A DNA stretch of 64,000 nucleotides from Hyphomicrobiales bacterium (GTDB taxonomy: Bacteria > Pseudomonadota > Alphaproteobacteria > Rhizobiales > Xanthobacteraceae): positions 1,363 through 65,362 of the forward strand of contig JBEPUC010000018.1 in assembly GCA_041691675.1 (NCBI GenBank), given 5' to 3'. The position numbers were made by a program, and so were the translations under genes. This document shows positions 1-64,000 of the stretch, piece by piece (position 1 is the first letter of the stretch; each line of letters begins with the position of its first letter). The notes beneath the pieces were generated by a model. That model was not told the DNA's origin. It made no database searches and was given only the letters and a program-made list of their open reading frames with translations.

Positions 1-395
1 TAATCGTGAACCCAGATGGTATCGTCCGGCCGCAGCACCTCCTCCAGATTCTTGGCGAAGAATTCATTGACCCGGAAATACCCGCCGAGGTCGCGGCGGG
101 AAAATTCGGCGAGATCGAGCCGGTAGTGCAGGATCGGCCACAGCACGCGATTGGCAAAGCCGTTGTAGAATTCTTCGTAATCGTCTTTCTGAAGATCGAT
201 CGTGACGTAGGATACGTTTTCTTTGTCGAATGTCTTGGCCGCTCCAGGCGCGGCCTCCGTGACCTTGCCGCTCCAGCCGAACCAGACACCGCCGCGCCGC
301 TTGAGCGCGGGTCTGATCGCTACTTCAAGTCCGCCGGCACGCGCGCCCCCATCTGGAATGCCAACACGATTGGAAACGACGACAAGGCGCGACAA
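1..395 (-). CDS. otsA: Trehalose-6-phosphate synthase, N-terminal part (runs off window start)
   Basis: Not in the ORF track. Manual minus-strand translation from TTG at 395 gives MSRLVVVSNRV...AGGLEVA...GVWFGWSG...YNGFANRVLWPILHYR...WVHDY. RBS GGGGAG upstream; next to otsB. Confidence 0.93.
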   Translation of the reverse strand, partial: MSRLVVVSNRVGIPDGGARAGGLEVAIRPALKRRGGVWFGWSGKVTEAAPGAAKTFDKENVSYVTIDLQKDDYEEFYNGFANRVLWPILHYRLDLAEFSRRDLGGYFRVNEFFAKNLEEVLRPDDTIWVHD

Positions 396-713
396 TTGCT
401 TCATCTCCCCAACTCGACGGCAGCAAGTCTATCGGACTTGAAGTCCACGGGACTGCCTGCCGCCACAATAAAAAATCCACATAACACTTAAAGCCAGCAA
501 ATATCGCCAAATGCCGCAATCATCTCGTTTCGTATCTCGTTTAATCGAAATAAGTCTCGTTCAAAGTCTCGTAGGTCGCCGCCCGCCAAAATGTCTTATC
601 GGTCAACGTAAATTTGCCGTTCGCTAGACAGCCTATACTAACGTCGCAGACTAGCGAAAGTTCATTTCACGCCTCTGCTCACTAACCGCAAACCGAAGCC
701 AAGTGTGTCGGAC

Positions 714-1526
714 CTATGGTGGTTCGGGTTTAAGGCCCGCAAGCCTCTGCAACGCGTGACGCACGTCGGCAGGCGAGCCGAATGTGGCGCAAGCTCCGGC
801 AAAATTGCGACCGACGCCAAATCCGGTGCCGCCAAAATCGGCGAGCGCGGCAAAGGCTGCCGCATCGGTGACGTCGTCGCCGATGAACACGGGCATCCGG
901 CCGGCAAACGGCGCATGCCGCATCAAGGCACGCACGCCATCGCCTTTGTTGATGCCGGGACGCTTGACCTCGAACATCGCCTTGCCCGGCAGAACCTCGG
1001 TGTCTTCGCCGGGAAAGGCGTCGCGGCTTGCGGCGACATGAGCGCGCAATCGGGCTTCTTCGTGCGGTGCCTTGCGAAAATGCAACGCCACCGAATAACC
1101 CTTGTCCTCGAATTCGAGTCCTGTGCCCGGCGTTACCGCCTCGATCAGGCGGCGGCGCATCGCTTCAGGAAGGTCAGCGATGCGCGACACCGAGGCCATT
1201 GCGGAAATCCGCATCTCGGCGCCATGGCCGCCGACCGCCGGCAGCGTCAGCGGGGCAAACAGCAAATCGAGATCGCGGATCGGCCGCCCGCTCACCAGCG
1301 CCAATGCGCCGCCGCACAAGGCAGAAAGACGCGTGAGCGAAGCCTTCAACGTATCGGGGACATCGACCTCGAATGGCGACGGACCGATGTCGATCAACGT
1401 GCCATCGACGTCGAGAAGAAGCGCAATCCGGGCCGGATCGAGTTTCGCGAAAATATTCATCGCGGCGGCGTTGGCCGCAGTACTGTCCGCGACAGTGGCC
1501 GTGTCGTTGGCGCCGGTATGCGTCAC
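714..1526 (-). CDS. otsB: Trehalose-6-phosphate phosphatase (HAD family)
   Basis: DVDGTL motif I, LVSGR, and FIGDDVTD motif. GTG start at 1526 chosen after an AAGGAAG RBS. Confidence 0.92.
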   Translation of the reverse strand: MTHTGANDTATVADSTAANAAAMNIFAKLDPARIALLLDVDGTLIDIGPSPFEVDVPDTLKASLTRLSALCGGALALVSGRPIRDLDLLFAPLTLPAVGGHGAEMRISAMASVSRIADLPEAMRRRLIEAVTPGTGLEFEDKGYSVALHFRKAPHEEARLRAHVAASRDAFPGEDTEVLPGKAMFEVKRPGINKGDGVRALMRHAPFAGRMPVFIGDDVTDAAAFAALADFGGTGFGVGRNFAGACATFGSPADVRHALQRLAGLKPEPP

Positions 1527-1549
1527 CGTCTTCCTTCCGAAAGTTCGCT

Positions 1550-2551
1550 TTAGTGCGCCATCACCTCGACATCGCCATCGACGCCGGTCACGACCTTGAA
1601 CTCGCGCTCGAAGACGTTGCCTTCGTTGCGGGCGATGGCGCGATACTCGCCTTCGGCCAACACGACGCGCGGAAATGCACCGATCGATTCCTTGATGACG
1701 TCGCCGCCCGGCGTGAGCACCGACCACGCGGTATTGGCGAGCGCCTCGCCGCCCTTCTCGTTGACCAATTTGAGCGTAATGACGGCGGCGCGATGGTTGA
1801 CAGTGATGTCGGTGAGCTTGCCGGCCTGGACACGAATATCGGAGCGCACCAGCGAATTGGCGTCGCCATAGTTCGACACGATATAATAGGTGCCGTCCGG
1901 AACGATCACGACCGCACCGGTCGCGACGTGTTCGGCGATCGGCCGCCGGTCGCCGGGTTCGAACTGGCTGCCTTTATAGACATCGAACGAAATCTGGCCT
2001 GCGGGAATGCGGGCATCGCCCACGCGGCCTTCGATCCGCAGACCCCCGGCCGGCAGGTCGAATTCCTCGCGCACGGTCTGGCCGCGCAGATTGACCGGCT
2101 TGACCGCGGTGGCGAGGCCGAAACCGACGTGGACGATGTAATTGCCAGCCGGCAACACCAAAGTCGGCGCCGGCGCTTTCTCTTCGCGCACCATCTTGAA
2201 GTTGCCGCTCGGATCGGGCTTGGCGGCATAAATCCGCCAGGTCAGGCCGCCGCCGATCGGGGGGGCGTTCTTGCCGAAGCGGGCCGACAGCACCAGCGCC
2301 ACCTGGCCCGCCGGCACCATTGGCATCGGCGTCGGCATCATCATCGGCCCCGGCCCTGCCCCGCCGCCGCTGGGCGCGAAGGCATTGCCGCCGAGTGACG
2401 ATCCCGGCGATAGCATGCCGCTCGAGGGCGCCGCCGAAAACAATGAATTCGACTGCGCCGAGGCTTGATCCGGTAATATCAATACCAATGTCAGAACGAG
2501 GAAACCCACCACAAGCGCAGCCAAAGCATCAATCGCCAGTCGGCTCCGCAT
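1550..2551 (-). CDS. Conserved exported hypothetical protein with repeated beta-sandwich modules
   Basis: Long ORF with a hydrophobic N-terminal signal/TM segment, a Gly/Pro linker and three similar modules (LPAGNY, VPDGTY, LAEGEY). Confidence 0.7.
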   Translation of the reverse strand: MRSRLAIDALAALVVGFLVLTLVLILPDQASAQSNSLFSAAPSSGMLSPGSSLGGNAFAPSGGGAGPGPMMMPTPMPMVPAGQVALVLSARFGKNAPPIGGGLTWRIYAAKPDPSGNFKMVREEKAPAPTLVLPAGNYIVHVGFGLATAVKPVNLRGQTVREEFDLPAGGLRIEGRVGDARIPAGQISFDVYKGSQFEPGDRRPIAEHVATGAVVIVPDGTYYIVSNYGDANSLVRSDIRVQAGKLTDITVNHRAAVITLKLVNEKGGEALANTAWSVLTPGGDVIKESIGAFPRVVLAEGEYRAIARNEGNVFEREFKVVTGVDGDVEVMAH

Positions 2552-2694
2552 GACGGGTCCGGAGGCGATGGGGGGATTTGCGGCTGTGCAGCTCATGGGC
2601 TCTATGTTTTCGGCTTAAATCGCGGCGATTTCAAGCCGATAGCAGCGGGTTGCGCCAGGGTGACAAAAGCCCTTATCCGGGAGATAAGATTGGA

Positions 2695-3285
2695 ATGCCA
2701 GACGCTTTAGAACTCTTGAAAAGCCGCCGTTCGGTCAAGCCGATGGAATTGACCGGTCCGGCCCCGACAGCAGCCGAGATCGAAACGCTGTTGACGGTCG
2801 CCTCGCGGGTGCCCGACCACGGTAAGCTGGCGCCCTGGCGTTTTATCGTATTCGACGGCGATGCCCGCCGCGCCGCCGGCGATAAAATCGCCGAGGTCTT
2901 TCGCACGAACAACCCCGACGCCACCCCCGACCAGATTGCCTTCGAGCGTGACCGGCTGTCCCGCGCCCCGCTGGTGATCGCCGTGGTGAGCCGCAGCGCG
3001 CCGCATGCCAAGATTCCGCAATGGGAGCAGCAATTGTCCGCCGGCGCCGCCACCATGAACCTGGTATGGACAGCGTACGCGCTCGGCTTTGCCGCGAGCT
3101 GGCTCACCGAATGGTATGCCTATGATCGCGCTGTGCTCAATGCGCTCGGGCTCGCCGCCGACGAACGCATCGCCGGCTTCGTCCACATCGGACGCCCTGC
3201 CAAGCCGCCCGAGGATCGCGACCGGCCGCCGCTCGCCAGCATCGTCACGCATTATGCCGGCGATCACATGATGAAAGACGAGTGA
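2695..3285 (+). CDS. Nitroreductase family protein (YdjA-like)
   Basis: LKSRRSVK, RVPDHGKLAPWRFIVF and WLTEWYAYD motifs. Confidence 0.9.
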   Translation: MPDALELLKSRRSVKPMELTGPAPTAAEIETLLTVASRVPDHGKLAPWRFIVFDGDARRAAGDKIAEVFRTNNPDATPDQIAFERDRLSRAPLVIAVVSRSAPHAKIPQWEQQLSAGAATMNLVWTAYALGFAASWLTEWYAYDRAVLNALGLAADERIAGFVHIGRPAKPPEDRDRPPLASIVTHYAGDHMMKDE

Positions 3286-3953
3286 TGTTCTACGAGCCGG
3301 AGAAACGCGACACGTCGTTGCTGCCGTACGATCCTTTCAAGGCCATCGTCGCGCCGCGCCCCATTGGCTGGGTCACCTCGATGAGCACGAAAGGCGAGAT
3401 CAATCTCGCGCCTTATTCGTTCTTCAACGGCGTCAACAGCAAGCCCAACCTGGTGATGTTCGGCAGCGAAGGCCGCAAGGACTCGGTCGCCTTCATCGAG
3501 GAGACGAAAGAATTCGTTTGCAACCTCGCGACTTACGATCTGCGCGACAGCATGAACGAGACGGCAGCGCCGCTGGCGCGCGGCGTCAACGAGATGGTGC
3601 GCGCGGGACTGGCGCCCGCGCCCTCGCGCCTGGTCAAGCCGCCGCGCGTCGCCACCGCTCCTTGCGCGCTCGAATGCAAGCTCGTGCGCATCGTACCGAT
3701 GACGACCCATGACGGCGCGCCGGTCGACTGTCACGTGGTGTTCGGCCAGGTGGTCGGAGTTCATATCGACGACCGCTTCATCGTCAACGGCCTGCTCGAT
3801 ACCGCCGCCATGCGGCCGATTGCCCGGTGCGGCTACGATCAATACGCCGTCGTGGAGAGCGTTTTTCGCGATGGAAAGGCCGACCAAATAGCCCCGCAAT
3901 CGCGGATAGCGTTCCCCCGATCTACCCCTGCTATCGCGGTTAATCGGACTTAA
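3282..3953 (+). CDS. Flavin reductase-like protein, probable frameshift near the C-terminus
   Basis: VAPRPIGWVTS, NLAPYSFFN, ECKL and IARCGY motifs. The natural-looking end (VFAMERPTK*, stop 3891) lies in another frame after a T5 run at 3862-3866. Confidence 0.85.
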   Translation: MMFYEPEKRDTSLLPYDPFKAIVAPRPIGWVTSMSTKGEINLAPYSFFNGVNSKPNLVMFGSEGRKDSVAFIEETKEFVCNLATYDLRDSMNETAAPLARGVNEMVRAGLAPAPSRLVKPPRVATAPCALECKLVRIVPMTTHDGAPVDCHVVFGQVVGVHIDDRFIVNGLLDTAAMRPIARCGYDQYAVVESVFRDGKADQIAPQSRIAFPRSTPAIAVNRT

Positions 3954-4094
3954 TTATCGGGTAATCAGAGCGGTGCAGTATGAACGTCATGCTTAGGACA
4001 AGACACGTCGTCAGTTTTCACCATATTGGACCGAATTTCTTGTTCGAGGATTGGTCCGGATCGATGATTGCGCCGGGACTACGGGAGTACGCGG

Positions 4095-5129
4095 TTGGTG
4101 TTTGAGGGCCTTTTTACGCGCACGCGCAACGGCGATCGAGCCGCCGACGCCAACGCGCAAGTCAAACCGGAAATGACGCGACCGACGATCGGTCTTGCGC
4201 TGGGCGGCGGTGCCGCGCGGGGTTTTGCCCACATCGGTGTGATGCGTGCGCTCGAGGCGCACGGCATCGTCCCTGATGTCATCGTCGGGACCTCGATCGG
4301 AGCCGTGGTCGGCGGCTGCTATGCCGGCCGCCAGCTCGACAGCTTCGAGGCTTGGGCGCGTGGGCTGAAAGTCCGCAGCATCTTCAGCTATCTCGATATC
4401 AGCCTGTCCGGCGCCGGTCTCATTAGCGGCAATCACCTGTCCGAGAAATTGAACGAGTCTCTGGGTCAGGATCGCATCGAAGATCTGCCGATCCGCTTTG
4501 CCGCCATCGCCACGGAATTCAACACCGGACACGAAATCTGGCTGACGCGCGGCCGCCTCACCGACGCCATGCGCGCGTCCTATGCCCTGCCCGGCATCTT
4601 TCCGCCCGTGCGTATCGGCGGGCGCTGGCTGGTGGACGGCGCGTTGGTCAATCCGGTGCCGGTATCGGCTGCACGCGCGCTCGGCGCCCGTCTGGTGATT
4701 GCGGTCAATCTGAATGCCGACCTGTTCGGGCGCGGCACCATCATCGCCGACCATGGCTCAAACGAAGAAGACGACGAGGTTGCCGCCGAGTTGGCCAAGC
4801 CGCACGGAATCTCGGACGGCCTGCGTTCAATGCTTGGCGGTAAACGCTCTTTGCGCCGTCAATTCCTCGGCTCGCGCGGCCGGCCCGGCATTCCGACCGT
4901 CATGGTCGAAGCCTTCAACGTCATGCAGGACCGTATCACGCGGGCGCGTCTTGCCGGCGATCCGCCGGACGTGAGTATCAGTCCTCGCCTCGGAAAGATC
5001 GGCTGGTTCGACTTTCATCGCGGCAACGACGCCATTGATCTTGGCGCCGAAGCCGCCGAAAAAGCCTTCGAAGGCATCTCCGAAGCTATCGAAGGCCTGT
5101 CACAGCCCTACGACGACACCGCGAAATAG
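4095..5129 (+). CDS. Patatin-like phospholipase (RssA-like)
   Basis: LGGGAARG, GTSIG nucleophile elbow and DGA motif. Start is approximate. Confidence 0.9.
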   Translation: MVFEGLFTRTRNGDRAADANAQVKPEMTRPTIGLALGGGAARGFAHIGVMRALEAHGIVPDVIVGTSIGAVVGGCYAGRQLDSFEAWARGLKVRSIFSYLDISLSGAGLISGNHLSEKLNESLGQDRIEDLPIRFAAIATEFNTGHEIWLTRGRLTDAMRASYALPGIFPPVRIGGRWLVDGALVNPVPVSAARALGARLVIAVNLNADLFGRGTIIADHGSNEEDDEVAAELAKPHGISDGLRSMLGGKRSLRRQFLGSRGRPGIPTVMVEAFNVMQDRITRARLAGDPPDVSISPRLGKIGWFDFHRGNDAIDLGAEAAEKAFEGISEAIEGLSQPYDDTAK

Positions 5130-5166
5130 CCGACGCTCCGCTCCGAATCTTAAGCGGTGCTCAAGC

Positions 5167-5598
5167 TTAAGCGGTGCGGATGTAGTCGCGCATCGCCTCG
5201 GCATCGCTTTCGATTTCACCGACGCGCTGCTTCACCACGTCACCGATCGACACGACGCCGACCAGCTCGCCGTTCGTCAACACCGGCAAGTGGCGGAACT
5301 TGCCTGCCGTCATTCGCTCCATGATCTCGGCAATGGAATCCTCTTCGCCGCAGGTCATGACGTTGCGCGTCATCACCTGGCCGACCGGAAGATCAAGCGC
5401 CCCGGCGCCATGTTCCGACAACGCCCGCACGATATCGCGCTCGGAAAGAATGCCGGCGAGACGTCCACCGGCGCCGCGAATGACAGCCGCACCGATACGG
5501 TGCGTGCTCAGAAGCTTGGCAGCCGCCGCGAGATCGGCGGTTGGGTCGATGCTGAAAATGTCGCCGCCCTTTGCGGCCAGAATCGTCTTCACGTTCAT
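5167..5598 (-). CDS. CBS domain pair protein
   Basis: GILSERDIVR, VMTRNV and FRHLPV motifs. ATG at 5598 has an RBS. Confidence 0.88.
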   Translation of the reverse strand: MNVKTILAAKGGDIFSIDPTADLAAAAKLLSTHRIGAAVIRGAGGRLAGILSERDIVRALSEHGAGALDLPVGQVMTRNVMTCGEEDSIAEIMERMTAGKFRHLPVLTNGELVGVVSIGDVVKQRVGEIESDAEAMRDYIRTA

Positions 5599-5761
5599 GG
5601 CAGCCTCCATCCCCGGGCTCATTCCGAATTGATGTGCGTTCGCAATCTTTAGGTCCCGGGTGCTTGAGCAACGATCCGTCCGCTGGGGCGGTTCCGTCAA
5701 GCGTAATCGCGCATAGAAGCCCCGCGGAACACCAGCGCTGAGGTTGCAGCGCGCAATAACA

Positions 5762-6532
5762 TCAATGCGGCATTGCATCATTGACGTTGTAGTGCGGAAA
5801 ATCCGGCTTCGGATCGAACCAGGAAAACAGCAGCAATCCGGCAAGAAAACCGCCGATATGCGCCTGCCAGGCCACCGCCGCGTCGCCAGTGCCGCCAAGC
5901 GGCAGCGAAAACAGACCGAAGAGTATGTTGATACCAAACCACACCGCCAGAAATGCCAGCACGCGGGCGTCGCTCAACACGCCGGTCAGCGGGATCGCCG
6001 GCACGCGGAAGGCTTCGTCGTCGGTCGAGCCCAAGGTGCCGAGCGGCCCGCCGCGCTGAAAAGCAAAACGCATCGCCGCCGCCATCGCGCCGGAAATCGC
6101 CGCCGATGCGCCGATCATCGGCGATTGAGAACCGGCATTGGTCAGCAGATGCATCGCCGCGCCGGCGGCTGCCGTGACGATGAAGAACGCCATAAACCGC
6201 GTCGCACCGAAACGGCGCGCTACCGCGCTGCCGAAGGCGAGCAGCCAGATCGCGTTGACCCCGAGATGCGCCCAACTGCCATGCAGCAATGAATACGTGA
6301 CGAACGTCCAGATGTCCGCGCCGACCCCACCCGGCAACAGCCCGCCGAGCACGACGGATGAATCGTAGCGCACCGGGATGAAGGCGAAATTCAGAAGAAC
6401 CCAGACGTCCTGGTCCTCGGTCAACGCGAGCGTGCGCACGACATGGATGAATGCCATCACCGCCAGAAGCGCAACGATGACGGTGGGAATGTTGAACAGC
6501 GGTTCGCGTTTCAAGAGAAGGCATCCATGCAA
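5762..6532 (-). CDS. Rhomboid intramembrane serine protease
   Basis: TYSLLHGSWAHL, GASAA (catalytic Ser) and AHIGGF (catalytic His). Exact start is uncertain. Confidence 0.9.
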   Translation of the reverse strand: MHGCLLLKREPLFNIPTVIVALLAVMAFIHVVRTLALTEDQDVWVLLNFAFIPVRYDSSVVLGGLLPGGVGADIWTFVTYSLLHGSWAHLGVNAIWLLAFGSAVARRFGATRFMAFFIVTAAAGAAMHLLTNAGSQSPMIGASAAISGAMAAAMRFAFQRGGPLGTLGSTDDEAFRVPAIPLTGVLSDARVLAFLAVWFGINILFGLFSLPLGGTGDAAVAWQAHIGGFLAGLLLFSWFDPKPDFPHYNVNDAMPH

Positions 6533-6738
6533 ACAGCGGAGTTAACCCTTAGCCCGCCGCATCGCAAGCAATTGAGCCGGCGATTTTAACGCTAATGGCA
6601 ATGCAACCTGCGCACCGGCCCGCACCGGCACGGGCCCTGCTCCATCCAAGACCAACAGGACGGCAGACGGCGCCATTGTCCCGATCAGGGACAACCGGGA
6701 TGCCGCTCCCGTCTCGCGTTGGAACAGGGTGGCGCAAC

Positions 6739-7413
6739 ATGAAACATGCAACGACGCGTGGGCTGTATGCGTACTGGAACGAGCGGCGCGGCACGCGGGC
6801 TGCGCCGGAACGCAACGATATCGATCCGATGGGACTGCGGCGCGAACTGGGTGACATCTTCATCCTGGCCGCCGACTTTATCGGTCAGCCGCGCTTTCGG
6901 CTGGCGGGAACGCGCGTCTGCGCGGCGTTCGGGCGCGAGATCAAGGGCGAAATTTTTGCCTCATTGTTCAGCGAGACGAGCCGCAAGAGCATCGACGATC
7001 TCATGGCGGTCGTCGACGCCGAAGCGATCGGCGCGGTCGCCGGGCTAACCGGGCGCACCGCCGAAGGCTTGATGGTCAATCTGGAAATGCTCCTGTTGCC
7101 GCTGGCGCATACCGGCCACGCCCGCATTCGCGCCATCGGCGCACTGGTGCCGCTGGTCCCGCCCTACTGGCTCGGCGACAAGCCGGTGGTGGCGCTGCAC
7201 TTAACCGCGCTGCGCCACATAGGCGCCGACGCGGAGATTTTCGATGCGCCGGCCTTCACGCTCGCGCCCGCGCAATCGCCCGAAGAGATAGCCGACGCTA
7301 CTCCCGAACATCAGTCGCCATCGATTGCGGCTCCGGCGGGCCAACGGCTGCGGCACGGATTCGTCGTCTATAGCGGCGGCCGTGAGACGCCGACCGACGA
7401 GCAAACCGGCTAA
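6739..7413 (+). CDS. PAS (PAS_5-like) domain protein
   Basis: MKH...LYAYWNERRG..AP.R.DIDP, FRLAGTRVC and LEMLLLPL, typical of the alphaproteobacterial family. Confidence 0.8.
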   Translation: MKHATTRGLYAYWNERRGTRAAPERNDIDPMGLRRELGDIFILAADFIGQPRFRLAGTRVCAAFGREIKGEIFASLFSETSRKSIDDLMAVVDAEAIGAVAGLTGRTAEGLMVNLEMLLLPLAHTGHARIRAIGALVPLVPPYWLGDKPVVALHLTALRHIGADAEIFDAPAFTLAPAQSPEEIADATPEHQSPSIAAPAGQRLRHGFVVYSGGRETPTDEQTG

Positions 7414-7482
7414 CGAAGCGTTAATCTAACGACCATACGTTCGCCGTCTTAGGGAAATTTCGCCCTGAAAGTCGGCCTCTGC

Positions 7483-8106
7483 ATGGCGCTTCCATTGAGC
7501 AAACCGAAATTCTTGCCGCTCGCCGAGGAGCGGCGCCGGCATCAACGCGTCAAGGTCAATCTGCTCGGCCGCTATATGCTGGCCGATTACCGCGAATTCC
7601 CGTGTCAGGTGGTGGACATGTCGCCGGGCGGCATGGCAGTGGTCGCGCCGATCGCCGGCGCGCCGGGCGAACGTATTATCGCCTACGTCGATCACCTCGG
7701 TAGGCTCGAAGGCAAGATCGCCCGCATCCTCGATACCGGTTTCGCGATGACCATTTCGGCAACCTCGCGGAAACGCGACAAGCTTGCCGCCCAACTCACC
7801 TGGCTCGCCAACCGGCAAATTCTTAACCTGCCGGAAGACCGCCGCCATGGCCGCTTCGTTCCGGCAAATCCGTCGGCGCGGCTTATTCTGCCGAGCGGCG
7901 TCAATGTCACCTGCCGGATCATCGATTTGTCCGCCTCGGGCGCCGCCGTCTCGATCGCGCCGGACCTGCTGCCCCCGGTCGGCACCGCTGTTACCATCGG
8001 CAAGACAGCCGGCCGCGTGGTTCGCCACATCGAGCACGGCTTTGCGGTGGAATTCACCCGGCTCCAGCATCCCGACTTCATCGAAGAAAACGTGACCGGC
8101 GAATAA
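7483..8106 (+). CDS. Tandem PilZ domain c-di-GMP receptor
   Basis: Two RxxxR...DxSxxG motifs (RRHQR/DMSPGG and RRHGR/DLSASG). Confidence 0.88.
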   Translation: MALPLSKPKFLPLAEERRRHQRVKVNLLGRYMLADYREFPCQVVDMSPGGMAVVAPIAGAPGERIIAYVDHLGRLEGKIARILDTGFAMTISATSRKRDKLAAQLTWLANRQILNLPEDRRHGRFVPANPSARLILPSGVNVTCRIIDLSASGAAVSIAPDLLPPVGTAVTIGKTAGRVVRHIEHGFAVEFTRLQHPDFIEENVTGE

Positions 8107-8522
8107 CGCTGCGTCAGGCTTCGCCGGTCGCCCCTGTATCCTTCAAGCGCTTTGACTGGGCGAAGCCCGCGGGCGCGTGTCGCGATGAGCGTGAGCGGCC
8201 GGTCACCTAACTCATTCGAATTGTCTGTATTCCGCGGCCGCGCCGGCGGCCGTTTGCGCGTGCATTCCGGGTATCCCGATAGGCAAGGCAGGCGCCGCAT
8301 GTTCGCCAGACGTCCGCGGCAACTGGCTTTAGCCCCCGTTTTTCAGCCTGAAACGAACGCATGCATAAAATTTTATTCAATTCGTATTCGTTCGAATTTT
8401 AGACAAATTAATCTCAGTATTTCTAAGTATTGTCGGATAATTTTACTACACACTGTCTAAATACTACATAATATACTTAGTTCCACTTCAAATTGTCTGT
8501 GTGACTGTCGCCCCTGGACGAA

Positions 8523-9209
8523 ATGGGAAGGGGCAGTTGCATGTTGGGGTCTACTAAAAACATTATTCGTGTCGCCAGTACTTTGGCGATTACTTGCGGG
8601 ACGCTGGCGTTCTCTATCGCCGGCAGCGTCGCCGGCGAGCGTGTCGCCTCGCTCTACGCCGGTGCGCCAATCGAACGGCCGGTGTTCGCTTCGGTCGGAC
8701 CGGCCACCCGCACGCCAATCGGCTGGACCGAATTCTGCGTCGAATACAAAAGCGAGTGCGCAACCAAGGCTTCGGCGCCGCGCGACATCGTGCTGACCGC
8801 CAAGACCTGGAGCGATCTCGTCAAGGTCAATGCCTGGGTCAACGACAGCATCAAGCCGGTCACCGATCTCGATCATTGGGGCGTGGTCGAGCGCTGGAAC
8901 ATGGGCGAAGACGGCTACGGCGATTGCGAGGATTACGTCCTACTCAAGCGTCACATGCTGATGCAGGCGGGCTGGCCGCGCGAAGCGCTGCTGATCACCG
9001 TGGTGCGCGACAAGAATGACGAAGGCCACGCCGTGCTGACGGTCAAGACCAACCGCGGCGAGTTCGTACTCGACAACCAGGAACCGGAGGTCCTGGCCTG
9101 GAACAAGACGGGATACAAATTCGTCAAGCGTCAGTCCCAGTCCGACCAGAACACCTGGGTCGCACTCGGCGAACCCCGTCAGGCTCCGGCTTACGTGTCG
9201 GCGCGCTGA
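8523..9209 (+). CDS. Transglutaminase-like cysteine proteinase (BTLCP, C93)
   Basis: GDCEDY catalytic Cys, GHAVLTV and LDN motifs; signal peptide. Confidence 0.9.
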   Translation: MGRGSCMLGSTKNIIRVASTLAITCGTLAFSIAGSVAGERVASLYAGAPIERPVFASVGPATRTPIGWTEFCVEYKSECATKASAPRDIVLTAKTWSDLVKVNAWVNDSIKPVTDLDHWGVVERWNMGEDGYGDCEDYVLLKRHMLMQAGWPREALLITVVRDKNDEGHAVLTVKTNRGEFVLDNQEPEVLAWNKTGYKFVKRQSQSDQNTWVALGEPRQAPAYVSAR

Positions 9210-9243
9210 AGCGGCCGGCAACGGCTAGAGAAACAAAGGAACA

Positions 9244-9333
9244 CGCGCACCCGGTCACGTCCCCAAAACTCCCCGTCCCCAGACCGGGTTCGCGCGCGGC
9301 CAGCCTCCCCCCAGAGGCTGGCCGCACCTTTTT
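9244..9333 (+). ncRNA. Candidate 3'-UTR sRNA/terminator with C-rich loops
   Basis: Hairpin CCCGGTC/GACCGGG with a loop holding three TCCCC, then a 12-bp hairpin with a CCCCCA loop, then a T-tract. Confidence 0.45.
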
Positions 9334-9355
9334 GGGGAAGGGCGATTACGGACGC

Positions 9356-9886
9356 CTAGCCCACGCGCTTCAAGCCTTTGGCGTATTGCCTCGCGCGGTT
9401 GACGTAATGATCGGCGCCGCCCTTGATCGAAGCGACCGCTTTTTCATCCAGCGTGCGGATCGCCCGCGCCGGCGCGCCGACGATCAGCGAGTTGTCGGGA
9501 AACGATTTGCCTTCGGTCACGAGCGCCCCGGCCCCGACCAGCGAATTCTTGCCGATTCGCGCGCCGTTGAGCACGATCGCGCCCATGCCGATCAGCGAAT
9601 TGTCGCCGATCGTGCAGCCGTGCAGCATGACCTTGTGGCCGATCACGCAATTGGCGCCGATCACCATCGGGTAGCCCATATCGGTATGCAGCGTCGCGTT
9701 GTCCTGTATCTGCGAGCGCTCGCCCAGTTCGATCCACTCATTGTCGCCGCGCAGCACCGCGCCGAACCAGACGCTGGTTTCGCGCTTGAGCCGCACACGG
9801 CCGATCAGCACCGCGGTCTCGGCAACCCAATATTCGCCCTCACCGGGAAACTCCGGCGCCTGTCCATCGAGTTCGTAAATCGGCAT
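9356..9886 (-). CDS. Gamma carbonic anhydrase family (hexapeptide repeat)
   Basis: VWFGAVLRGDNE, IQDNATLH and GHKVMLHGC motifs. Confidence 0.92.
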   Translation of the reverse strand: MPIYELDGQAPEFPGEGEYWVAETAVLIGRVRLKRETSVWFGAVLRGDNEWIELGERSQIQDNATLHTDMGYPMVIGANCVIGHKVMLHGCTIGDNSLIGMGAIVLNGARIGKNSLVGAGALVTEGKSFPDNSLIVGAPARAIRTLDEKAVASIKGGADHYVNRARQYAKGLKRVG

Positions 9887-9943
9887 GGTCTCTCCCTTTT
9901 CAGGGGGCGAACCTAAGCCACGACGGCGGTAAAATGAAAGCTC

Positions 9944-10267
9944 TTAAGCGAGCAGCAGGCCGGCCGCCTGCACCAGGACCATGCCGGACATCAGGCTCCA
10001 GAAGCCGGCAATCAGCGTCGCCAAAAACACGAACTGGAAGCGGCGGCTGTCCTGCCGGTGGCCCATCAGCGTGTTGCGCATGATCAGGAACGGCGCCGTC
10101 AACATCAACAGCGGCACCGCCGCGAAAGTCTGCGGGCTCGGCCCGGCTGACAGCAGGCCGAAGCTCGGCGGCCGGCTGGTCACAAGCTGATAGGTCGAAC
10201 TGCAAAGGCCGGCGACGGCAAAGCCGAGCGCCAGCGACAGCAACGTCTGTAACGATTCCGGAGTCAT
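9944..10267 (-). CDS. Small conserved membrane protein (DUF6949-like)
   Basis: Three hydrophobic segments and a GFWSLMSG motif; host-like codon usage. Confidence 0.65.
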   Translation of the reverse strand: MTPESLQTLLSLALGFAVAGLCSSTYQLVTSRPPSFGLLSAGPSPQTFAAVPLLMLTAPFLIMRNTLMGHRQDSRRFQFVFLATLIAGFWSLMSGMVLVQAAGLLLA

Positions 10268-10333
10268 CGGATGCCTCGAACGCAATACCGGAAACATTAG
10301 TTGCAGGCCTTTTCGGGCAACGCCAGTCAATCC

Positions 10334-10368
10334 TTAACCAATGGTTAACCCAGGTAACGGACCGTTAA
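10334..10368. promoter_or_regulatory. Tandem CtrA-type boxes
   Basis: Perfect TTAA-N7-TTAA at 10334-10348 and GTAA-N7-TTAA at 10354-10368, between divergent genes. Confidence 0.6.
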
Positions 10369-10422
10369 CCGTAACGTGGCACGCAGAGGAAGGCGCGCCA
10401 TCAGAATAATTCGAGACCCGCG

Positions 10423-11148
10423 ATGACCTCCCTCGCCCACCAGCATCCGCACCAGACGCGGCTTCGCGCCGTCAAGCGCCGCGCCGGTCACAGTCCGCTC
10501 GCCGGCCCGGTGTTGCTGTTTGCCGCGGTATGCGTCGCAGCCGCGCTCTATGTCGCTTACGTGCTGTGGCCGCGTTGGCCGGATGCGCCGGTCGAGCGCA
10601 ATGCGCCGTCACTGCCGATCGTGATTGCCGGCGTGCCTTTCAACATCGAACCGGCCGCCATCCGCGTCGCCATGCAGCGTCGTGCCGGCACGCAGAACCG
10701 CCTCGATCTTTCTTATCTGTGGCCGTCGCTGGAGCCGCCCGATCCGGCGATCAAGGTGATCAATGGCGTGCCAGTCGATCCGAATGAGCGCCTGTTCGCG
10801 CTGATCCAGGCCGACGACGGCGCGCTGCCACTGAAAGAGCGGCTTCAGAACATCTATCCGCGTTACATGACGACCGAGCCGGTCGCCGGCCGTGACGGCC
10901 TGACGCTGCGCCGGTTTCGCGACGACACGCCATACAAGGGCGAGGAATTGGTGTTCGAGCAGGACCGTCCCGAACACTTCATGGCGCGGTGCTCGCGCAA
11001 GGGCGTCACCAATTCCGGCACCTGCTTGATGGAACGGCGCATCGGCAATGCCGACATCACGCTGCGCTTTCCGCGCGAATGGCTCAACGATTGGAAAGCG
11101 GTCGCGTCAGGCGTCGATAAGTTGATGGCGCGCTGGCATCCGAACTAG
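10423..11148 (+). CDS. Conserved hypothetical membrane-anchored protein
   Basis: 241-aa ORF with one N-terminal TM segment and a paired-Cys C-terminal region. Confidence 0.7.
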   Translation: MTSLAHQHPHQTRLRAVKRRAGHSPLAGPVLLFAAVCVAAALYVAYVLWPRWPDAPVERNAPSLPIVIAGVPFNIEPAAIRVAMQRRAGTQNRLDLSYLWPSLEPPDPAIKVINGVPVDPNERLFALIQADDGALPLKERLQNIYPRYMTTEPVAGRDGLTLRRFRDDTPYKGEELVFEQDRPEHFMARCSRKGVTNSGTCLMERRIGNADITLRFPREWLNDWKAVASGVDKLMARWHPN

Positions 11149-11159
11149 CCGTGGCGTTC

Positions 11160-11257
11160 ACTCCGCTCGTCCCCGCGAAAGCGGCGACCCAGGGCGAATT
11201 ATTCCTGACTCTGTGTTCGTGGCTCTGGATTCCCGCCTTCGCGGGAATGAGCGGAGT
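11160..11257. repeat. REP/RIME-type palindromic repeat, family A copy 1
   Basis: CCGCTC-(A/G)T(T/C)CCCGC-N-AAAGCGG...GCGGGAATGAGCGG inverted pair. Related copies at 20210 and 59112. Confidence 0.8.
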
Positions 11258-11317
11258 TTGTCGCGCCGCTCATGTTAAATGCGCTCTGCCGTAAGCAGTG
11301 AGCGCGCCGGAATGAAC

Positions 11318-11737
11318 TTACTCGCCCGCGTCGATGAGATCGATGTCGAGGATCGGCAATTCGAGAATGTAGGACTTGCGGCCCTTCTCATTCTCGAGAA
11401 ACAAAACGCCGAGGAAGTCCTCGCCGATATAAACTTCCAGCGAATCCATTTTCTTCGGCCGCACCACGACGCGGATTTTTTCGTTGTCGAATTTCAGCCG
11501 CAGGTAATTGGTCAGCGTCGGCACCGGCTGCATCGAGCGATCCTGGCTGACCTGGATCACCATGCGGAAATTATACGAGCGTTCGCCATCCTCGTCGTCG
11601 ACCGTCATCTCGCCGAGATCGTCTTCACCGACGAAGACTTCCGCGACATCGCCTTTCTTTGGCACCACGCGAATGCTCGGGTTGCCGAATACCTTTTTCA
11701 GATAGCCGTCGAGCTTGCGAACTTCCTGGACGTCCAC
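11318..11737 (-). CDS. DUF3126-like protein with two tandem domains
   Basis: Two similar halves (YLKKVFGNPSIRVVP...EVFVGEDDLG and YLRLKFDNEKIRVVVR...EVYIGEDFLG). Confidence 0.75.
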   Translation of the reverse strand: MDVQEVRKLDGYLKKVFGNPSIRVVPKKGDVAEVFVGEDDLGEMTVDDEDGERSYNFRMVIQVSQDRSMQPVPTLTNYLRLKFDNEKIRVVVRPKKMDSLEVYIGEDFLGVLFLENEKGRKSYILELPILDIDLIDAGE

Positions 11738-11818
11738 GGGCCGCTCCTTGATCGCCTTATGTCTCCTGTTAGTTGCCCGATTGAACGCACGAGCGCAACC
11801 GACAAAAATCCAGCTATT

Positions 11819-12649
11819 TCAGCCGTCGACCATGAGACCGGGGAACATCTGATCCATAGCGCGCGACGGTTCTGGGCAGCCGGCTTCGCCGACCACCTTC
11901 GCGGGAACTCCGGCGACCGTCGTATTGTGCGGTACCGGCTTGATGACAACAGAACCGGCGGCAATGCGCGCGCAATGTCCGATTTCGATATTGCCGAGGA
12001 TCTTGGCTCCGGCGCCGATCATCACGCCGCGGCGGATTTTCGGATGACGGTCTTCGTGTTCCTTGCCGGTGCCGCCGAGCGTGACATCGTGCAGGATCGA
12101 CACGTCATCGTCGATCACCGCCGTCTCGCCGACAACAAGGCCGGTGGCGTGATCGAGGAAAATGCCGCGGCCGATTTTCGCCGCCGGGTTGATGTCGCAT
12201 TGAAACGCCGCCGACGCGCGGCTTTGCAGATAGAGCGCGAAATCCTTACGGCCCTTGCCGAGCAGCCAATGCGCAAGGCGGTGCGTCTGAATGGCGTGAA
12301 AGCCTTTATAATAAAGCACTGGCTCGATAAAGCGCGTGGTCGCCGGATCGCGGTCCATGGTGGCGACGATGTCGGCACGGAACATTTCGCCCAGCGCCGG
12401 CTGGTCGTCGAGCGCTTCGCGGAACGCCTGCCGGATCAGATCGCTCGATACGTCGGCATGGTCGAGCCGTTGGCTGACGCGATGGGCGACCGCGGTTTCC
12501 AGCGTGTCACGGTGCAGGATGTTTTCATAAATGAAGCTGGCGAGTTCGGGCTCGCGGCGGGCGATATCTTCGGCTTCCTGCCGGATGCGGGCCCAGACCG
12601 GATCGACCTTGTCGAGGGCTTTTGCCGGGCGCGTCTGAAACTGAGCCAT
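11819..12649 (-). CDS. cysE: Serine O-acetyltransferase
   Basis: DRDPA, YYKGFHAIQTHR, DHATG and DRHPKI motifs. Confidence 0.95.
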   Translation of the reverse strand: MAQFQTRPAKALDKVDPVWARIRQEAEDIARREPELASFIYENILHRDTLETAVAHRVSQRLDHADVSSDLIRQAFREALDDQPALGEMFRADIVATMDRDPATTRFIEPVLYYKGFHAIQTHRLAHWLLGKGRKDFALYLQSRASAAFQCDINPAAKIGRGIFLDHATGLVVGETAVIDDDVSILHDVTLGGTGKEHEDRHPKIRRGVMIGAGAKILGNIEIGHCARIAAGSVVIKPVPHNTTVAGVPAKVVGEAGCPEPSRAMDQMFPGLMVDG

Positions 12650-12779
12650 CCGTGAAATCTCCTGCTCGCTTCTTCCAGGCCCTATGAGGGGCAAATCCCC
12701 GCTGGGCTTCGCCCCCAGATAGGGCTTTTATCACAGTTTATCAGGGGCCAAAGGCCCGCAAAAAAGACGACGTGCCCGC

Positions 12780-13532
12780 TTACGCGCGTCCGGCCAGAAA
12801 GTTCAAAACACCGTTTTTAAAGATTTTATCGCCGACGGCCAGCATGTGGTCGCGATCCGGGATATCGAGCACCTTGGATCCGGGGATCAAGGCCGCCAGT
12901 TCTCCCGCCGATCCCGAGACGGCGTCTCTCGTACCAGCCGCCACCAAGACCGGCAACCCGATGGCCGCAACCTGCTCACGGCTCAATATCTGTCTTGAGC
13001 CACGAATACAGGCCGCCAGCGCCTTGAGGTCGGATTTGGTTTGCTGCGCGAAGGCGCGGAACACGTGGCCTTGCGGGTCGGCGACGTCGTCGAGCGACGG
13101 TGCCTCCATTGCATCGGCGATCGACTCCGGCAGGCCGACACCGCTCACCATCCGAATGCCGAGACCACCGAACACCACCGATCGCACGCGCTCGGGGTGC
13201 CTCACGGTGAGGTAGGCGCTGATGCGTGCGCCCATCGAATAACCTATCACGTCGGCACGTTCGATGTTGAGATGATCGAGTAGCGCGCGTGCGTCGTCGG
13301 CCATCTTGTCGGTGTGATAGGCGGCGGGATCGTAAAGTTTGCTCGATTGGCCATGGCCGCGATTATCGAGCGCGATCGCGCGGTGTCCCGCGCGCGTCAG
13401 CGTCGAGACCCAGGACGTCGAAACCCAGTTGACTTCCTTGGTCGAGGCAAAGCCATGGATAAGTAGGACCGGATCGCCCGAGCCTTCATCGAGATACGCG
13501 ATTTCGACATCGCCGTTTTTGAAGCTGGGCAC
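12780..13532 (-). CDS. Alpha/beta hydrolase
   Basis: IHGFAS, DNRGHG, GYSMG nucleophile and RDHM. GTG start after AAGGAG. Confidence 0.9.
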   Translation of the reverse strand: MPSFKNGDVEIAYLDEGSGDPVLLIHGFASTKEVNWVSTSWVSTLTRAGHRAIALDNRGHGQSSKLYDPAAYHTDKMADDARALLDHLNIERADVIGYSMGARISAYLTVRHPERVRSVVFGGLGIRMVSGVGLPESIADAMEAPSLDDVADPQGHVFRAFAQQTKSDLKALAACIRGSRQILSREQVAAIGLPVLVAAGTRDAVSGSAGELAALIPGSKVLDIPDRDHMLAVGDKIFKNGVLNFLAGRA

Positions 13533-13545
13533 TGCATTCTCCTTC

Positions 13546-13576
13546 GTCATGCCCGGCATAAAGCCGGGCATGACGG
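13546..13576. repeat. Short palindromic REP-like hairpin
   Basis: CGTCATGCCCGG-CATAAAG-CCGGGCATGACG. Confidence 0.6.
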
Positions 13577-13791
13577 CTCCATAAACGCCATTGCCGGAAG
13601 ACGCAATCGTCGCGAGACCTAGGCCGAAGCCACTGCCAGATGCCCTTCAAGCCGCCTCATCTTGCGTTGTTGCAAGACACGGCGGGTCACGTATATCAGG
13701 GCTAACGGACTCTCAACGCTAGGCATACCGCGCCGGCATCGCTATGGTGCGGCCCGCAACCGCCCCTCGCGGCACTACAAAAGGTCTTCCC

Positions 13792-14037
13792 ATGGCGGAA
13801 CACGTCGTCCCCCATTTTCACAACGATCCGGGCGTGCCGGTGATCGAAGTCGGCGCCAAGGAATTCATGTGCGTCGGCGCAACGCCGCCCTACGACCACC
13901 CGCACGTCTTCCTCGATATCGGCGCCGATAACGAAATCATCTGTCCCTATTGCTCAACCCTGTACCGGCTTGACGCCTCGCTCGATCCGCACGCGGCCCG
14001 GCCGCCGGAATGCGCGCTGCCCTTGGTCGCTGCCTGA
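13792..14037 (+). CDS. Zinc-finger (zf-CHCC-like) protein
   Basis: FMCVG...HPHVFLD...ICPYCSTLY. Confidence 0.88.
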   Translation: MAEHVVPHFHNDPGVPVIEVGAKEFMCVGATPPYDHPHVFLDIGADNEIICPYCSTLYRLDASLDPHAARPPECALPLVAA

Positions 14038-14053
14038 TCCGGAGTTCTCAATC

Positions 14054-15247
14054 TTGGCGACCGAGCGTCATGTTGTCGTCGCCGGCGCCGGCATCGCCGG
14101 CCTCACCGCGGCATTGGCATTAGCGCGCGCCGGACTGCGCACCACCGTCCTGGAGCAGGCGGCAAAGCTCGAAGAGACCGGCGCCGGCGTTCAGCTCTCC
14201 CCTAACGCCACCCGCATCCTGATCGATCTGGGCTTAAGCGAACGGCTGGCGCCATCGATCGTCGTTCCGGAAGCGATCCGCGTCATGTCCGGCGGCTCAG
14301 GCCGCGAGATCACCCGCATTCCCTTGGGCGCGACCGCCGAACGGAAATACGGCGCGCCGTTCTGGCTCATCCATCGCGGCGACCTTCAAGCGGCGCTCGT
14401 CGGCGCGGCGCAGAATACGCTCGACGTCACGCTCAAGCTCGGGCTGCGGCTCGACGACTTCGCCACCCACGCCAATGGAATCTCGGTGCAGGCCACGCGC
14501 GGCCGCGAGGTTATCGACGAGCGCGCGGCGGCGTTGATCGGCGCCGACGGCCTCTGGTCGATGGTCGGCGACAAATTGCGCGTCCAGCGTAAGCCGACCT
14601 TTGCGCATCGCACCGCCTGGCGCGCCTTGGTGCCGACGGAAAGCCTGCCGCTGCATTTCCGCAGCGACATGATTCATTTGTGGCTCGGGCTTGAGGCCCA
14701 TCTGGTGATGTACCCGGTCAAGGCCGGGCGTCTCATCAACATCGTCGCCATCGTCCATGACGAGTGGAATGAGACCGGTTGGTCCGCCGCCGGCAAGCGC
14801 GACGACATCATGCGTCACTTCGCGCGCTTCTCCTGGGCCGAGGACGTGCGCCGCCTAGTCGGCATCCCCGACCGCTGGCTGAAATGGGCGCTGTACGATC
14901 GGACTTCCCCTTTTGCCGGTGCAACCGGACCGGTGACCCTGATCGGAGATGCCGCGCATCCGATGCTGCCGTTTCTTGCGCAAGGCGCCGGCATGGCGAT
15001 CGAGGATGCCGTCGTGCTCGCCGACAACCTCAAGGCTACTCCCGGCGATGTTGAAAAAGGCCTGCGCGCATACGAAGCAGCGCGGCGCAAACGCACCGAG
15101 CGTGCGCAACAGGTGTCGCGCCAGCAAGGCAAGCTCTATGGGCAGACGGGGCCCGCGGCCTTCATCCGCAATTTCGGCATGAAAATGCTGGGTGGAGAAA
15201 AGCTGCTCACACGCTACGACTGGCTGTATAGTTGGAAGAATAATTAG
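14054..15247 (+). CDS. FAD-dependent monooxygenase (salicylate/3-hydroxybenzoate hydroxylase-like)
   Basis: GAGIAG, ADGLWS and IGDAAHPMLPFLAQGA motifs. TTG start. Confidence 0.9.
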   Translation: MATERHVVVAGAGIAGLTAALALARAGLRTTVLEQAAKLEETGAGVQLSPNATRILIDLGLSERLAPSIVVPEAIRVMSGGSGREITRIPLGATAERKYGAPFWLIHRGDLQAALVGAAQNTLDVTLKLGLRLDDFATHANGISVQATRGREVIDERAAALIGADGLWSMVGDKLRVQRKPTFAHRTAWRALVPTESLPLHFRSDMIHLWLGLEAHLVMYPVKAGRLINIVAIVHDEWNETGWSAAGKRDDIMRHFARFSWAEDVRRLVGIPDRWLKWALYDRTSPFAGATGPVTLIGDAAHPMLPFLAQGAGMAIEDAVVLADNLKATPGDVEKGLRAYEAARRKRTERAQQVSRQQGKLYGQTGPAAFIRNFGMKMLGGEKLLTRYDWLYSWKNN

Positions 15248-15313
15248 ACCGGTCCACTATGGACAATTCATAAGACGGACGCTCGAAGCAGCGCCAATTG
15301 CCGGAGGAAAGTC

Positions 15314-16336
15314 ATGTTATTCCCCACCACCATCGCCGGCAGTTTGCCGAAACCCTCATGGCTCGCCGAGCCTGACAAACTGTGGCCGAAGTGGCGTCTC
15401 GACGGCGCCGACCTGGCGCAAGGCAAGCTCGACGCCACCCTGCTCGCCATCAAATTGCAGGAAGACGCCGGCATCGACATCGTCGGCGACGGCGAAATGT
15501 CGCGCCAGCATTTCGTCCACGGCTTTCTGGAGTTCGTCGACGGCATCGACAACGCGCACAAGGTTGAGATGGGCATTCGCGCCGACCGCTACAAGGCGAT
15601 GGTGCCGGTGGTGCGCGGCGCACTCACGTTGAAGGGCCGCGTGCATCAGGCCGAAGCGGTGCATGCCCGCGCTCATACTACGCGCAAGCTCAAGATGACT
15701 TTGCCCGGGCCGATGACGATCTCCGACACGATCGCCGACGCGCATTATGGCGACAAGATCAAGATGGCGATGGCCTTCGCCGATCTGCTCAATCAGGAAG
15801 CCCGCGCACTCGAGGCCGACGGCGTCGATGTGATCCAGTTCGACGAGCCGGCCTTCAACGTCTTCATGGACGAAGTACCGACATGGGGTGTCGAAGCCCT
15901 TAACCGGGCCATCGACGGCCTCAAATGCAACACCGCCGTCCACATCTGTTATGGCTATGGCATCAAAGCCAATATCGACTGGAAGAATTCACTCGGGAAC
16001 GAGTGGACACAATACGAAAAGATATTCCCGGCGCTGGCCAAAAGCCGCATCGATCAGGTGTCGCTGGAAGCGATAAATTCGCGTGTGCCGTTGAAACTGC
16101 TGTCGCTGCTCGATGGCAAGGACGTGCTGATCGGCGTCATCGACGTCGCCACCGACACGGTCGAGACGCCGGAACAGGTGGCGACCGTCATTGGCCACGT
16201 GATGAAACATGTGCCGAAGGAGCGCATCGTCTGCTGCACCAATTGCGGCATGGCGCCGATGCATCGCGACATCGCCGAGGCCAAGCTGATGGCGCTCGGC
16301 GCCGGCGCAAAGCTGGCGCGCCAGAAGTTCGCGTAG
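15314..16336 (+). CDS. Cobalamin-independent methionine synthase, short (C-terminal domain only) type
   Basis: TTIAGSLPKP, IQFDEP, VHICYGY and CTNCG Zn ligands. Confidence 0.88.
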   Translation: MLFPTTIAGSLPKPSWLAEPDKLWPKWRLDGADLAQGKLDATLLAIKLQEDAGIDIVGDGEMSRQHFVHGFLEFVDGIDNAHKVEMGIRADRYKAMVPVVRGALTLKGRVHQAEAVHARAHTTRKLKMTLPGPMTISDTIADAHYGDKIKMAMAFADLLNQEARALEADGVDVIQFDEPAFNVFMDEVPTWGVEALNRAIDGLKCNTAVHICYGYGIKANIDWKNSLGNEWTQYEKIFPALAKSRIDQVSLEAINSRVPLKLLSLLDGKDVLIGVIDVATDTVETPEQVATVIGHVMKHVPKERIVCCTNCGMAPMHRDIAEAKLMALGAGAKLARQKFA

Positions 16337-16342
16337 CCACGA

Positions 16343-16654
16343 TCAGCGTGACGCCCGTCCCATCACGTCCATCAATTCGGCGACTTTGCGCCGCTGATCA
16401 ACCTTGTCGCCGCTCTTGATCGCGTGCTCGACGCAATGGGCAACGTGCTCGCGCAGGATTTCCTCCTCGACCTTGCGCAGGGCGGCGCGGGCGGCCGAAA
16501 TCTGCGTGACGATGTCGATGCAATAGCGGTCGTCCTCGACCATGCGGGCGAGGCCGCGAATCTGGCCCTCGAGGCGGCCGAGCCGTTTCAACGTTGCCGC
16601 TTTTGTCACGCTATTGCCGGTGACGTGACCGGCGCTCTTGCTGTCTTTGCTCAT
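16343..16654 (-). CDS. csoR: CsoR/RcnR family metal-sensing repressor
   Basis: RLGRLEGQIRG...RYCIDIVTQISAARAAL...HVAHCV. Confidence 0.9.
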   Translation of the reverse strand: MSKDSKSAGHVTGNSVTKAATLKRLGRLEGQIRGLARMVEDDRYCIDIVTQISAARAALRKVEEEILREHVAHCVEHAIKSGDKVDQRRKVAELMDVMGRASR

Positions 16655-16661
16655 GGAGCCT

Positions 16662-16682
16662 ATATACCCCCCTAGGGTATAT
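16662..16682. promoter_or_regulatory. CsoR-type operator
   Basis: Inverted repeat ATATACCC-CCCTA-GGGTATAT between divergent csoR and copA. Confidence 0.8.
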
Positions 16683-16702
16683 TAATCAAGACCGAGGTCT
16701 CC

Positions 16703-19045
16703 ATGTCCGCGACCGACCCCCACGACCATCATCACGGTCATCATCATCCCGCCTCCGCGAACGGCGCCGTGCTCGACCCGGTCTGCGGCATGACGGTCGA
16801 TCCGCACACCGCGAAGCACCAAGCCTCGCATAACGGCCATCCGTATTATTTCTGCTCGGCCGGCTGCCGGACCAAATTCGTCGCCGATCCGGAAAAGTAC
16901 CTAGGACCACGCGCGCCCGAGCCGGTGGTCGAAGGCGCGACCTATACCTGTCCGATGCATCCCGAGATCCGGCAACAGGGTCCCGGCGCCTGCCCGATCT
17001 GCGGCATGGCGCTCGAACCGGAAATGGTCACAGCCGACAGCGGCCCCAACCCAGAACTCGCCGACATGACGCGCCGGTTCTGGGTCGGCCTTGTCCTCGC
17101 CCTGCCCGTGGTCGTACTCGACATGGGCGCGCACATCATGGGCGCCCATAATTGGGTCGATCCGGCTTTATCGAATTACATCCAGTTCGCTTTCGCCACG
17201 CCGGTGGTGCTGTGGGCCGGCTGGCCTTTCTTCGTGCGCGGCGCGCAATCGCTCGTCACCCGCAACCTCAACATGTTCACGCTGATCGCGATGGGCACCG
17301 GCGTCGCTTACGTCTACAGCGTCGTCGCCACGTTCTTGCCCGGCATCTTTCCCGACGCCTTCCGCATGCACGGTGGCGCGCCGGCGGTTTACTTTGAGGC
17401 CGCCAGCATGATCACCGTGCTGGTGCTCATCGGCCAAATGCTCGAACTGCGCGCCCGCGACGCGACCTCCGGCGCAATCAAGGCACTCCTCAATCTTGCG
17501 CCGAAGACCGCGCGCCGCGTCAAGGATGACGGCAGCGACGAGGAAGTGTCGCTCGACGACATCAAGACCGGCGATAGCCTGCGCGTGCGCCCGGGCGACA
17601 AGGTGCCGGTCGACGGCACCGTGCTCGAAGGCCGCTCGGCGCTCGATGAATCGATGGTCACGGGCGAATCGATGCCGGTGACCAAGGAGAAAGACGCGCG
17701 CGTGATCGGCGGCACGATCAACACCTCCGGCAGTTTCGTCATGCGCGCCGACAAAGTCGGCCGCGACACGCTTCTGGCGCAGATCGTTCAGATGGTGGCG
17801 ACCGCGCAGCGCTCGCGCGCGCCGATCCAGCGGCTCGCCGACCGCGTCGCCGGCTGGTTCGTCCCGGCGGTGATCGCCGTAGCGTTGATCGCATTTGCCG
17901 CCTGGGCCTGGTTCGGCCCCGAGCCGCGCTTCGCCTATGGAATGGTCGCCGCCGTGAGCGTTCTCATCATCGCCTGCCCCTGCGCGCTCGGTCTCGCCAC
18001 GCCGATGTCGATCATGGTCGGCGTCGGCCGCGGCGCGCAGGCCGGCATCCTGATCAAGAACGCCGACGCGCTCGAACGGCTGGAGGCCATCGACACGATC
18101 GTGATCGACAAGACCGGCACGCTGACCGAAGGCAAGCCGAAGGTCGTCGCCGTTCTTCCCGCCACGGGCTTCGACGAAGCCGAAGTGCTGCGCCTCGCCG
18201 CAAGCGTCGAACGTGGCAGCGAACATCCGCTGGCGGCGGCGATCGTCAGAGCCGCGGCCGAGCGGTCGATCGAGCCCGGCAGCGTGCGCGGCTTCGATGC
18301 GCCCGCCGGCAAGGGCGTCATCGGCATGCTCGATGGCAAACGTCTTGCGCTCGGCAGCGCCAAGTTTCTCGCAGAACTGAGCATCGATGCATCGTCACTC
18401 GCCGCCGATGCCGAAGCCCAGCGCGCCGATGGAGCGACCGCGATCTTCCTCGCCGTCGATGACAAGCCGGCCGGGATCATCGCCATCGCCGATCCGATCA
18501 AGGCGACCACGCCGGATGCGCTCAAGGCGCTCGGCCGCGAAGGCATCCGCGTCGTCATGCTGACCGGCGACAACCGCACCACCGCCCTCGCCGTTGCCAA
18601 ACGTCTCGGCATCGCCGAGGTAGAAGCCGACGTGCTGCCGGACCACAAGAGCGCGACGATCGAACGGTTGACACGCGAAGGCCGCATCGTCGCGATGGCC
18701 GGCGACGGCGTCAACGATGCGCCCGCACTGGCGGCGGCGCAGGTCGGCATCGCGATGGGCACCGGCTCCGACGCGGCCATCGAAAGCGCCGGCGTGACGC
18801 TGCTCAAAGGCGATCTCATGGGCATCGTCAAGGCGCGGGCGCTGTCGCGCGCCGTGATGGGCAATATTCGGCAGAACCTTTTCTTCGCTTTCATCTATAA
18901 TGCCGCCGGCGTGCCGATCGCCGCCGGCGTTCTTTATCCGGTATTCGGACTATTGCTGTCGCCGATCGTTGCCGCCGCGGCGATGGCGCTGTCATCGGTG
19001 AGTGTTGTCGGTAATGCGTTGCGGCTGCGTAGCCTGAAACTCTAA
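16703..19045 (+). CDS. copA: Cu(I)-translocating P1B ATPase with N-terminal His-rich, YHS and heavy-metal-binding domains
   Basis: DPVCGM/YFCSAGC, YTCPMHP, TGES, ACPCALG, DKTGT, GDGVND and YN motifs. Confidence 0.95.
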
Positions 19046-19059
19046 GGACAGGAACACAG

Positions 19060-20076
19060 ATGCGTTACGTCCTGCTCGCCGTCACTGTCACCTCGCTTGC
19101 TGCCGGCCATGCCAGCGCAGCCGAGTGGCGCGTGCAGCGCGTTGGCACGCCGGCTCGCGTCATGGCCGTTGATACCGTCAACAACGGCGGCGCGGTTAGC
19201 GAACCGCGCATCAACGCAGGCGGCCTGTGGTATCGGATCGGTCTCGCGAAGGACAAAGCGTCGCTCGTGTTCATCAATACGCCGGAACAAGCAAAGCCGC
19301 CGCAAAGCGCCTTGACCGATGGCCAGATTGCGACCGGCACCAACGATGTCGCGCGCGCGTGGTTCGCGAATCCGACCGCGCGTTACGATCACGGCGCTCT
19401 CGGCAACACCGTCGAGGCCGGCAGTCTCGTCATCGAAACCCGTGACGGCAAACGTCACATGGTCAGCCTCGACGACGACGCGGTGTTCGAGGATCTCAAA
19501 CCGCGCCTTGCCGATCTCGACGGCGATGGCCATGACGAAATCGTTGTCGTAAAATCCTATCTCAAGCAAGGCTCGGCTCTGGCCATCGTCGCGCTCCGCA
19601 AAGGCCATTATGAAATCGCGGCTGAGACGCCGCCGCTCGGCGCGCCGCATCGCTGGCTCAATCCCGCCGGGATTGCCGACTTTAACGGCGATGGCAAGAC
19701 CGACATCGCGCTGGTGCGCCAGCCGCATGTCGTCGGCGAACTTGAATTATGGACATGGTCCTATTGGTCCGATGGGCGCCTGCACAAGCAGGCGGTGATG
19801 CCGGACGCCGCCAACCACATCGCCGGGCATCACGCCCTCGGCATCAGTGCGGTCGCCGACTTCGATGGCGACGGCATTCCAGATATCGCGATCCCGTCGC
19901 TGGACCGCCGCCATTTGCGCATCGTGTCCTTCGCGCCGGACGCGCGCGAAATCGCCAGCGTCCAGTTGCCGGCAGAGGCGGAGAGCAATCTCGCGCTGGT
20001 CAACACCGCCGCCGGTCCGCCGGCGATCGCGGTCGGATTGAGCGACGGCACGCTGGCGCTGGTCCGGCACGACTAG
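19060..20076 (+). CDS. Exported FG-GAP/VCBS repeat protein
   Basis: Signal peptide and three D(L/F)(D/N)GDG..(E/D)I repeats; starts 14 bp after the copA stop. Confidence 0.8.
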   Translation: MRYVLLAVTVTSLAAGHASAAEWRVQRVGTPARVMAVDTVNNGGAVSEPRINAGGLWYRIGLAKDKASLVFINTPEQAKPPQSALTDGQIATGTNDVARAWFANPTARYDHGALGNTVEAGSLVIETRDGKRHMVSLDDDAVFEDLKPRLADLDGDGHDEIVVVKSYLKQGSALAIVALRKGHYEIAAETPPLGAPHRWLNPAGIADFNGDGKTDIALVRQPHVVGELELWTWSYWSDGRLHKQAVMPDAANHIAGHHALGISAVADFDGDGIPDIAIPSLDRRHLRIVSFAPDAREIASVQLPAEAESNLALVNTAAGPPAIAVGLSDGTLALVRHD

Positions 20077-20176
20077 AGCCCCGGCTTTGATGGAATCAAA
20101 GCCGGGGCTCTAACTTTTTGTTTTGACGCGTTTTCTTCACGCGAACCGGTACCCACTTCGCTCGAAAACGCTATAG
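20073..20176. repeat. MITE-like palindromic repeat, family B copy 1
   Basis: CTAGAGCCCCGGCTTTGATGGAATCAAAGCC...GAACCGGTACCCACTTCGCTCGAAAACGCTATAG, the reverse complement of the copy at 34188. Confidence 0.8.
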
Positions 20177-20209
20177 AGCCGGAATTTCTCCGGCGGGTAT
20201 AGAAAAATA

Positions 20210-20292
20210 CCGCTCATCCCCGCGAAAGCGGGGATCCAGCATTTCAGGCTGCAAAGCAAGAACTGGATTCCCGCCTGCGCGGGAATGAGCGG
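20210..20292. repeat. REP family A copy 2
   Basis: CCGCTCATCCCCGCGAAAGCGGGGATCCAG...CTGGATTCCCGCCTGCGCGGGAATGAGCGG. Confidence 0.8.
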
Positions 20293-20348
20293 AAAATGTT
20301 TCGACGCCGGTAGATCAAACTCTCGAATGCGTCGCGCCGGCGCCTCGC

Positions 20349-20870
20349 CTATTTCTGCGGATAGTCGAAGTCGAATTTTTCCTCGAACGGCTTCCACCAA
20401 TCCTTGATGCCGGTTTCCTTATCGGTGTGGCGATAATAACCGTTCTCCTGTGGATTGGAGATCGTATAGGTCACGTGATATTTTCCCGGGCCGTTCATCT
20501 TGACGTTGTCGGCGTAATGCGGGCCGTCTTTGGCGTTCATCGGCTTGAGCGTGCCGGTCGCTTTCCAGTCCGAACCATCCTTGGTCAGCGTATAGCCGAC
20601 CGTCAGATAGCCGATCCACGCGCCGTCGGGATAGCCCCAGGAATTGTCCGCGGTCGCATGAATGTCGGCCTCAATGTGAACGACTCCCGGCCCATGCTGC
20701 ATGTTCGGCATCATCGGGGCCATCTCGACGCCCTCGAGATAATTGGCGACGATCTGCATGTCGTTTTTGAGCACCGGCCCGCCGATAAAATATTCGCGCG
20801 CCATCGCCGATGGCGAAGCCAGGGCAATTGCCGCCGCTCCCAGCAGCACAAATGCGGTCTTCTTGTTCAT
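20349..20870 (-). CDS. Periplasmic iron-binding protein, Tp34/P19/FtrA family
   Basis: HIEADIHA, WIGYLTV, MNAKDGPHYADNV and RHTDKETG motifs. Confidence 0.9.
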   Translation of the reverse strand: MNKKTAFVLLGAAAIALASPSAMAREYFIGGPVLKNDMQIVANYLEGVEMAPMMPNMQHGPGVVHIEADIHATADNSWGYPDGAWIGYLTVGYTLTKDGSDWKATGTLKPMNAKDGPHYADNVKMNGPGKYHVTYTISNPQENGYYRHTDKETGIKDWWKPFEEKFDFDYPQK

Positions 20871-20962
20871 GGTAACTCCTGTTCTTGATAGAGCATTCTT
20901 GGTCGAGTGTCGTTTCACGATCATGACGTTTGAACGATGTTCCGGCCGCCGCGTGCCTGTTC

Positions 20963-21295
20963 TCATTTCGCCGTTATCGTGCCCTTCCCGGTGTCAGGAT
21001 GATAATCGTCGAAGAATTTGTACGTGCCGGGCTTGAGCGGGCTGATGCGCACGATGATCTTGCCGCCGCCGACAACGAATTTCTCGACCCGCAGGTCGCT
21101 GCTCTCGAATTCGGCCGGCGTCGCATCGAGATTTTCGACTTCGATCTGAAAGCGCTGATTGGCCGGCACGTCGAGTGTGTCCGGCGAGAACACATGATCC
21201 TTGATCGTCAATTTGAGCGCCTCCTGCGCATGCGCCGAAGACGGCTGTGCCAGCAAAGCCGCCGCCAGGCAAAGGCCGGACGCGACGCCGCTCAA
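20963..21295 (-). CDS. Cupredoxin-1 domain protein (FtrB-like)
   Basis: Signal peptide; NLDATPAEFESSDLRVEK and PGTYKFFDDYH. TTG start is inferred. Confidence 0.85.
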   Translation of the reverse strand: MSGVASGLCLAAALLAQPSSAHAQEALKLTIKDHVFSPDTLDVPANQRFQIEVENLDATPAEFESSDLRVEKFVVGGGKIIVRISPLKPGTYKFFDDYHPDTGKGTITAK

Positions 21296-21421
21296 TCTTT
21301 TCCATTGTCCGCGATGATCCTTGACATTAATCAACGCGAGCTTACTGAGCTTGAGAAAACGCATTGGCAGAGCCTCTCCGTGCTTTAACGATCAAGGTGG
21401 CGACGAGTCAGGACTGAAATA

Positions 21422-21958
21422 ATGGCCGACCCTAACGTATTCGATTTAATTCGCATTCCGAATGAGACGCTGATCGCGCTTGACTGGCGTCCCTTCCGTT
21501 TCGCGGTCCAGCCTTATCATTACGTTATCCGCCTCGTTCATATCCTTTCGATGGCGGCGTTCTTCGGCGGCATCGCAGCTTTGGATTTGCGCCTGCTCGG
21601 ATGGAAGCCGCCGTTGCCGCTGAAAGCCTTCGCGGAACAGGTTATTCCCTGGCTTTACGTCACTTTCGGCATCGCCATCGCCACCGGGCTGGCCCTGTTC
21701 TTTTACGACCCGCTCCATGTCGGCAGTCACGCCTACTTCACGCCCAAACTCATTCTCACGATGCTTGGTGTTATCAATGCCTGGCTGTTTCAGCGCACCG
21801 GCTATCTCGCGTCCCTCCCCGTCGATACGCCGGCGGCGCACCAGCCGACGACGCATGCGCGCCTGATCGGCGCCGTGTCATTGGTGCTCTGGATCGGCGT
21901 TGTCGTCTGCGCCTGCCTCAATGTCGAAGCCGCGCCGAAGCGGCTGCTCATCCCCTAA
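21422..21958 (+). CDS. Membrane protein (DUF6644-like)
   Basis: Four TM segments; HILSMAAFFGGIAALDLRLLG and TGLALF motifs. Confidence 0.7.
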   Translation: MADPNVFDLIRIPNETLIALDWRPFRFAVQPYHYVIRLVHILSMAAFFGGIAALDLRLLGWKPPLPLKAFAEQVIPWLYVTFGIAIATGLALFFYDPLHVGSHAYFTPKLILTMLGVINAWLFQRTGYLASLPVDTPAAHQPTTHARLIGAVSLVLWIGVVVCACLNVEAAPKRLLIP

Positions 21959-22025
21959 CTCATCTCGACCCATGCGGGATGATCGCCACCGTGTAAAGCG
22001 AATAACGATCACATCGGCGTATGGA

Positions 22026-22058
22026 ATTGGAATACTTCTTTGATAGAATTATTCTAAT
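22026..22058. promoter_or_regulatory. Irr-type iron control element (ICE)-like boxes
   Basis: GATAGAA-TTA-TTCTAAT (22042-22058) resembles TTTAGAA-N3-TTCTAAA. A weaker copy ATTGGAA-TAC-TTCTTTG lies just upstream. Confidence 0.45.
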
Positions 22059-22135
22059 TTGAATGCAGAAACGCGAAACCGTCCCGGACGGTTGGTCCGG
22101 GACGGCTCTAGAAGCTCGGCGCGTTCGTGATGAGT

Positions 22136-22297
22136 TTAGAAGACCGCGACATACTTCAACAGCGACAACACGCCGATGATGATGACGACGATGCGCACGA
22201 TCTGTTTGGCGCGTCCGTCGATCGGCAACATGTTGACGAGATAAAGCACCAGAACGATCACCAGGAAGGTGACCAGAATGCTGATCAATAGACTCAT
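22136..22297 (-). CDS. 53-aa two-TM membrane protein (Thivi_2564-like)
   Basis: Below the ORF track cutoff: MSLLISILVTFLVIVLVLYLVNMLPIDGRAKQIVRIVVIIIGVLSLLKYVAVF. Confidence 0.8.
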   Translation of the reverse strand: MSLLISILVTFLVIVLVLYLVNMLPIDGRAKQIVRIVVIIIGVLSLLKYVAVF

Positions 22298-22386
22298 GGC
22301 AGCCCCCGTTCGATCACGCCGCGATGGCGCGATTCCACGCCATTAAGCGCGCGCGAAACAATAAGTTCCACCGGCCTCGGCCGTTA

Positions 22387-22797
22387 TCAACGCCTTTGAG
22401 AACCGGCGGACGGCGGCGCGGATGAAGCAGCGCCAGCGGCGGAGCCGCAGTTCTTGGCGGCGCTCGCTTTGCGCAATTCGTTCATTTCGCCATGGACTTG
22501 CAGATATTCCGGGCGATAGGCCAAGGCCGAAGCGAATTTGCCGGAAGCATCCCGCCCGGCTTTGGCAGTCAGCGCCTCAAGCTCGGCTTCCCGCGTGGAC
22601 TTGGTCTTGGCTTCCACGGCCAGTTGATCGCAGTTGTAGTATTCGTATTTGTCCGGCGAGACCAGAAACCGCCCAAGCTTGTCGTCCGACACGCCCTGCG
22701 CGCCGCAACCAGCCAAAAGCGCACTAAATGTAGCCAACATGGCAACCGACAAGATCGGACTGATGAAATTCGCCTTGATGAAATAACGCAATCGCAT
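22387..22797 (-). CDS. Putative lipoprotein
   Basis: Lipobox LLAGC and a PDKYEYYNCDQL motif. Confidence 0.7.
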   Translation of the reverse strand: MRLRYFIKANFISPILSVAMLATFSALLAGCGAQGVSDDKLGRFLVSPDKYEYYNCDQLAVEAKTKSTREAELEALTAKAGRDASGKFASALAYRPEYLQVHGEMNELRKASAAKNCGSAAGAASSAPPSAGSQRR

Positions 22798-23004
22798 GGC
22801 TCCAGTTAGGAAATCAAACTGCGGCATTATTACGCCGCTTCAAGTTTCAGGTGGTGCGGGGAAACGATTCACCAGGCCGCACGTCAGACGACCGAATAGG
22901 TCCGCCCGAGTCAAGAGCCGGTCAACGGCCCTGCCTGCTCGACGGTGAGCCGAGCCAAAATCGCCTGCATCTGGTCTATCCCATCTCCACTACGGATTTT
23001 ACGA

Positions 23005-23322
23005 CTATTTGGCCTTTTCGATCTTCATGACTGTGAACTGACCGTTGACCCGATCAGCTTTGAACTTGACCTTGTCGCCCGCCTTGACCGCTTTGAGCAT
23101 TGCCGGGTCATTCGCCCGGAACACCATGGTCATGCCTTCGTCCATGTCGAACTTCTTGATAGGGCCGTGCTTGATGGTGATCTTACCTGCGGCTTGATCG
23201 ACTTTCGTCACCTGACCTGCGGTGACTTCCGCCGCCTGCGCCGCCGCTCGATCCTGACCGGTTGCAAGTACCGGCATCAATCCGACCACCGCAATCATTG
23301 CCATCATCGTAGGTTTTTTCAT
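23005..23322 (-). CDS. CusF-like copper-binding periplasmic protein
   Basis: KITIKHGPIKKFDMDEGMTMVF and VKAGDKVKF. Confidence 0.9.
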   Translation of the reverse strand: MKKPTMMAMIAVVGLMPVLATGQDRAAAQAAEVTAGQVTKVDQAAGKITIKHGPIKKFDMDEGMTMVFRANDPAMLKAVKAGDKVKFKADRVNGQFTVMKIEKAK

Positions 23323-23347
23323 TGTCGTTCTCCTTTTTGATTTTAAG

Positions 23348-23827
23348 TTACTTAACACTGACGCTGCCGAGCATTCCGGCCTCGCGATGTCCCGGAATCA
23401 GGCAGGCAAATTCAAACGTGCCGGCCTTGGAAAATTTCCAAACCAGTTCGGTCTTCGCTTTAGGTTCAAGCGTCTTTCCGTTCGCGTCGTCGTGCTCCAT
23501 GTCCGGGAATTTCTGCATGAGAAGGCTGTGCTTGTCGTTGTCGGCTACGCTTGCGAGCATAAATTCATGTTTGAGCTTTCCCGCATTTGTAATGACGAAA
23601 CGGATTTGTTCGCCTTTTTTGACGTGGAGTCTGTTTGGCTCGAATATCATCCGGCCGTCGTCAGTCTCACGCATCACGACATTGATCAGGCGCGCGGGTT
23701 TCTTGGCATCGCCGGGCTCGCCCGCGGAAAAATGCTCGCCCTCGTGTGCCTGTACGGGAACGCCCGCACTCAGTAACGCGAGCAGCGCGGCTCCCAGCAA
23801 TCCGGTCTTCATTCTCTTCAAAATCAT
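23348..23827 (-). CDS. Periplasmic cupredoxin (plastocyanin/azurin-like)
   Basis: HEFML and FACLIPGHREAGM type-1 Cu ligands. Confidence 0.9.
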   Translation of the reverse strand: MILKRMKTGLLGAALLALLSAGVPVQAHEGEHFSAGEPGDAKKPARLINVVMRETDDGRMIFEPNRLHVKKGEQIRFVITNAGKLKHEFMLASVADNDKHSLLMQKFPDMEHDDANGKTLEPKAKTELVWKFSKAGTFEFACLIPGHREAGMLGSVSVK

Positions 23828-23850
23828 TACGGCCTCCTCTTTGGGTTCTT

Positions 23851-25245
<1,395 letters not shown>

Positions 25246-25253
25246 GATCGCTC

Positions 25254-26690
25254 CTAGTGCTCGCTCGTGGCTTCGCCACCCGCCATTGCTGCTGTTTGCG
25301 GTTCGCCGCCGGCGTCATCCGCGCCGCCGCCAAGAATGGCCGTGCCGAGATTGCTCTGCGCCAGCCAGAAATCGCGTTCGGCCTCTATGGCCGCCATGTT
25401 GGATGTGATGCGTTGGCGCGCTTCGGTCAGAAGCGAGAAAACATCGATCTGCATGGCGTTGTAGCGCAGCAAGGTTTCATCGGAGATGATCTTGCGCAGC
25501 GGCAGAACCTCGCGCTGATAATGCCGGGCGATGTCGTAACTGGCCCGGTATGTCTGGTAGGCCACCCGCGCCTGCGACCGCACGTTGACCGCCTTTGCCG
25601 CAAGGCGGTTGACCGCCTGCATATACGTTTGCTCGGCCTGTCGATTCTTGACCTGCCCGAAGTCGAAGATCGGAATTTCGAAATCGACTTCAACGCCCTG
25701 TTCCCGGACTTTACCGGCATCGTCACGGGTCGTCTTTGAAACGCCCGCGACTTCGAGAAGATTGAGGACGCGGGTGGCGTTCGTCAGGCCGTAGGATTTT
25801 GCCAGCGCGGCTGCTTCAAGGCGCGCCACGCGCAGATCCAGCCGTTGTGCCACGGCCTCAATTTCAACGGCCGGCAATGACGCCGCCCGCGCCGGGAGTT
25901 TTGGCAAGGTGGTTGGGAGTTTGAAAGCAAGATCATTGCCCCATAATCCCATTGCCCTGATGAGCCGCTCGCGCTTACCCAATGCCTTCAGGCGGGCGGT
26001 GGCAAGCTGCGCGCTCAACTCCGCGTAAAACGCCTGATTACGCGCCTGATCGAGTTTGCCGAGCGTCCCGGCCTCGCCGAGCCGCGACGATAATTGGGCG
26101 GCTGATTCCGCAGCCGACTGCGCCTGTTTCAAAAAGCCGGCAAGGCTCGCCGCTGCAATAGCCCGGTAGTAGGACCGGCGCGTTTCCGCCGCTATCCGCA
26201 AAGTGGCTTCCGCTGCTTCAAATTTCGCCTGCCGGAAACGATCTTTCGCGATGTCCGCGCGCGCTGGAAGGGTCACGAGAGCAAGCACGTTACCGACAGC
26301 TCTGGCCTCAACTTCGACGCTGCTACCTCCGGCAATTCTTGAAATCGAAAAGCTGGGATTGGGCGGCAGGCTTGCGCCGACCATCAAGGCCTCGGAGATC
26401 CCGAGTGCATTGTAGGCCGCCTGGAGGTCCCGGTTGTTGGACAACGCAATCTGCACGGCCGCGTCGGCGGTCAGCCGTTTTTTAAGCAGACCTTCGACAC
26501 GGTTTCTGGCGGCGGTTTCATCAGCCTCGGTGCGCAGCGCCATGACATCTTTGCCAAGCGCGTTGCCGGCGATGTTGCCGACGGTCTTCATGCCACCGTC
26601 CGGCGAAAAGCTCGCGCAGCCGGATAGCACGAGACTGCCAAGGGCAACTGCTGTCAAGGATGGGATACGAATTCGCTTTTGGAAACTCAT
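25254..26690 (-). CDS. TolC-family outer membrane protein (copper resistance)
   Basis: Lipobox LSGC, PPNPSFSI, FEIPIFDFG and RYNAMQIDVF motifs. Confidence 0.88.
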   Translation of the reverse strand: MSFQKRIRIPSLTAVALGSLVLSGCASFSPDGGMKTVGNIAGNALGKDVMALRTEADETAARNRVEGLLKKRLTADAAVQIALSNNRDLQAAYNALGISEALMVGASLPPNPSFSISRIAGGSSVEVEARAVGNVLALVTLPARADIAKDRFRQAKFEAAEATLRIAAETRRSYYRAIAAASLAGFLKQAQSAAESAAQLSSRLGEAGTLGKLDQARNQAFYAELSAQLATARLKALGKRERLIRAMGLWGNDLAFKLPTTLPKLPARAASLPAVEIEAVAQRLDLRVARLEAAALAKSYGLTNATRVLNLLEVAGVSKTTRDDAGKVREQGVEVDFEIPIFDFGQVKNRQAEQTYMQAVNRLAAKAVNVRSQARVAYQTYRASYDIARHYQREVLPLRKIISDETLLRYNAMQIDVFSLLTEARQRITSNMAAIEAERDFWLAQSNLGTAILGGGADDAGGEPQTAAMAGGEATSEH

Positions 26691-26974
26691 TGCGCCTTCT
26701 CCTTTGGCGCAACATTGTCGTTCCGCTCGCGCCACGGCCGCGGCCCGACTGGACGGGCTGAGACGTAGCCGGAGACAGCTTGCCGGTAGGCAATAGCGGG
26801 CACGCGCGCTTGCGGGTCATCCGGATGCCGTCCGGACGTGACGGGGGGCGGCGCAGATGCGCAGGCCGCCAATAGCGGCAAACAAAAAATGGATACAAAC
26901 CCGGCATGACGAAGCCGGAATAGCGTCGTCTGCCGCGTGAATGCGGCATGACGCACCAAAACGTGCCTAAACAT
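26687..26974 (-). CDS. Small lipoprotein of the copper operon
   Basis: LLAAC lipobox and RPVGPRPWRERND; overlaps the TolC start. Confidence 0.7.
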   Translation of the reverse strand: MFRHVLVRHAAFTRQTTLFRLRHAGFVSIFCLPLLAACASAPPPVTSGRHPDDPQARVPAIAYRQAVSGYVSARPVGPRPWRERNDNVAPKEKAQ

Positions 26975-27054
26975 AAATCCTCACGAGCTGACATAGGGAT
27001 GCTTGCACGCGCGGACGATCCGCGAGGCGCGCGTTTACTGCATCAATTCAGATG

Positions 27055-27462
27055 TCAGGCGATCGGAGGTCTGATGGTCCGTCCGGGTGGGTGACCACCC
27101 ATGTCACGCGGCGGCGGAACCGCGATATCCTCCCCAATCCCATCGAATCCGAGCGCGATCTTGGTGTCGGCAGCCAATGCGGTCATGAAAAACAGACCGC
27201 AACAGGTCGTCGAACCTTTTTCGTCGGATTTCTGGGGACTATCCAAGCCATCACTGTGCTGGTGGGCCGAACTGTCCGCATGAACATGCGCGGACTTGCC
27301 ATGCTGATGCGGCGTGGATTCCGCCTGTGTCAGGCAATGTACGGCATCGGACGAATGCACGAGCGCCACCGCAACATGCGGTGCAAGCACGCAAAACGCA
27401 TAAAGCACCGCGAGAAACGTCGCGATTTTCCTGCGGTTCGTCTTGATTGCACCAAGCAGCAT
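27055..27462 (-). CDS. His/Cys-rich hypothetical protein at the head of the copper operon
   Basis: Signal-like N-terminus, His cluster, TCCG motif and RPP C-terminus. Confidence 0.65.
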   Translation of the reverse strand: MLLGAIKTNRRKIATFLAVLYAFCVLAPHVAVALVHSSDAVHCLTQAESTPHQHGKSAHVHADSSAHQHSDGLDSPQKSDEKGSTTCCGLFFMTALAADTKIALGFDGIGEDIAVPPPRDMGGHPPGRTIRPPIA

Positions 27463-27658
27463 CGCTCACCGTAAGTGGACCAAATCGGGCCAGCACGTCA
27501 AAGGATAGACGGCGGCGAGAACATTTCAATGCAATTTGTCGAATTTTAGATGACTGCCCCACCGCAAATTTAAATCACCTTCCGGATCCGGGTTCCAATG
27601 ACAATTCTGGCGCCGCTTTATGATTAGTCCTAGAGTCACGGAAACAGAAAGGCCGGCC

Positions 27659-28633
27659 ATGCACGCACATTCCATTGACCAATGGCAGCACGACCACGCA
27701 TTTCTCGGCGCGGCCCACGACCGCAATGAACGAAAGACATGGTTCGTCGTCGCGATCACCGCCGCCATGATGGTGGCGGAAATCGTCGGGGGCAGCTTGT
27801 ATGGCTCCATGGCTCTGTTCGCGGATGGGTGGCACATGTCGACTCATGCCGCCGCGCTCGCAATTGCGGCCTTCGCCTATCGCTTCGCCCGCCGTCATGT
27901 TCACGACCCGCGTTTTTCGTTCGGCACCGGCAAGCTTGGCGAACTCGCCGGGTTTGCCAGCGCCGCTTTTCTTGCGCTCATTGCATTGTTCATTGGCTAT
28001 GAGTCGATCGCGCGGCTGTATGCGCCGGTGCCGATCCATTTTGGTGAGGCGATTGCCATCGCGGTCGTGGGACTATGTGTGAATCTGGTGAGCGCATGGC
28101 TTTTGCGTGACGACCACCATCACGGCCACCACAATCATCATCATGACGATACCCATGAATCTCATGATGATCATCATCATCATGGCCATGACAACAATCT
28201 GCGCGCCGCCTATGTGCATGTGCTCGCCGATGCGCTGACCTCCATCCTTGCCATCCTGGCCTTGGTGGCGGCGCTGCTGTATGGCTGGGTGTGGATGGAT
28301 GCGGCGGTTGGTATTATCGGAGCCTGCGTCATCGCGGCCTGGGCTGTCAGTCTGTTGCGCAGCTCGACGGCCGTTCTTTTGGACATGGTGCCGGATGGAA
28401 CGCTTGAGGCCCGCATTCGCACGCGGCTTGAAGTGGACGGCGACAAGGTCAGCGATTTGCATCTATGGCGCGTCGGCCCCGGGCATGTCGCGGTCATCGC
28501 CGCAATTGTTTCCGACAATCCGCAGGACCCTTCGGTCTACAAGGGGCGGCTTTCCGGGCTGGCTGGTCTCTCGCATGTGACTGTGGAAGTTCATCCTTGC
28601 AAGGAGCATCCGCCCCGGCTCGTGGCAGCTTGA
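27659..28633 (+). CDS. dmeF: CDF family Co/Ni efflux transporter
   Basis: GSMALFADGWHMSTH, a His-rich loop, NLRAAYVHVLADALTS and HLWRVGPG. Confidence 0.88.
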   Translation: MHAHSIDQWQHDHAFLGAAHDRNERKTWFVVAITAAMMVAEIVGGSLYGSMALFADGWHMSTHAAALAIAAFAYRFARRHVHDPRFSFGTGKLGELAGFASAAFLALIALFIGYESIARLYAPVPIHFGEAIAIAVVGLCVNLVSAWLLRDDHHHGHHNHHHDDTHESHDDHHHHGHDNNLRAAYVHVLADALTSILAILALVAALLYGWVWMDAAVGIIGACVIAAWAVSLLRSSTAVLLDMVPDGTLEARIRTRLEVDGDKVSDLHLWRVGPGHVAVIAAIVSDNPQDPSVYKGRLSGLAGLSHVTVEVHPCKEHPPRLVAA

Positions 28634-28737
28634 CGGGCTGGGCCGCTATGGATCGCCGGCTTTGTGCTCTCGAAGCTGTGATTCATCTTAAACCAGCAAT
28701 GGTTTCCTTCAAACGTCGGGCATGGTAGACTTAAGAC

Positions 28738-29148
28738 ATGCTCGTTTTTCGATTCATGACCCGCTTGTGTTTGACGCTTGCCGTGCTTGGCCTTGTGCTG
28801 GCTCCGCTGGCCCGTCCGGCGGCGGCGATGACCGTAAATGCGCCGGGCATGGATCAAGCAATGATATCCTCCATGTCGCAGACCATGCCTGCAGACATGG
28901 AATGCTGTCCGGATGATGCGATGCAGGCGGATGCGGGCAAAGTGCAAATGGATAACGACGCCGCCAAAATGCCGTGTGGCAAAGACTGCCCGCAAATGGC
29001 GGCGTGCATCGCAAGCCTCGCAAGTTTCACCGTGCAGGCGCAAAGCCTGCCGGTGCAGGTGAGCGCGACCGCGATCACCTACCTGCCCGTTGAGCGCAGC
29101 CTCGCGGGCCTCTCACGCCCCCCCGCGCCAAGACCTCCAACCGCCTGA
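28738..29148 (+). CDS. Met/Cys-rich hypothetical protein (CopL-like) heading the cus operon
   Basis: Signal peptide, MECC and PCGKDCPQMAAC, PPRPP C-terminus. Confidence 0.65.
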   Translation: MLVFRFMTRLCLTLAVLGLVLAPLARPAAAMTVNAPGMDQAMISSMSQTMPADMECCPDDAMQADAGKVQMDNDAAKMPCGKDCPQMAACIASLASFTVQAQSLPVQVSATAITYLPVERSLAGLSRPPAPRPPTA

Positions 29149-29295
29149 TTTTTCAAAAACTGCGGCGTCGCCAAGGGACGAATCCCTTTGGCGCTGCGCC
29201 CAAACGGCCCCGCATGGGCCGAACCACGCGTGCGTCGCGGGGCGAATGCTTCGCGCCTATCCGCACGCGCCATTTTGAAAATCAGGAGAACGACA

Positions 29296-29703
29296 ATGAC
29301 ATTGAAGACTTTAAAAACCGCCGCGATGGCGGTCGTGACCACCATGCTGGTTGGCAGTTTTAGCCTGCCCGCCTTTGCGGACATCAAGGACTACGCATTC
29401 CAGTTGGTGAAAAGCGAAGTCAAAAAAGGCGACGGCACGATTGTGGATGTGCGGCTGCTGAATACGAAAACTCAAAAACCGGTGCCGGACGCCGTGATAT
29501 TTGCCAAGCGCATCGACATGGCGCCGGACGGCATGGAAACGATGGCGGCGTCCATTGAGCTTGTCCCTTCGACCGAGCCGGGCGTGTACAGCTTCAAGGC
29601 CGGGCTATCGATGGAAGGGCGCTGGCAATTGTCGCTCAGCGCGAAAGTTCAGGGTGAGACGGATACGCTCACAAGCAAACTCATCGTGAAAGTCGTCCCG
29701 TGA
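29296..29703 (+). CDS. FixH/YtkA-like exported protein
   Basis: RIDMAPDGM, PGVYSF and MEGRWQLSLSAKVQGE. Confidence 0.8.
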   Translation: MTLKTLKTAAMAVVTTMLVGSFSLPAFADIKDYAFQLVKSEVKKGDGTIVDVRLLNTKTQKPVPDAVIFAKRIDMAPDGMETMAASIELVPSTEPGVYSFKAGLSMEGRWQLSLSAKVQGETDTLTSKLIVKVVP

Positions 29704-31064
29704 AGCGCAGGACTGTCATGATGATGATCCTCGCCGCTTGCGCGGCGGGGATCGGCGGCGTTTGGATCATTCCGGCGCGGGCCGCAGACAACGCAGCGGG
29801 CCCGGCGGTCTTATATTATCAAGATCCGGACGGCCGCCCGGCCTATTCTGCCGCGCCGAAAAACACCGACGATGGCCGCCCCTACCGCGCGGTCCATCAA
29901 GGTGAAGACGGAAGCGCCGAGCTCGTAAAATCGTCTGCGCCCCAGACCGCGTCGGAGACGAATAAAAAAATCAAATTCTACCGCAACCCGATGGGCCTGC
30001 CGGACATATCCAAAACGCCGAAGAAAGATTCGATGGGGATGGATTACATCCCCGTCTATGAGGGCGAACAGGATGACGCCACCAGCGTCACCCTGACGCC
30101 GGGCAAGATTCAGCGTCTCGGCGTCGCGACGCAGAAAGCGGCGTTGCGGGTGTTAAGCGTGCCGGTGCGCGCGCCCGGCACCATCCAGCTCGACGAGCGG
30201 CGGATTTCCGTGGTGTCGGTACGCTCGGAAGGCTTTGTTGATAAGGTTGAGGACGTCACAACCGGCACCGAAGTCAAAGCCGGCGAAAAGCTTTTACAGA
30301 TCTATTCGCCCGCCATTACGTCGGCGGCCATCGACTATGTCGCTGTCCTTAACGGCAAAATGAGCGAGGCCGCGCTGGCGGGCGGCCGTCAACGGTTGCT
30401 CAATCTCGACGCGCCGCCGGAATTAATCGCGCAAATCGATAAAACCCGCAGCATTCCGATCACCTTCACATGGACCGCGCCGCGCGATGGCATCGTGCTG
30501 GAACGCAACGTAGTGGACGGCCAGCGCGTGATGCCCGGCGATGTGCTGTTTCGTATCGCCGATCATAGCGTTGTCTGGGCGATGGTCGATGTCGCCGAAC
30601 GCGACCTTGCGATGGTCGCGCAAGGGCAAAAGGTCACCCTTAAAACCAGCGCCTACGGTGCGCGGGAATTCCCTGGCACGGTCGCGCTGGTCTACCCGCG
30701 TCTCGACCCCGCGACCCGCTCGGTGCGGGTGCGCATTGAACTCAAGAACGAAGATTTGGCCTTGCGCCCCGATATGTATGTCGAGGCGCTGATTGATACT
30801 GGCACGGGTAAGCCGGTGGTGGCGGTGCCGGAAAGCGCCGTCATCAACAGCGGCAGCCGCCAGATTGTAATTGTCGATCGCGGTGACGGCAGATTCTCAC
30901 CGCGCGTCGTGAAAATCGGCAGACACGGGCTCGGCTATGTCGAGATAAAGGACGGCGTCGCCGACGGCGAGAGCGTCGTTACGTCCGCCAATTTCCTCAT
31001 CGACGCCGAAAGCAATCTGCAATCGGCCTTGCAATCGATGACCGGTGCAGGGACCCAGCCATGA
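29700..31064 (+). CDS. cusB: CusB-like RND membrane fusion protein
   Basis: YRNPMG...KKDSMGMDYIPVY, LRPDMY and FLIDAES motifs. Confidence 0.9.
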   Translation: MKRRTVMMMILAACAAGIGGVWIIPARAADNAAGPAVLYYQDPDGRPAYSAAPKNTDDGRPYRAVHQGEDGSAELVKSSAPQTASETNKKIKFYRNPMGLPDISKTPKKDSMGMDYIPVYEGEQDDATSVTLTPGKIQRLGVATQKAALRVLSVPVRAPGTIQLDERRISVVSVRSEGFVDKVEDVTTGTEVKAGEKLLQIYSPAITSAAIDYVAVLNGKMSEAALAGGRQRLLNLDAPPELIAQIDKTRSIPITFTWTAPRDGIVLERNVVDGQRVMPGDVLFRIADHSVVWAMVDVAERDLAMVAQGQKVTLKTSAYGAREFPGTVALVYPRLDPATRSVRVRIELKNEDLALRPDMYVEALIDTGTGKPVVAVPESAVINSGSRQIVIVDRGDGRFSPRVVKIGRHGLGYVEIKDGVADGESVVTSANFLIDAESNLQSALQSMTGAGTQP

Positions 31065-34000
31065 TCGCGCGCCTGATTGCCGCCTCCGCGCGCAATATCA
31101 TGCTGGTCCTGATTGGCACAGTATTCGCCGTCGCGGCGGGGCTGTACGCCGTCTATCACCTGCCGCTCGATGCGATTCCGGACCTCTCCGATACCCAGGT
31201 CATCGTCTATACCGAATATCCCGGCCAAGCCCCGCAGGTGGTCGAAGATCAGGTCACCTATCCGCTGACCACGGCCATGCTGACCGTCCCGAAATCGCGG
31301 GTGGTGCGCGGGTTTTCTTATTTCGGGGTGTCTTTCGTCTATGTGATTTTTGAAGACGGCACGGATATCTATTGGGCGCGGTCGCGCGTCCTTGAATATC
31401 TCAATGCCGCGACCGGCAAATTGCCGTCCGGCGTTACCCCGACCATCGGCCCCGACGCTACGGGTGTCGGCTGGGTCTATCAATACGTGCTGCTCGCCAA
31501 AAACCGTTCGCTCGCCGAACTGCGCACATTGCAGGACTGGTACGTGCGTTATGGCCTCTCGCGCGCGCAAGGCGTGTCGGAAATCGCCAGCGTCGGCGGC
31601 TTCGTCAAGCAATACAACGTCGTCATCGACCCGCAACGCCTGCGCAGTTTTGATATTCCCTTAAGCAAGGTGCGTGACGCCATCCGCGCCAGCAATATGG
31701 ATGTCGGCGGACGGACCATCGAGCTTTCGGAGTTTGAATATGTCGTGCGCGGGCGTGGCTATCTCAAGGGCATTCCCGACCTAAAGAAAATCGTCCTGAA
31801 AGCCCAAGGTGGCACGCCCGTCCTGCTGGAAGATGTGGCCCGGGTTGAACTCGGCCCCGACGAGCGACGCGGCATCGCCGAACTCAATGGCGAGGGCGAA
31901 GTAGCCAGCGGCATTGTCCTGCAACGCTTTGGGTCCAACGCGCTCGATGTCATCGACAACGTCAAGGCGCGCCTCAAGGACATAACGGCCAGCCTGCCAT
32001 CGGGGGTCGATATCAAGGCGGTCTATGACCGCTCGAACCTCATTCACAGCGCCATCGACACATTGCGCCATACATTGTTTGAAGAAAGCATCGTCGTGGC
32101 GCTAGTGTGTTTTCTATTCTTGCTCCATGTGCGCAGCGCGTTGGTCGCGATATTGATGCTGCCGGTCGGCGTGCTGATGGCTTTTGCCGCGATGAAGGCC
32201 TTGGGGATGGGCTCCAATATCATGAGCCTTGGCGGAATCGCTATCGCGGTTGGTGCGATGGTCGATGCCGCGATCGTCATGATTGAAAACGCGCATAAGC
32301 GTCTGGAGCGCGCCCCGCCCGGCAAGCCACGTCTTGAAATTCTCGTTGAAGCGGCAAGCGAGGTCGGCCCAGCTCTTTTTTTCAGTCTGTTGATTATCAC
32401 CGTCTCGTTCCTGCCGATCTTTACACTGGAAGCGCAAGAGGGCCGCATGTTCAGCCCGCTGGCGTTCACCAAGACGTTTTCGATGGCGGCGGCGGCACTG
32501 CTATCGGTGACGCTGGTGCCTGCCCTCATGGTGATATGCGTGCGCGGGAAGATCATCCCCGAGCACAAGAATCCCTTAAACCGCTTTCTCATCTGGATTT
32601 ACCGCCCGGTCATCAAGGCTGTGCTGCACGCCAAGACACTGACCATCATTTTGGCGCTGGTTGTGCTGGGGATCAGCGCATGGCCCGCCAGCAAGCTCGG
32701 CAGTGAATTCATGCCCAATCTCAACGAGGGCACACTGTTCTATATGCCGACGACATTGCCGGGAATCTCTGTCACCAAGGCGGCGGATCTCTTGCAGATG
32801 CAAAACCGCATCATCAAGTCGTTCCCGGAAGTCGAGAGCGTCTACGGCAAAGCGGGCCGCGCTTCGACCGCGACCGATCCCGCGCCGATGGAAATGTTTG
32901 AGACCATCATCAACCTCACGCCCAAGGAGACCTGGCCCGCCGGCATGACCGTGGACAGCCTGATCGCGCAGATGGACAAGGCCTTGCAATTCCCCGGCGT
33001 TTCCAATGCATGGACCATGCCGATCAAGGCGCGCATCGATATGCTCTCGACCGGCATCCGCACGCCGGTCGGCATCAAGGTATTCGGCACTGACCTGAAT
33101 GACATGGAGCGGCTGGCCCGCGAGATCGAACAGGTCATCAAAACCGTGCCCGGCACATCGAGCGCCTATGCCGAACGCGTCATTGGCGGCTATTATCTCG
33201 ACATCACCCCGGATCGCGGCAAGCTCGCCCGCTACGGCCTGACGATGGGCGATGTCCAAAGCGTGATCGCCACGGCGCTGGGCGGCGAGACCGTCACCAC
33301 CACCGTCGAGGGCCGCGAACGCTACGGCGTCAATATCCGCTATCCGCGCGATTTGCGCAGCGACCCGAAATCGATTGCCAGCGATGTGCTGGTGTCCTTG
33401 CCCGCAGGCGGCACCGTGCCTCTGGGCGAGGTCGCGTCCGTCGCGCTGACGCGCGGGCCCACCACCATCCGCACCGAGAACGGCCAGTTGGCCGTCTATA
33501 TCTATGTCGATATCCGCGACCGCGATCTCGGCGGCTACGTCGCCGACGCGCAAAAAGCGGTCGCGGAAAAAGTCACATTCCCGCAAGGCTCCTATGTGAC
33601 ATGGAGCGGCCAGTTTGAATATCTGGAGCGTGCCAAGGCCCGCCTGCAAATCGTCGTGCCGATTACGCTGCTAATCATTTTCCTGCTGCTCTATCTCAAT
33701 TTCCGGGCCTTGACCGAAACCCTGATTGTGATGCTGTCGCTGCCCTTCGCGCTGGTCGGCGGGCTGTGGCTGCTGTGGGCGATGGGCTTCAATCTGTCGG
33801 TGGCGGTCGCGGTCGGCTTTATCGCCCTTGCGGGCGTCGCCGCCGAAACCGGCGTGGTCATGCTGATTTATCTCGAACATGCGCTGGCTGAAATCAAAGC
33901 CAAGCGTCTGGATGAGGGTCTTGCCCTCACGCGCGGCGATGTCGCCGACGCCGTCATGCTTGGCGCGGTCGAGCGCGTACGGCCCAAAATGATGACGGTG

Positions 34001-34186
34001 GTCGCCATCATGGCAGGCCTCTTGCCCATCATGTGGAGCACCGGCACCGGCTCTGAAGTCATGCAGCGCATTGCCGTACCGATGATCGGCGGCATGATAT
34101 CTTCAACGGTGCTGACGCTGGCGGTCATCCCCGCCATATTCGGCATCATCAAAGGCTGGAAGCTGCCGAAATCATCCGGCGTGTAG
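31061..34186 (+). CDS. cusA: CusA-type heavy-metal RND transporter
   Basis: LDAIPDLSDTQVI, GPDATGVGW, MPIKARIDML and RVRPKMMT motifs. Confidence 0.95.
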   Translation: MIARLIAASARNIMLVLIGTVFAVAAGLYAVYHLPLDAIPDLSDTQVIVYTEYPGQAPQVVEDQVTYPLTTAMLTVPKSRVVRGFSYFGVSFVYVIFEDGTDIYWARSRVLEYLNAATGKLPSGVTPTIGPDATGVGWVYQYVLLAKNRSLAELRTLQDWYVRYGLSRAQGVSEIASVGGFVKQYNVVIDPQRLRSFDIPLSKVRDAIRASNMDVGGRTIELSEFEYVVRGRGYLKGIPDLKKIVLKAQGGTPVLLEDVARVELGPDERRGIAELNGEGEVASGIVLQRFGSNALDVIDNVKARLKDITASLPSGVDIKAVYDRSNLIHSAIDTLRHTLFEESIVVALVCFLFLLHVRSALVAILMLPVGVLMAFAAMKALGMGSNIMSLGGIAIAVGAMVDAAIVMIENAHKRLERAPPGKPRLEILVEAASEVGPALFFSLLIITVSFLPIFTLEAQEGRMFSPLAFTKTFSMAAAALLSVTLVPALMVICVRGKIIPEHKNPLNRFLIWIYRPVIKAVLHAKTLTIILALVVLGISAWPASKLGSEFMPNLNEGTLFYMPTTLPGISVTKAADLLQMQNRIIKSFPEVESVYGKAGRASTATDPAPMEMFETIINLTPKETWPAGMTVDSLIAQMDKALQFPGVSNAWTMPIKARIDMLSTGIRTPVGIKVFGTDLNDMERLAREIEQVIKTVPGTSSAYAERVIGGYYLDITPDRGKLARYGLTMGDVQSVIATALGGETVTTTVEGRERYGVNIRYPRDLRSDPKSIASDVLVSLPAGGTVPLGEVASVALTRGPTTIRTENGQLAVYIYVDIRDRDLGGYVADAQKAVAEKVTFPQGSYVTWSGQFEYLERAKARLQIVVPITLLIIFLLLYLNFRALTETLIVMLSLPFALVGGLWLLWAMGFNLSVAVAVGFIALAGVAAETGVVMLIYLEHALAEIKAKRLDEGLALTRGDVADAVMLGAVERVRPKMMTVVAIMAGLLPIMWSTGTGSEVMQRIAVPMIGGMISSTVLTLAVIPAIFGIIKGWKLPKSSGV

Positions 34187-34187
34187 A

Positions 34188-34294
34188 CTAAAGCGTTTTC
34201 GAGCGAAGTGGATACCGGTTCGCGTGAAGAAAACGCGTCAACACAAGAAGCTGGAGCCCCGGCTTTGATTCCATCAAAGCCGGAAAGGCTCTAG
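34188..34294. repeat. MITE-like repeat family B copy 2
   Basis: CTAAAGCGTTTTCGAGCGAAGTGGATACCGGTTCGCGTGAAGAAAACGCG...GGCTCTAG, between convergent cusA and csp. Confidence 0.8.
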
Positions 34295-34620
34295 GCTGCC
34301 ATCTTGCGGCAGCTCTCCGCACATTTGCGGCACGATTCAACGCAGGCCTTCATATCGCCGATGCGTTCGCAGTCCTTGGCGCATTCGTCGCAAATCTCCG
34401 CGCATTCGCGGCAAGTGTGCTTGTGGTGCGGAGAGTTCATCAACATGAAATGTGCGCTGGTGCGGCAGATTTCGGCGCAGGCCATCATCAACCGGAAATG
34501 GGCGGGCTTGGTATGCTCGCCGCCCGTCTCAAGGCAATGGTTCATCGCCATGCCAAAGCAGGCCTGATAGCAGGACAGGCAATTGTCGATGCAAGATTGC
34601 ATAGTCGCGTTCGCAGCCAT
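34291..34620 (-). CDS. Four-helix-bundle copper storage protein (Csp3/DUF326-like)
   Basis: Many CxxxC/CxxC motifs (CLSCYQAC, CAEICR, CRECAEICDECAKDC, CVESCRKCAESC); no Tat signal. Confidence 0.88.
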   Translation of the reverse strand: MAANATMQSCIDNCLSCYQACFGMAMNHCLETGGEHTKPAHFRLMMACAEICRTSAHFMLMNSPHHKHTCRECAEICDECAKDCERIGDMKACVESCRKCAESCRKMAA

Positions 34621-34841
34621 GGGAACCATCCGCGTTTAAGGTTGATCACGCTGCTCCAACGCTTCGCGCGGCCGGGAGTTCACTAAATCGATCCGGCCGC
34701 CTTCGTGTTGAGCCCGCGCGCGGGATAGTCACCCGAAGAGCCGAGATGCTCCCGGTCAGGGCATTAAACAAATGGTGCGGACGGAGGGACACTACGCACT
34801 AGAAAGATTAACCAATAAAACTCAATGTTTTACGTCGCGGC

Positions 34842-34876
34842 TGACATTTTGGTATGACATTTTGGTATGACATTTT
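34842..34876 (+). repeat. Tandem 13-mer, probable integrase arm-type sites
   Basis: TGACATTTTGGTA x2 plus TGACATTTT, lying between the att repeat and the integrase stub start. Confidence 0.6.
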
Positions 34877-34886
34877 TGAGGCCGTC

Positions 34887-35369
34887 ATGAAGTCATATCT
34901 AGTGCAGCCCAAGGGCAAAGGCTACGCATTTCGCCTCGCCGTTCCTCAGAGCTTGCGAGGACGTTTCCCATCGCGCCAAGGAAGGCCCTTACGCCAGATC
35001 ACCGAAGGGCTCGGCACCGATAGCCGGAAGGAAGCCGAACGCCTCGCCGCCAAGCGCCTCTCCCATTGGCAGTCCGTATTCGACCGCGCTCGCCGCGCTG
35101 TGCCGTTCACCCTTGCCGAAATTCAGGATGCTGCGGTCGAGTGCTACAGGGCCACGGTTTCTCAGCTATCCGGTGTTGCCGATACCATGGCTGACCTGAT
35201 CGGCACCGAACGGGAATGGTTGCAATCACTGGTACGGGTCACGGGGCTAGCCTTGGCCAATGATGATTTCAAAATGGCGACGGCGCACATAGAAGCCGTA
35301 GAGCGGCGGCACGGCGTCACCATAGCGAAAGGGTCGCCAAAAGGCATTCGAGATCATATGCCTGTCTGA
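34887..35369 (+). pseudogene. Truncated DUF6538-type integrase (N-terminal domain only)
   Basis: YAFRLAVPQSLR...EGLGTDSRKEAERLA. Stops at about 160 aa with no catalytic domain. Confidence 0.7.
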
Positions 35370-35777
35370 CTTGGCGCTGTTCCTACGCGAGCCAGAAGCC
35401 GTAATTGCACGTCACAAACTACTATGATTTCGAGGCTCTGTGCCTGAGAAGTACCAACGACCACACGATCATGAGCGCGTCCGATCCGTCGAAAAGATGC
35501 GCCGCGCTTGGGAAACCGGATGGCCTTTTGGTCGTGCGCTACTTCAATGCTCGGCTTTCAGCAATCGGTCGGCGGGCTTCTGGCCCACTATCGGCACTGC
35601 GCTCGCCGCCCAAACATTCTTGGGTGGTGAAACTATGCGATAGCTGCGGGACCGTGGTTGATTTTGATTTGCGAATGAAGCCGCGCGACCCCGAGGCTTC
35701 AATCCGCGTCGTGTAGGCTTGGCGGCACGCTCATCGATTTAAACACCGCCCTTAAATCTTTAATTGAGGAGATTGCA

Positions 35778-36677
35778 TTGCTTATACCTCCGTTCTTTAT
35801 CGATTGCGTCGTCGCGCTCGGCAATATTCGTGCAATTCCGCAAACCGTTGGGCAACCAGCCACAGAACAATGGACGACCACGGGAACAGGCTTCTTCTAC
35901 GGCGCCGCAATTGATCGGAGCGCGTCCTTACATCGCTATCGGATATTTTTAATAACGGCGAAGCATGTTGTTCAATCTTATATCGATAAAGCTTCTGATA
36001 TTCGTGTGCGTGTGAATTCAAAGGATGCAAGCAAGCCAGTGCAAGATTTCGAACTGCCGCATGTTGCGGAGAGCGCCGGAAATTGGTTCTTTCATCCGGG
36101 TGGGATTGACGTCGCAGTTATTTCGGTGAATTGGGAATTTTTAAAAGCAAACAAGATTGAGCCTCACTTTTTTGCAGACAACAATTCCGCTTCCAATCGC
36201 GCCATCTTGATAGACCGCCAAGTTGCGGCAGGTGACGCAATCTATGTATTGGGCTTTCCAATGGGATTAACTGGAGAGCAGCGCAATCAAGTCATTGTTC
36301 GCCAAGGCTGCATTGCCCGCATTAGCGACATGCTCGATGGCGCTGCGCCCGACTTTTTAATCGACGCGTCGGTATATCCCGGCAACAGTGGCGGCCCCGT
36401 AATACTTCGGCCAGAAGTAGTCGCAATCGAACAAACAAAAAGCCAGCCGACCGCAACCTTGCTCGGTCTAGTCAGCAGCTATCTACCTTATGTAGACATC
36501 GCAATTAGCGTCCAGACAAATCAACCACGTATTAGCTTTCAGGAAAACTCCGGGCTCGCTTCAATATTGCCCGTCGATTATATTGACGAGACGATTGCAG
36601 CGTATCTCGCAGCGTTCCCGACAGCGCATCCGATTGAACCTGAAATCCCCCCAGCAGTCGATGTCGAAAAAGTCTAG
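35778..36677 (+). CDS. Trypsin-like serine protease (Trypsin_2)
   Basis: TGTGFF, LITAKHV (His), DVAV (Asp), VLGFP and GNSGGP (Ser); lower GC. Confidence 0.88.
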   Translation: MLIPPFFIDCVVALGNIRAIPQTVGQPATEQWTTTGTGFFYGAAIDRSASLHRYRIFLITAKHVVQSYIDKASDIRVRVNSKDASKPVQDFELPHVAESAGNWFFHPGGIDVAVISVNWEFLKANKIEPHFFADNNSASNRAILIDRQVAAGDAIYVLGFPMGLTGEQRNQVIVRQGCIARISDMLDGAAPDFLIDASVYPGNSGGPVILRPEVVAIEQTKSQPTATLLGLVSSYLPYVDIAISVQTNQPRISFQENSGLASILPVDYIDETIAAYLAAFPTAHPIEPEIPPAVDVEKV

Positions 36678-37014
36678 GCCTCTGCATGGCGCGGGGCGGT
36701 TCGTTCGCCGACCGCCTTTCTAGCGAGAGCCGCGCGTGAGCCGGGTTGGATAAAACTATACCCGCGAGAGCGAGTGCGGGGGTGGCCCCACCCTACCCCC
36801 GGTCTTTTGACCAAGCCCCCTCGATCATTCTGAGCGCGCGATGCCGTCGCCACGCATGGACTAGCGCGGGCCGGCGAAGGCACCGATTGTCTGACGTTCA
36901 TTCCAGCTTGGCCGCACGTCTGCACCGCGATGCCCGCACTGCTCACACCGCAGGCGTGGCCCGAACGATGGCACAGTGACATCATCCGCGTAGCCGCTGA
37001 CATCAAGCACGCTC

Positions 37015-38513
37015 CGATGATGGCAGCTGCGGCCATGCGCCTCAATTCCTCGACGGCCACGGGGCCATCAGCCAGCACCGCCAGCAGGAACGCCTCGGCC
37101 TTGTCCTGCTTGTTGCCCTTGCCGTAGTTCGGATCGAAAGCCTCGGCAGCGGTGATAGCCACTTCGCTGTCCCATATGACGCGCGGATGTTGCTCAATGC
37201 TACCGTCAGCCATCGTGACGGGCGTCGCCTCGATACGATAGGCCAAATTGGGGATGTTGCGCGGGGCAAGATTGTTCTTGCCGCGCATGAACAGGAAGCG
37301 CCCGCTCTCCTGCCCATCATCGCCGCGCTCCGGCGTAACAAGGATCACGGAGCGCGCCGCAGCACCGACAGCATGGCTACCGTTGAGGCGGTTGATGGCG
37401 TTTCCGCTTCCGTTGCCCTTGTTCAAGTGCTGGATGCCGAAGATCGTGACGTGATTGTTTTCGGCCCACTCGGCCAGCGGCGTCAGGAGGCGGCGCAGCT
37501 CGGAGGCGTTGTTGCCATCGACACCGGCCCCGTAATAGGCGTTCAACGGATCAATGGTGATCAGCCGCACGCGCGGCTCACCGGCTTTGTGTAGTTCCTC
37601 CATCTTGGCCTGGAGGTTTGGCAGATCGAGCCAGAGATCAAACACGCGGGCTCCATCCTCGATCCGCACCATCGGTTTGACACGGTGGATCAATCGCATG
37701 TCAGCGCCGGCAGCGACCAGACGAGGGCCGAGGACTTTCGCAGCCCCATCCTCAGCATTGAGGATAAGCACCGAGCCTTTGTCGGCTTTGCCCCCGCTCA
37801 ACGGCATATCGCCGCCCTTCGTGACCGCAGCGACTAGGCCAGCAACTAACGTGCTCTTGCCGCAGTCTGGATCGCCTCCGATCAGCGAGAGCATGTCGGA
37901 AGGGATGCGCGGCTTCCACAGCCAGGTAATAGCTTGCAATTTGACATCGCTCATGCGTTCGAACGCAACGCCGCCAAAATCCGCACCCGGCACAGTAGCA
38001 GGGCTATCGGTGTGCGGCATCAGCGTTGCCGTCTCGTCAGTCTGCGCCTGCGATAGCCCAGAAAATGTTTCGGACGCCGGCAGCCGATACTCGCTTCCGC
38101 GCTCGTTCTCAGCCGAGTTTTCCGCACTGCGGATGAACTGTTGCAGATCGCCTTCATCCCACTCCGGCTCGCATCGCGGGTTCCAGATGTCGCGCATCAG
38201 CGTGAGCATCGTTTCATCGCTAAGGCCGGCGTCACGCAAGAAAGCGGCGGTCTTAAAGCCGGTGTTGTTTCCATCAATGCCGGAAGTGCCAACGGGGCAC
38301 GTTTGCAGCCAACGCTTCGCCACCGCGATCATGTGCGGCGCATCAATCGCAACGCCTTCCGGCGCCGACTTCACGGTGGCCACAGCAACAGTTTCCGGGA
38401 TGCCGTCGAGAACTTCGGCAATCGTCGGCAGCCCGAACATCCGGGCATCCGGATCGCCAGTCGCCTCAAAGCTGACGAGGAACGGCGCACCCTTTTGATG
38501 CAGCGTGCCGGGC
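37015..38513 (-). pseudogene. Primase-helicase fragment (PriCT-like plus AAA_25/RepA-type helicase)
   Basis: PGTLHQK primase remnant, WNPRCEPEW, GDPDCGKST Walker A, ITIDPL Walker B and HLNK. The N-terminus is lost and the C-terminus degenerates near 37015. Confidence 0.75.
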
Positions 38514-40013
38514 AAGTACCATCAGGTTCTCGGTGTTAACCTCGCCATCGAGGCGGTGAAGCAGATCGGCGAGAACAATGGCCGTCTCGGCGTCTTCTGG
38601 CATACGCAGGGCAGCGGCAAGTCCCTCTCGATGGTGATGTTCGCCGAGAAGGTCCTGCGGCGAATGGGTGGCAACTGGACCTTCGTCATCATCACTGACC
38701 GGCAAGAGCTGGACGACCAGATCGCGGGAACCTTCGCCTCGGTCGGAGCGCTCACCAAGCTCGTCAAAGATTGTCAGGCGCAAAGCCGCGTCCACCTGCG
38801 CGAACTGCTGGCAGGCCAGGAACGGTATGTCTTCACGTTGATCCACAAGTTCTCGACAGCCGACCGAGAGCCTATGCCGGTCCTGTCAGAGCGCGACGAC
38901 ATTATCGTCATTACCGACGAAGCCCACCGCAGCCAATATGACCAGCTCGCCGCTAATATGCGCCGGGCGCTGCCTAACGCGGCGTTCATTGGCTTCACCG
39001 GTACGCCTCTCATCGCCGGGCAGGAGGAACGGACGCGCGAAGTATTCGGCGATTACGTCTCGGTCTACAACTTCGCCCAGTCCATCGCCGATGGCGCGAC
39101 AGTGCCGCTCTACTACGAGGCGCGGAAGCCCGAGCTGCAGCTCGCAGCCGAAGAGCTGAAGGACGAACTGGATGCGCTATTGGATGAGGCCGTGCTGGAC
39201 GAGGAGCAGGAGAAGAAGCTCCAGCAGACCTTCGGCAGGCAGTACCACCTGATCACGCGCAATGACCGCCTCGACGAGATCGCCACTGATCTCGTGCGCC
39301 ACTTCTCCGCGCGGGGGTATCTCGGCAAGGCGATGTTCGTCGCCATCGACAAGGCGACCGCCGTGCGAATGTATGACAAGGTGCGCAAGGCATGGGCGGC
39401 CGAATTGGCATCGCGGGAAGCGCAGTTCACCAAGGCCTCCATGGAGGCGCGGACTGGCCTCGCCGAACGTCTCGACTGGATGCGCGCCGTGGATATGGCG
39501 GTTGTCGTTAGCCAAGGGCAGAACGAGATCGACGACCTGAAGCAGAAGAGACTCGACATCCTGCCTCACAGAGAGCGGATGCAGAAGGAGGACCTTGAAA
39601 GCAAGTTTAAGGACCCTGACGACCCGCTCAGGCTGATATTCGTGTGCGCTATGTGGATCGTCGCCTCGATGGAGGAAGAGGAACGCCGGGCTTCGCGCGA
39701 GGGTCTGACCGAAGAGGAACTAGCGGTTTTTGACCTTCTGACGAGGCCGAAACCGAAGCTCTCGAAAGCGCAGGAAGTGGCGGTCAAAAAGGTGGCGCGA
39801 GAGCTGCTCGATAAGCTGCAGGCGCAGCTTGCCGTGGACCAATGGCAGGCAAAGCAGCAGACGCGCGCTGCCGTTCAAAGCACCATTCGGTTCACTCTGA
39901 ACGAGTTGCCAGAGGAGCCTTACCCGGAACCTGTGTGGAACGAGAAGGTGGACGCGGTGTGGGCGTTTATATTCGCAAGACAGTCGGCGGCAGCCGCTGA
40001 AGTGATGGGTTGA
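38514..40013 (+). pseudogene. hsdR: Type I restriction subunit HsdR fragment with an internal in-frame deletion
   Basis: WHTQGSGKS, DEAHRSQY and FTGTP. The sequence jumps from VCAMW (~39655) to the C-terminal EEEERRASREGLTEEELAVFDLL domain. No nuclease domain; no hsdM/S. Confidence 0.8.
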
Positions 40014-40017
40014 ACAG

Positions 40018-40206
40018 ATGACAAGCTCTAAGGACGCCTTGCCAGGTATCACTATATTGATGTTGGACATGGCGCTTAGCTGGCTTGACCGCGCAGCAGA
40101 AACCAATTGTGTGGACGAAGCCAGGGCTGCAATTTTGGAGGCAAAGAAAGGAATCAAACCGGTCTTCGAACTCGCTAGGAAAGCGGCCGCTGCCGAAAGC
40201 GAATGA
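40018..40206 (+). CDS. 62-aa helical hypothetical protein, homologous to 51981-52175
   Basis: Ungapped manual alignment, 14 of 50 identical. Confidence 0.6.
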   Translation: MTSSKDALPGITILMLDMALSWLDRAAETNCVDEARAAILEAKKGIKPVFELARKAAAAESE

Positions 40207-40220
40207 CCGAAGCGGATTTT

Positions 40221-41880
40221 TCATTCCGCCCTCGTCGCATCTGGAGTGCCGTCGTCAACATCAAGGACATATTGAGGAAACTTTCGCATTTCCAATACCA
40301 AATCCTCTAGCGAAGGTGTCTCGTATTTGTCTCCAACGGTACCTGGAGCATGCCCGCACATCGCATCCCTGACACGGCGCTCAATACCGGCACGCGCAGC
40401 CCGCCGTTTAAACGTATGCCGCCATGCGTGATTTGGGCTAATATTTTTGTCATCGACACCGAGAGAACGCACCCAGTCACCTATTTTTTGTCGAACAGAA
40501 ATCCAAGGTGCGCGCACAGGCCGTGTCGGATCAGTACTTTCTCGGCGCTTTTTTGCTCCATTGTAAAAGAGTGGACCAAGGCCCGCGCTCTGAACAAAGT
40601 CTATGAAGCCCTGATCGATAAGGTCGGTATGCAGAGGCACAGTTCTAGCCTTTCGCCCCTTAACCGCACCGGCCTCTGGCGTGATGTGCATTGTCCAAAA
40701 ACCAGCCTTGTGCTGTAGAAAATCCTCCTTACGGACTTGTGTTACCTCTCCCGGCCGTGAGCCCGTATAAGCACAAAGCCATGGCACCCACCGTCGAGCT
40801 GCAACCTGAAAACGACTTGTACGCGCTGTCGGCGCATCAAGCGACGCGCGAAGGATCGTCTTCCATTCACCCTCATTAAACTCACGACTGCGGAGCTCCT
40901 GTAGTTTGCGTGGAACCGCAATAGAAACGTCCTCAAAAGGATTGGCATCGATAATCTTGTTAGCCTTAGCCCATTCAAAGACGGTCGAAGCGGCACGCAA
41001 CCACACATCATTCGCGACTTCAGGCGATCTATTTGCTGTTACAAGTGTACCTTTCCAACTGATTGCGTCCTTATTTGAGATGGAGGCAATGTCTCTATCT
41101 GGGAAAACCTTTTCTAGAGCAAGAAAAACGGAGCGCCAGCGGTTAATGGTTGCTGGAGCAGGTCGTCTCTCTTTCACCCAGGCCTCGAAGACCTGCCAGC
41201 ATGTCACACCAGCGAGCTTCAAAAGACTGTCGGCCGATATCACCGGAAATCGTTGCGGCCGTGGGTCGACGCCGTAATCACCACTTGTCCGACGCTTTAA
41301 AAGCGCGAGCGCAGCCACATATTCGCTCTCGACCTTTTCCAGAAAAAGCTCTCTCGCGTCATCGGTCAGCTTGATCTCCCTTTCTGCAAGAAAGGTCTCC
41401 ATCTGGCCGCGCTCAACAAGATGGGCGTGAACATGGCGTCGGAGTGCGGGTAATTCCATCCACCTTGGATCGCTATCCGGATGGTCGGCATCGTCAGGAG
41501 CAAATCGTGCGTAGACCGCATCCAATTGATCGTAAATTAAATCCCAATGGTGAGATTCACCGGGATCATCCTCATAGCGGTCTACAAACCAGATGTACCA
41601 TTCGCCAGCCAGGCCGTGCGCTTCACGCTGGGTCAGGGAACGCCCCTCGCCCTTAGCAGCAGTTCGGAACGCGGCGATGCGGCCCGAGATAGCCGAGTCC
41701 CATTCTCGAAATTGCTGCTTGGCTTGATCTGATGGAAGGGTTCCTGGCCGGCGGAACCGCTCCTCGCGAGCTATCCCGTGGACCCGCTTGTAGGCGTCCC
41801 GGACGTCACCTGGGATGGCTTTACGGCCAAACCAATCGCCGTTTTTCGCTCGCTGTAATGAGGTCATCGGTACAAGCATT
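40221..41880 (-). CDS. Tyrosine recombinase/integrase with DUF6538 N-terminus
   Basis: YTGSRPGE (R), NHAWRH (HxxR), CGH and DKY catalytic residues; adjacent to the tRNA 3' end. Confidence 0.92.
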
Positions 41881-41962
41881 TGTAGCACCCTTTGTAGCGG
41901 TAGGGCGCTCAAACTCTCTGCTATCCCTCAACTATCTGAGGAAAAGGCATTTTCAACGCTAA

Positions 41963-42049
41963 TGGTGCGGACGGAGGGAATCGAACCCTCACGGGGTTAC
42001 CCCCAACGGATTTTAAGTCCGGTCTGTCTACCAATTCCAGCACGTCCGC
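41963..42049 (-). tRNA. tRNA-Leu (TAA), 87 nt, CCA encoded
   Basis: GCGGACG/CGTCCGC acceptor stem, anticodon loop CTTAAAA, long variable arm and GTTCGATT T-loop. Confidence 0.95.
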
Positions 42050-42160
42050 TCTTCACCATAGCTACCATTTCTTTTGATATCTCAATGTGTTATGCAATTC
42101 CGCCTAACCACCCCGATCCGTGCCTCACCACTGCACCACACAACATTTGATGGCTAGCCA

Positions 42161-42532
42161 ATGGCTAACTCGGCATTATCTGACGCTTCCATACGGAGTT
42201 TTAAGCCGCCCGAAAAGGGGCAGCTAAAGTATTGGGATGAGAAGCTCCCCACGTTTGGCGTGCGCATCAGCCAGGGTGGCAGCAAGACCTCTATTCTCAA
42301 CTACCGAAACAACTACATCAGCATCGGCCGCTTCCCGATAATCTCGCTGTCGGAAGCGCGCACGCAAGCCAGACGACTTTTGGCTGAGTTTACCCTCGGC
42401 AAAGGGCGCCCCCAGGCCATTACTTACGAACAGGCTGTAGAGGCCTTTCTCAAAGACCGTGCCGAGAAAGCGCGGGCGCGTACCGTGTCGGCGCACCCGG
42501 TGCCGGTAAGACCACCTTCATTTCAGCGATGA
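42161..42532 (+). pseudogene. Integrase N-terminal arm-binding domain (DUF4102-like), truncated
   Basis: LSDASIRSFKP..YWDEKLPTFGVRISQGGSKT..IGRFPIISLSEAR. Homology ends near 42486. Confidence 0.8.
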
Positions 42533-44025
42533 TTGCAGACGACCTGAAGAAGGTCGCCCGCAACGAATGCTCCATCTTTGTGATGGACAGTCAGAACGAG
42601 CTCGTTCCGGATATTTCGAAGCTGGAGATGTTTGCGCCAGGGCGGCCACTACACAATAAACTTATATACTTGGAGCCCGACCCCGATTATCCGTTGGCCC
42701 TCAACATCTTTGACACCAACAAAACACGCTCGCAAAGGCTTTCCTCGAAAGAGCAAGCCATGCTTGAGAGCGGCGCAATTTGGATGGTGGAATTCTTCCT
42801 CAGCTCTTTGGTCAAATCGGAAGCCTCCCCTCACCAAGATACATTCCTGAATTACGTCATACCAGCGTTGCTCGCGATACCCGACGCCACGATTTTTACC
42901 TTCAAAGATTTGCTTGAGGGCGCCAAGGTCAAAAATGGGCCGACAGGTTACGACCATTACAAGCAGCATTTCACCAGCTTGCGCCAAGATACCCAGGAAT
43001 GGCTCCGCGACCGCATGCACAGCCCTGAAATGGCGACGACCCGCAACGCCATACGGACCCGCCTGGACGGCTTCACCGCCCGTGGCTTTTTTCACGATAT
43101 GTTTGCTCATCCCCGCAACAAACTCGACCTTTTTGCGGAAATGCAAAGTGGCAAGGCAATCCTGGTCAACACCTCGAAAGGTTTGCTCAAGAACGGCACC
43201 GAACCCTTTGGGCGCTACTTCATTGCCCGTCTCTTGCAAGCCGCCGAAGAGCGCATGTTTTTGAGCCCAGGAACCCGCCTGCCCGTCTACTGTTACCTAG
43301 ATGAAGCTTCCGACTACATCTCAGAAGAAGAAAATATCGAGGAGCTTATAAATAAGGCCCGCAAGCAAAACGTCGCACTTATCATTGCCAATCAGATGGA
43401 ATCTCAAATCAAATTGCCAGTCGTTCGAGATGCGCTGAGCCGCGTAGCCATCCAATGCCGAGGCGAGCCCGGAGAACCCGGCCAGCCTCCGAAGTGGGAT
43501 ATCGCTATCGGCAATCAACAGTCGGTCCAAATCCAGGTGCCTAACGTCAATTTCGCCACGATGCCGCAAATGTCGAGCGCCAATTATGAGCAAATGCTCA
43601 CCGATATGCGCTGTCGCTTTTCTACATCGGCTGTGGAGCGCGCGCAGACACAGCAGCGGCGTGATGATGACAGGACGGCTAGCGGCGAGACACATCAACG
43701 ACGCGAACCGCCCAAACCCGAGAGGCCCACAGGACCTCCGAGAGATGACGAGTACGACGAGCGCTACGACAGTTTCGAGCTGATGTCGCTGCATCCTGTT
43801 AAAGCCCGCAAGGGAACGGTTCTCACAGTGACCTGCCCAAACGGCCATGAGCATCTACAGCCAATCGCTCCGGGCACACATAATGGCTTTCGTTTTTGCA
43901 TCAGAGGAGTCGGTACTACCCGCCGTCCCGACAATAGAAACGGTAATTTTTGGGTTGAACTTGCTATCCCTGAAATGCGCGAGCAACAGACCGATTCCAA
44001 CGAGACCGACGCAAAGCCGTGGTAA
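42487..44025 (+). pseudogene. VirD4/TraD-like ATPase lacking its 5' end, with a DnaJ C-terminal-like tail
   Basis: Walker A GAPGAGKT at 42490-42513, in frame upstream of the tracked ATG; Walker B YLDEA; ARKQNVALIIANQ. No start codon precedes Walker A. Confidence 0.75.
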
Positions 44026-44133
44026 TTTCCTGTGCTATCATTTTAGGGGCACTACATCACACGCCTACATCAGCAGCCTCAGCTCACCATGGCTGCCGGT
44101 GACCAACTTTTATAAGCGAGTATTCTACAATGC

Positions 44134-45069
44134 ATGAAAGAGAGAAATTCACGATGGGATGACGAGCCGAGGCTTAAGGACGGTAAGCCTGTCATTGTCA
44201 CGCCGTGCGAAAGCGACCTCAAGCTCTTTCAGTTGCTCCTGCGCTATCGATACCTCCCCGCTAATTTCATACTGCCCTTCACCGGCTTTTATTACAGCTA
44301 CGTCAAAGGCCGCTTAGACGTACTGGCCCGACAGCCGAACAAGTTTTTGCACCGGCCGGAAAAGCAACGCTCGCAGCCAAATGCCGGGTATCGCTACCTC
44401 ATTTATGAGCTTGCCTCTAAAGGCGAGCAGAAGCTCAAGGACGCCGGACTTTGGACGCCTGAACCGCAACTGGGCGATAAAAAGCTCTTTGCGCACTCCC
44501 TCATGGTTTCTGAGACGATTGCCAGCCTGGAGCTTGGCTGCCAGTCAATGATTTGGTGGCCCGAGATTGCCGCCCGCCTCCCGAAGCCCGAGCGCCATAT
44601 CCCCGTTGAAATATCCCACGGCAAGCAAACGGCGGCATTTGATTACTACAACGACAGCAATGGCCCGTTCGGCATCCGCTACTCCGATGGAACGGCGCGT
44701 TTCTTCTCTCTTGAGGCCGAGCACACCAACCAGGTGGATTGCAGTAACCTCCGCAAAACCTCATTTCTCAAGAAGTTTCTCGCTATCAAGCACATCATGG
44801 ATACAGGCGCGTACAAACGCGTCTGGGGCTTGCCCAACCTCGTGACGCTGGTGGTCACCTCCTCACAAGCCCGGATCGACACCATGAAAGACCTCATCTT
44901 GCGGGAAACCAACGGCAAAGGCGTGCGCTACATCGCCTTCTACAAGATCCCCGTCATGGAGGACTTGGAAGCCTCAAAACCCATGCCGGAGATGTACACG
45001 AATGGCTGGCAACGCGCCGGTCATCCCGACCTCTATCTCAACGAGCCCGTTGAGACGAAGTCACGTTAG
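44134..45069 (+). CDS. Replication-relaxation (Replic_Relax) family relaxase
   Basis: N-terminal wHTH-like region, LFAHSLMVSET, FFSLEAEH and LVTLVVTSSQARI, directly downstream of the coupling ATPase. Confidence 0.78.
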   Translation: MKERNSRWDDEPRLKDGKPVIVTPCESDLKLFQLLLRYRYLPANFILPFTGFYYSYVKGRLDVLARQPNKFLHRPEKQRSQPNAGYRYLIYELASKGEQKLKDAGLWTPEPQLGDKKLFAHSLMVSETIASLELGCQSMIWWPEIAARLPKPERHIPVEISHGKQTAAFDYYNDSNGPFGIRYSDGTARFFSLEAEHTNQVDCSNLRKTSFLKKFLAIKHIMDTGAYKRVWGLPNLVTLVVTSSQARIDTMKDLILRETNGKGVRYIAFYKIPVMEDLEASKPMPEMYTNGWQRAGHPDLYLNEPVETKSR

Positions 45070-45078
45070 GAGAACACA

Positions 45079-45270
45079 ATGGAAGCGAAACTGGCTCGAT
45101 TGAAGGACTTGATAGCTAAGCGGGACGAGATCGACGGCGAGCTGTGCCTGCTTTTAGGTGTTGAGAAAAAGGAGCGGAAGCCCCTTTCCTGTTCCAAGTG
45201 CGGCGAACAGGGTCATACTGCACGCACCTGTCAGAAGGACACTCCGGATGCGAACCAGCCACGTGGATAA
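45079..45270 (+). CDS. 63-aa coiled-coil plus CCHC zinc-knuckle protein
   Basis: CSKCGEQGHTARTC = C-X2-C-X4-H-X4-C; RBS AGGAG. Confidence 0.8.
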   Translation: MEAKLARLKDLIAKRDEIDGELCLLLGVEKKERKPLSCSKCGEQGHTARTCQKDTPDANQPRG

Positions 45271-45436
45271 GGCCATAGATGTGCTGCGTTGACTTAGGCT
45301 CGCCGGTAAGGACGATAATCGGGAACTTAATAAGCTTAATTATACAGCAAGTTCGAGCCCTTTTAAGTAAATAGCCGTTGACCTAACTCTACTTTTAGTC
45401 GTATTTGCTGCCCGTGGCTTCAAACGGGGATAAATA

Positions 45437-46138
45437 ATGAAAGTTCTTACATTGCTCGCAGGAGCGAGCTTGCTCGTTTCGGCCTTGGGCGGGACGGCAC
45501 ATGCAATCACTGTCGATGGCGTTCTCGATGCTGGGTACGGCGCCTCGACTTCTACTGTTACGTATGACGCGAATGCGCAAACCAGCAATTTCGGTAGCCC
45601 TGGCTCTTCGACCAACGCACTTGGTTACAACGTCTATCTCGCCGATCAGGCGGGCACGTTGTACGGATATTTCCAGGGCACAACGGGGACCTCGGCGGGA
45701 GCATTCGCTAACCTCTACTTCGGGCTAAACCATGATCAAGTAGCTGGCTCGATCTTTGGCTTCGAGTTAGGTAACAATAATGCCTTTACTCCAGGTGCGT
45801 CGGGCTCAGTCGCCACGCCGCTCGTGAATTTCGTTGCCTCTGGCAACAACATCGAGTTCTCGATCCCGAACTCGTATTTTGAAGGCGTTCTTGCGGGCCT
45901 CACAAATACGACGTTTGCTCAAAATGGCGACACCATTACCCTTCGTCTCTCCCAGACCTTCGGCTATTCAGTCGCAGGTGGTGACAACTTCGGCACCGGC
46001 GATGCTCGCTTGGGCGAAGTAACTTTGGCTGACGTATCGACGACCCCCCTTCCGGGTACGCTGCCGTTGTTCGCCAGTGGCTTGGGCGCGCTCGGTTTGT
46101 TCGTTGCGCGCAAGAAGCGTAAGAACGCGGCCGCCTAA
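45437..46138 (+). CDS. PEP-CTERM (PLP variant) surface protein
   Basis: Signal peptide; C-terminal TTPLPGTLPLFASGLGALGLFVARKKRK sorting signal. Confidence 0.85.
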   Translation: MKVLTLLAGASLLVSALGGTAHAITVDGVLDAGYGASTSTVTYDANAQTSNFGSPGSSTNALGYNVYLADQAGTLYGYFQGTTGTSAGAFANLYFGLNHDQVAGSIFGFELGNNNAFTPGASGSVATPLVNFVASGNNIEFSIPNSYFEGVLAGLTNTTFAQNGDTITLRLSQTFGYSVAGGDNFGTGDARLGEVTLADVSTTPLPGTLPLFASGLGALGLFVARKKRKNAAA

Positions 46139-46163
46139 GGATTGGAATCGTTGTTGGATATGG

Positions 46164-46197
46164 AAGGCCCGCGTTAATGCGCGGGCCTTTTGCTTTT
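46164..46197 (+). terminator. Rho-independent terminator
   Basis: AAGGCCCGCG/CGCGGGCCTT stem plus T-tract. Confidence 0.75.
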
Positions 46198-46401
46198 AGC
46201 ATGAGAAATTATCTGGCTCTCAGTCTCTTTCACATGCTACAAAATACCATGCGGAAAAATCCCATAACCTTCGGCGCTTTTTTCAACTCTATTTTTACGA
46301 CACAACGTCTCGTTAGGATTGCATTGATATTGGCGTTTACTGTCGCGGCCGCCTACCTTCAAGTCCATCACGGCGGTTCTTGAGTGGACTTAAAATAATA
46401 G

Positions 46402-46424
46402 AAAAACCCCGCACTAGGCGGGGT
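46402..46424 (-). terminator. Rho-independent terminator of ardC
   Basis: CCCCGC/GCGGGG stem plus T5 on the minus strand. Confidence 0.7.
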
Positions 46425-46434
46425 GTAGTAGTCA

Positions 46435-47283
46435 TTACGCCGCTTCTTCGAGTTGCTCCGTAAAGCCTCTCAAATAATCTGCGGCTTTCGAGGCTTTCGA
46501 TGCAGCAGTGAAAATAGCACGGCTATCTTCTTTGAATAGCTGGAGCCAATTTGCCAAATATTCCGCATGGCGTAGTTGGCCAGTGACACTCAAGTGAGCA
46601 CAAAGGAACGCTGCACCAAGTTCGGCTACCAACTCCTCTGCCGCATAGGCATTCGTACCAAAGCGGGTTTTCAAGTCGCGGTCGAGGCGCTTAGGGTGCC
46701 CAGACCAATGGCAACATTCATGTAGTGCCGTCGCCAAGTAGTGCTCGTAACTCTCAAAGGCGGTTGTATCTGGTAAGCGTATGAAGTCGTCTGCGGGGCG
46801 ATAGAACGCCATATCGCCGCCGTGCCTTATGTCGGCTTTGGTAGCTTGGATAAACGCCGTAGCCTGGTCATCGCGCGCTTGTTGCGAGAGAACAGGTGAG
46901 GGCGCTTCTTGCTCAATGCCATCCATTTGGGAGACATTGAAAACGTGGAAGCTTTTGAGATACCCGACGCTCTTTGCATCATCGCCTTCTCCTACAATCA
47001 TCTTGTTTGTGTAAACGACGCGCGTGGACTTCTCGCCGCCCTTCACTTGGGCGCCAATGGCCTGTGCTTGCTTGTAAGTGAGCCACAGAGAGCTCGGCCA
47101 GTCGTTGCGTATCTGGCTATCCCAAAGGATGCAGATATTGATGCCCGAGTAGCTGCGCCTGGTAGCAAAGTTGCGGGGCATGATGCTGCCGCCCTTCACC
47201 GTCCATGGCCTTGTCCATGGGACGGTACCAGCCTCAAGCTGTTTGATGATGGTATCGGTAACCGATACGTACAAATCCGCCAT
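46435..47283 (-). CDS. ardC: ArdC-like antirestriction protein
   Basis: GTVPWTRPW, YSGINI, WLTYKQAQ, LHECCHWSGH and YAAEELVAELGAAFL. Confidence 0.9.
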   Translation of the reverse strand: MADLYVSVTDTIIKQLEAGTVPWTRPWTVKGGSIMPRNFATRRSYSGINICILWDSQIRNDWPSSLWLTYKQAQAIGAQVKGGEKSTRVVYTNKMIVGEGDDAKSVGYLKSFHVFNVSQMDGIEQEAPSPVLSQQARDDQATAFIQATKADIRHGGDMAFYRPADDFIRLPDTTAFESYEHYLATALHECCHWSGHPKRLDRDLKTRFGTNAYAAEELVAELGAAFLCAHLSVTGQLRHAEYLANWLQLFKEDSRAIFTAASKASKAADYLRGFTEQLEEAA

Positions 47284-47332
47284 AGCGAACCTCCATTGTT
47301 GTGGAACGTCCGCTTCTCATTGTACCGCGCCG

Positions 47333-47641
47333 TTAGTTCGCCACCTCTAGTATCAACACGCGAATAGTTTTGTTGCAGTCGAGAGGGTCGCGGCTGCGCC
47401 CTTTCAAGTTGGCGGTGCGATACTCGATGTGCCAGCGTATCGGGGGCGCCATAAGAATTAACCCTGCATCGTGGTGGCCATCCTTTCCGAAACTGGAGTA
47501 GGCGCGCACGCGGCGTAGCGCTTCATTCTTGATTGTCTCAGGAAGCTCGTAGAACTCTCGCGACATCATCACTACACCAAGCAAGGCGGTGCGCATGTTG
47601 TCGTTAAGCAGTCGGAGTGTGTGCAATCGCGACATGCTCAA
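47333..47641 (-). CDS. DUF3768-like protein
   Basis: LNDNMRT, RVRAYSSF..GHHDAG and DPLDCNKTIRVL; upstream of ardC. Confidence 0.6.
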   Translation of the reverse strand: MSMSRLHTLRLLNDNMRTALLGVVMMSREFYELPETIKNEALRRVRAYSSFGKDGHHDAGLILMAPPIRWHIEYRTANLKGRSRDPLDCNKTIRVLILEVAN

Positions 47642-47755
47642 TAATCACGTTTTTATCTGCGTGAATGTACGGCTGCAATGTTGGGCCATGGAGCGCCAAG
47701 CGGAGCAATGATGTGCCACGCGCGAACTAGATTATTTTTGCCCGTCACTTACGGT

Positions 47756-48241
47756 ATGCGCATGGGCTTCATCAGAGAAAAAACAATTAAAGGCCGCCGG
47801 TATCGCTATTACCAACACAATGTCCGTAAGGGTAAGAAGGTTGTGTCGGTTATGACGTATCTGGGGGCTGTGGGTGCTATGACGGCGATCAGTGTGCTCG
47901 CGGCGCGAGATGCGGCGGGAAAGGATAAGCCTATCCGTTATAAGTCAAGGATGTTCGGCACCGATAAGCGGGCTAACGCGCACCAGGAGGCCTATAACCG
48001 CGAACGGTGGGAAAAGGAGATGGCAGACCCAGCGGGGCGTTTTGCGCGGGAGGCAGGTAAGGCAAAGATGCACAGTGACAGAAAGGCAGGAGAAACGCCA
48101 AAACCCTCACGGGCCGACGTAAAGGCTGAGAAGGCTAAAGCGGAAGAAATGCGGGAGTTTAACGAGCGACTCAAAGAGGCGAGGGCTGAGCAGGAGGAGG
48201 GTATCGCTATGAGGAACGAGCGGGAGGAGAAGTCTGCTTAG
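47756..48241 (+). CDS. Basic/charged hypothetical protein
   Basis: N-terminal IKGRRYRYYQHNVRKGKKVVSVMTYLG beta-hairpin motif and a coiled-coil tail. Confidence 0.6.
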   Translation: MRMGFIREKTIKGRRYRYYQHNVRKGKKVVSVMTYLGAVGAMTAISVLAARDAAGKDKPIRYKSRMFGTDKRANAHQEAYNRERWEKEMADPAGRFAREAGKAKMHSDRKAGETPKPSRADVKAEKAKAEEMREFNERLKEARAEQEEGIAMRNEREEKSA

Positions 48242-48428
48242 CTAGTCGCTTCGTCTTCGGCCTTCCGCCCTTCTTGCCATTGATGCGGGCAGCCTTTGCC
48301 TTCTTCTTGGATTTGATTGAACCGAGTGCGACTGCGGCTTGTTTGCGCTCCCAACAGTCATCGCAAAGGCCTTCGTGGAACGGCGACCATGATTGGGCGG
48401 AGCACTTTGCACATGTATACATGGCCAT
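48207..48428 (-). CDS. Small Zn-finger protein with an AARxNGKKGGRP basic tail
   Basis: CAKC...CDDC and KAARINGKKGGRPK. Confidence 0.65.
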   Translation of the reverse strand: MAMYTCAKCSAQSWSPFHEGLCDDCWERKQAAVALGSIKSKKKAKAARINGKKGGRPKTKRLAKQTSPPARSS

Positions 48429-48429
48429 A

Positions 48430-48636
48430 TTATTTATTCGGAGGCACAAAGTCCTCATTAGCTGCTAACTCCCTCAATTTGTCGCGTAAGGGCTGTGCCA
48501 GTGCAATAAGCTCTGAGGCTATGTGCGCGCTCTCTTCAATTGCACCCGATGATTTTCCATCCCAAAAGCTCGCGACCTCTTCAAGCCCGCGAATAAATCT
48601 CGTTAACTCCGCTTCAAGTGATGTATGGTTGTCCAT
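48430..48636 (-). CDS. Hypothetical helical protein
   Basis: 68-aa ORF in a tightly packed minus-strand run. Confidence 0.55.
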   Translation of the reverse strand: MDNHTSLEAELTRFIRGLEEVASFWDGKSSGAIEESAHIASELIALAQPLRDKLRELAANEDFVPPNK

Positions 48637-48639
48637 AAA

Positions 48640-48921
48640 TTATTTGATATTCGAATAAGCGGGGTGGCACTGCGGACACTCTCTCGTGTCGAGGCTTTCC
48701 CCGTGAGCGTCTAATTGCGCCAGGCAGCCCGTGCCGCCGCACGTTTCGCATTTTGGCTCGGCAATCTCATCACGGCGCACCCAACGCCTGATGTACTCGC
48801 CGTCTCGGTTAGTAACGCCGATACAAACGCTGTAGCCCGTAGGAGACTTACTATCGAACTCGACTACCTTGCCCTTGGTGCCGTCTTTGAGCACCACTTT
48901 GTCTAAGATTATGAGAGGCAT
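48640..48921 (-). CDS. Hypothetical protein with an SH3/KOW-like N-terminus and a Zn ribbon
   Basis: DKVVLKDGTKGKVVE; CETC...CPQC. Confidence 0.6.
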   Translation of the reverse strand: MPLIILDKVVLKDGTKGKVVEFDSKSPTGYSVCIGVTNRDGEYIRRWVRRDEIAEPKCETCGGTGCLAQLDAHGESLDTRECPQCHPAYSNIK

Positions 48922-48933
48922 ATTAGTGGCGCT

Positions 48934-49032
48934 TTATCCGAGCGCCTGATAACCGAATAAAAAGACCATGAGCGAGCTGAACAGAACGAAACTGAGAAAC
49001 AGTGCAACCAACATCCAAACTTCTTTGTGCAT
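48934..49032 (-). CDS. 32-aa single-TM peptide
   Basis: MHKEVWMLVALFLSFVLFSSLMVFLFGYQALG; not in the ORF track. Confidence 0.45.
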   Translation of the reverse strand: MHKEVWMLVALFLSFVLFSSLMVFLFGYQALG

Positions 49033-49177
49033 AAAACGTGTTAATTAGGCTTGTACCTCTACATTGTAACCGAACGGTGGGATTGTACCAGCAAATCGTT
49101 GTGTATAAGGAGGCAGACGACACAAAAGTTATAGTGTCAATAAGCGCCTCGCTATATCTTTGTCCTGAGGTGCCTTC

Positions 49178-49378
49178 ATGACTAATCCTGGCCGAACGGA
49201 TGTAAGTAAAGCGTGTACCAAGTGCGGAGGCCGCATGTATTTGGCCGATATACGCAAGGCTGAGCAGAAGAAGCAGGAGGAGGTTCACACCTTTAACTGT
49301 GAAAAGTGCGCGGCACAAAATAGCTTTGCCTTTCCGAAGCTGCCGCGACTGTATCGTTCCGCTAAAGACCTTTCATAG
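49178..49378 (+). CDS. Small Zn-ribbon protein
   Basis: CTKCGGRM...FNCEKC; RBS GAGGTG. Confidence 0.6.
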   Translation: MTNPGRTDVSKACTKCGGRMYLADIRKAEQKKQEEVHTFNCEKCAAQNSFAFPKLPRLYRSAKDLS

Positions 49379-49666
49379 AAACTTATTCCTTTTTTACGCT
49401 CGCGTTTCCCTTCAGAAGCCAGCATCACCTCTCAACCGACTGGTGTTCTCACACAAACAACGTGTCGCTCCAATGCACGCGATTGAAGACGATTGCGGCC
49501 TCCTATGTGGGGAGAACTTGCCGCTTGTAATAATAACACGTGGTAAAATGGGTGCAGATGTAGATTGGTGCGCGGCATCCGCGACGTTACGGCCGAAGCG
49601 TCGTGGGTCCCGCACATCAATCAAAGCAGTAGCGGGAAAGGAGTATCTCATGGCTAAAGAAGCTAA

Positions 49667-49990
49667 GGAGAAGCCGCAGCCCGCTGCAAAGTTTCGGCTC
49701 GGCTAGCCGTGGGAGACAACACCGGCTTTAGCACCGGGCCTCATTGCCATACTCAATGGCGGCGCATCAACTGGAACGGCGGCACGAACTACACGACTGT
49801 TGACATCAACGAGGCCAACAACTCCTTTGACCCGACCCAGTTTTATACAGGTGCAACTCCAACACCGCCCGAGCTTGGCCCCGCCGATAAGATAGCGGTT
49901 ATGGCCGCAGAAAAGGAAACCTCGGGCGACAGCAAGACTGCCACCATGCTCTGGGCAGTCGTCAACTTTATCAAAGCCTTCGGAAAATGA
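49667..49990 (+). pseudogene. M23 peptidase (endolysin-like) C-terminal fragment
   Basis: GDNTGFSTGPHCH (HxH) motif. The frame is open only from 49667, so the first Zn-ligand motif is missing. Confidence 0.7.
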
Positions 49991-50033
49991 GGGGGTATAA
50001 TTACTCGGTGCGATTATTCTTCATCTAAACATC

Positions 50034-50291
50034 ATGGAAATCATCTTAGCCGTCTTGGTCTCAGCTCTTACTCAATGGCTTAAACAGCATATGCCAAACC
50101 AGTATTACACGCTTGGTCTTGTCGCTGTGCTCTCGCTCGTTGGTGCAGGCATCTATACGACCCTGGTAGATATCGGGTACTGGCGGGGTGCATTGCAAAT
50201 CATGATAATTGCCGGGGCAATTTACACGTACATCATTGCAAGGTTTGAGGGCGGTTCAGAGGTAAACACCTACATGCCTCCACAGGGCTAA
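50034..50291 (+). CDS. Holin-like membrane protein
   Basis: 85 aa with 2-3 TM segments, directly after the M23 fragment. Confidence 0.55.
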   Translation: MEIILAVLVSALTQWLKQHMPNQYYTLGLVAVLSLVGAGIYTTLVDIGYWRGALQIMIIAGAIYTYIIARFEGGSEVNTYMPPQG

Positions 50292-50350
50292 AACAGCATC
50301 TATTTCGCGCAAAAATGCCCCCTACAACGATGTTCGGGGCCTTTTGCTAT

Positions 50351-50815
50351 TCATATGTTTCTTAGCTTCAAGTATGGCTTAAATACCTCGACAAGCCTTG
50401 GATATTCGGCCGTCAAATCCTTTTCCATGTCTGCCAGTTGATCGGCCCACTCACTCTTCCGAGGATCATTCAAAGGCAGTGTATCAGTCTGCCTAGATTT
50501 CGTCCTGTGTGCCAGCAGCTTTGTTCGCAGCCCGTCCAGATACACAGTCACTTCCTCTTCGAAGAGGAAGACCACGTCAGCCGTGTTAAAATTAAAATTT
50601 GCTACATCTTTTCCTTCTACGCGACCTTCAGCCATGAAGCCCGCCAGGAATCCTCTAGCGCCTTCAAATATCTTCAAACGTTTTTCAAATAAATCTAAAT
50701 TTAGCTTTGCCGATGCGATTCTGGCTTGCTTTAAGGCGATCCATGAACCGAGGCATGAGATAACTATCAGCGCAATTGCCTGAGCCCATTGCATCCACCA
50801 CGGCAAATAGTACAT
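50351..50815 (-). CDS. Membrane-anchored hypothetical protein
   Basis: One N-terminal TM followed by LNLDLFEKRLKIF helical region; immediately downstream of the candidate ncRNA. Confidence 0.7.
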   Translation of the reverse strand: MYYLPWWMQWAQAIALIVISCLGSWIALKQARIASAKLNLDLFEKRLKIFEGARGFLAGFMAEGRVEGKDVANFNFNTADVVFLFEEEVTVYLDGLRTKLLAHRTKSRQTDTLPLNDPRKSEWADQLADMEKDLTAEYPRLVEVFKPYLKLRNI

Positions 50816-50910
50816 CACAGTCTCCACTTTCAATTGAGCCAGGTACAGCCTCTTTATACCCTTCAGTAGCACGATGCTCTTGGTCTTCTGTGTCTTTATG
50901 TGAAGCGTAG

Positions 50911-51391
50911 CAGTCTGTCTTTCAGTGAGCTCAGAGCCTACCCTTTAGAGGATGAGCTAACAAAGACTGGAAAGTGAAGTTAAGCGGCGAAAATTGAAAA
51001 ATTGTTGGCGGCTAAAAACTAGTTTCGCGACCACACCCTGGCGGGCTTTCTACACGTGAATTATTTCGCGCCTTATCACATGAAGTGGCACCTCATTCTT
51101 AGCAGTCAACAATCTTTCAAAGTACACCGTCTCGCATCCCCATGAAGTCGCCAGTCGTCAGGGCTAAGACGTTGCTGGCGATTGGAGGGGAAACGAGAAT
51201 AGGATGGGTTTTTACCGTGCGAGCATCCTTGAGAGCACGTCTACGCTTGTTGTAGAACGAATTAGAGCCACTCCCATTTAAGGAAGCGGCTCGTATTCGG
51301 AATGATTGTACGAGATGTACCCAGAAATTATAACACATGGTGTTACGGCCTCAGGGCACAGTACGTTATGTACAGTCTCGATTGTCATTCC
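50911..51391 (-). ncRNA. Candidate large structured ncRNA (~480 nt)
   Basis: At least 8 contiguous helices found by eye, G-U wobbles favouring the minus strand, a possible pseudoknot, and an extended -10 promoter placing +1 at the first helix. Confidence 0.6.
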
Positions 51392-51396
51392 TACTA

Positions 51397-51405
51397 ATAT
51401 TACCA
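51397..51405 (-). promoter_or_regulatory. Extended -10 promoter (TG-G-TAATAT)
   Basis: Minus-strand TGGTAATAT ends 5-6 nt before GGAATGA at 51391. Confidence 0.55.
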
Positions 51406-51610
51406 CAGTTTCATGCGTCCATCATCATGGGTGTGGATAATGGATCGTGGCCGCGAGCTTGATGCTCCGAAAGCCATGTATGATGAAGCGATCGCAAGAG
51501 CTGCCTTTGGGAAAGGGCGGCTTTTTGCTTGTCCCATAGGCTGCGAATCACCAACATGCACGCTAAGGTGTAGGGAGATAAGGGAGAATACTGTGCCACC
51601 CGCGCAATCT

Positions 51611-51934
51611 ATGAAAGATTCAACCCTCGACGATCTCACATCAGCTCTATGCGAGGCGCCGACCAGCCAAAAGCATTGGAATGCTAAAGCGGAATTCTCC
51701 CGGCGGCAATTCGAAGACCAGAAGGAAACGTCGAGGTATCAAATCATGGCGGCTGAGGCAGAGGTTAAGGCGGCAAACGCTGCGACACTAGCTGCGGATG
51801 CAGCGGTTAAAGCAACACAGGCCGCCGAGAGAAATGCAAGATACATGCTGGCGTCTGTCGTTGTTGCGGCACTTGCAGCAGTCGCGTCTGCTGTGTCAGC
51901 CCTAGCGACGGTCCACCCTGCATTATTCAAGTAG
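51611..51934 (+). CDS. Ala-rich coiled-coil protein with a C-terminal TM
   Basis: ATG after a GGGAG RBS region; AAEAEVKAANAATLAA and YMLASVVVAALAAV. Confidence 0.6.
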   Translation: MKDSTLDDLTSALCEAPTSQKHWNAKAEFSRRQFEDQKETSRYQIMAAEAEVKAANAATLAADAAVKATQAAERNARYMLASVVVAALAAVASAVSALATVHPALFK

Positions 51935-51980
51935 ATGCAATAGCGACGGAGTGGGTTCTGAAAGGCTTCCAGGTGCTGCA

Positions 51981-52175
51981 ATGAACAAGCTCGCCATACT
52001 GCCCAATGTCACTATCGTAGCCATGAACGGGATGCTTAATCTCTTCCATGCAATAGATGAATGCAAAACGCTTGAAGAAGCGAAACCACTCATCATCAAG
52101 GCGGTGGGTTTAGTCGACTTCGTTTTGGCGCAGGCTCGGGAGGCCGTTTTGGAAGACGGCCCCACGCGCCACTAA
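51981..52175 (+). CDS. 64-aa helical hypothetical protein, homologous to 40018-40206
   Basis: Shared LPx(I/V)TI...(D/E)EA(R/K)..I..A......V...AR.A pattern. Confidence 0.6.
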   Translation: MNKLAILPNVTIVAMNGMLNLFHAIDECKTLEEAKPLIIKAVGLVDFVLAQAREAVLEDGPTRH

Positions 52176-52352
52176 CCAAGCCCCCAGGGGGCTCAGCAAC
52201 GGCCCTGCCAGATTCAATTTAATTTCTCTCTCCGCACGTTCCCAGTGCTCTTTTTCTTTATCCTCCGGCTGGCCTTCCTCGTTCCAAATTTCAAAGGCAC
52301 GCTGGCGGATGCGATTTTCTAAAATACGGCTCTCTAATTCATCGTCATTCAT
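52110..52352 (-). CDS. DUF2934 family protein
   Basis: IRQRAFEIWNEEGQPEDKEKEHWERAERE. Confidence 0.85.
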   Translation of the reverse strand: MNDDELESRILENRIRQRAFEIWNEEGQPEDKEKEHWERAEREIKLNLAGPLLSPLGAWLVARGAVFQNGLPSLRQNEVD

Positions 52353-52423
52353 GGTCTCTACCTCCATTGCCCCAACCAGCCACACAGGACCTTGTTCCAT
52401 TACAAATAGATTGCGCTTCTTTG

Positions 52424-52981
52424 CTAGTGCTTTTTGATCGCGGCAACTACGCTCGGCATGAGGACGGCGGCAATCCTGGCATGAGACGCGGCAGTGAGAT
52501 GATGCCCATCCGCCTGATAATTTGAGCCTCCACTTCGCATTGGCCCTAAAATCCGCTGGTATGGCGCGACTATTGGCTTTGCCCCATGCGCCCGGATTGC
52601 GCTTATAATTCTGGCCTTATTAGCGTTTATGCTCCCTTCCGAACCGCCGCGCTTCCTGTCGTTATCTCCTCCAGTATCGAAAATCACAACGCGCGTTCCT
52701 GCTGAAATATTTGAAGCCCTGCTCAGCACTCCGCCGCTTGTGTCGCCATTCAGGGCGTTCACGCTCACCGTCACGTCATACCCCTTCGCCCGCAACATAC
52801 GCTCAAGCTGCGCTGGCCATGCTTCCGATGTAGAAACACCCCTGCCGTTGGTATTGCTTGCGCCGAGAGCCAATATCTTAACTGTCTCAGCACGAGCCAC
52901 GCCCGGCCCACCAAGCGCGAATAATCCAACGAACAGCACAGCAGTTAGCAGATGTCTTTTAGAATGCCCCTTTTGCACCAC
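52424..52981 (-). CDS. Exported SGNH/GDSL hydrolase
   Basis: LALGASNT block I, NALNGDTS, DTGGDND and DGHH block V. Confidence 0.85.
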   Translation of the reverse strand: MVQKGHSKRHLLTAVLFVGLFALGGPGVARAETVKILALGASNTNGRGVSTSEAWPAQLERMLRAKGYDVTVSVNALNGDTSGGVLSRASNISAGTRVVIFDTGGDNDRKRGGSEGSINANKARIISAIRAHGAKPIVAPYQRILGPMRSGGSNYQADGHHLTAASHARIAAVLMPSVVAAIKKH

Positions 52982-53238
52982 ACCCTCCCGGTCCTAATTG
53001 GATAATGACGCCTGTATCCGGCTTGCCGATATTCGATATCGAATGCACACAAAAAGCAACGCACACGTATAAGAATAAATTAGATTGCGCCGAGTTGAAC
53101 GGCGGTCGCCCCGAACAAGTCACCAGACATATGCACCCTGATTTTCACAGGTCGAGGGAATCGGACTCCTGTTGTTCGGTTGCTTCCGAGGGTAATAAGA
53201 AGCTAGCGACGTGCCCACCAATCCTGCTTCATTGTATC

Positions 53239-53406
53239 TTAATAAAAGCCAAGCTTGTGCAGTTGGTGCTGCACAAGTCTATTGAAATCCTCTGCCCGCA
53301 TTTTTGCCTCATGAAACATCGGATCGCTATTCTGACCGTAAAGTATTAACTCGTCGAAAATCACGAACGTCACGAACAGCACTAAGAGGGCCATTAGTGT
53401 CCTCAT
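53239..53406 (-). CDS. 55-aa membrane-anchored peptide
   Basis: MRTLMALLVLFVTFVIFDELILYGQNSDPMFHEAKMRAEDFNRLVQHQLHKLGFY; RBS GGAGGT. Confidence 0.6.
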   Translation of the reverse strand: MRTLMALLVLFVTFVIFDELILYGQNSDPMFHEAKMRAEDFNRLVQHQLHKLGFY

Positions 53407-53474
53407 CCCCACCTCCCCTTGCGGCTCCTAGCCCCGAAGTATGACGGTCGGGGATAGTTTGCCGAAAGACGATT

Positions 53475-54044
53475 TTAGAACGCTGGCTCATTCTCCGCTA
53501 GCGGCTCTGTATCTTTGCTGTGCGAAATATCGGACTGTGCAGTATCGAACGGATTTTCGCCTGAAAAGAGAGCATCTAGGTTGATAGGCTTCTCTTTATA
53601 AGCCTGGAGTACTTCCGGGGGCGTCTCCTTGGCCGGTGACGGCACGACGCTGTACTCAGTCTCCAACGCTTCGCCTTTGCGGTTTATCGTAATGCTGTAC
53701 TGGCGAGGGTCGCCCCAGTCCTCGTTATTAATAAGTTCCTGGATCGCCGATTGTATCGTGGCCTGAGTAAGCTGGAGTATCTCAACAGCCTTGGTGTCGA
53801 AGTTCCACACCACAAATGCCCAGAAATGCTTTTGCGGCCAACCCTTGTTTAAGTCCGCATCAGCAGGAACAACCGTCCACATCTGCTTGGCACGAACCGG
53901 CTTGCCATCCTCATTCCAGTATTGCCACCCCATGACCGGAGCCGAAAGCACACGAAATTTGTTTGCGCCTGTGCGGAGCTTCATGTAGCCGCCGCCGCTT
54001 GATTTAGGAACCTCGTAACCCTCCGGCAAAAATCCTGTATCCAT
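53475..54044 (-). CDS. Phage SSB/annealing-like protein
   Basis: YMKLRTGANKFRVLS, HFWAFVVWN, WGDPRQYSITINRKG and an acidic tail ending in Phe. Confidence 0.6.
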   Translation of the reverse strand: MDTGFLPEGYEVPKSSGGGYMKLRTGANKFRVLSAPVMGWQYWNEDGKPVRAKQMWTVVPADADLNKGWPQKHFWAFVVWNFDTKAVEILQLTQATIQSAIQELINNEDWGDPRQYSITINRKGEALETEYSVVPSPAKETPPEVLQAYKEKPINLDALFSGENPFDTAQSDISHSKDTEPLAENEPAF

Positions 54045-54231
54045 AAATTATTTTGTTATCTGCTAATTATCATCGGCGTACCGATTGCTATCTTTTAATA
54101 CCCTGCCTTCCTCACCATCCCACCACTTATTTTCCATTTCAATCATCGAGCGTAGAGTACCTCGGTTGTGAGCGTTTAATTTTATTCCCGTCTTCTCCTT
54201 GTAAGCTGCAATTTCCTCTTCCACCGTCATG

Positions 54232-54414
54232 CTAGAAACTCATCATATCGTTGATAAGGGCGCGGTAGTTTCCACGCGCAAGCATCAATCGACCACGCGC
54301 TGCTTTGACCTTTAGCTCTCCTCTCTCACGTAGGGCTTGGGCCTTTGCAAACTCGCTCACTGCCTCGCCCTCCTCTTTGAGGGCGGCCTCTAGTTCTTCC
54401 GCTTTCGGTTTCAT
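54232..54414 (-). CDS. Small phage-like hypothetical protein
   Basis: Helical ORF in the leftward operon. Confidence 0.5.
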   Translation of the reverse strand: MKPKAEELEAALKEEGEAVSEFAKAQALRERGELKVKAARGRLMLARGNYRALINDMMSF

Positions 54415-54419
54415 ATTAA

Positions 54420-54617
54420 TTATGCGCACCAGCGGGAGAAATTGATATCCAACGATTTCAACGCCTCAGCAGCCAACTCTTGCGCGTTTGCCGCACCGTC
54501 AGCTATTTCTTTTAATACCTTGCAATGAAGCTCATCCTCGGCGCCATGCGCATTTTCGTCGTCGCTTTTATTCGCTTCTATCAGCGTGAGTATCTGACGT
54601 ACATCTGTGACTTCCAT
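54420..54617 (-). CDS. Small phage-like hypothetical protein
   Basis: DDENAHGAEDELH...FSRWCA, a phage-type small ORF. Confidence 0.6.
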   Translation of the reverse strand: MEVTDVRQILTLIEANKSDDENAHGAEDELHCKVLKEIADGAANAQELAAEALKSLDINFSRWCA

Positions 54618-54690
54618 ATAATTGTTACTCTATTCCGCATCCGCTGCTTATCAAAAGCAGATACGGAGCAGAGAAGATAAGCTTATAAAT

Positions 54691-54873
54691 CTACTGGGGA
54701 ATAAAGAGCCCCGCCCCTGATGCAAACTCTACGCCTATCAAGACGTACATCGTGATGATGGATAGTGTTGCAAGGAACGCTAGGAGCAGCCTGCGCCCCG
54801 CCCCGTACTTCTTCTCTCGATAGTCGGCGGCAATGGTGTTGCGGCCGATACCTTCAATATATTTCATATGCAA
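54691..54873 (-). CDS. Small membrane protein, first gene of the leftward operon
   Basis: One TM segment. Confidence 0.5.
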   Translation of the reverse strand: MHMKYIEGIGRNTIAADYREKKYGAGRRLLLAFLATLSIITMYVLIGVEFASGAGLFIPQ

Positions 54874-55000
54874 TGTGAGTAAGTTTGTAATGGCGGCTCG
54901 ACCGGTCCGCTACACCAAATCTACCATGCCCTAGAATTGGTGCAATGCGACTTATCCCCACCCGACACCGCGACACATTTGGATGTGATATACTGAGAGC

Positions 55001-55144
55001 ATGGCAAAGAAAACGAAGAAGACGAAGCCGACGTATCAAGTGCGCTTATCAGAGGAACATTACGAGCTAATTAGACGCAAAGCCTTTCGCGCTCACAGGC
55101 CGATGACCGCGATACTAGAAGAGATAATTGCCGCGAAGGCATGA
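55001..55144 (+). CDS. 47-aa ribbon-helix-helix-like regulator
   Basis: MAKKTKKTKPTYQVRLSEEHYELIRRKAFRAHRPMTAILEEIIAAKA; not in the ORF track. Confidence 0.7.
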   Translation: MAKKTKKTKPTYQVRLSEEHYELIRRKAFRAHRPMTAILEEIIAAKA

Positions 55145-55239
55145 GAGGAGATACAGGCGACATAGTTGCATTTTGGCTCTTCGTTTCAGTCTTAGTGTCG
55201 CTCGTTATTTTCGACATCTGGTGTTTTTTCGTACTATGA
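55141..55239 (+). CDS. 32-aa TM peptide
   Basis: ATGA overlaps with both neighbours; hydrophobic. Confidence 0.55.
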   Translation: MRGDTGDIVAFWLFVSVLVSLVIFDIWCFFVL

Positions 55240-55364
55240 CCAACCGCCCTTGCTTAAAATGCAAAGAAATAACGTTCCAAGAACGTCGCCCTTACGGCAA
55301 AGACTTTTATCAATGGTTCTGCTCCCGCTGCCAAAAGACAGCGTGGGTCGCCAAGATTGTATGA
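55236..55364 (+). CDS. 42-aa Zn-ribbon protein
   Basis: CLKC...CSRC; ATGA-coupled on both sides. Confidence 0.6.
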   Translation: MTNRPCLKCKEITFQERRPYGKDFYQWFCSRCQKTAWVAKIV

Positions 55365-55630
55365 GCATACTCACTCTCAAGGACCGACTTGCCCGCTATC
55401 TCCGCAAGAACAATGATTGGATCGCTTCGGGCGACATCCAACGCATTGTCGCTGAGAAGACAACTTACTCGCCGCAAAATGTCGGTCGCAGAATGCGGGA
55501 GTTACAGAATGAGGGTGTCGTGGAGGTCAAGTACGTGAAAAACCATGCGCACTATCGGTTCAAGCTCCAAGAAACTTGGGAGCAGAAGAACGCGCGGGCT
55601 GTGCGGATGTTTGAGCAAATGCCGGGATAA
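55361..55630 (+). CDS. Winged-helix-like DNA-binding protein
   Basis: IASGDIQRIV...SPQNVGRRMRELQNEGVVEV. Confidence 0.6.
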   Translation: MSILTLKDRLARYLRKNNDWIASGDIQRIVAEKTTYSPQNVGRRMRELQNEGVVEVKYVKNHAHYRFKLQETWEQKNARAVRMFEQMPG

Positions 55631-55855
55631 AAAGAGACCGCCCACTCAGGCGGTCACAAAAAGAAGCCCCGGCGATTTGACCGGGGCTTCCCAGTTTTGC
55701 CCGAGGCTCAGACTTTATCCCGGGTGCGGTCATCATAGGTGTCGGGTGATTAGGGAGTGCTGAATCCGAGGGAACGGAAGAATTTAAATGGCTAGCCAAT
55801 GGCTAACAAAGAAGATATTTTAATGTAATCAATAACTTAGTCCGGGTATCGATCT

Positions 55856-55896
55856 GATTTTAAGTCCGGTCTGTCTACCAATTCCAGCACGTCCGC
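55856..55896 (-). pseudogene. 5' half of tRNA-Leu left at the host-side attachment site
   Basis: Identical to 42009-42049; diverges right after the anticodon loop. Confidence 0.9.
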
Positions 55897-55951
55897 ATGT
55901 CGCTTCATCATCCGCTCGCACGGATGGAAGTCCGGCGCGCGGCTTATCAAT

Positions 55952-56404
55952 TTATTTCGGTAATAACGAGCCCCATACTTCGTCCCAGTCCTTGCCGGAC
56001 GGGTCGGTGACGCGGCCGTCTTTCTCATAGAACTTGTTCGGTATCTGGAAGATCGCAACGAACATGCCGCCGTTGGGCGACCACGCCGAATGCCGGCTGC
56101 CGGGCGGACGCCAGACGAACTCGCCGGCGCCGACCTCGATGCCGGCGTCGGGACCTTCCTTGTCCACCAGCGAGCCTTCCAGGACATACGTCTGCTCGAT
56201 CAGGACGTGTTCGTGGTCGGGCAATTCGGCACCGGGCTCCATCTTGAACAGTAGCGTCGCTAGCCCGCTCTTGGGATCGAACATCAGCGTCTTGGTCTGA
56301 CAGCCGGGAAAGCGCGACGTCTGCCACGGCATATCCTTGGCGCGCACGACGCGCGAGAGCAGGTCAACGGCCCCGGCTTTTTCAGTATCTGCCTTGACGT
56401 TCAT
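55952..56404 (-). CDS. ChrR-like cupin
   Basis: LPDHEHVLIEQTYVLEG and WRPPGSRHSAWSP. Confidence 0.85.
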   Translation of the reverse strand: MNVKADTEKAGAVDLLSRVVRAKDMPWQTSRFPGCQTKTLMFDPKSGLATLLFKMEPGAELPDHEHVLIEQTYVLEGSLVDKEGPDAGIEVGAGEFVWRPPGSRHSAWSPNGGMFVAIFQIPNKFYEKDGRVTDPSGKDWDEVWGSLLPK

Positions 56405-56486
56405 CGCCCTGCTCCCTGTCCGTCCGCCCGCCTTTCCGTAAGGTCGCCGGTCAGACCGCACTCTGACAAGACTATGCCAATTGCGG

Positions 56487-57479
56487 CTACTTGCCCAACG
56501 TAATGTGGGCCTGCTCGACGATCTTGCCGAATTTGACGGTTTCCGATTGCACGAATGTCTTGAATTCGGCGGCGGACATCGCCTTCGGCACAATGCCCTG
56601 CGGCAACAGCTTGCCGGAAATCGACGGCTCCTTGAGTCCCGCATTGACGATGCCGTTGAGGCGATCGACGATCGCGGGCGGCGTGCCGGCTGTCGCAAAC
56701 ATGCCGAACCAGTTGAGCAGTTCATAGCCGGCCAGTCCGGGCGAGCCTTCGCTCAAGGGCGGCACGTCGGGCAGTTGCGGCATGCGCTCGCGCGAGGTCA
56801 CGGCGACGGCCCGGATCTTGTCCGCCTTGATCAGCGGCAGCGCCGCCGCCAGGCTGGAGAAGCTCATCGTTACTGCGCCCGACGCCACATCGGTGACGGC
56901 CGGCGCCGAACCGCGATACGGCACATGCAGAACGTTGGTGCCGGCCATTGAATTCATCAGCTCGCCGGCCAACTGCTGCGGATTGCCGACGCCGGATGAG
57001 GAGAACGACAGCTTGCCGGCATTTGCCTTGGCGTAAGCGATCAGTTCCTTCGGATTGTGGACCGGCGTATTGACCGACACGACGACGACACACGGCACGA
57101 TGCCGATCAACGCCACTGGCGTGAGTTCGCGCGCCGGATCGTAGGACATCTTGTCCTTGAACAGATGCTGGTTGATCGCAACCTCACCGGAGGCGGCCAT
57201 CAGCAGGCTGTAGCCGTCGGGCGCCGCCTTCGCGACGGTGTTGCTGGCGATCATGGCGCTCGCGCCGGTGCGATTGTCGACGATCACCGGCTGGCCGAGA
57301 GCCGCCTTCATCGGTTCGCCCAGGAGACGCGCGACGATATCGACTCCGCCGCCGGCGGCGTAACCGACGATGATGTGGATCGGGCGATCGGCATAGCCGT
57401 TTTGTGCAACAGCAGGATTGCTCAGCCCGGCCGCCGCGGCGGATGCCGCCGTAACGAGAAAGTCACGCCTGTTCAACAT
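56487..57479 (-). CDS. Bug/TctC family periplasmic binding protein (Tat signal)
   Basis: NRRDFL, AAGGGVD, DNRTGA, VPYRGS and NWFG. Confidence 0.9.
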   Translation of the reverse strand: MLNRRDFLVTAASAAAAGLSNPAVAQNGYADRPIHIIVGYAAGGGVDIVARLLGEPMKAALGQPVIVDNRTGASAMIASNTVAKAAPDGYSLLMAASGEVAINQHLFKDKMSYDPARELTPVALIGIVPCVVVVSVNTPVHNPKELIAYAKANAGKLSFSSSGVGNPQQLAGELMNSMAGTNVLHVPYRGSAPAVTDVASGAVTMSFSSLAAALPLIKADKIRAVAVTSRERMPQLPDVPPLSEGSPGLAGYELLNWFGMFATAGTPPAIVDRLNGIVNAGLKEPSISGKLLPQGIVPKAMSAAEFKTFVQSETVKFGKIVEQAHITLGK

Positions 57480-57526
57480 CCAACGCTCCCCTGTGTTTTT
57501 ATGCAGTTCTTCGTCTATTCCGTTAT

Positions 57527-58033
57527 TCAATCGCCGCCTTCGCGGATCGGCGGCACAAAAGCAAGGCCGGTATCCCACGGAAAATAGATCCAGGTATCCT
57601 GCGACACTTCGGTGATGAACGTATCGACCAGCGGCCGCCCCATCGGCTTGGCGTAGACGGTGGCGAAATGCGCCGCCGGCAAAATCTCACGCACCACGCG
57701 CGCGGTCTTGCCGGTATCGACCAGATCGTCGACGATAAGAACGCCCTTGCCGGCCGCGCGCATCGCCATGACTTCCGCGCCGATGCCCTTCATCACCTTG
57801 ATGTCGCCCTGGTTCTTGTAGTTCTGATAGCTGGCGATGCAGATCGTCTCGATGATGCGCACGTTGAGCTCACGCGCCACGATCGCCGCTGGCACCAGCC
57901 CGCCGCGGGTGATGCAGACGATGGCCTCGAACGGCCCGGCTTCATGCAGCCGCCAGGTCAGCGCACGGGTGTCGCGGTGAAACTGGTCCCACGACACGGG
58001 AAACATTTTTTCGGGGCGGGCGGCGTCGGCCAT
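57527..58033 (-). CDS. gpt: Xanthine phosphoribosyltransferase
   Basis: [25 protein letters not shown] and WIYFPWD. Confidence 0.93.
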
Positions 58034-58085
58034 GGCTCTTTCCGTTCGATGATTGCTTCGTTGCGCGGGTGATTGACGCGATCGG

Positions 58086-58856
58086 TTATCGGGCGTTCGC
58101 CGCAATCTGCGCCTTGACCTTGACGAGCATGGCCTCGACCGCCGCTTGAACCTCGGCGAGCCGCGCGGCATCGCGCGAGCGCACCACGATATTGGTGTTC
58201 GGCCCCGATTTCTCGTCGATGAAAGGATAGCTGCCGATGATCGTGTCGGGAAACGCTTTCGCGACCAGGCCCAGTTCGGTGCCGACGTCGCCTTCCTTGG
58301 CATCGGCGCGAATGGATGCGGACAGCATCTTGACGCCGGTCTTGAGCTTCGGCGCGACCTCGTCGAGCATCGCCTGCATGATCGACGGCACGCCGGCCAT
58401 CGTGATGACATTGCCGATCCAGAAGCCCGGCGCGCCGGACACCTTGTTGGCCACCAGCGCCGCGCCGTCGGGAATGCGGGTCATGCGCATGCGGGCTTCG
58501 TTGAGTTCGCCGCCGAACTTGGCGACGCGTTCCTTCATGATCGCGACCGCTTCCGGATGATAGCCGATCGACACGCCGAACGCCTTGGCGATGCAATCGG
58601 CTGTGATGTCGTCATGCGTCGGGCCGATGCCGCCGGTGGTGAAGACATAGGTATATCTTGCACGCAGCGCGTTGAGCGCGGTGACGACCTCGACCTCTTC
58701 ATCCGGCACGACCCGGACTTCCTTCACGTCGATGCCGATGGCGGTCATGTATTCGGCGATGTAGCCGATGTTCTTGTCCTTGGTCCGCCCCGATAAAATC
58801 TCGTCCCCGATTACCAGAATGGCGGCGGTGACGATCTCGGATGGCGCTGAGGACAT
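58086..58856 (-). CDS. CinA-like molybdopterin-binding protein
   Basis: [26 protein letters not shown] and MAGVP. Confidence 0.9.
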
Positions 58857-59111
58857 GGTGGGCTCTTTGGAATCTTGGGTTCGTGCGGAAACGGGCCGCC
58901 ACGGGTGCAAAGACGTAGCCTGCGAACGCTGCCGGCTCAAGCGTTCCCGAACAGCAGGATGGCCCGGACGCACCGCCTCCTGTCGCCACCATGCCGGCTG
59001 CGCGTCGCCACTGCCGAAATCATCTCAACTATATGTTTCTGCTGGTATTTTTGTCTGAACCTGAGGAATAGCTGCATGGGCTCAAGCGTCTCCTCCGCGC
59101 CAACCCACACG

Positions 59112-59200
59112 CCGCTCATTCCCGCAAAAGCGGGAATCCAGTACTTAACGTAAAGCCTGTGCTATCCGCCCCTTGCATTCGCTTTCGCGGGGACGAGCGG
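59112..59200. repeat. REP family A copy 3
   Basis: CCGCTCATTCCCGCAAAAGCGGGAATCCAG...TTCGCGGGGACGAGCGG. Confidence 0.75.
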
Positions 59201-59263
59201 AATTCAGCTTGAGCCGAGTGAAGAAGACACGCCTCAGCAAACGTCAAGAAGTAGAATTGAGCC

Positions 59264-60004
59264 ATGACCTATTGTTGCGGAATTCTCGTGCGTGGCGGCC
59301 TGGTGATGATCGCGGACACGCGCACCAATGCCGGGCTCGACAACGTCTCGACCTTCCGCAAATTGCACATATGGACCGAGCCGGGCGAGCGCATCTTGAC
59401 GCTCGCCTCCTCCGGCAACCTGTCGCTCAGCCAGACCGTGCGTTCGATGCTCGACGAAGGCATCGAAAGTCCGGAGACCGGCGAACTGGAAACGCTGATG
59501 AACGCGCCGACCATGTTCAAGGCGGCGCAGCGCATCGGCAATGCCGTGCGGCAGATTCAGGCAATCGACGGCAAGGCGCTGGCCGCGGCCGACATCGACC
59601 ACGAAGTCGCGTTCCTGTTCGGCGGCCAGATCAAGGGCGAGCCGCTGCGGCTGTTCATGATCTACTCGGCCGGCAACTTCATCGAATGCACCACCGACAC
59701 GCCGTACCTCCAGATCGGCGAACATAAATACGGCAAGCCGGTCCTGGACCGCGCCATTTCCTTCGACACCGATATTTACGACGCGCTCAAGATCGGCCTG
59801 ATCTCGATGGACTCGACCATGCGCTCCAATCTCGGCGTCGGCCTGCCGATCGATCTGGTCGTGGTGCGGCGCGATGCCTGCGAGTCCGAGGTGAATTACC
59901 GGATCGAGCCCGGCGAGCCGTATTTCCAGGATTTGCGCGAACGCTGGTCGACGGCGCTACGCGCAGCCCATATCGCCATCCCGCGGCCGCCTTACCGCAC
60001 ATAA
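59264..60004 (+). CDS. Proteasome-type protease (Anbu)
   Basis: MTYC N-terminal Thr, DTRTNAGLDN, QIGEHKYGKP and STMRSN. Confidence 0.9.
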   Translation: MTYCCGILVRGGLVMIADTRTNAGLDNVSTFRKLHIWTEPGERILTLASSGNLSLSQTVRSMLDEGIESPETGELETLMNAPTMFKAAQRIGNAVRQIQAIDGKALAAADIDHEVAFLFGGQIKGEPLRLFMIYSAGNFIECTTDTPYLQIGEHKYGKPVLDRAISFDTDIYDALKIGLISMDSTMRSNLGVGLPIDLVVVRRDACESEVNYRIEPGEPYFQDLRERWSTALRAAHIAIPRPPYRT

Positions 60005-60232
60005 GCGAAAGTTCCGCCCCCATCGGAATCTTTTCGCCCTCCGAAAGACATTCCCGGATTTCAGCGTGCAAAAGCGGGACGGTTTTTACCGGCCGTTAAG
60101 GCCGCTCGCCAAATTGCGACCGGCCGGCGCGCAGTGAGGCAAAAAACGCCGAAACGAAAGCGATTGGCAAGCTTTGCGCCTTAATCTCCGAGCCGAAAAG
60201 TCCAATGAACAGGACGCGTTAGGGGAACAGTT

Positions 60233-62506
60233 TTGTCAGCAACGACTCGCCCGCGCGTCTCGGAGCAGCATCCCTTCAGCAGTTGGGATCGGGCCCGGCT
60301 GAGCGTCGTCGTTCCGATCGGCGTCATCGTCGCCGTTGCGATCATCTGCATTGTCGTTGCCGTGCTGTCCTCGGCCCAGCGCGCCGACGAAGTGGCCGTC
60401 GGTCACGAACGGCAATTGTTGTCCGCCGCGCTTGCCAACTACGGCCGCCGTGTCTTGAACGAAGTCGACAACGTCGCCTCGTCGCCGGGCGCGCGCCAGA
60501 ATATCCGCCGCGCATTCGACCCCGCCTGGGTCGATCAGCGCGCCCGCGCATGGCTCTCCGCCTATTTCAAGCACGATTATATTTTCGTTTTCGACGCCAA
60601 CAACCAGCCTATCTATTCAAAGATCGCCGGCTCCGGCGGCGACGCAATAAAGTTCGCGCAGGTGCAGCTTGAGTTGAGCGAAATGCTCGACTTCATGCGT
60701 GGCCGCAATCCGAAAATGGCCGGCGCGATCCGTCTCGGCCGCGTCGGGCTCACCGAAGCCGGTGCGCACGCGCAGGCCGTCGTGATCCGCAGCCTGATGG
60801 GCCAACCGGCGGCCATTGCCGGCGTCGCGGTTGGCTCCGGTGACGGCCGGCCCGCCTCGATCGACGCGGCCGCGCCGATCATGCTGTCGGTGAAATACAT
60901 CAACGCCGAAGCCCTCCACGGAATCGCCGCGCGTCTGGGCCTGACCAACCTGCGCGCGGTCGGCAGCGCGGTGTTGCCGCCGGGCGATTTCGCCTACGAC
61001 CTGATTGCTCCGAACGGCGGCCGCATCGCGCGCTTTGCCTGGACGCCGAAACAACCCGGCGCCGAAATCGTCCACAGCGTCGTCCCCTTCATCGCGGTCG
61101 CGCTCGCCGGCTTCGCCCTGCTCGCGGCCTTCGTCCTGCGCTACATGCGCCGCACCGCGGTCGCCATCGCCGCCGGTGAAGGCCGGCTGCGCCATCTGGC
61201 CATGCACGATCCGCTGTGCGGCCTGCCCAACCGTATCTTCTTCGGCGAGCGGCTTGAGGCGGTGATCGATCAAGTCCGCCACAGCAACGTTCCGGCCGCG
61301 GTTTTCTACATCGACCTCGATCACTTCAAGGACGTCAACGACACGCTCGGTCATCCGGTCGGCGACGATCTGATCCGCAACGTCACGCTGCGGCTGTCGC
61401 AGACATTGCGCGGCGGCGATCTGGTGGCGCGGCTCGGCGGCGACGAATTCGCCGTGATCTCGTCGATCGGCGGTGACGCGACGAAAATGATGGCGCTGGC
61501 GCAGCGCATCATCGACGCGATCTGCGCCATCTACAATATCGGCGGCCAGAACATCGTCATCGGCGCCTCGATCGGCATCGCGGTCATCGACCGCGATTGC
61601 GCCGGCTCCGCCGACATCATGCGCTATGCCGACATGGCGCTCTACCGCGCCAAGAGCGAGGGCCGCAATCGCGCCTGCATCTATGACGCGGCGATGGATG
61701 CCGATCTTTCCAAGCGCAAGCTGCTCGAGGGCGACTTGCGCAGCGCTATCGACAACGACGAATTGCAGCTTCTGTACCAGCCGATCGTCAACAAGAGTGG
61801 CGACACCGTTCTCGGCGTCGAGGCGCTCTGCCGCTGGACGCATCCGACCCGTGGCGAGATTTCGCCGGTGGAATTCATTGCCATCGCCGAGCATTCCGGC
61901 CTGATCGTCGAACTTGGCGCCTGGGTGCTGCGCCGCGCCCTGATCGACGGCAAGGCCTGGCCGAGCCTGACGGTGGCGGTCAACGTCTCGCCGCTGCAAT
62001 TCCGCCGCGCCGATTTTGCCGAACTGGTCGAGCGCATGTTGGCCGAGACCGAATTCGATCCGTCGCGTCTCGAACTCGAACTGACCGAAAGCGTGCTGCT
62101 CGGCAACATCGACACCGCCGAGGCCGGTATGCTGCGGCTCAAGGCGTTGGGCGTGCGGCTCGCGCTCGACGATTTTGGCACCGGCTATTCGAGCCTGCTG
62201 TATCTGCGCCGTTTTCCGTTCGACAAGCTCAAGATCGACCGCAGCTTCGTACTCTCGATTGAAAAGGCCGCCGACGCCGCTGCCATCGTGCATGCGGTCG
62301 TGAGCCTCGGCCGCGGTCTCGGCATGAAGGTGACGGCAGAAGGCGTCGAGACCGCCGATCAGCATTTGTTTTTGCGCGCGGCCGGCGTGCATTTCATGCA
62401 GGGCTTCCGCTTCGGCAAGCCGACGACGCCGGAAATGATTGCCGCCCGGCTGGCCGCGCCCGAACAATTCCAGCCCATCGATCAAGACGTGGCGCTCGCC
62501 GGCTAA
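60233..62506 (+). CDS. Membrane diguanylate cyclase/phosphodiesterase (CHASE4-like, GGDEF, EAL)
   Basis: Two TM segments; HDPLCGLPNR, RLGGDEF, VEAL and DDFGTGYSS. Confidence 0.92.
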   Translation: MSATTRPRVSEQHPFSSWDRARLSVVVPIGVIVAVAIICIVVAVLSSAQRADEVAVGHERQLLSAALANYGRRVLNEVDNVASSPGARQNIRRAFDPAWVDQRARAWLSAYFKHDYIFVFDANNQPIYSKIAGSGGDAIKFAQVQLELSEMLDFMRGRNPKMAGAIRLGRVGLTEAGAHAQAVVIRSLMGQPAAIAGVAVGSGDGRPASIDAAAPIMLSVKYINAEALHGIAARLGLTNLRAVGSAVLPPGDFAYDLIAPNGGRIARFAWTPKQPGAEIVHSVVPFIAVALAGFALLAAFVLRYMRRTAVAIAAGEGRLRHLAMHDPLCGLPNRIFFGERLEAVIDQVRHSNVPAAVFYIDLDHFKDVNDTLGHPVGDDLIRNVTLRLSQTLRGGDLVARLGGDEFAVISSIGGDATKMMALAQRIIDAICAIYNIGGQNIVIGASIGIAVIDRDCAGSADIMRYADMALYRAKSEGRNRACIYDAAMDADLSKRKLLEGDLRSAIDNDELQLLYQPIVNKSGDTVLGVEALCRWTHPTRGEISPVEFIAIAEHSGLIVELGAWVLRRALIDGKAWPSLTVAVNVSPLQFRRADFAELVERMLAETEFDPSRLELELTESVLLGNIDTAEAGMLRLKALGVRLALDDFGTGYSSLLYLRRFPFDKLKIDRSFVLSIEKAADAAAIVHAVVSLGRGLGMKVTAEGVETADQHLFLRAAGVHFMQGFRFGKPTTPEMIAARLAAPEQFQPIDQDVALAG

Positions 62507-62609
62507 AGCGTTTTCGAGCGAAGTGGATACCGGCCTTCGCCGGCCATAGCCGGCTTCGTCCGGCGACGGCCGGTTCGCGTGAAGTCCATCAAAGCCGGAA
62601 AGGCTTTAG
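62503..62609. repeat. MITE-like repeat family B copy 3 (internally rearranged)
   Basis: Same termini as the 34188 copy, with an inserted palindromic segment. Confidence 0.75.
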
Positions 62610-62719
62610 AGCCCTCCCCGGCGCGGCGCAAAGCGCGCCGGGACGGATGGCTTGGACGCCGTTTATTTGATATGGCCTTCCCACAACAAACGTAACGGGG
62701 CATCAGGGAAGGATCTCCA

Positions 62720-63478
62720 ATGACTGCAAAAATCGCGCTGGTGACCGGAGCCGGATCGGGCGTCGGCCGCGCCGTTTCAATCGCGCTGGCCAAGGCCGGC
62801 TATAACCTCGTTCTTGCCGGCCGCCGCAAAGAGCCGCTCGATGCTGTCGGCGCAGAAATCAACGCCGTCGGCCAGCAATCGCTATCGGTGCCGACCGATG
62901 TGTCGAAGCGCGACGACATCCTGGCGCTTTTTGCCAAAGTGAAATCGAGCTTCGGCCGGCTCGACGTCCTGTTCAACAATGCCGGCATGGGCGCGCCGCC
63001 GGTGCCGATCGAGGATCTGCCGTTCGAGACCTGGCAGCAGGTCGTCGCCACCAATCTCACCGGCATCTTCCTGTGTACGCAGGAAGCCATCAAGATCATG
63101 AAAGACCAGAAGCCGCAGGGCGGCCGCATCATCAACAACGGCTCGATCTCGGCGCACGCGCCGCGGCCGTTCTCGATCGCTTATACATCGACCAAGCACG
63201 CCGTCACCGGCCTCACCAAGTCGACCTCGCTCGATACCCGCAAGTACAACATCTGCTGCGGCCAGGTCGATATTGGCAACGCCGCGACGCCGATGACGGA
63301 TCGCATGGTGGTCGGCGAAGGCGTGCCGCAGCCCAACGGCACCAAGATGATCGAGCCGCGCATGGACGCGATGAACGTCGGCAACGCCGTGGTCTACATG
63401 GCAAGCCTGCCGCTCGACGCCAACGTGCTGTTCATGACGGTGATGGCCAACACCATGCCGTTCGTCGGCCGCGGCTGA
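62720..63478 (+). CDS. Short-chain dehydrogenase/reductase
   Basis: [18 protein letters not shown] and YTSTK. Confidence 0.92.
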
Positions 63479-63555
63479 TTGCACGGCACTGCCGCTGGTT
63501 ATCGATATTCGCGATGCCCGGGGACCTGATGCGCAAGCAGCAGGTCCCCGGCTTG

Positions 63556-63963
63556 CTACAGCTTCTTTTTCTTCCTGAGCGTCTTGGCCGCTTTCGTCGT
63601 TTTCGTCGTTTTCGTCTTTTTCTTGGCCTTTGGTTTCGTCGTTAGTTTGGGCTTAGCTTTCGACTTGGCCTTCGGTTTAACCCTTGGCTTAGTCTCGGCC
63701 TTGTTGCCGTAAATCGCGTTCCAGTTGTCCTTGTAGGCCTGCGTGACTGCCTTTTGACCCTCGCCGCGGCTATAGTTTTTCGGCGCCGCCGACTTGTCTG
63801 CTTCGGGCTTGGCATCGCCCGCGGCGTCTTTGGCGGTCTCCTTGACCGCTTCTTTGGGCGTCTCCGTCGGCGCGACAGCGGCCTTCGTGACCGGGGCCTC
63901 TTTCTTGGCGACACCCTCGGTCTTCGGCGCCGTTTCGGCTTTGGTTTTCTTTTCGCTCGCCAT
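63556..63963 (-). CDS. Lys/Ala/Thr-rich hypothetical protein
   Basis: Low-complexity basic tail around an NYSRGEGQKAVTQAYKDNWNAIYG core. Confidence 0.65.
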   Translation of the reverse strand: MASEKKTKAETAPKTEGVAKKEAPVTKAAVAPTETPKEAVKETAKDAAGDAKPEADKSAAPKNYSRGEGQKAVTQAYKDNWNAIYGNKAETKPRVKPKAKSKAKPKLTTKPKAKKKTKTTKTTKAAKTLRKKKKL

Positions 63964-64000
63964 CGTCATGTCCTGCCGTGCTGCATCCGGTGAAGTCGCA

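Follow-up and report, generated by a model that had tools for sequence, protein, structure and literature searches.

Organization of the locus

The window analyzed here is a 64-kb stretch of DNA (64,000 nt) from a Hyphomicrobiales bacterium (contig JBEPUC010000018.1), in which a single tRNA gene was called by both ARAGORN and Rfam, namely tRNA-Leu(TAA) on the minus strand. A 13.8-kb insert lies between this gene and a second copy of its 5′ half, and a separate island adjoins its 3′ end. The features of the locus, with the evidence for each, are as follows.

34771–41979, no strand assigned: separate island of the classical type, adjoining the tRNA 3′ end (k-mer search, sequence, Pfam)
40221–41912, minus strand: tyrosine recombinase of the 3′-side island (Pfam)
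41963–42049, minus strand: intact tRNA-Leu(TAA) (ARAGORN; Rfam RF00005, 57.6 bits; sequence)
42009–42049, minus strand: attL copy of the 41-nt repeat, tRNA nucleotides 1–41 (repeat search)
42050–42160, no strand assigned: integrase-proximal (P′) arm, now the tRNA upstream region (sequence; MAFFT arm alignment)
42150–42169, plus strand: motif M, ATGGCTAGCCAATGGCTAAC, overlapping the int start codon (repeat search; relatives)
42161–42532, plus strand: integrase stub, 123-codon ORF (Pfam PF13356, E = 9e-11)
42529–44025, plus strand: type IV secretion coupling-protein-like gene, N-truncated (tblastn against plasmids and annotation; phrog_5156 profile)
44134–45069, plus strand: replication-relaxation family-like protein (weak BLASTP match to WP_259956301, E = 3e-9)
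45437–46138, plus strand: cargo, PEP-CTERM-anchored protein (Pfam PF07589)
46435–47283, minus strand: ArdC-type anti-restriction protein (Pfam PF08401 and PF18818)
52424–52981, minus strand: cargo, secreted GDSL/SGNH-type hydrolase (Pfam PF13472)
53475–54044, minus strand: phage-type single-strand DNA-binding protein-like gene (PHROGs 8542 and 1192)
55250–55630, plus strand: far-end gene resembling a small winged-helix regulator (matching Pfam HTH_24 and phrog_2440 weakly)
55627–55691, minus strand: two tandem intrinsic terminators, predicted (terminator scan; RNA fold z = −4.95)
55788–55807, plus strand: second exact copy of motif M in the far (P) arm, 48 bp from the core (repeat search)
55856–55896, minus strand: attR copy, the displaced host 5′ fragment of tRNA-Leu(TAA) (repeat; joined to the host upstream flank)
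55952–56404, minus strand: host cupin (ChrR-like) gene in the chromosomal flank (Pfam domains on the matching Logan contig)

A divided tRNA gene bounds the insert

The repeat search returned an exact 41-nt direct repeat (42009–42049 and 55856–55896) that equals nucleotides 1–41 of tRNA-Leu(TAA), running from +1 to 2 nt beyond the anticodon loop, with the identity ending precisely at +1. This bears out the initial annotation of this DNA, made from the sequence alone, which had described the duplicated block as a 41-bp tRNA 5′ half reaching the anticodon loop and had placed the sole intact tRNA of the window at 41963–42049, where ARAGORN and Rfam agree. The copy at 55856–55896, which it took to be truncated, was not called as a tRNA by ARAGORN and matched no Rfam tRNA model even at E ≤ 10, and is therefore a truncated 5′ fragment. 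The 3′ half of the intact gene (41963–42008) is chromosomal. The 5′ half falls within the block of 41-nt identity and, beyond the crossover, comes from the element; the crossover region is probably the anticodon loop TTTTAAG (42011–42017). GC content is 0.46–0.55 between the repeats compared with 0.60–0.65 beyond 56 kb, and the drop from ~0.62 to ~0.52 is limited to the insert. A chance origin of the repeat is excluded, because an exact repeat of 41 nt is unexpected in 64 kb and because other populations differ from the window by a clean 13,847-bp insertion/deletion.

The arrangement corresponds to the configuration that Islander uses to recognize islands: the intact tRNA gene (41963–42049, minus strand) is accompanied by a co-oriented, 100% identical cognate fragment (55856–55896, minus strand), this fragment (55896→55856) comes before the gene (42049→41963) when that strand is read 5′ to 3′, as the Islander definition places a 5′ fragment, and the 13,847 bp between the repeats fall inside the 2–200 kb length range. 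The repeat begins 2 nt ahead of the loop, with stem symmetry flanking it, as expected of the anticodon-loop sublocation; the identity block extends to the tRNA 5′ end and not from the loop to the 3′ end, as the classes of Williams (2002) have it. Of the tyrosine integrase gene that Islander requires inside the island, residues 1–112 only are present.

The empty site was recovered in contigs from three unrelated soil metagenomes (X27, X11 and X13), which connect position 42008 straight to 55856, omitting 13,847 bp and sharing the 41 letters of the repeat, with one to three mismatches in the host flank. In these contigs the repeat is present once, the 55856–55896 fragment is contiguous with the tRNA 3′ half, and the cupin-side flank is common to all; 55 bp separate the original tRNA 5′ end from the stop codon of the cupin gene upstream. 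The joints demonstrate that the 13.8 kb were inserted into the tRNA gene, with the boundaries given above, and that they are a presence/absence polymorphism. The 3′-side island is bounded by a 19-nt direct repeat (34771–34789 and 41961–41979) covering the last 17 nt of the tRNA, and a contig from run X2 carries this island without the 13.8-kb element; there the tRNA gives way to ATATCGCTTCAC, which resembles the host flank ATGTCGCTTCAT. In the source metagenome, which has a uniform depth of ~16×, contigs end at the repeat with equal depth on both flanks, and neither an attB nor an attP joint was seen.

Gene content and decay of the element

The feature at 42161, previously read as an integrase, has the N-terminus of one but is not a full enzyme. 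Residues 1–112 of the stub (42161–42496) match relatives 357–396 residues long (alignment; tblastn of 67 full-length relatives), and its only domain is Arm-DNA-bind_3 (PF13356); the catalytic domain PF00589 was absent from 42050–55855, both by Pfam and by tblastn of the same 67 relatives. The relatives carry arm-binding and catalytic domains (the catalytic part of L001 is PF00589), and the stub does not have the P4-like heterobivalent architecture of Arm-DNA-bind_3 plus a C-terminal catalytic domain. It is joined to the N-truncated coupling-protein gene, the ORF of which begins at about residue 281 of a 699-residue homologue, with ~280 N-terminal residues missing, and matches positions 522–703 of the 824 in the phrog_5156 profile. 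The replication-relaxation family-like gene stands in the same gene order in a Sulfitobacter plasmid, and the ArdC-type protein combines an ssDNA-binding N-terminal domain with a zincin peptidase. No mating-pair genes occur in the insert. Judged by its gene content, the insert is probably a degraded integrative mobilizable element; it is decayed, with no predicted functional integrase, and is evidently fixed and unable to excise by itself.

Arms and anticodon-loop recombination among relatives

The comparison set comprised 81 alphaproteobacterial relatives of the integrase (L001 and L003–L082; 34–67% identity in the N-terminus), with types assigned by ARAGORN, regular expressions and sequence reading rather than by a covariance model. 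A tRNA half or gene is present in 76 of the 81, and homology stops at the anticodon loop, ~150–200 bp upstream of int. An antisense 3′ fragment is left in 51 of them and a sense host 5′ fragment in 23, where the element supplies the 5′ half; two show the classical layout of an intact sense tRNA followed by int. Complete examples are provided by L038, of the 3′-fragment type, and L044, a Bradyrhizobium MAG in which the element-supplied 5′ half of tRNA-Gly is at the far end of the element and motif M lies 22 bp upstream of the tRNA. As far as their sequences tell, all of the tRNA-targeting relatives recombine at the anticodon loop, and this habit of the family, with either tRNA half supplied by the element, is shown by the comparison.

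The window shares with these relatives a homologous integrase N-terminus, motif M at the int start, CATAG arm repeats and the anticodon-loop crossover. It differs from the 23 in its geometry: in those, the far arm holds the 5′ half and int has the displaced fragment as its neighbor, whereas in the window the 5′ half is on the int-proximal arm and the intact tRNA adjoins int, facing away from it, with its 5′ end 100 bp from the integrase N-terminus. The DNA upstream of the intact tRNA (42050 onward) belongs to the element, as had been proposed, and aligns with the int-proximal arm of relatives. In the MAFFT alignment of the arms, block 42050–42160 is homologous to the P′ arm of L016; the anticodon loops align, L016 has an equally long spacer where the window has its 34-nt 5′ half, and the arms are homologous from there on. 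Motif M flanks the core on both arms, contains a near-palindrome and is conserved across the integrase family as variants of xGCCTAnnnnxGCCTAAG, with a copy at the equivalent position of the far end of L044; we regard it as a candidate arm-type or operator site. The spacing from crossover to arm motif fits the family: on the far arm M is ~48–57 bp away, and on the int arm CATAG is ~45 bp away.

Origin of the rebuilt tRNA gene

We consider it probable (roughly 0.8) that the element integrated through an attP with the tRNA 5′ half on its int arm, rebuilding tRNA-Leu(TAA), and later decayed. In this sequence of events, a tyrosine-integrase integrative mobilizable element would have entered the anticodon loop of the chromosomal tRNA-Leu(TAA) gene with an attP that carried the 5′ half (nucleotides 1–41) on its integrase-proximal arm. 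With the 5′ half so placed, recombination would join the host 3′ half to the element 5′ half, producing the intact gene at 41963–42049 and leaving the host 5′ half and its upstream flank stranded 13.8 kb away at 55856–55896. A later deletion would have removed the integrase from residue ~113 onward together with the first ~280 codons of the coupling-protein gene.

Because none of the 81 relatives repeats the placement of the 5′ half on the int-proximal arm, and because a search for an intact copy of the element found none, direct integration in the geometry of the window is the step that we infer. Instead of a single integration, that uniqueness could reflect a rearrangement, by inversion or tandem-element recombination, of the usual kind of element, in which a sense 5′ fragment or an antisense 3′ fragment adjoins int; the element has indeed suffered at least one deletion, and the near-palindrome in motif M could mediate inversion. 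However, comparison with the empty site shows a clean extra segment of 13,847 bp with a perfect direct repeat at the ends, and the crossover-to-motif distances fit the family pattern on both sides. An inversion between the copies of M moreover predicts a CATAG arm beside attR and M ~20 bp from the tRNA, neither of which is seen, and we judge a rearrangement to be very unlikely.

Expression of the tRNA and codon use

The initial annotation had the element taking over the tRNA promoter; element DNA does lie upstream, and the takeover is a necessary inference from it rather than an observation. The twin terminators lie 165–270 nt inside the element from the displaced fragment and would stop transcription coming from the host promoter, and the genes between 42161 and 46138 are on the strand opposite to the tRNA. 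Read-through from elsewhere, including the transcription from 55.9 kb through the element that was earlier named as evidence against a takeover, is therefore unlikely given the predicted terminators at 55691–55627 and these opposite-strand genes, which leaves the arm as the promoter source. The tRNA is now probably transcribed from a promoter within the 110-bp element arm (42050–42160).

The minus strand of this arm does contain the promoter-like motif noted earlier, with TTGAGA at 42085–42080 and GCTATG at 42062–42057 separated by 17 nt, but its role as the tRNA promoter did not fare as well. That it is this promoter, and that the element controls UUA decoding through it, creating dependence or favoring its own TTA-richer genes, is a possibility that we hold as doubtful. 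The motif is correctly placed and oriented and resembles the alphaproteobacterial promoter consensus CTTGAC-N17-CTATAT; host tRNA promoters upstream of the 5′ fragments of relatives show similar −10 boxes (CTAGAT, GATATG), and TTA codons are ~2.5-fold commoner in element than in host ORFs (6.7 versus 2.7 per 1000 codons). Conversely, an E. coli-type sigma-70 scan called no promoter directly upstream of the tRNA, a TTGAAA-N17-GCTATG block is kept in L016, where no tRNA or tRNA half lies downstream, and the CATAG part of the GCTATG block is a component of a motif that recurs in arms throughout the family. Transcription from this motif would begin at the mature 5′ end or within 1–2 nt of it and produce a leaderless precursor, an uncommon situation for a tRNA processed by RNase P. 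TTA remains a rare codon even in the element (7.7% of those for Leu) and also occurs in host genes (13 in 4771 codons), so both draw on the tRNA, and a dead remnant has no obvious gain from tuning. The enrichment is the one observation behind the proposed dependence on the element and tuning of its AT-rich genes, both of which are speculation.

The rebuilt tRNA might instead be poorly expressed or silent, with another tRNA-Leu(TAA) elsewhere doing the work and nothing depending on the element. Only 64 kb of the genome is visible and the sigma-70 scan detected no strong promoter upstream, but Alphaproteobacteria usually carry one Leu-TAA gene, this one scores well as a tRNA with both ARAGORN and Rfam, its element-derived 5′ half is 100% identical over 41 nt and ends at +1, as if a working gene had been selected, and the same design occurs in 23 relatives. 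We therefore consider silence unlikely.

A broader reading, which we offer as a long shot, is that the attP of this clade is modular and that the 112-residue stub is kept as a regulator of tRNA-Leu(UAA) transcription. Spacers of ~35–50 bp flanking the anticodon-loop crossover would each be able to hold a tRNA half in either orientation, giving four interchangeable layouts that have been repeatedly switched, and in the layout of the window the tRNA promoter would overlap the integrase arm-type sites. If true, the stub would be a domesticated mobile-element fragment that sets rare-codon tRNA supply.

Comparison with known systems

The premise that such elements usually duplicate the tRNA 3′ end is correct: the 3′ part is used in 3760 of 3919 Islander islands, and islands with a 5′ tDNA fragment number 159 (4%) (Hudson, Lau & Williams 2015, PMC4383910). 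As in those 5′-fragment islands, the element described here has an intact tRNA gene on one side and, upstream of that gene, a co-oriented 5′ fragment on the other, with the gene restored and the crossover at the anticodon-centred subsite. The Islander paper gives no anatomy of which arm holds the half, nor of promoters, and the stub would fail its integrase filter. The Klebsiella arg2A-VII islands, with clade I.d integrases, also lie upstream of the tRNA gene, unlike the other islands of that survey (bioRxiv 10.1101/2020.11.02.365908); they differ in their D-loop rather than anticodon-loop sublocation and in their gammaproteobacterial hosts. Back-to-front use of a tRNA, by 5′-half integration, is thus uncommon but not new, being already catalogued in both surveys.

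The dusA-specific integrase islands (Farrugia et al. 2015, PMC4482086) enter their target gene at its 5′ end, and the sequence upstream would then be element-derived; the target there is protein-coding and the integrase is of another family. In the tRNA-dependent lysogeny of mycobacteriophages (Guerrero-Bustamante & Hatfull 2024, PMC10865867), integration into a tRNA gene leaves the host dependent on sequence encoded by the element for an essential tRNA function. Those phages, with a core of ~10 bp, carry a separate complete tRNA gene and do not rebuild the host one, whereas here the junction itself rebuilds the gene, the element giving only the 5′ half and the upstream DNA.

An insertion in the anticodon loop of tRNA-Leu(TAA)

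The sole tRNA gene of the 64-kb window is interrupted in its anticodon loop by a 13.8-kb element, which is bounded by the two copies of an exact repeat:

41963-42049, minus strand, tRNA-Leu(TAA) (ARAGORN; Rfam 57.6 bits)
42009-42049 and 55856-55896, exact 41-nt direct repeat (repeat search)

Read along the tRNA strand, the repeat runs from +1 to two bases beyond the anticodon loop, and the identity between its copies breaks off exactly at +1. The duplication of a tRNA half, described in the initial annotation, is confirmed, with the copy at 55856-55896 being truncated; the coordinates and motifs given there also proved accurate when the sequence was read again. ARAGORN found no tRNA in the truncated copy and no Rfam tRNA model matched it, even at E ≤ 10. 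Half a tRNA would not be expected to match, and the fragments of relatives were therefore classified without Rfam. GC content is 0.46-0.55 between the repeat copies, compared with 0.60-0.65 to the right of both.

Logan contigs of soil runs were aligned to window positions 41000-57500 in a search for the empty site. Contigs from three runs of different studies (X27, X11 and X13) carry the joint 42008 to 55856, from which 13,847 bp are missing and at which both sides share 41 letters, and so bear out insertion into the tRNA gene; the intact tRNA of those populations accordingly has the cupin gene (55952-56404) 55 bp upstream of it. Both insert junctions are complete in one public run only, a freshwater-sediment metagenome (X1), and the right-hand chromosomal flank is present in several soil metagenomes. 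An exact-match look-up of the cupin protein returned a single 1.7-kb contig, from the source run of the window, and the same kind of look-up gave no record for the gpt protein. In the source run, depth is flat at ~16x over both islands of the window, and no attB or attP joint was seen among its contigs, which would miss rare variants; the exact 54-nt attB pattern had no match among metagenome contigs. One source-run contig omits 101 bp within the element (51004-51106, depth 5.7 versus ~17), a minor length variant inside the source population.

A second island and the surrounding region

On the other side of the tRNA gene lies an island of classical type (34771-41979), inserted at the 3' end of tRNA-Leu(TAA), so that foreign DNA flanks this single gene on either side. 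It is delimited by direct repeats of 19 nt (34771-34789 and 41961-41979), made up of the final 17 nt of the tRNA and two more. It encodes a tyrosine recombinase of its own (563 aa; 40221-41912, minus strand), together with an AAA_25 protein, a trypsin-like peptidase and a fragment of a type I restriction R subunit. Immediately within its far end, at 34844-34880, GACATTTTGGTAT occurs three times in tandem; these copies are likely to be arm-type sites of the recombinase. A soil contig from run X2 (41911-42049) joins the end of this island and the intact tRNA to ATATCGCTTCAC, which agrees at 10 of 12 positions with the host flank at 55897; this shows the left island without the right one, and marks the two as independent insertions. 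In X11 neither island lies left of the tRNA 3' end, where the sequence resembles the chromosomal flank of the window near 34760.

Further left, a short intergenic repeat directly past an AcrB-type gene (34188-34250) has a word depth of ~870x in the source run, where its flanks have ~16x, and numerous contigs of two soil runs align to it; many genomes share this dispersed, high-copy repeat, which had no Rfam match at the gathering score. The adjoining metal-handling cluster (20349-34186), with slightly low GC (0.54-0.62), comprises:

Fe2+ transport protein, multicopper oxidase, outer-membrane efflux protein
cation diffusion facilitator, CusB-like adaptor with AcrB/CusA-type pump

Content and decay of the insert

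The insert opens with an integrase remnant, followed by two further ORFs:

42161-42532, plus strand, integrase N-terminal stub, with Arm-DNA-bind_3 as its sole domain
42529-44025, match to type IV secretion coupling-protein-like genes
44134-45069, match to a replication-relaxation family gene

The stub can be aligned with its relatives as far as residue ~112, and when 67 full-length relatives (357-396 aa) were compared with the insert by tblastn, residues 1-112 were matched and nothing more. The homologue behind the coupling-protein match, 699 aa long and encoded on a Sulfitobacter plasmid, is matched only from about residue 281 onward; on the plasmid, that gene is likewise followed by the replication-relaxation family gene. 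A PDB sequence search with the 498-aa ORF gave no match. Together, the cut in the integrase and the late start of the coupling-protein match point to one deletion, which took the catalytic part of the former and the front of the latter. The remaining genes encode ArdC, a phage-type SSB-like protein, a PEP-CTERM protein, a GDSL hydrolase, a small regulator-like protein with weak winged-helix matches only, and ORFs without assigned function. Judged by these contents, this is probably an integrative mobilizable element in decay, no longer self-excising; exact attB and motif M (the 20-nt arm motif described below) searches of metagenome contigs found no intact copy of it.

Relatives of the integrase

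A word-indexed protein search with the stub gave seven matches, all short, one of which (P0007, at metagenome locus L001) was the first relative seen with a 5' fragment. The stub was aligned with its few database relatives, and a scan with this alignment over one genome per species recovered 181 relatives; the best 80 were retained, nearly all from Alphaproteobacteria (including Hyphomicrobiales, Bradyrhizobium, Rhodobacterales and Sphingomonadales). They were classified together with L001 by ARAGORN, by inspection of the sequence in the 330 bp preceding each integrase gene (int), and by a regex check. The integrase N-terminus had no match among viral contigs.

tRNA sequence upstream of int at 81 loci (the best 80 of 181 relatives plus L001); halves stop at the anticodon loop, ~150-200 bp in front of int
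Sense tRNA 5' half: 23
Antisense tRNA 3' half: 51
Intact sense tRNA, then int: 2 (L074, L075)
No tRNA piece: 5

At the 23 loci with a sense 5' half, the piece adjoining int is the displaced host fragment, and therefore the far end of the element must hold the 5' half and a promoter. Locus L044 is a full example of such a far-end 5' half: a damaged tRNA-Gly(CCC) 5' fragment adjoins int, 6.6 kb upstream of an intact tRNA-Gly whose +1 is preceded, at 22 bp, by the arm motif of the family. The displaced fragment (9832-9870) lacks 5 nt (AACGG) of the intact copy, as a stranded host half that is decaying. The 3'-fragment type is represented in complete form by L038, with a 45-nt repeat, and three loci of this layout (L009, L018 and L073) use tRNA-Leu(TAA). 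When the integrases were clustered, the 5'-fragment type fell into at least five separate groups, the main one including the closest relatives of the window.

Two further loci depart from these simple arrangements. At L006 (9716-9870 and 14344-14490) the site is nested or compound: a 54-nt repeat, consisting of the tRNA-Thr upstream region and first 10 nt, surrounds a 4.6-kb segment that holds int and, from another tRNA-Thr allele, a 5' half. An arm motif directly downstream of the intact tRNA suggests a second element on the other side. At L001 (1060-2240), the integrase is frameshifted into ORFs of 127 and 217 aa, making it a second broken integrase in the clade.

Arrangement of the attachment site

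In the window the tRNA is antisense to int, a feature common to the 3'-fragment type, and the element holds the 5' half on its int-proximal arm, which places the complete tRNA gene right beside int. No second case of this layout was found among the 81 loci (the best 80 of 181 and L001). When the arms are aligned, the anticodon loops of the window and of relative L016 coincide. Where the window has its 34 nt of 5' half, L016 has a spacer of about equal length with no tRNA sequence, beyond which ~36 nt are clearly homologous (CATAGCTACCATTTCTTTTGATATCTCAATGTGTTA in the window, CATAGCGTCCGTTTCTTCTGACATTTCAATGTGTTA in L016). Motif M, ATGGCTAGCCAATGGCTAAC (20 nt), stands at the int start codon and again on the far arm, 48 bp from the core; variants occur at the int start in relatives and at the equivalent far-arm position in L044. 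An exact search of metagenome contigs with its 20 nt gave three matches, all put down to chance (in a helicase gene and at an AT-rich locus of no relation), and no element relative. Inversion between the two M motifs, which might also have produced the layout, is rejected because of the arm distances. The simplest reading would be a modular attP, with crossover in the loop, arm sites at fixed distances and the tRNA half in either spacer.

The promoter of the tRNA gene

The DNA upstream of the intact tRNA is shown to be that of the element, and we infer that the promoter lies within it, because genes 42161-46138 run the opposite way, the host flank is 13.8 kb distant, and two strong minus-strand terminators stand within the element, 165-270 nt away from the displaced fragment. 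The twin terminators and the distance make read-through from the host promoter unlikely. For the promoter itself, the initial annotation had proposed TTGAGA-N17-GCTATG (minus strand, 42085-42057). Its position is borne out, and we take it to be a fair match to the alphaproteobacterial promoter consensus, but its role is weakened on four points: a sigma-70 scan made no call there, it would place the transcription start at about the mature tRNA 5' end, the block is kept in L016 without a tRNA after it, and its -10 box falls in a CATAG arm repeat found across the family. Another candidate would be a GATATC box, 26 nt upstream.

The same annotation had suggested that control of a rare-codon tRNA could create dependence on the element or tune translation of the element's own genes. 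TTA codons are indeed more frequent in the element than in the host, but no more so than its lower GC would predict by itself, and genes of the host use TTA and need this tRNA too.

TTA codon use in the window
Eleven host ORFs: 2.7 per 1000 codons; 3.1% of leucine codons
Thirteen element ORFs: 6.7 per 1000 codons; 7.7% of leucine codons
Left island: 5.1 per 1000 codons; 6.1% of leucine codons

The interpretation in the initial annotation as a whole stands in part: the insertion with an element-supplied 5' half is upheld, and the functional proposals, drawn from sequence, stay conditional.

Discussion

Since elements that replace the 5' half must bring a promoter, a core translation component is transcribed from foreign DNA. 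About one-quarter of one alphaproteobacterial integrase clade (81 loci, the best 80 of 181 plus L001) supplies the 5' half, which makes the clade a convenient system for element-borne promoters on chromosomal tRNA genes and for the change of target orientation by an integrase. For the organism the case is ordinary, a dead island beside another island at a tRNA hotspot. The mechanism is sound and the comparative pattern tidy; the phenomenon, however, is already catalogued, the element is dead, and the functions proposed for it are putative.

Other integrating elements also act at gene 5' ends or replace tRNA genes. The tRNA gene is destroyed by certain mycobacteriophages, which provide a complete gene in its place (PMC10865867), and the 5' end of the target gene is the integration site for dusA integrases (PMC4482086). 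In Klebsiella, some islands integrate upstream of arg2 (bioRxiv 10.1101/2020.11.02.365908), and Islander lists a 3' tDNA fragment in 3760 islands and a 5' fragment in 159 (PMC4383910). The element described here likewise leaves a 5' fragment, but is decayed; given these precedents, it is a new, decayed case of a known minority class. The public catalogue counts 5'-replacing islands without describing their construction, for which this locus and the 81 relatives provide a concrete anatomy, with anticodon-loop crossover, fixed-distance arm motifs and a tRNA half in either spacer; that anatomy and the int-proximal placement of the 5' half may be the new points.

Follow-up and report, generated by a model that had tools for sequence, protein, structure and literature searches.

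A DnaJ CTD-II-like domain ends a truncated, very divergent coupling ATPase encoded beside a relaxase gene on a decaying tRNA-Leu island

The 64,000-nucleotide stretch of a Hyphomicrobiales bacterium analysed here (GCA_041691675.1 JBEPUC010000018.1:1363-65362), referred to below as the window, carries the 3' two-thirds of a very divergent T4CP gene, and the C-terminal tail of the encoded protein is a homologue of the CTD-II of DnaJ/Hsp40 proteins (Table 1). The tail marks a rare, undescribed subgroup of coupling ATPases that are encoded beside a relaxase gene on mobilizable elements. In the window that element is a 13.9 kb tRNA-Leu island, which is decaying, and its ATPase gene is a relic. Taken as a whole, the observations are probably best explained by a truncated divergent T4CP of a MOBC module, the CTD perhaps acting as a receptor in the intact relatives.

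Table 1. Features of the island and of the truncated ATPase gene, in coordinates of the window
Feature	Position	Strand	Basis or remark
tRNA-Leu(TAA), island attachment site	41963..42049	-	ARAGORN
Left 41-bp direct repeat, 5' half of the tRNA	42009..42049		Exact k-mer match
Integrase stub, Arm DNA-binding N-terminus alone, ~109 codons	42161..42488	+	Pfam Arm-DNA-bind_3, E 9e-11
Deletion junction 42488|42489, few bases common to both parents	42481..42489		tblastn, metagenome contig
Walker A codons (GAPGAGKT)	42490..42513	+	In frame with the ORF, no table-11 start upstream
Truncated T4CP-like ATPase ORF (P0001)	42529..44025	+	498 aa
All-alpha insertion, residues ~65-205	42721..43143	+	P0002 model helices 349-489, offset 284
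Walker B (YLDEA)	43294..43308	+	D and E invariant in 97 relatives
Charged disordered linker, residues ~376-404	43654..43740	+	P0002 660-688, pLDDT <50
DnaJ CTD-II-like beta-sandwich domain, residues ~408-482, ~75 residues	43750..43974	+	Pfam, profile, fold
C-terminal motif ETDAKPW	44002..44022	+	Conserved in relatives
Partner gene, Replic_Relax (MOBC-type) relaxase homologue, 311 aa	44134..45069	+	BLAST
Right 41-bp direct repeat	55856..55896		Exact k-mer match

The translated ORF (P0001) corresponds to residues 285-781 of a full-length relative, P0002, with which it shares 79% identity. A peptide quoted in the preliminary description of this DNA, which had been made from the sequence by eye, was recovered exactly as residues 419-481 of the ORF (nt 43783-43971), and the charged linker reported ahead of the tail is present and predicted to be disordered. 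Its boundaries needed correction at both ends. The frame of the tail opens at 43771 and not at 43770, from which translation runs into stops, and the ORF does not end at ...LAIP, as had been stated, but continues for 17 residues (EMREQQTDSNETDAKPW), the final seven of which are conserved in relatives. Beyond about residue 482 the protein consists of a 16-residue tail, the last residues being ETDAKPW.

With Pfam, the tail of the window protein matches DnaJ_C (PF01556) at E 6.7e-4 and 20.0-20.1 bits over profile positions 91-149 of 152, which does not reach the cut-off of 26.6 bits. DnaJ_C was found at E<=0.01 in 9 of the 17 tail-bearing proteins, the best at 1e-7, and one relative (P0010) exceeds the cut-off with 28.9 bits, so that the Pfam check suggested earlier for the tail fails for the window's own copy and succeeds among its relatives. 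When the family profile was run against all PDB sequences, the CTDs of DnaJ/CbpA proteins were the sole significant matches of the tail (3lz8, E 1.1e-5; 6jzb; 3i38). Profile-profile comparison with hhalign gave a probability of 95% and E 3.5e-8 against the host's own DnaJ, over DnaJ residues 264-336, and a probability of 95.4% against the CbpA-like protein of the host.

Structure prediction led to the same family. The AlphaFold model of the isolated window tail (core pLDDT 84-90) contains the same domain as the model of P0002, in which the beta domain at residues 690-766 has a pLDDT of 88-97 and the last 15 residues are disordered. Using the window tail as query, Foldseek retrieved Hsp40 CTDs only, the best being 6jzb (E 3e-5, rmsd 1.5 A over 68 columns), with a probability of 1.00 for 6jzb, 9zm4, 4j80, 3i38, 2b26 and 1xao. 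The top 28 rows returned by VIA were likewise all Hsp40 (Z 10.1-5.3), the next unrelated fold following at Z 3.9. The aligned ranges lie mainly in CTD-II (Hdj1 248-333, Sis1 258-346, Ydj1 260-337, Thermus DnaJ 180-260), and Z to the CTD-II ranges of these four proteins is 9-10. ESM Atlas returned DnaJ_C fragment clusters only, with scores of 0.87-0.89, which we treat as a lead and not as evidence.

A chance or compositional match would be in keeping with a Pfam score of the window's own tail under the curated cut-off, yet independent profile, profile-profile and fold evidence concur and a clear gap separates the Hsp40 matches from unrelated folds, which makes coincidence exceedingly improbable. 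The likeness to the DnaJ C-terminal region that had been proposed by eye is therefore upheld by Pfam in relatives, profile search, hhalign, Foldseek and VIA, and the Foldseek search that had been suggested for the last ~90 aa did find the Hsp40 CTD fold. What had been described as the DnaJ substrate-binding region is, however, matched by one CTD (CTD-II) and not by the whole two-domain region.

The tail shares with the CTD-II of DnaJ/CbpA/Hsp40 proteins (PF01556) a homologous fold and the pattern ..P.GT..G..fr..G.G....GNfwVel.I, and differs from these proteins in being without J domain, G/F region, zinc-finger domain, CTD-I and dimerization helix. No match to the J domain (PF00226) was obtained in P0001 or in any full-length relative scanned. 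Only one CTD is present, and in both models the residues that follow it are disordered, with no dimerization helix. Because the J domain and the other parts are missing, the tail is no J-domain co-chaperone and cannot alone stimulate DnaK. A metal site or disulfide formed by the Cys-His-Cys of the tail was also considered and was rejected, the first Cys being Ala or Leu in many relatives.

Homologues of the ATPase are mostly 600-850 aa long, the intact relatives 670-830 aa. Intact relatives have N-terminal membrane helices, an N-domain and a VirD4/TrwB/DotL-type ATPase with an all-alpha insertion; those that bear the tail continue with a disordered acidic linker, a single CTD-II-like beta-sandwich and an acidic-aromatic motif. 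By hydropathy scan only, one to three N-terminal hydrophobic helices were seen in many full-length relatives and none in P0001. A nucleotide-binding domain with Walker A and Walker B motifs is said to define T4CPs (PMC7431656). In the family G277, K278, T279, D542 and E543 are invariant (97 sequences), and the window ORF retains Walker B, its Walker A codons lying 5' of every possible start.

The P0002 model, built from an alignment of 97 sequences, has a mean pLDDT of 90.3, and its all-alpha insertion, the counterpart of the all-alpha domain of T4CPs, sits between core strands. The top Foldseek matches to this model include TrwB (E 6.5e-10 to ~4e-9, TM 0.51-0.58 on the target) and DotL. In VIA the model aligned with DotL at Z 25.5 over 345 aa (rmsd 3.5), with VirB4 at Z 25.4, with TrwB at Z 23.9 over 325 aa and with the DndH C-domain at Z 23.7, followed by HerA (Z 19.7), FtsK (Z 15.5) and TcpA (Z 14.4). 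The predicted fold thus belongs to the VirD4/VirB4 branch, and fold alone does not tell VirD4 from VirB4; it is the genomic context, namely the relaxase neighbour and the annotations, that settles the matter toward a T4CP.

Sequence profiles place the family at a distance from the described T4CPs. None of the curated T4CP HMMs (PF10412, PF02534, PF12696, NCBIfam) passed its cut-off for P0001 or P0002. TraG-D_C reached 16.2 bits in P0001 (cut-off 22) and TrwB_AAD_bind 20.1 bits in P0002 (cut-off 20.5), and these two, DUF87 and FtsK make up the sub-threshold matches. The family profile found no T4CP among PDB sequences, the matches being limited to weak ones with ABC, HerA and FtsK Walker B. A shorter paralogue at related loci does reach T4CP HMM cut-offs. 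In comparison with TrwB of R388 and DotL of Legionella, the ATPase fold with its all-alpha insertion is the same, whereas identity is only 10-13%, the Pfam cut-offs are missed, and the ATPase described here has an extra N-domain of ~250 residues together with the DnaJ-CTD tail.

The product of the partner gene that follows the ATPase ORF was compared with the neighbours of the ATPase in related loci, and BLAST found a homologue in 13 of 14 (E 1e-161 to 1e-6), mostly encoded directly downstream of the ATPase. On two annotated plasmids the relaxase gene directly follows that of the ATPase, as it does in the window. PF13814 represents the MOBC relaxase class (PMC5357655). The window relaxase protein itself has no match to this model at E<=1; two of the neighbour homologues exceed the cut-off of 25.3 bits (40.8 and 27.2 bits), and the same two match the window protein by BLAST (E 7e-19 and 2e-26). 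On Sulfitobacter and Sinorhizobium plasmids the ATPase is annotated as a T4SS DNA-transfer or 'TraM recognition domain' protein and the next gene as a 'replication-relaxation family protein'. MOB-suite types the ATPase-bearing plasmids as non-mobilizable.

The ATPase and the downstream Replic_Relax (MOBC) relaxase constitute a two-gene mobilization module like the MobB/MobC pair of CloDF13. Plasmids of the MOBC1 class, CloDF13 among them, carry a T4CP gene of their own (PMC7434980, PMC7431656), and compact mobilizable elements made up of coupling protein, relaxase and integrase are known (PMC5357655). Carriers of the present module are integrase-bearing islands and small plasmids without mating-pore genes. 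As in CloDF13, an element-encoded coupling protein adjoins a relaxase of the MOBC/Replic_Relax class, the gene pair being kept here, and as in MobB, where it is essential (PMC7431656, PMC7434980), there is an N-terminal membrane domain. Unlike CloDF13, the hosts are alphaproteobacteria and many copies reside on tRNA-integrated islands; no sequence match to enterobacterial plasmids was obtained at E<=1e-5. A folded chaperone-like C-terminal domain is also not reported for MobB. The T4CP plus MOBC module is common in alphaproteobacterial islands and small plasmids, and curated HMMs and MOB-suite miss this divergent form of it. Because plasmids that bear the module are typed as 'non-mobilizable', mobilizable elements are under-counted.

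That the family is instead some other motor of the FtsK/HerA/VirB4 class, active in defence, phage DNA handling or dsDNA pumping, we regard as highly improbable. Neither a nuclease nor a Sir2 partner accompanies the ATPase, whereas the MOBC-type relaxase gene recurs at 13 of 14 loci and lies immediately 3' on two plasmids; the N-terminal membrane anchor and the leading positions of TrwB and DotL in Foldseek point the same way, as do ArdC in the same island and the related-locus paralogue that exceeds T4CP HMM cut-offs. Such a motor would nevertheless account for the structural tie of VirB4 and DndH/DptH with T4CPs, for weak Pfam matches to DUF87/HerA, for the presence of two relatives on IMG/VR 'viral' contigs and for the non-mobilizable typing of the plasmids by MOB-suite. 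The preliminary description had taken the ORF for a VirD4/TraD-like motor. For the family this stands, given the DotL/TrwB folds, the plasmid annotations and the relaxase neighbour, but it does not hold for the window copy, which is 5'-deleted and has no membrane domain, N-domain or translatable Walker A.

Run exhaustively over 1.84 billion representatives, phmmer gave 14 tail clusters at E<=1e-10. All tail matches were C-terminal, and the same ATPase core was found in every match long enough to judge. Whether homologous ATPases share the tail had been proposed as a check, and 33 proteins among those collected do so according to a tail HMM. The wider ATPase family is mostly without it. Neither 400 other genomes drawn from the class, nor the matches obtained from 400 other genomes belonging to the order, nor 72,556 plasmids contained the tail. 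Scans of genome, metagenome and viral collections yielded the ATPase loci L002, L022, L023 and L024, the tail being present in L002 alone. A literature search found no fusion of a T4CP with DnaJ_C, in agreement with the earlier remark that such a fusion is not known from described T4CPs.

Two types of tail can be distinguished: type A, which is that of the window, and the more DnaJ-like type B (...IRIxPGTxNGHRVRLxGKGA.KPDGTFGDAYITF). In a FastTree phylogeny of the motor core, a tree with long branches, 13 of the 14 proteins in the window's clade have a tail, types A and B being mixed among them, and type A is also found in two distant lineages, so that at least four changes are needed. P0058 and P0003 have identical tails on cores that are only ~40% identical. 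From these sequence comparisons the tail appears to have been swapped between motor cores. Three loci can be compared with the window for both genes. L024 (core 67.6% and relaxase 24.7% identity to the window) and L023 (62.4% and 28.3%) have no tail, and L002 (61.6% and 67.3%) has it. In these three the tail tracks the relaxase and not the core, a co-segregation that could be mere physical linkage.

An acidic stretch and an aromatic residue end the proteins family-wide, with or without the CTD, and the terminal variants include ETDAKPW, DTDPKPW, DDYDPLR, TGPAKY, GDWEP and PMKW. The TraD protein of the F plasmid resembles the family in having an acidic C-terminal extension that ends in a short motif, which in TraD recognises the cognate relaxosome (PMC7434980), and differs in having no beta-sandwich domain. 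C-terminal domains of T4CPs are known receptor sites, as in TraD-TraM and DotL-IcmSW (PMC7434980), and relaxases have to unfold before they can go through the channel (PMC10359608).

We tentatively suggest, by analogy with these systems, that the CTD-like domains may be a substrate receptor for the relaxase or an accessory protein and that the terminal motif may be a second docking peptide. An intact relative would have six flexible, tethered CTD-like domains per hexamer. These would take hold of an extended or unfolded stretch of an accessory protein or of the cognate relaxase, in the way DnaJ CTDs bind their clients, and would hand the bound stretch to the motor. The CTDs would thereby give substrate recognition and perhaps, because relaxases must unfold for transport, holdase activity, and the terminal aromatic motif would be a separate, family-wide docking peptide comparable to the TraD tail for TraM. 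Hsp40 CTDs bind clients, and the client complexes of PDB entries 6pq*/6pr* are among the fold matches of the tail. In favour of a receptor are the occurrence of the tail only at the C-terminus of the ATPase, its patchy distribution on the core tree and its tracking of the relaxase in three loci. DotL recruits its chaperone-like adaptors (IcmSW) as separate proteins to a C-terminal extension; in the tail-bearing ATPases the chaperone-type domain is built in.

A more far-reaching proposal is that the client-binding domain of DnaJ was taken up by a subgroup of mobilizable-element T4CPs as a built-in, exchangeable chaperone module, which recognises the cognate MOBC relaxase and holds it unfolded for secretion. 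We consider this doubtful in its full form. If true, it would be the first T4CP with substrate recognition and holdase activity in one polypeptide, and recombination would carry a cassette of tail and relaxase from one motor core to another.

The main alternative is that the CTD docks the coupling protein onto a helper T4SS, or joins subunits together, perhaps with the acidic C-terminal peptide of a neighbouring subunit as its ligand. T4CPs of mobilizable elements must fit foreign T4SSs, and tail swaps between cores would also suit a change of helper. Acidic C-terminal peptides are ligands of Hsp40 CTDs (the fold matches include PDB 3agz and 2b26), and the protein itself has an acidic-aromatic terminal peptide. 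In class B Hsp40 proteins it is CTD-I that binds the EEVD tail of Hsp70; the best match here, however, is to CTD-II and not CTD-I. Furthermore, most relatives without the CTD also have the terminal motif, which must therefore have some other partner. The AlphaFold models show no docking of the last 15 residues (pLDDT <50), and the tail tracks the relaxase in three loci. On balance such a docking or subunit-joining role is unlikely. Docking of ETDAKPW back onto its own CTD was considered separately and found no support, the motif having pLDDT <50 in both models.

How T4CPs choose their substrates, and how relaxases are kept transport-competent, is still unclear. Disordered acidic tails (TraD) and separate adaptor or chaperone proteins (DotL with IcmSW) are the known solutions. 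A folded client-binding domain of the Hsp40 type on the motor would be a third, and would offer a compact model of recognition. The two natural tail types and the tail-less relatives are ready-made for swap experiments.

The window copy has lost its 5' part. In a collection of 5.8 billion proteins, the window protein aligns to the C-terminal two-thirds of its homologues alone. Relatives align as QWIVGAPGxGKTTFISAMIADDLKK..., and the window ORF opens at an internal Met of that stretch. The 47 stop-free codons 5' of the ORF start encode VGAPGAGKTTFISA, and the frame is open for 545 codons. No ATG, GTG, TTG or rarer table-11 start occurs in frame before 42520, which is itself 3' of the P-loop; a rare start codon taking in the P-loop, considered as a candidate, was rejected since the upstream frame has none.

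Upstream, the intact integrases of L024 and L002 match the window at 42161-42457 only, while ATPase homology spans 42481-44022 (both by tblastn). The parent of the integrase stub was a tyrosine integrase of ~385-400 aa, and beyond the retained part the stub ORF runs out of frame until the TGA at 42530-42532. At related loci the gene order is integrase, 1.7-2.2 kb of small genes, ATPase, and a gene of 311-333 aa, and from this order ~3.5-4 kb have been lost in the window. A deletion fused integrase codon ~109 to the codon immediately 5' of the ATPase P-loop, and with it went the remainder of the integrase, the genes in between, and the ATPase's membrane and N-domains. Neither a second copy nor the missing N-terminal half was found elsewhere in the genome. 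A truncation of L002 at the same point was considered and rejected: that locus has a frameshift at the P-loop, and a divergent N-terminal part is encoded further upstream.

Because no start codon precedes Walker A, the window copy cannot work as a motor. T4CP function is abolished by deletion of the membrane domain or by mutation of the Walker A lysine (PMC7431656), so the loss of either should leave it inactive in that role. Some product could still be made from the ORF, the ATG at 42529 overlapping the TGA of the stub (ATGA). It is quite improbable that the shortened ORF is still in use, as a soluble, ATPase-dead CTD protein serving for example as a decoy against incoming related elements. 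The ATGA overlap permits coupled translation, a dominant-negative effect is reported for a chimeric T4CP (PMC7431656), and 545 open codons with 79% identity to an intact relative would suit continued use; a recent deletion, however, accounts equally well for the open frame. There is also no Shine-Dalgarno sequence 5' of 42529, the integrase promoter and stub may be silent, and the deletion looks like ordinary decay in which the integrase was killed too.

The island enclosed by the two 41-bp repeats (~13.9 kb) also has genes for ArdC, DUF3768 and a zinc-knuckle protein (45079-45270). The island ORFs that were scanned included none for a mating pore or a virion, and no VirB4 helper was found in the host genome, which is 92.7% complete.

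Logan contigs, which come from an independent assembly of the probable source metagenome, tile over the junction. One variant contig agrees with the window up to 42488 and then diverges, keeping the integrase frame (...RTVYDYTLLLARL), and it is because of this divergence that the deletion is placed at 42488|42489. The continuation of the variant, RTVYDYTLLLARL, resembles intact integrase relatives at the same point, which, as far as metagenome contigs that may be chimeric can be trusted, hints that an undeleted integrase is present in the same sample.

In nearly all members of the ATPase family, both those that have the DnaJ-like domain and those that lack it, the protein finishes with an acidic stretch and has an aromatic residue at most a few positions from its C-terminus. 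The coupling protein MobB of CloDF13 likewise has an acidic C-terminus with an aromatic residue (...DDDFAGLY, translated here from a primer in PMC7431656). Several related loci (L027:6784-8178, L024:3361-4413 and others) carry a second, shorter paralogous ATPase of 350-465 aa just upstream of the main one. The paralogue exceeds the cut-offs of T4CP HMMs (TrwB_AAD_bind, 26 bits; T4SS-DNA_transf, 23.9 bits). The modules in those loci contain two coupling-type ATPases each.

All 11 plasmids with an ATPase homologue (H1-H11, e.g. NZ_CP081110.1 and NZ_LN735562.1) were classed as 'non-mobilizable' by MOB-suite. Both of the two plasmids inspected from this set carry the T4CP together with the replication-relaxation protein. 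The module seems to escape standard mobility typing.

Among GTDB species genomes, the only relative bearing the DnaJ-like tail is the ATPase of locus L002, which is frameshifted exactly at the P-loop (9871-9972 versus 9968-11509). Two explanations are considered for the frameshift: an error in sequencing the metagenome-assembled genome, or a further inactivation that arose independently at this same position. The tail-bearing relatives P0003 and P0058 share the same 70-residue tail, residue for residue, on motor cores that are only about 40% identical; either the two recombined recently or a metagenome contig is chimeric.

Within the window, the integrase-stub ORF stops within an ATGA at 42529-42532 that also contains the truncated ATPase's first ATG, so that coupled translation of the ATPase fragment would be possible, provided that the stub is expressed. 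The CCHC zinc knuckle is an unusual domain in bacteria. A gene for a small protein of this type starts 9 bp past the end of the relaxase gene, and its product is a candidate relaxosome accessory protein. Cargo within the island includes a gene whose product looks secreted and bears a PEP-CTERM sorting signal; the island also carries a GDSL-lipase-like gene.

Features of the island and of the element on the opposite side of the tRNA
Feature	Position	Strand	Size	Profile match
17-nt repeat of the tRNA 3' end	34773-34789			
AAA_25/PriCT_1 gene	36674-38515	-		
Type I restriction HsdR-like ORF, short	38505-40013		502 aa	
Integrase-like gene	40221-41912	-	563 aa	
CCHC zinc-knuckle protein	45079-45270	+	63 aa	PF00098, 21.2 bits (cut-off 20.8)
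Secreted-looking protein, PEP-CTERM signal	45437-46138	+		PF07589, 22.4 bits
GDSL-lipase-like gene	52424-52981	-		

On the opposite side of the tRNA lies a second element (34773-41962), and the two elements form a tandem array at a single tRNA.

Follow-up and report, generated by a model that had tools for sequence, protein, structure and literature searches.

Gene neighborhood of the RNA locus

The analyzed stretch of DNA, a 64-kb window whose source is a freshwater-sediment metagenome, contains an island of lower G + C content at approximately 40–56 kb (0.46–0.55 versus approximately 0.62 in the flanks). The island is adjoined by a tRNA gene (41966–42049) and contains integrase fragments together with genes for an ArdC-like anti-restriction protein and for an SSB-like protein of the phage type. 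A gap at 50816–51439 separates two divergent genes, one on the minus strand (50351–50815) and one on the plus strand, the true start of the latter probably being the ATG at 51440. The following features flank the RNA described below, whose 5′-terminal structure is designated H1:

50351–50815, minus strand: downstream gene coding for a protein of 154 amino acids with an N-terminal transmembrane helix and a helical bundle
50816–50902, minus strand: conserved tail or leader segment of approximately 90 nt, with a small hairpin at 50864–50882 and the SD motif GGAG at 50822–50825
51397–51405, minus strand: extended −10 element TGGTAATAT, located 6 nt upstream of H1
51406–51440, both directions: divergent promoter and RBS region, in which TTATCCACA at 51432–51440 corresponds to TTATCCCCAG in relatives

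The 154-aa protein belongs to a family of approximately 40 metagenomic proteins that start with MYYLPWWMQWAQ, share approximately 50% identity, and all lack annotation. Its structural model is confident (pLDDT 85.7) and places a helical bundle after the transmembrane helix. A structure search with this model found no similar fold in the PDB at E values below 0.1, and the protein had no hit to any family of Pfam, PHROG, or PADLOC. Homologous loci, designated by L numbers, were fetched via this protein family and via DNA patterns. The gene order common to the window and locus L030 comprises lysin and holin genes on one strand and the membrane-protein gene with the RNA on the other, followed beyond the RNA by a small divergent gene and then the SSB-like gene. 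A small-terminase gene and NinG adjoin the RNA locus in L028/L029, and a chromosomal CheA gene abuts the cassette in L156 and L150. The accessory neighbors are variable and include a GDSL hydrolase and DUF2934 in the window and an MtlR/DUF4145 protein (HEPN-like) in L030.

The sequence-only reading of this DNA had described the gap as free of genes. This holds under comparison: all six frames of 50816–51439 are interrupted by stop codons in all four homologs, no reading frame is conserved, and the longest ORFs of the homologous gaps lie in different frames. A small plus-strand ORF (51142–51255) was rejected as a candidate gene, as the same frame is stopped in L028 and the frames differ among homologs.

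Fold stability, strandedness, and covariation

Dense secondary structure had also been proposed for the gap, and the predicted folding energies bear this out for the minus strand. Region 50873–51412 of that strand folded with −190.9 kcal/mol, compared to −140.9 ± 5.7 kcal/mol for 100 dinucleotide shuffles (z = −8.78), none of which folded as well, and the plus strand of the same region reached only z = −3.09. With DNA folding parameters, the z-scores for the window were −4.5 (minus strand) and −2.5 (plus strand). Two shuffle runs each gave z-scores of −7.6 and −8.7 for the homologous RNA of L030 and of −7.4 and −7.5 for that of L156, and the antisense strand was weaker than the sense strand in all three loci (window −3.1, L030 −5.0, L156 −4.1). 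The architecture found in the window was reproduced by the unconstrained minimum free energy (MFE) fold of L030. Per sequence, the consensus pairs include 16–24 G-U pairs versus 0–4 A-C mismatches, which indicates that the folding strand is the minus strand and that it folds as RNA. Hairpin H2, reported earlier to be perfect on the minus strand only, does indeed make use of G-U pairs there.

An alignment of the three full-length sequences of the window, L030, and L156 (MAFFT) yielded 153 consensus pairs with RNAalifold. Standard pairs occupied 94.3% of the cells, as opposed to 38–44% when the partners were slid by 1–3 columns, and 23 of the 153 pairs were compensatory (2–5 in the slid controls), with the caveat that these counts were made on the few, related sequences that had also served to derive the consensus structure. 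None of 500 shuffles reached any of the five covariation measures. For the 3′ domain, which could be aligned for nine sequences, 92.5% of the cells were paired (32–46% in the slid controls) and 13 pairs were compensatory (1–2 in the controls), with the changes clustering in H7 (6 pairs) and H8 (5 pairs). The covariation that had been suggested as a check on the RNA is thus present in both alignments, and its combination with z-scores of −7.4 to −8.8 points to selection on structure. Judged from these comparisons, the gap very probably encodes a real, conserved structured RNA of approximately 510 nt on the minus strand.

Modular architecture of the RNA

The sequence-only reading had pictured one densely structured RNA. 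Comparison of the homologs argues against a monolithic ornate RNA and splits it into a 5′ module A (51258–51391) and a junction domain, module B (50903–51248), parts of which are found separately; no conserved pairing joins the two modules. The elements H1, H2, H5, and H8 appeared in the MFE fold at the positions originally proposed and recur in the homologs with compensatory changes. Module A consists of two elements:

51299–51391, minus strand: H1, a three-way junction at the 5′ end, sRNA-like; z = −5.25 when folded alone
51258–51298, minus strand: H2, a portable terminator-like hairpin; z = −6.2, five compensatory pairs

H1 is composed of the helices P1 (GGAAUGA/UCAUUCC) and P1′ (CGAGA/UCUCG), a small hairpin, and a conserved apical hairpin (GUGCCCUGAG..GUAAC..GUUAUA..GGGU). 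Its architecture is kept with altered sequence in L030, L156, and L005, and covariation is present. H2 has an outer stem (GAAU/AUUC), 2-nt internal loops, and an 11-bp inner stem with two G-U pairs, followed by UAAUUCGUU; its flanks AUAC and UAAUUC are conserved. Both elements have the same architecture in every homolog despite changed sequence, and an alternative module, in which H1 is replaced by a different 5′ body (H1′), keeps its fold together with H2 in L028, L007, and L173.

Module B comprises the following elements:

51235–51248, minus strand: 5′ strand of P3, AAGCGUAGACGUGC; pairs with 50903–50916 and closes module B
51201–51229, minus strand: P4 (= H4), a local hairpin specific to the window
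51130–51198, minus strand: H5, a 69-nt rod that is almost invariant including its loops; apical part ..UCUUAGCCCUGAC..
51125–51129 with 50985–50989, minus strand: P6, CGGUG/CGCCG, supported by comparison
51098–51120 with 50994–51016, minus strand: H7, a long stem stacked on P6, with a hypervariable tip at 51017–51097
50917–50967, minus strand: H8, a hairpin with the conserved apical part CAUCCUC..AGGGUAGGCUCUG
50903–50916, minus strand: 3′ strand of P3, AGACUGCUACGCUU, part of the alifold consensus

The closing helix P3 is present in the MFE folds of the window and L030, with 89.7% of the cells paired and one compensatory pair, and is weak in L028. This conserved long-range helix competes with the hairpin H3 (CUAC/GUAG) of the sequence-only reading, which comparison does not support. 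H4 and H6 of that reading exist only in the window's own sequence: the homologs differ at both places, H6 falls into the hypervariable tip of H7, and the position of P4 is occupied in relatives by a different short hairpin or, in L028, by an insertion of approximately 300 nt. Likewise, H7 as first drawn (50982–50995/51059–51074) relied on window-specific sequence, and comparison supports P6 together with the stem 51098–51120/50994–51016, which in the alignment of nine sequences is 96% paired and contains the 6 compensatory pairs mentioned above. A pseudoknot had been suggested between 51163–51169 and 51097–51103; the 7-nt complementarity is present in the window, but the partner is absent from all homologs, and the pseudoknot was rejected for this reason. 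H5 is nearly invariant among the nine sequences and hence uninformative for covariation. The stem of H8 occurs in two sequence types, each of them self-complementary, and its 5 compensatory pairs are distributed among eight sequences. A possible anti-SD pairing of 50970–50979 with 50822–50831 was window-specific and was rejected.

Homologous loci and mosaic distribution

Apart from the window, three full-length copies of the RNA were found: L030, which is a viral contig from IMG/VR, L156 (= L157), and L028 (= L029), the last of these with the body H1′ and the insertion of approximately 300 nt. Partial copies occur in L005/L011, L007, L015, L017, L150, L160/161, L162/163, L170, and L173. In L150, an IS110-type insertion took out the 5′ part and left a decayed remainder before yet another gene, and L162 and L017 retain only the gene-proximal 100–170 nt. 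Among the other members of the gene family, the upstream regions in L001–L004 and L008–L018 are not unusually structured, and that of L006 is moderately structured but unrelated. Comparison of the region with phage and plasmid collections by BLAST recovered only a 46-nt H2-like match on a Nitrobacter plasmid. When viral contigs were scanned with patterns of the RNA blocks, five of the six patterns recovered only L030, the H8 pattern had no match, and the H2 pattern led to L170–L173. A match of L149 to a 17-mer pattern was ascribed to chance, and a 15-mer from the tail motif lacked specificity, hitting at least 119 mostly chance loci (L031–L148).

The 5′ module, consisting of the promoter, H1 or H1′, and H2, was also found alone, and in L007 it is inverted relative to the gene. 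H2 closes the H1′ module in L007, L028, and L173, lies between convergent genes on plasmid 1 of Nitrobacter hamburgensis and in L164 and L171/L172, and has further copies in other contigs of the source metagenome whose flanks are unlike on both sides. Its position between convergent genes argues for a terminator-like use, and H2 resembles bidirectional terminators and REP-like hairpins in being a perfect, G + C-rich stem that occurs in either orientation and ends a short promoter-proximal RNA module. It differs from intrinsic terminators by the absence of a U-run (the tail is UAAUUCGUU) and was not called by the terminator scan, and its conserved flanks AUAC/UAAUUC are not required by ordinary terminators. 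From its sequence context, H2 thus behaves as a portable terminator-like or 3′-end hairpin, although it has no U-run. In the viral contigs L170 and L173, unrelated sequence follows the 5′ module; a promoter-like stretch after H2 was noticed there by eye.

The dispersal of H2 over a plasmid, viral contigs, and other source-metagenome contigs (inverted in L007), the mosaic distribution of the modules, and the presence of ArdC-like and SSB-like genes in the same island could also be explained by an element acting at the DNA level, such as a palindromic-repeat mosaic of the REP, RIME, or MITE kind, an Frpo/ssi-like site, or a replication origin. We consider this very unlikely, since the strand asymmetry caused by conserved G-U pairs fits RNA and not DNA, and the element is single-copy within the 64-kb window; H2 alone recurs in unrelated contexts. 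The region moreover contains no iterons and no repeat families beyond chance 10–16-mers, and no terminal inverted repeats or target duplications were seen. The fold is multi-branched and not one long hairpin with −35/−10 boxes as in Frpo/ssi sites, and the homologs adjoin genes for phage lysis and packaging rather than lying in the leading region of a plasmid.

Promoter, leader tail, and linkage to the downstream gene

The extended −10 element that the sequence-only reading had placed directly before H1 is present at 51397–51405 on the minus strand, and a −10-like box occurs at the same distance before H1 in L030, L156, and L005. Relatives carry TGnGACAAT or TACAAT at this position, with TTGCRY 16 nt before, and a complete promoter of the form TTGCRY-N16-(TGn)GACAAT was found at the homologous place in L030, L156, L005, L026, and L158. 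A two-hexamer consensus scan called no full sigma-70 promoter in the window, and a terminator scan called no intrinsic terminator in the window, including the stretch between the RNA and gene 50351–50815. The RNA hence occupies the position of a leader: on the coding strand, it is preceded by the promoter and followed by the start codon, and no terminator was called between the two.

The tail between the RNA and the gene contains the invariant motif GGGUAUAAAG at 50852–50861, approximately 35 nt before the start codon, which is kept before members of the gene family even in loci without the RNA. The gene family is not consistently associated with the leader, as most of its members have no RNA upstream. 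L026 has the same promoter with the gene following approximately 50 nt on and no RNA between them; in L160, H8 and the tail are joined to the promoter without intervening parts and are followed by a different gene; and the segment of H8 plus tail precedes three different genes in total. The occurrence of promoter and gene without the RNA in relatives indicates that the RNA is an optional part placed between the promoter and a portable tail, and its absence from most family members argues that any cis role for that gene is dispensable. As far as these arrangements tell, the cassette can do without the RNA, which is an optional addition that expression of the gene does not require.

Comparison with known RNA families

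The abiF motif, like the other known classes named in this paragraph, is represented by a model in Rfam. At the gathering level of Rfam 15, the only match in the window was the tRNA at 41966–42049. Even at E ≤ 10, the RNA region produced only four chance-level matches with 14–17 bits (cut-offs 40–62), in line with the sequence-only reading, in which it could not be assigned to a known family, and at E ≤ 5 there was no match in five homologous loci. The models without a match include GOLLD, ROOL, HEARO, raiA, OLE, group I and II introns, riboswitches, ROSE, the abiF motif, 6S, and tmRNA, and no tRNA- or tmRNA-like element was found in the RNA region. The best reading of these results, as far as sequence models reach, is a new family within a known kind, the structured phage ncRNAs and leaders, that has no Rfam counterpart.

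The hosts of GOLLD and ROOL are Lactobacillales and rumen and lake bacteria. The present RNA stems from soil Alphaproteobacteria-like hosts, is modular and mosaic, and continues into an ORF without a separate 3′ end; it matches the Rfam models of GOLLD and ROOL neither in sequence nor in structure, even at E ≤ 10. It resembles both in its size of several hundred nucleotides, its multi-helix junctions, long-range helices, and highly conserved loops, and its phage or prophage location, and neither of the two had a known function at discovery. Structured leaders and processing sites of phages include lambda nut, HK022 put, and the T7 RNase III sites. The present RNA shares with them conserved promoter-proximal hairpins and a long duplex (H7) suited to RNase III, but is much larger and precedes a single small gene instead of a long operon.

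In its order of promoter, structured ncRNA, and protein gene within a prophage accessory region, the locus is also similar to ToxI and to RCd22, an RNA associated with the abiF motif. [quoted passage not shown] Such a role is very unlikely, because the protein family usually occurs without the RNA, as a toxin in need of its antitoxin would not, and because the RNA contains no tandem repeats. In addition, no nuclease or defense family matched the protein, a helical bundle anchored in the membrane, and the abiF-motif model gave no match to the RNA.

Proposed function

The alternatives left by the sequence-only reading were a new large ncRNA or a structured leader of the membrane-protein gene. 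What stands of it is a conserved, strand-specific RNA with a promoter-like signal and a link to the gene, and both alternatives have to be weighed. We tentatively favor a composite mechanism, with a probability that we place somewhat short of even, in which a small RNA ending at H2 is combined with a read-through cis leader formed by module B. This mechanism is preferred because of the promoter and the 5′-terminal stem-loop, because no terminator separates the RNA from the gene, and because the tail is portable. A transcription unit on the minus strand would begin with the gap as its non-coding portion and would belong to an accessory ("moron") cassette, carried by temperate phages or by remnants of prophages in soil and sediment Alphaproteobacteria. 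Transcription would start near 51391, and H2, as a leaky terminator or 3′-end hairpin, would let a small RNA of approximately 135 nt (H1 and H2) accumulate. In read-through transcripts, module B could form a long structured leader of the membrane-protein mRNA and influence in cis how stable this mRNA is or how it is processed or translated. The H7 duplex of at least 22 bp would be a plausible substrate for RNase III, and the invariant loops of H5 would probably bind a protein or some other factor.

Conservation is higher in the RNA than in the adjacent ORF (83–87% nucleotide identity in aligned columns, compared to 70–75% for the gene on the nucleotide and approximately 50% on the amino acid level), which is at least as compatible with an RNA that has its own function. 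Together with the dispensability of the RNA for the gene and the invariance of H5, loops included, this makes a free-standing large ncRNA, which would work in trans (as a scaffold, a decoy, or a catalyst) and would lie upstream of the gene incidentally or be processed from its leader, a serious rival, even if a rather unlikely one. The multi-helix junction with long-range closing helices, the phage context, and the wide occurrence in soils speak for this possibility too, and assemblies consisting of RNA only are known for the large RNAs GOLLD and ROOL (PMC12286853). It is opposed by the lack of a recognizable 3′ end or terminator before the gene, by the mosaic composition with parts found separately, and by the position of the 3′ part, which directly precedes an ORF in all loci seen; the latter is a biased sample, as the loci were found through the gene. 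That module B with or without module A constitutes a new class of free-standing ornate RNA, processed out of the moron transcript and widespread among phages of soil Alphaproteobacteria, is less likely still; such an RNA could, for instance, assemble with itself into a scaffold, act as a ribozyme, or divert a host defense as a decoy.

The modular build offers a tractable case of how phages assemble regulatory-RNA cassettes around accessory genes: an sRNA-like unit that ends in a portable 3′ hairpin is combined with a junction domain, which contains an invariant rod and a stem with a hypervariable tip, and with a leader tail that is portable as well. Should the RNA be only a leader, it would still provide a useful annotation for many unannotated intergenic regions. 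Large and strongly conserved structured RNAs are rare, and each new class has so far led to unexpected biology or architecture; the interest of the present one, which is absent from Rfam and shows clear covariation from only a handful of sequences, lies mainly in how large it is, how clean its covariation is, and how abundant it seems to be in soil.

Environmental occurrence

Exact 31-mers of the RNA were detected in four sequencing runs labeled as RNA, two of which are true metatranscriptomes (wood decay and wetland). The metatranscriptome contigs stem from relatives, cover the RNA from H5 to H2, and are short (151 nt), of low depth, and unstranded, so that they could represent DNA carry-over. 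Exact 31-mers also occur in at least 24 DNA runs from soil, sediment, rhizosphere, and root that belong to more than 20 studies, and those of the H5 block were found both in many soil metagenomes and in metatranscriptome contigs. The presence of conserved words in at least 24 metagenome runs and two metatranscriptomes suggests that the RNA is probably common in soil phages, and the family should be easy to expand into a large alignment.

The RNA and the gene it precedes

The gene downstream of the structured RNA (50351-50815, minus strand) encodes a member of an uncharacterised family of about 40 metagenomic proteins (alignment A1), which is also represented in Bradyrhizobium sp. AUGA SZCCT0283 (L001). 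The family sequence begins with MYYLPWWMQWAQ and has the C-terminal end KPYLKLGNI; the proteins consist of a TM helix and a helical bundle, and the members are located at the edges of phage-like islands. The motif GGGTATAAAG (window 50852-50861, minus strand) is invariant and occurs in every locus of the family approximately 35 nt upstream of the start codon; it also precedes other genes in L150 and L160, two loci where a partial RNA is followed by different genes. It may represent either the -10 box of a promoter or an element of the RNA.

On the same strand, 10 nt of the linker before hairpin H8 (50970-50979) are complementary to the Shine-Dalgarno region of the gene (50822-50831). Since homologs do not conserve this complementarity, the pairing is probably due to chance. 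The sequence GCCCUGA is present in both the apical internal loop of H1 (51350-51357, minus strand) and the apical loop of the rod H5 (51160-51169, minus strand), and could be a repeated binding site; being invariant, it is outside the reach of covariation.

Altered copies and stand-alone hairpins

In L150 (1-420), the gene of an IS110-family transposase ends directly upstream of a truncated, decayed RNA copy, in which the long stem H7 is deleted and H5 carries several unpaired changes. The full-length copy in L028 contains an insertion of about 300 nt between the long-range helix P3 and H5 (4367-4649), whose borders are marked by CGTAGCGGTG, present as a direct repeat (4322 and 4497). In L005, which has a partial copy of the RNA, CGTAGCGG is likewise repeated beside the start codon.

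A hairpin resembling H2, with flanks as in the RNA, also stands alone between convergent genes in the viral contigs L171 and L172 and on a plasmid:

L164 2499-2547 (Nitrobacter hamburgensis X14 plasmid 1): stand-alone H2-like hairpin between convergent genes

The convergent plasmid genes code for an IS5 transposase and a relaxase; a DUF2934 gene is located nearby, and the window contains one as well (52110-52400). Two further viral contigs, L170 (6080-6200) and L173 (8060-8160), share a block 3' of H2, AAAG.CAGGAAAAA..GTTGAC..CTG.C.AAT.G.TATGC, which looks like a promoter or operator.

Genomic surroundings

Four loci encode accessory proteins near the RNA:

L030 8162-8692: accessory protein, matching MtlR/DUF4145
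L150 687-1310: accessory protein
L005 43-540: accessory protein
L165 2-271: accessory protein

As judged by eye only, all share an R-x4-H-like motif (..R..VAHG..); their genes may be defence genes of the HEPN type.

The G + C content is 0.46-0.55 in window 40000-56000, compared with about 0.62 outside. This island, which adjoins a tRNA gene (41966-42049), has the appearance of a phage or element that integrated and has since decayed. It contains:

40221-41912: weak integrase-like ORF
42161-42532: separate Arm-DNA-binding fragment
46435-47283, minus strand: ArdC-like anti-restriction protein with ArdcN and zincin-like metallopeptidase domains (Pfam E 1e-50; PHROG anti-restriction E 7e-84)
within 49709-50291, plus strand: multi-TM holin-like ORF of 85 aa with a short ORF upstream

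At the place matching 49709-50291, the viral contig L030 (5018-6482) has an endolysin, with lysis hits in PHROG, together with a holin-like gene; the lysin of the window appears truncated.
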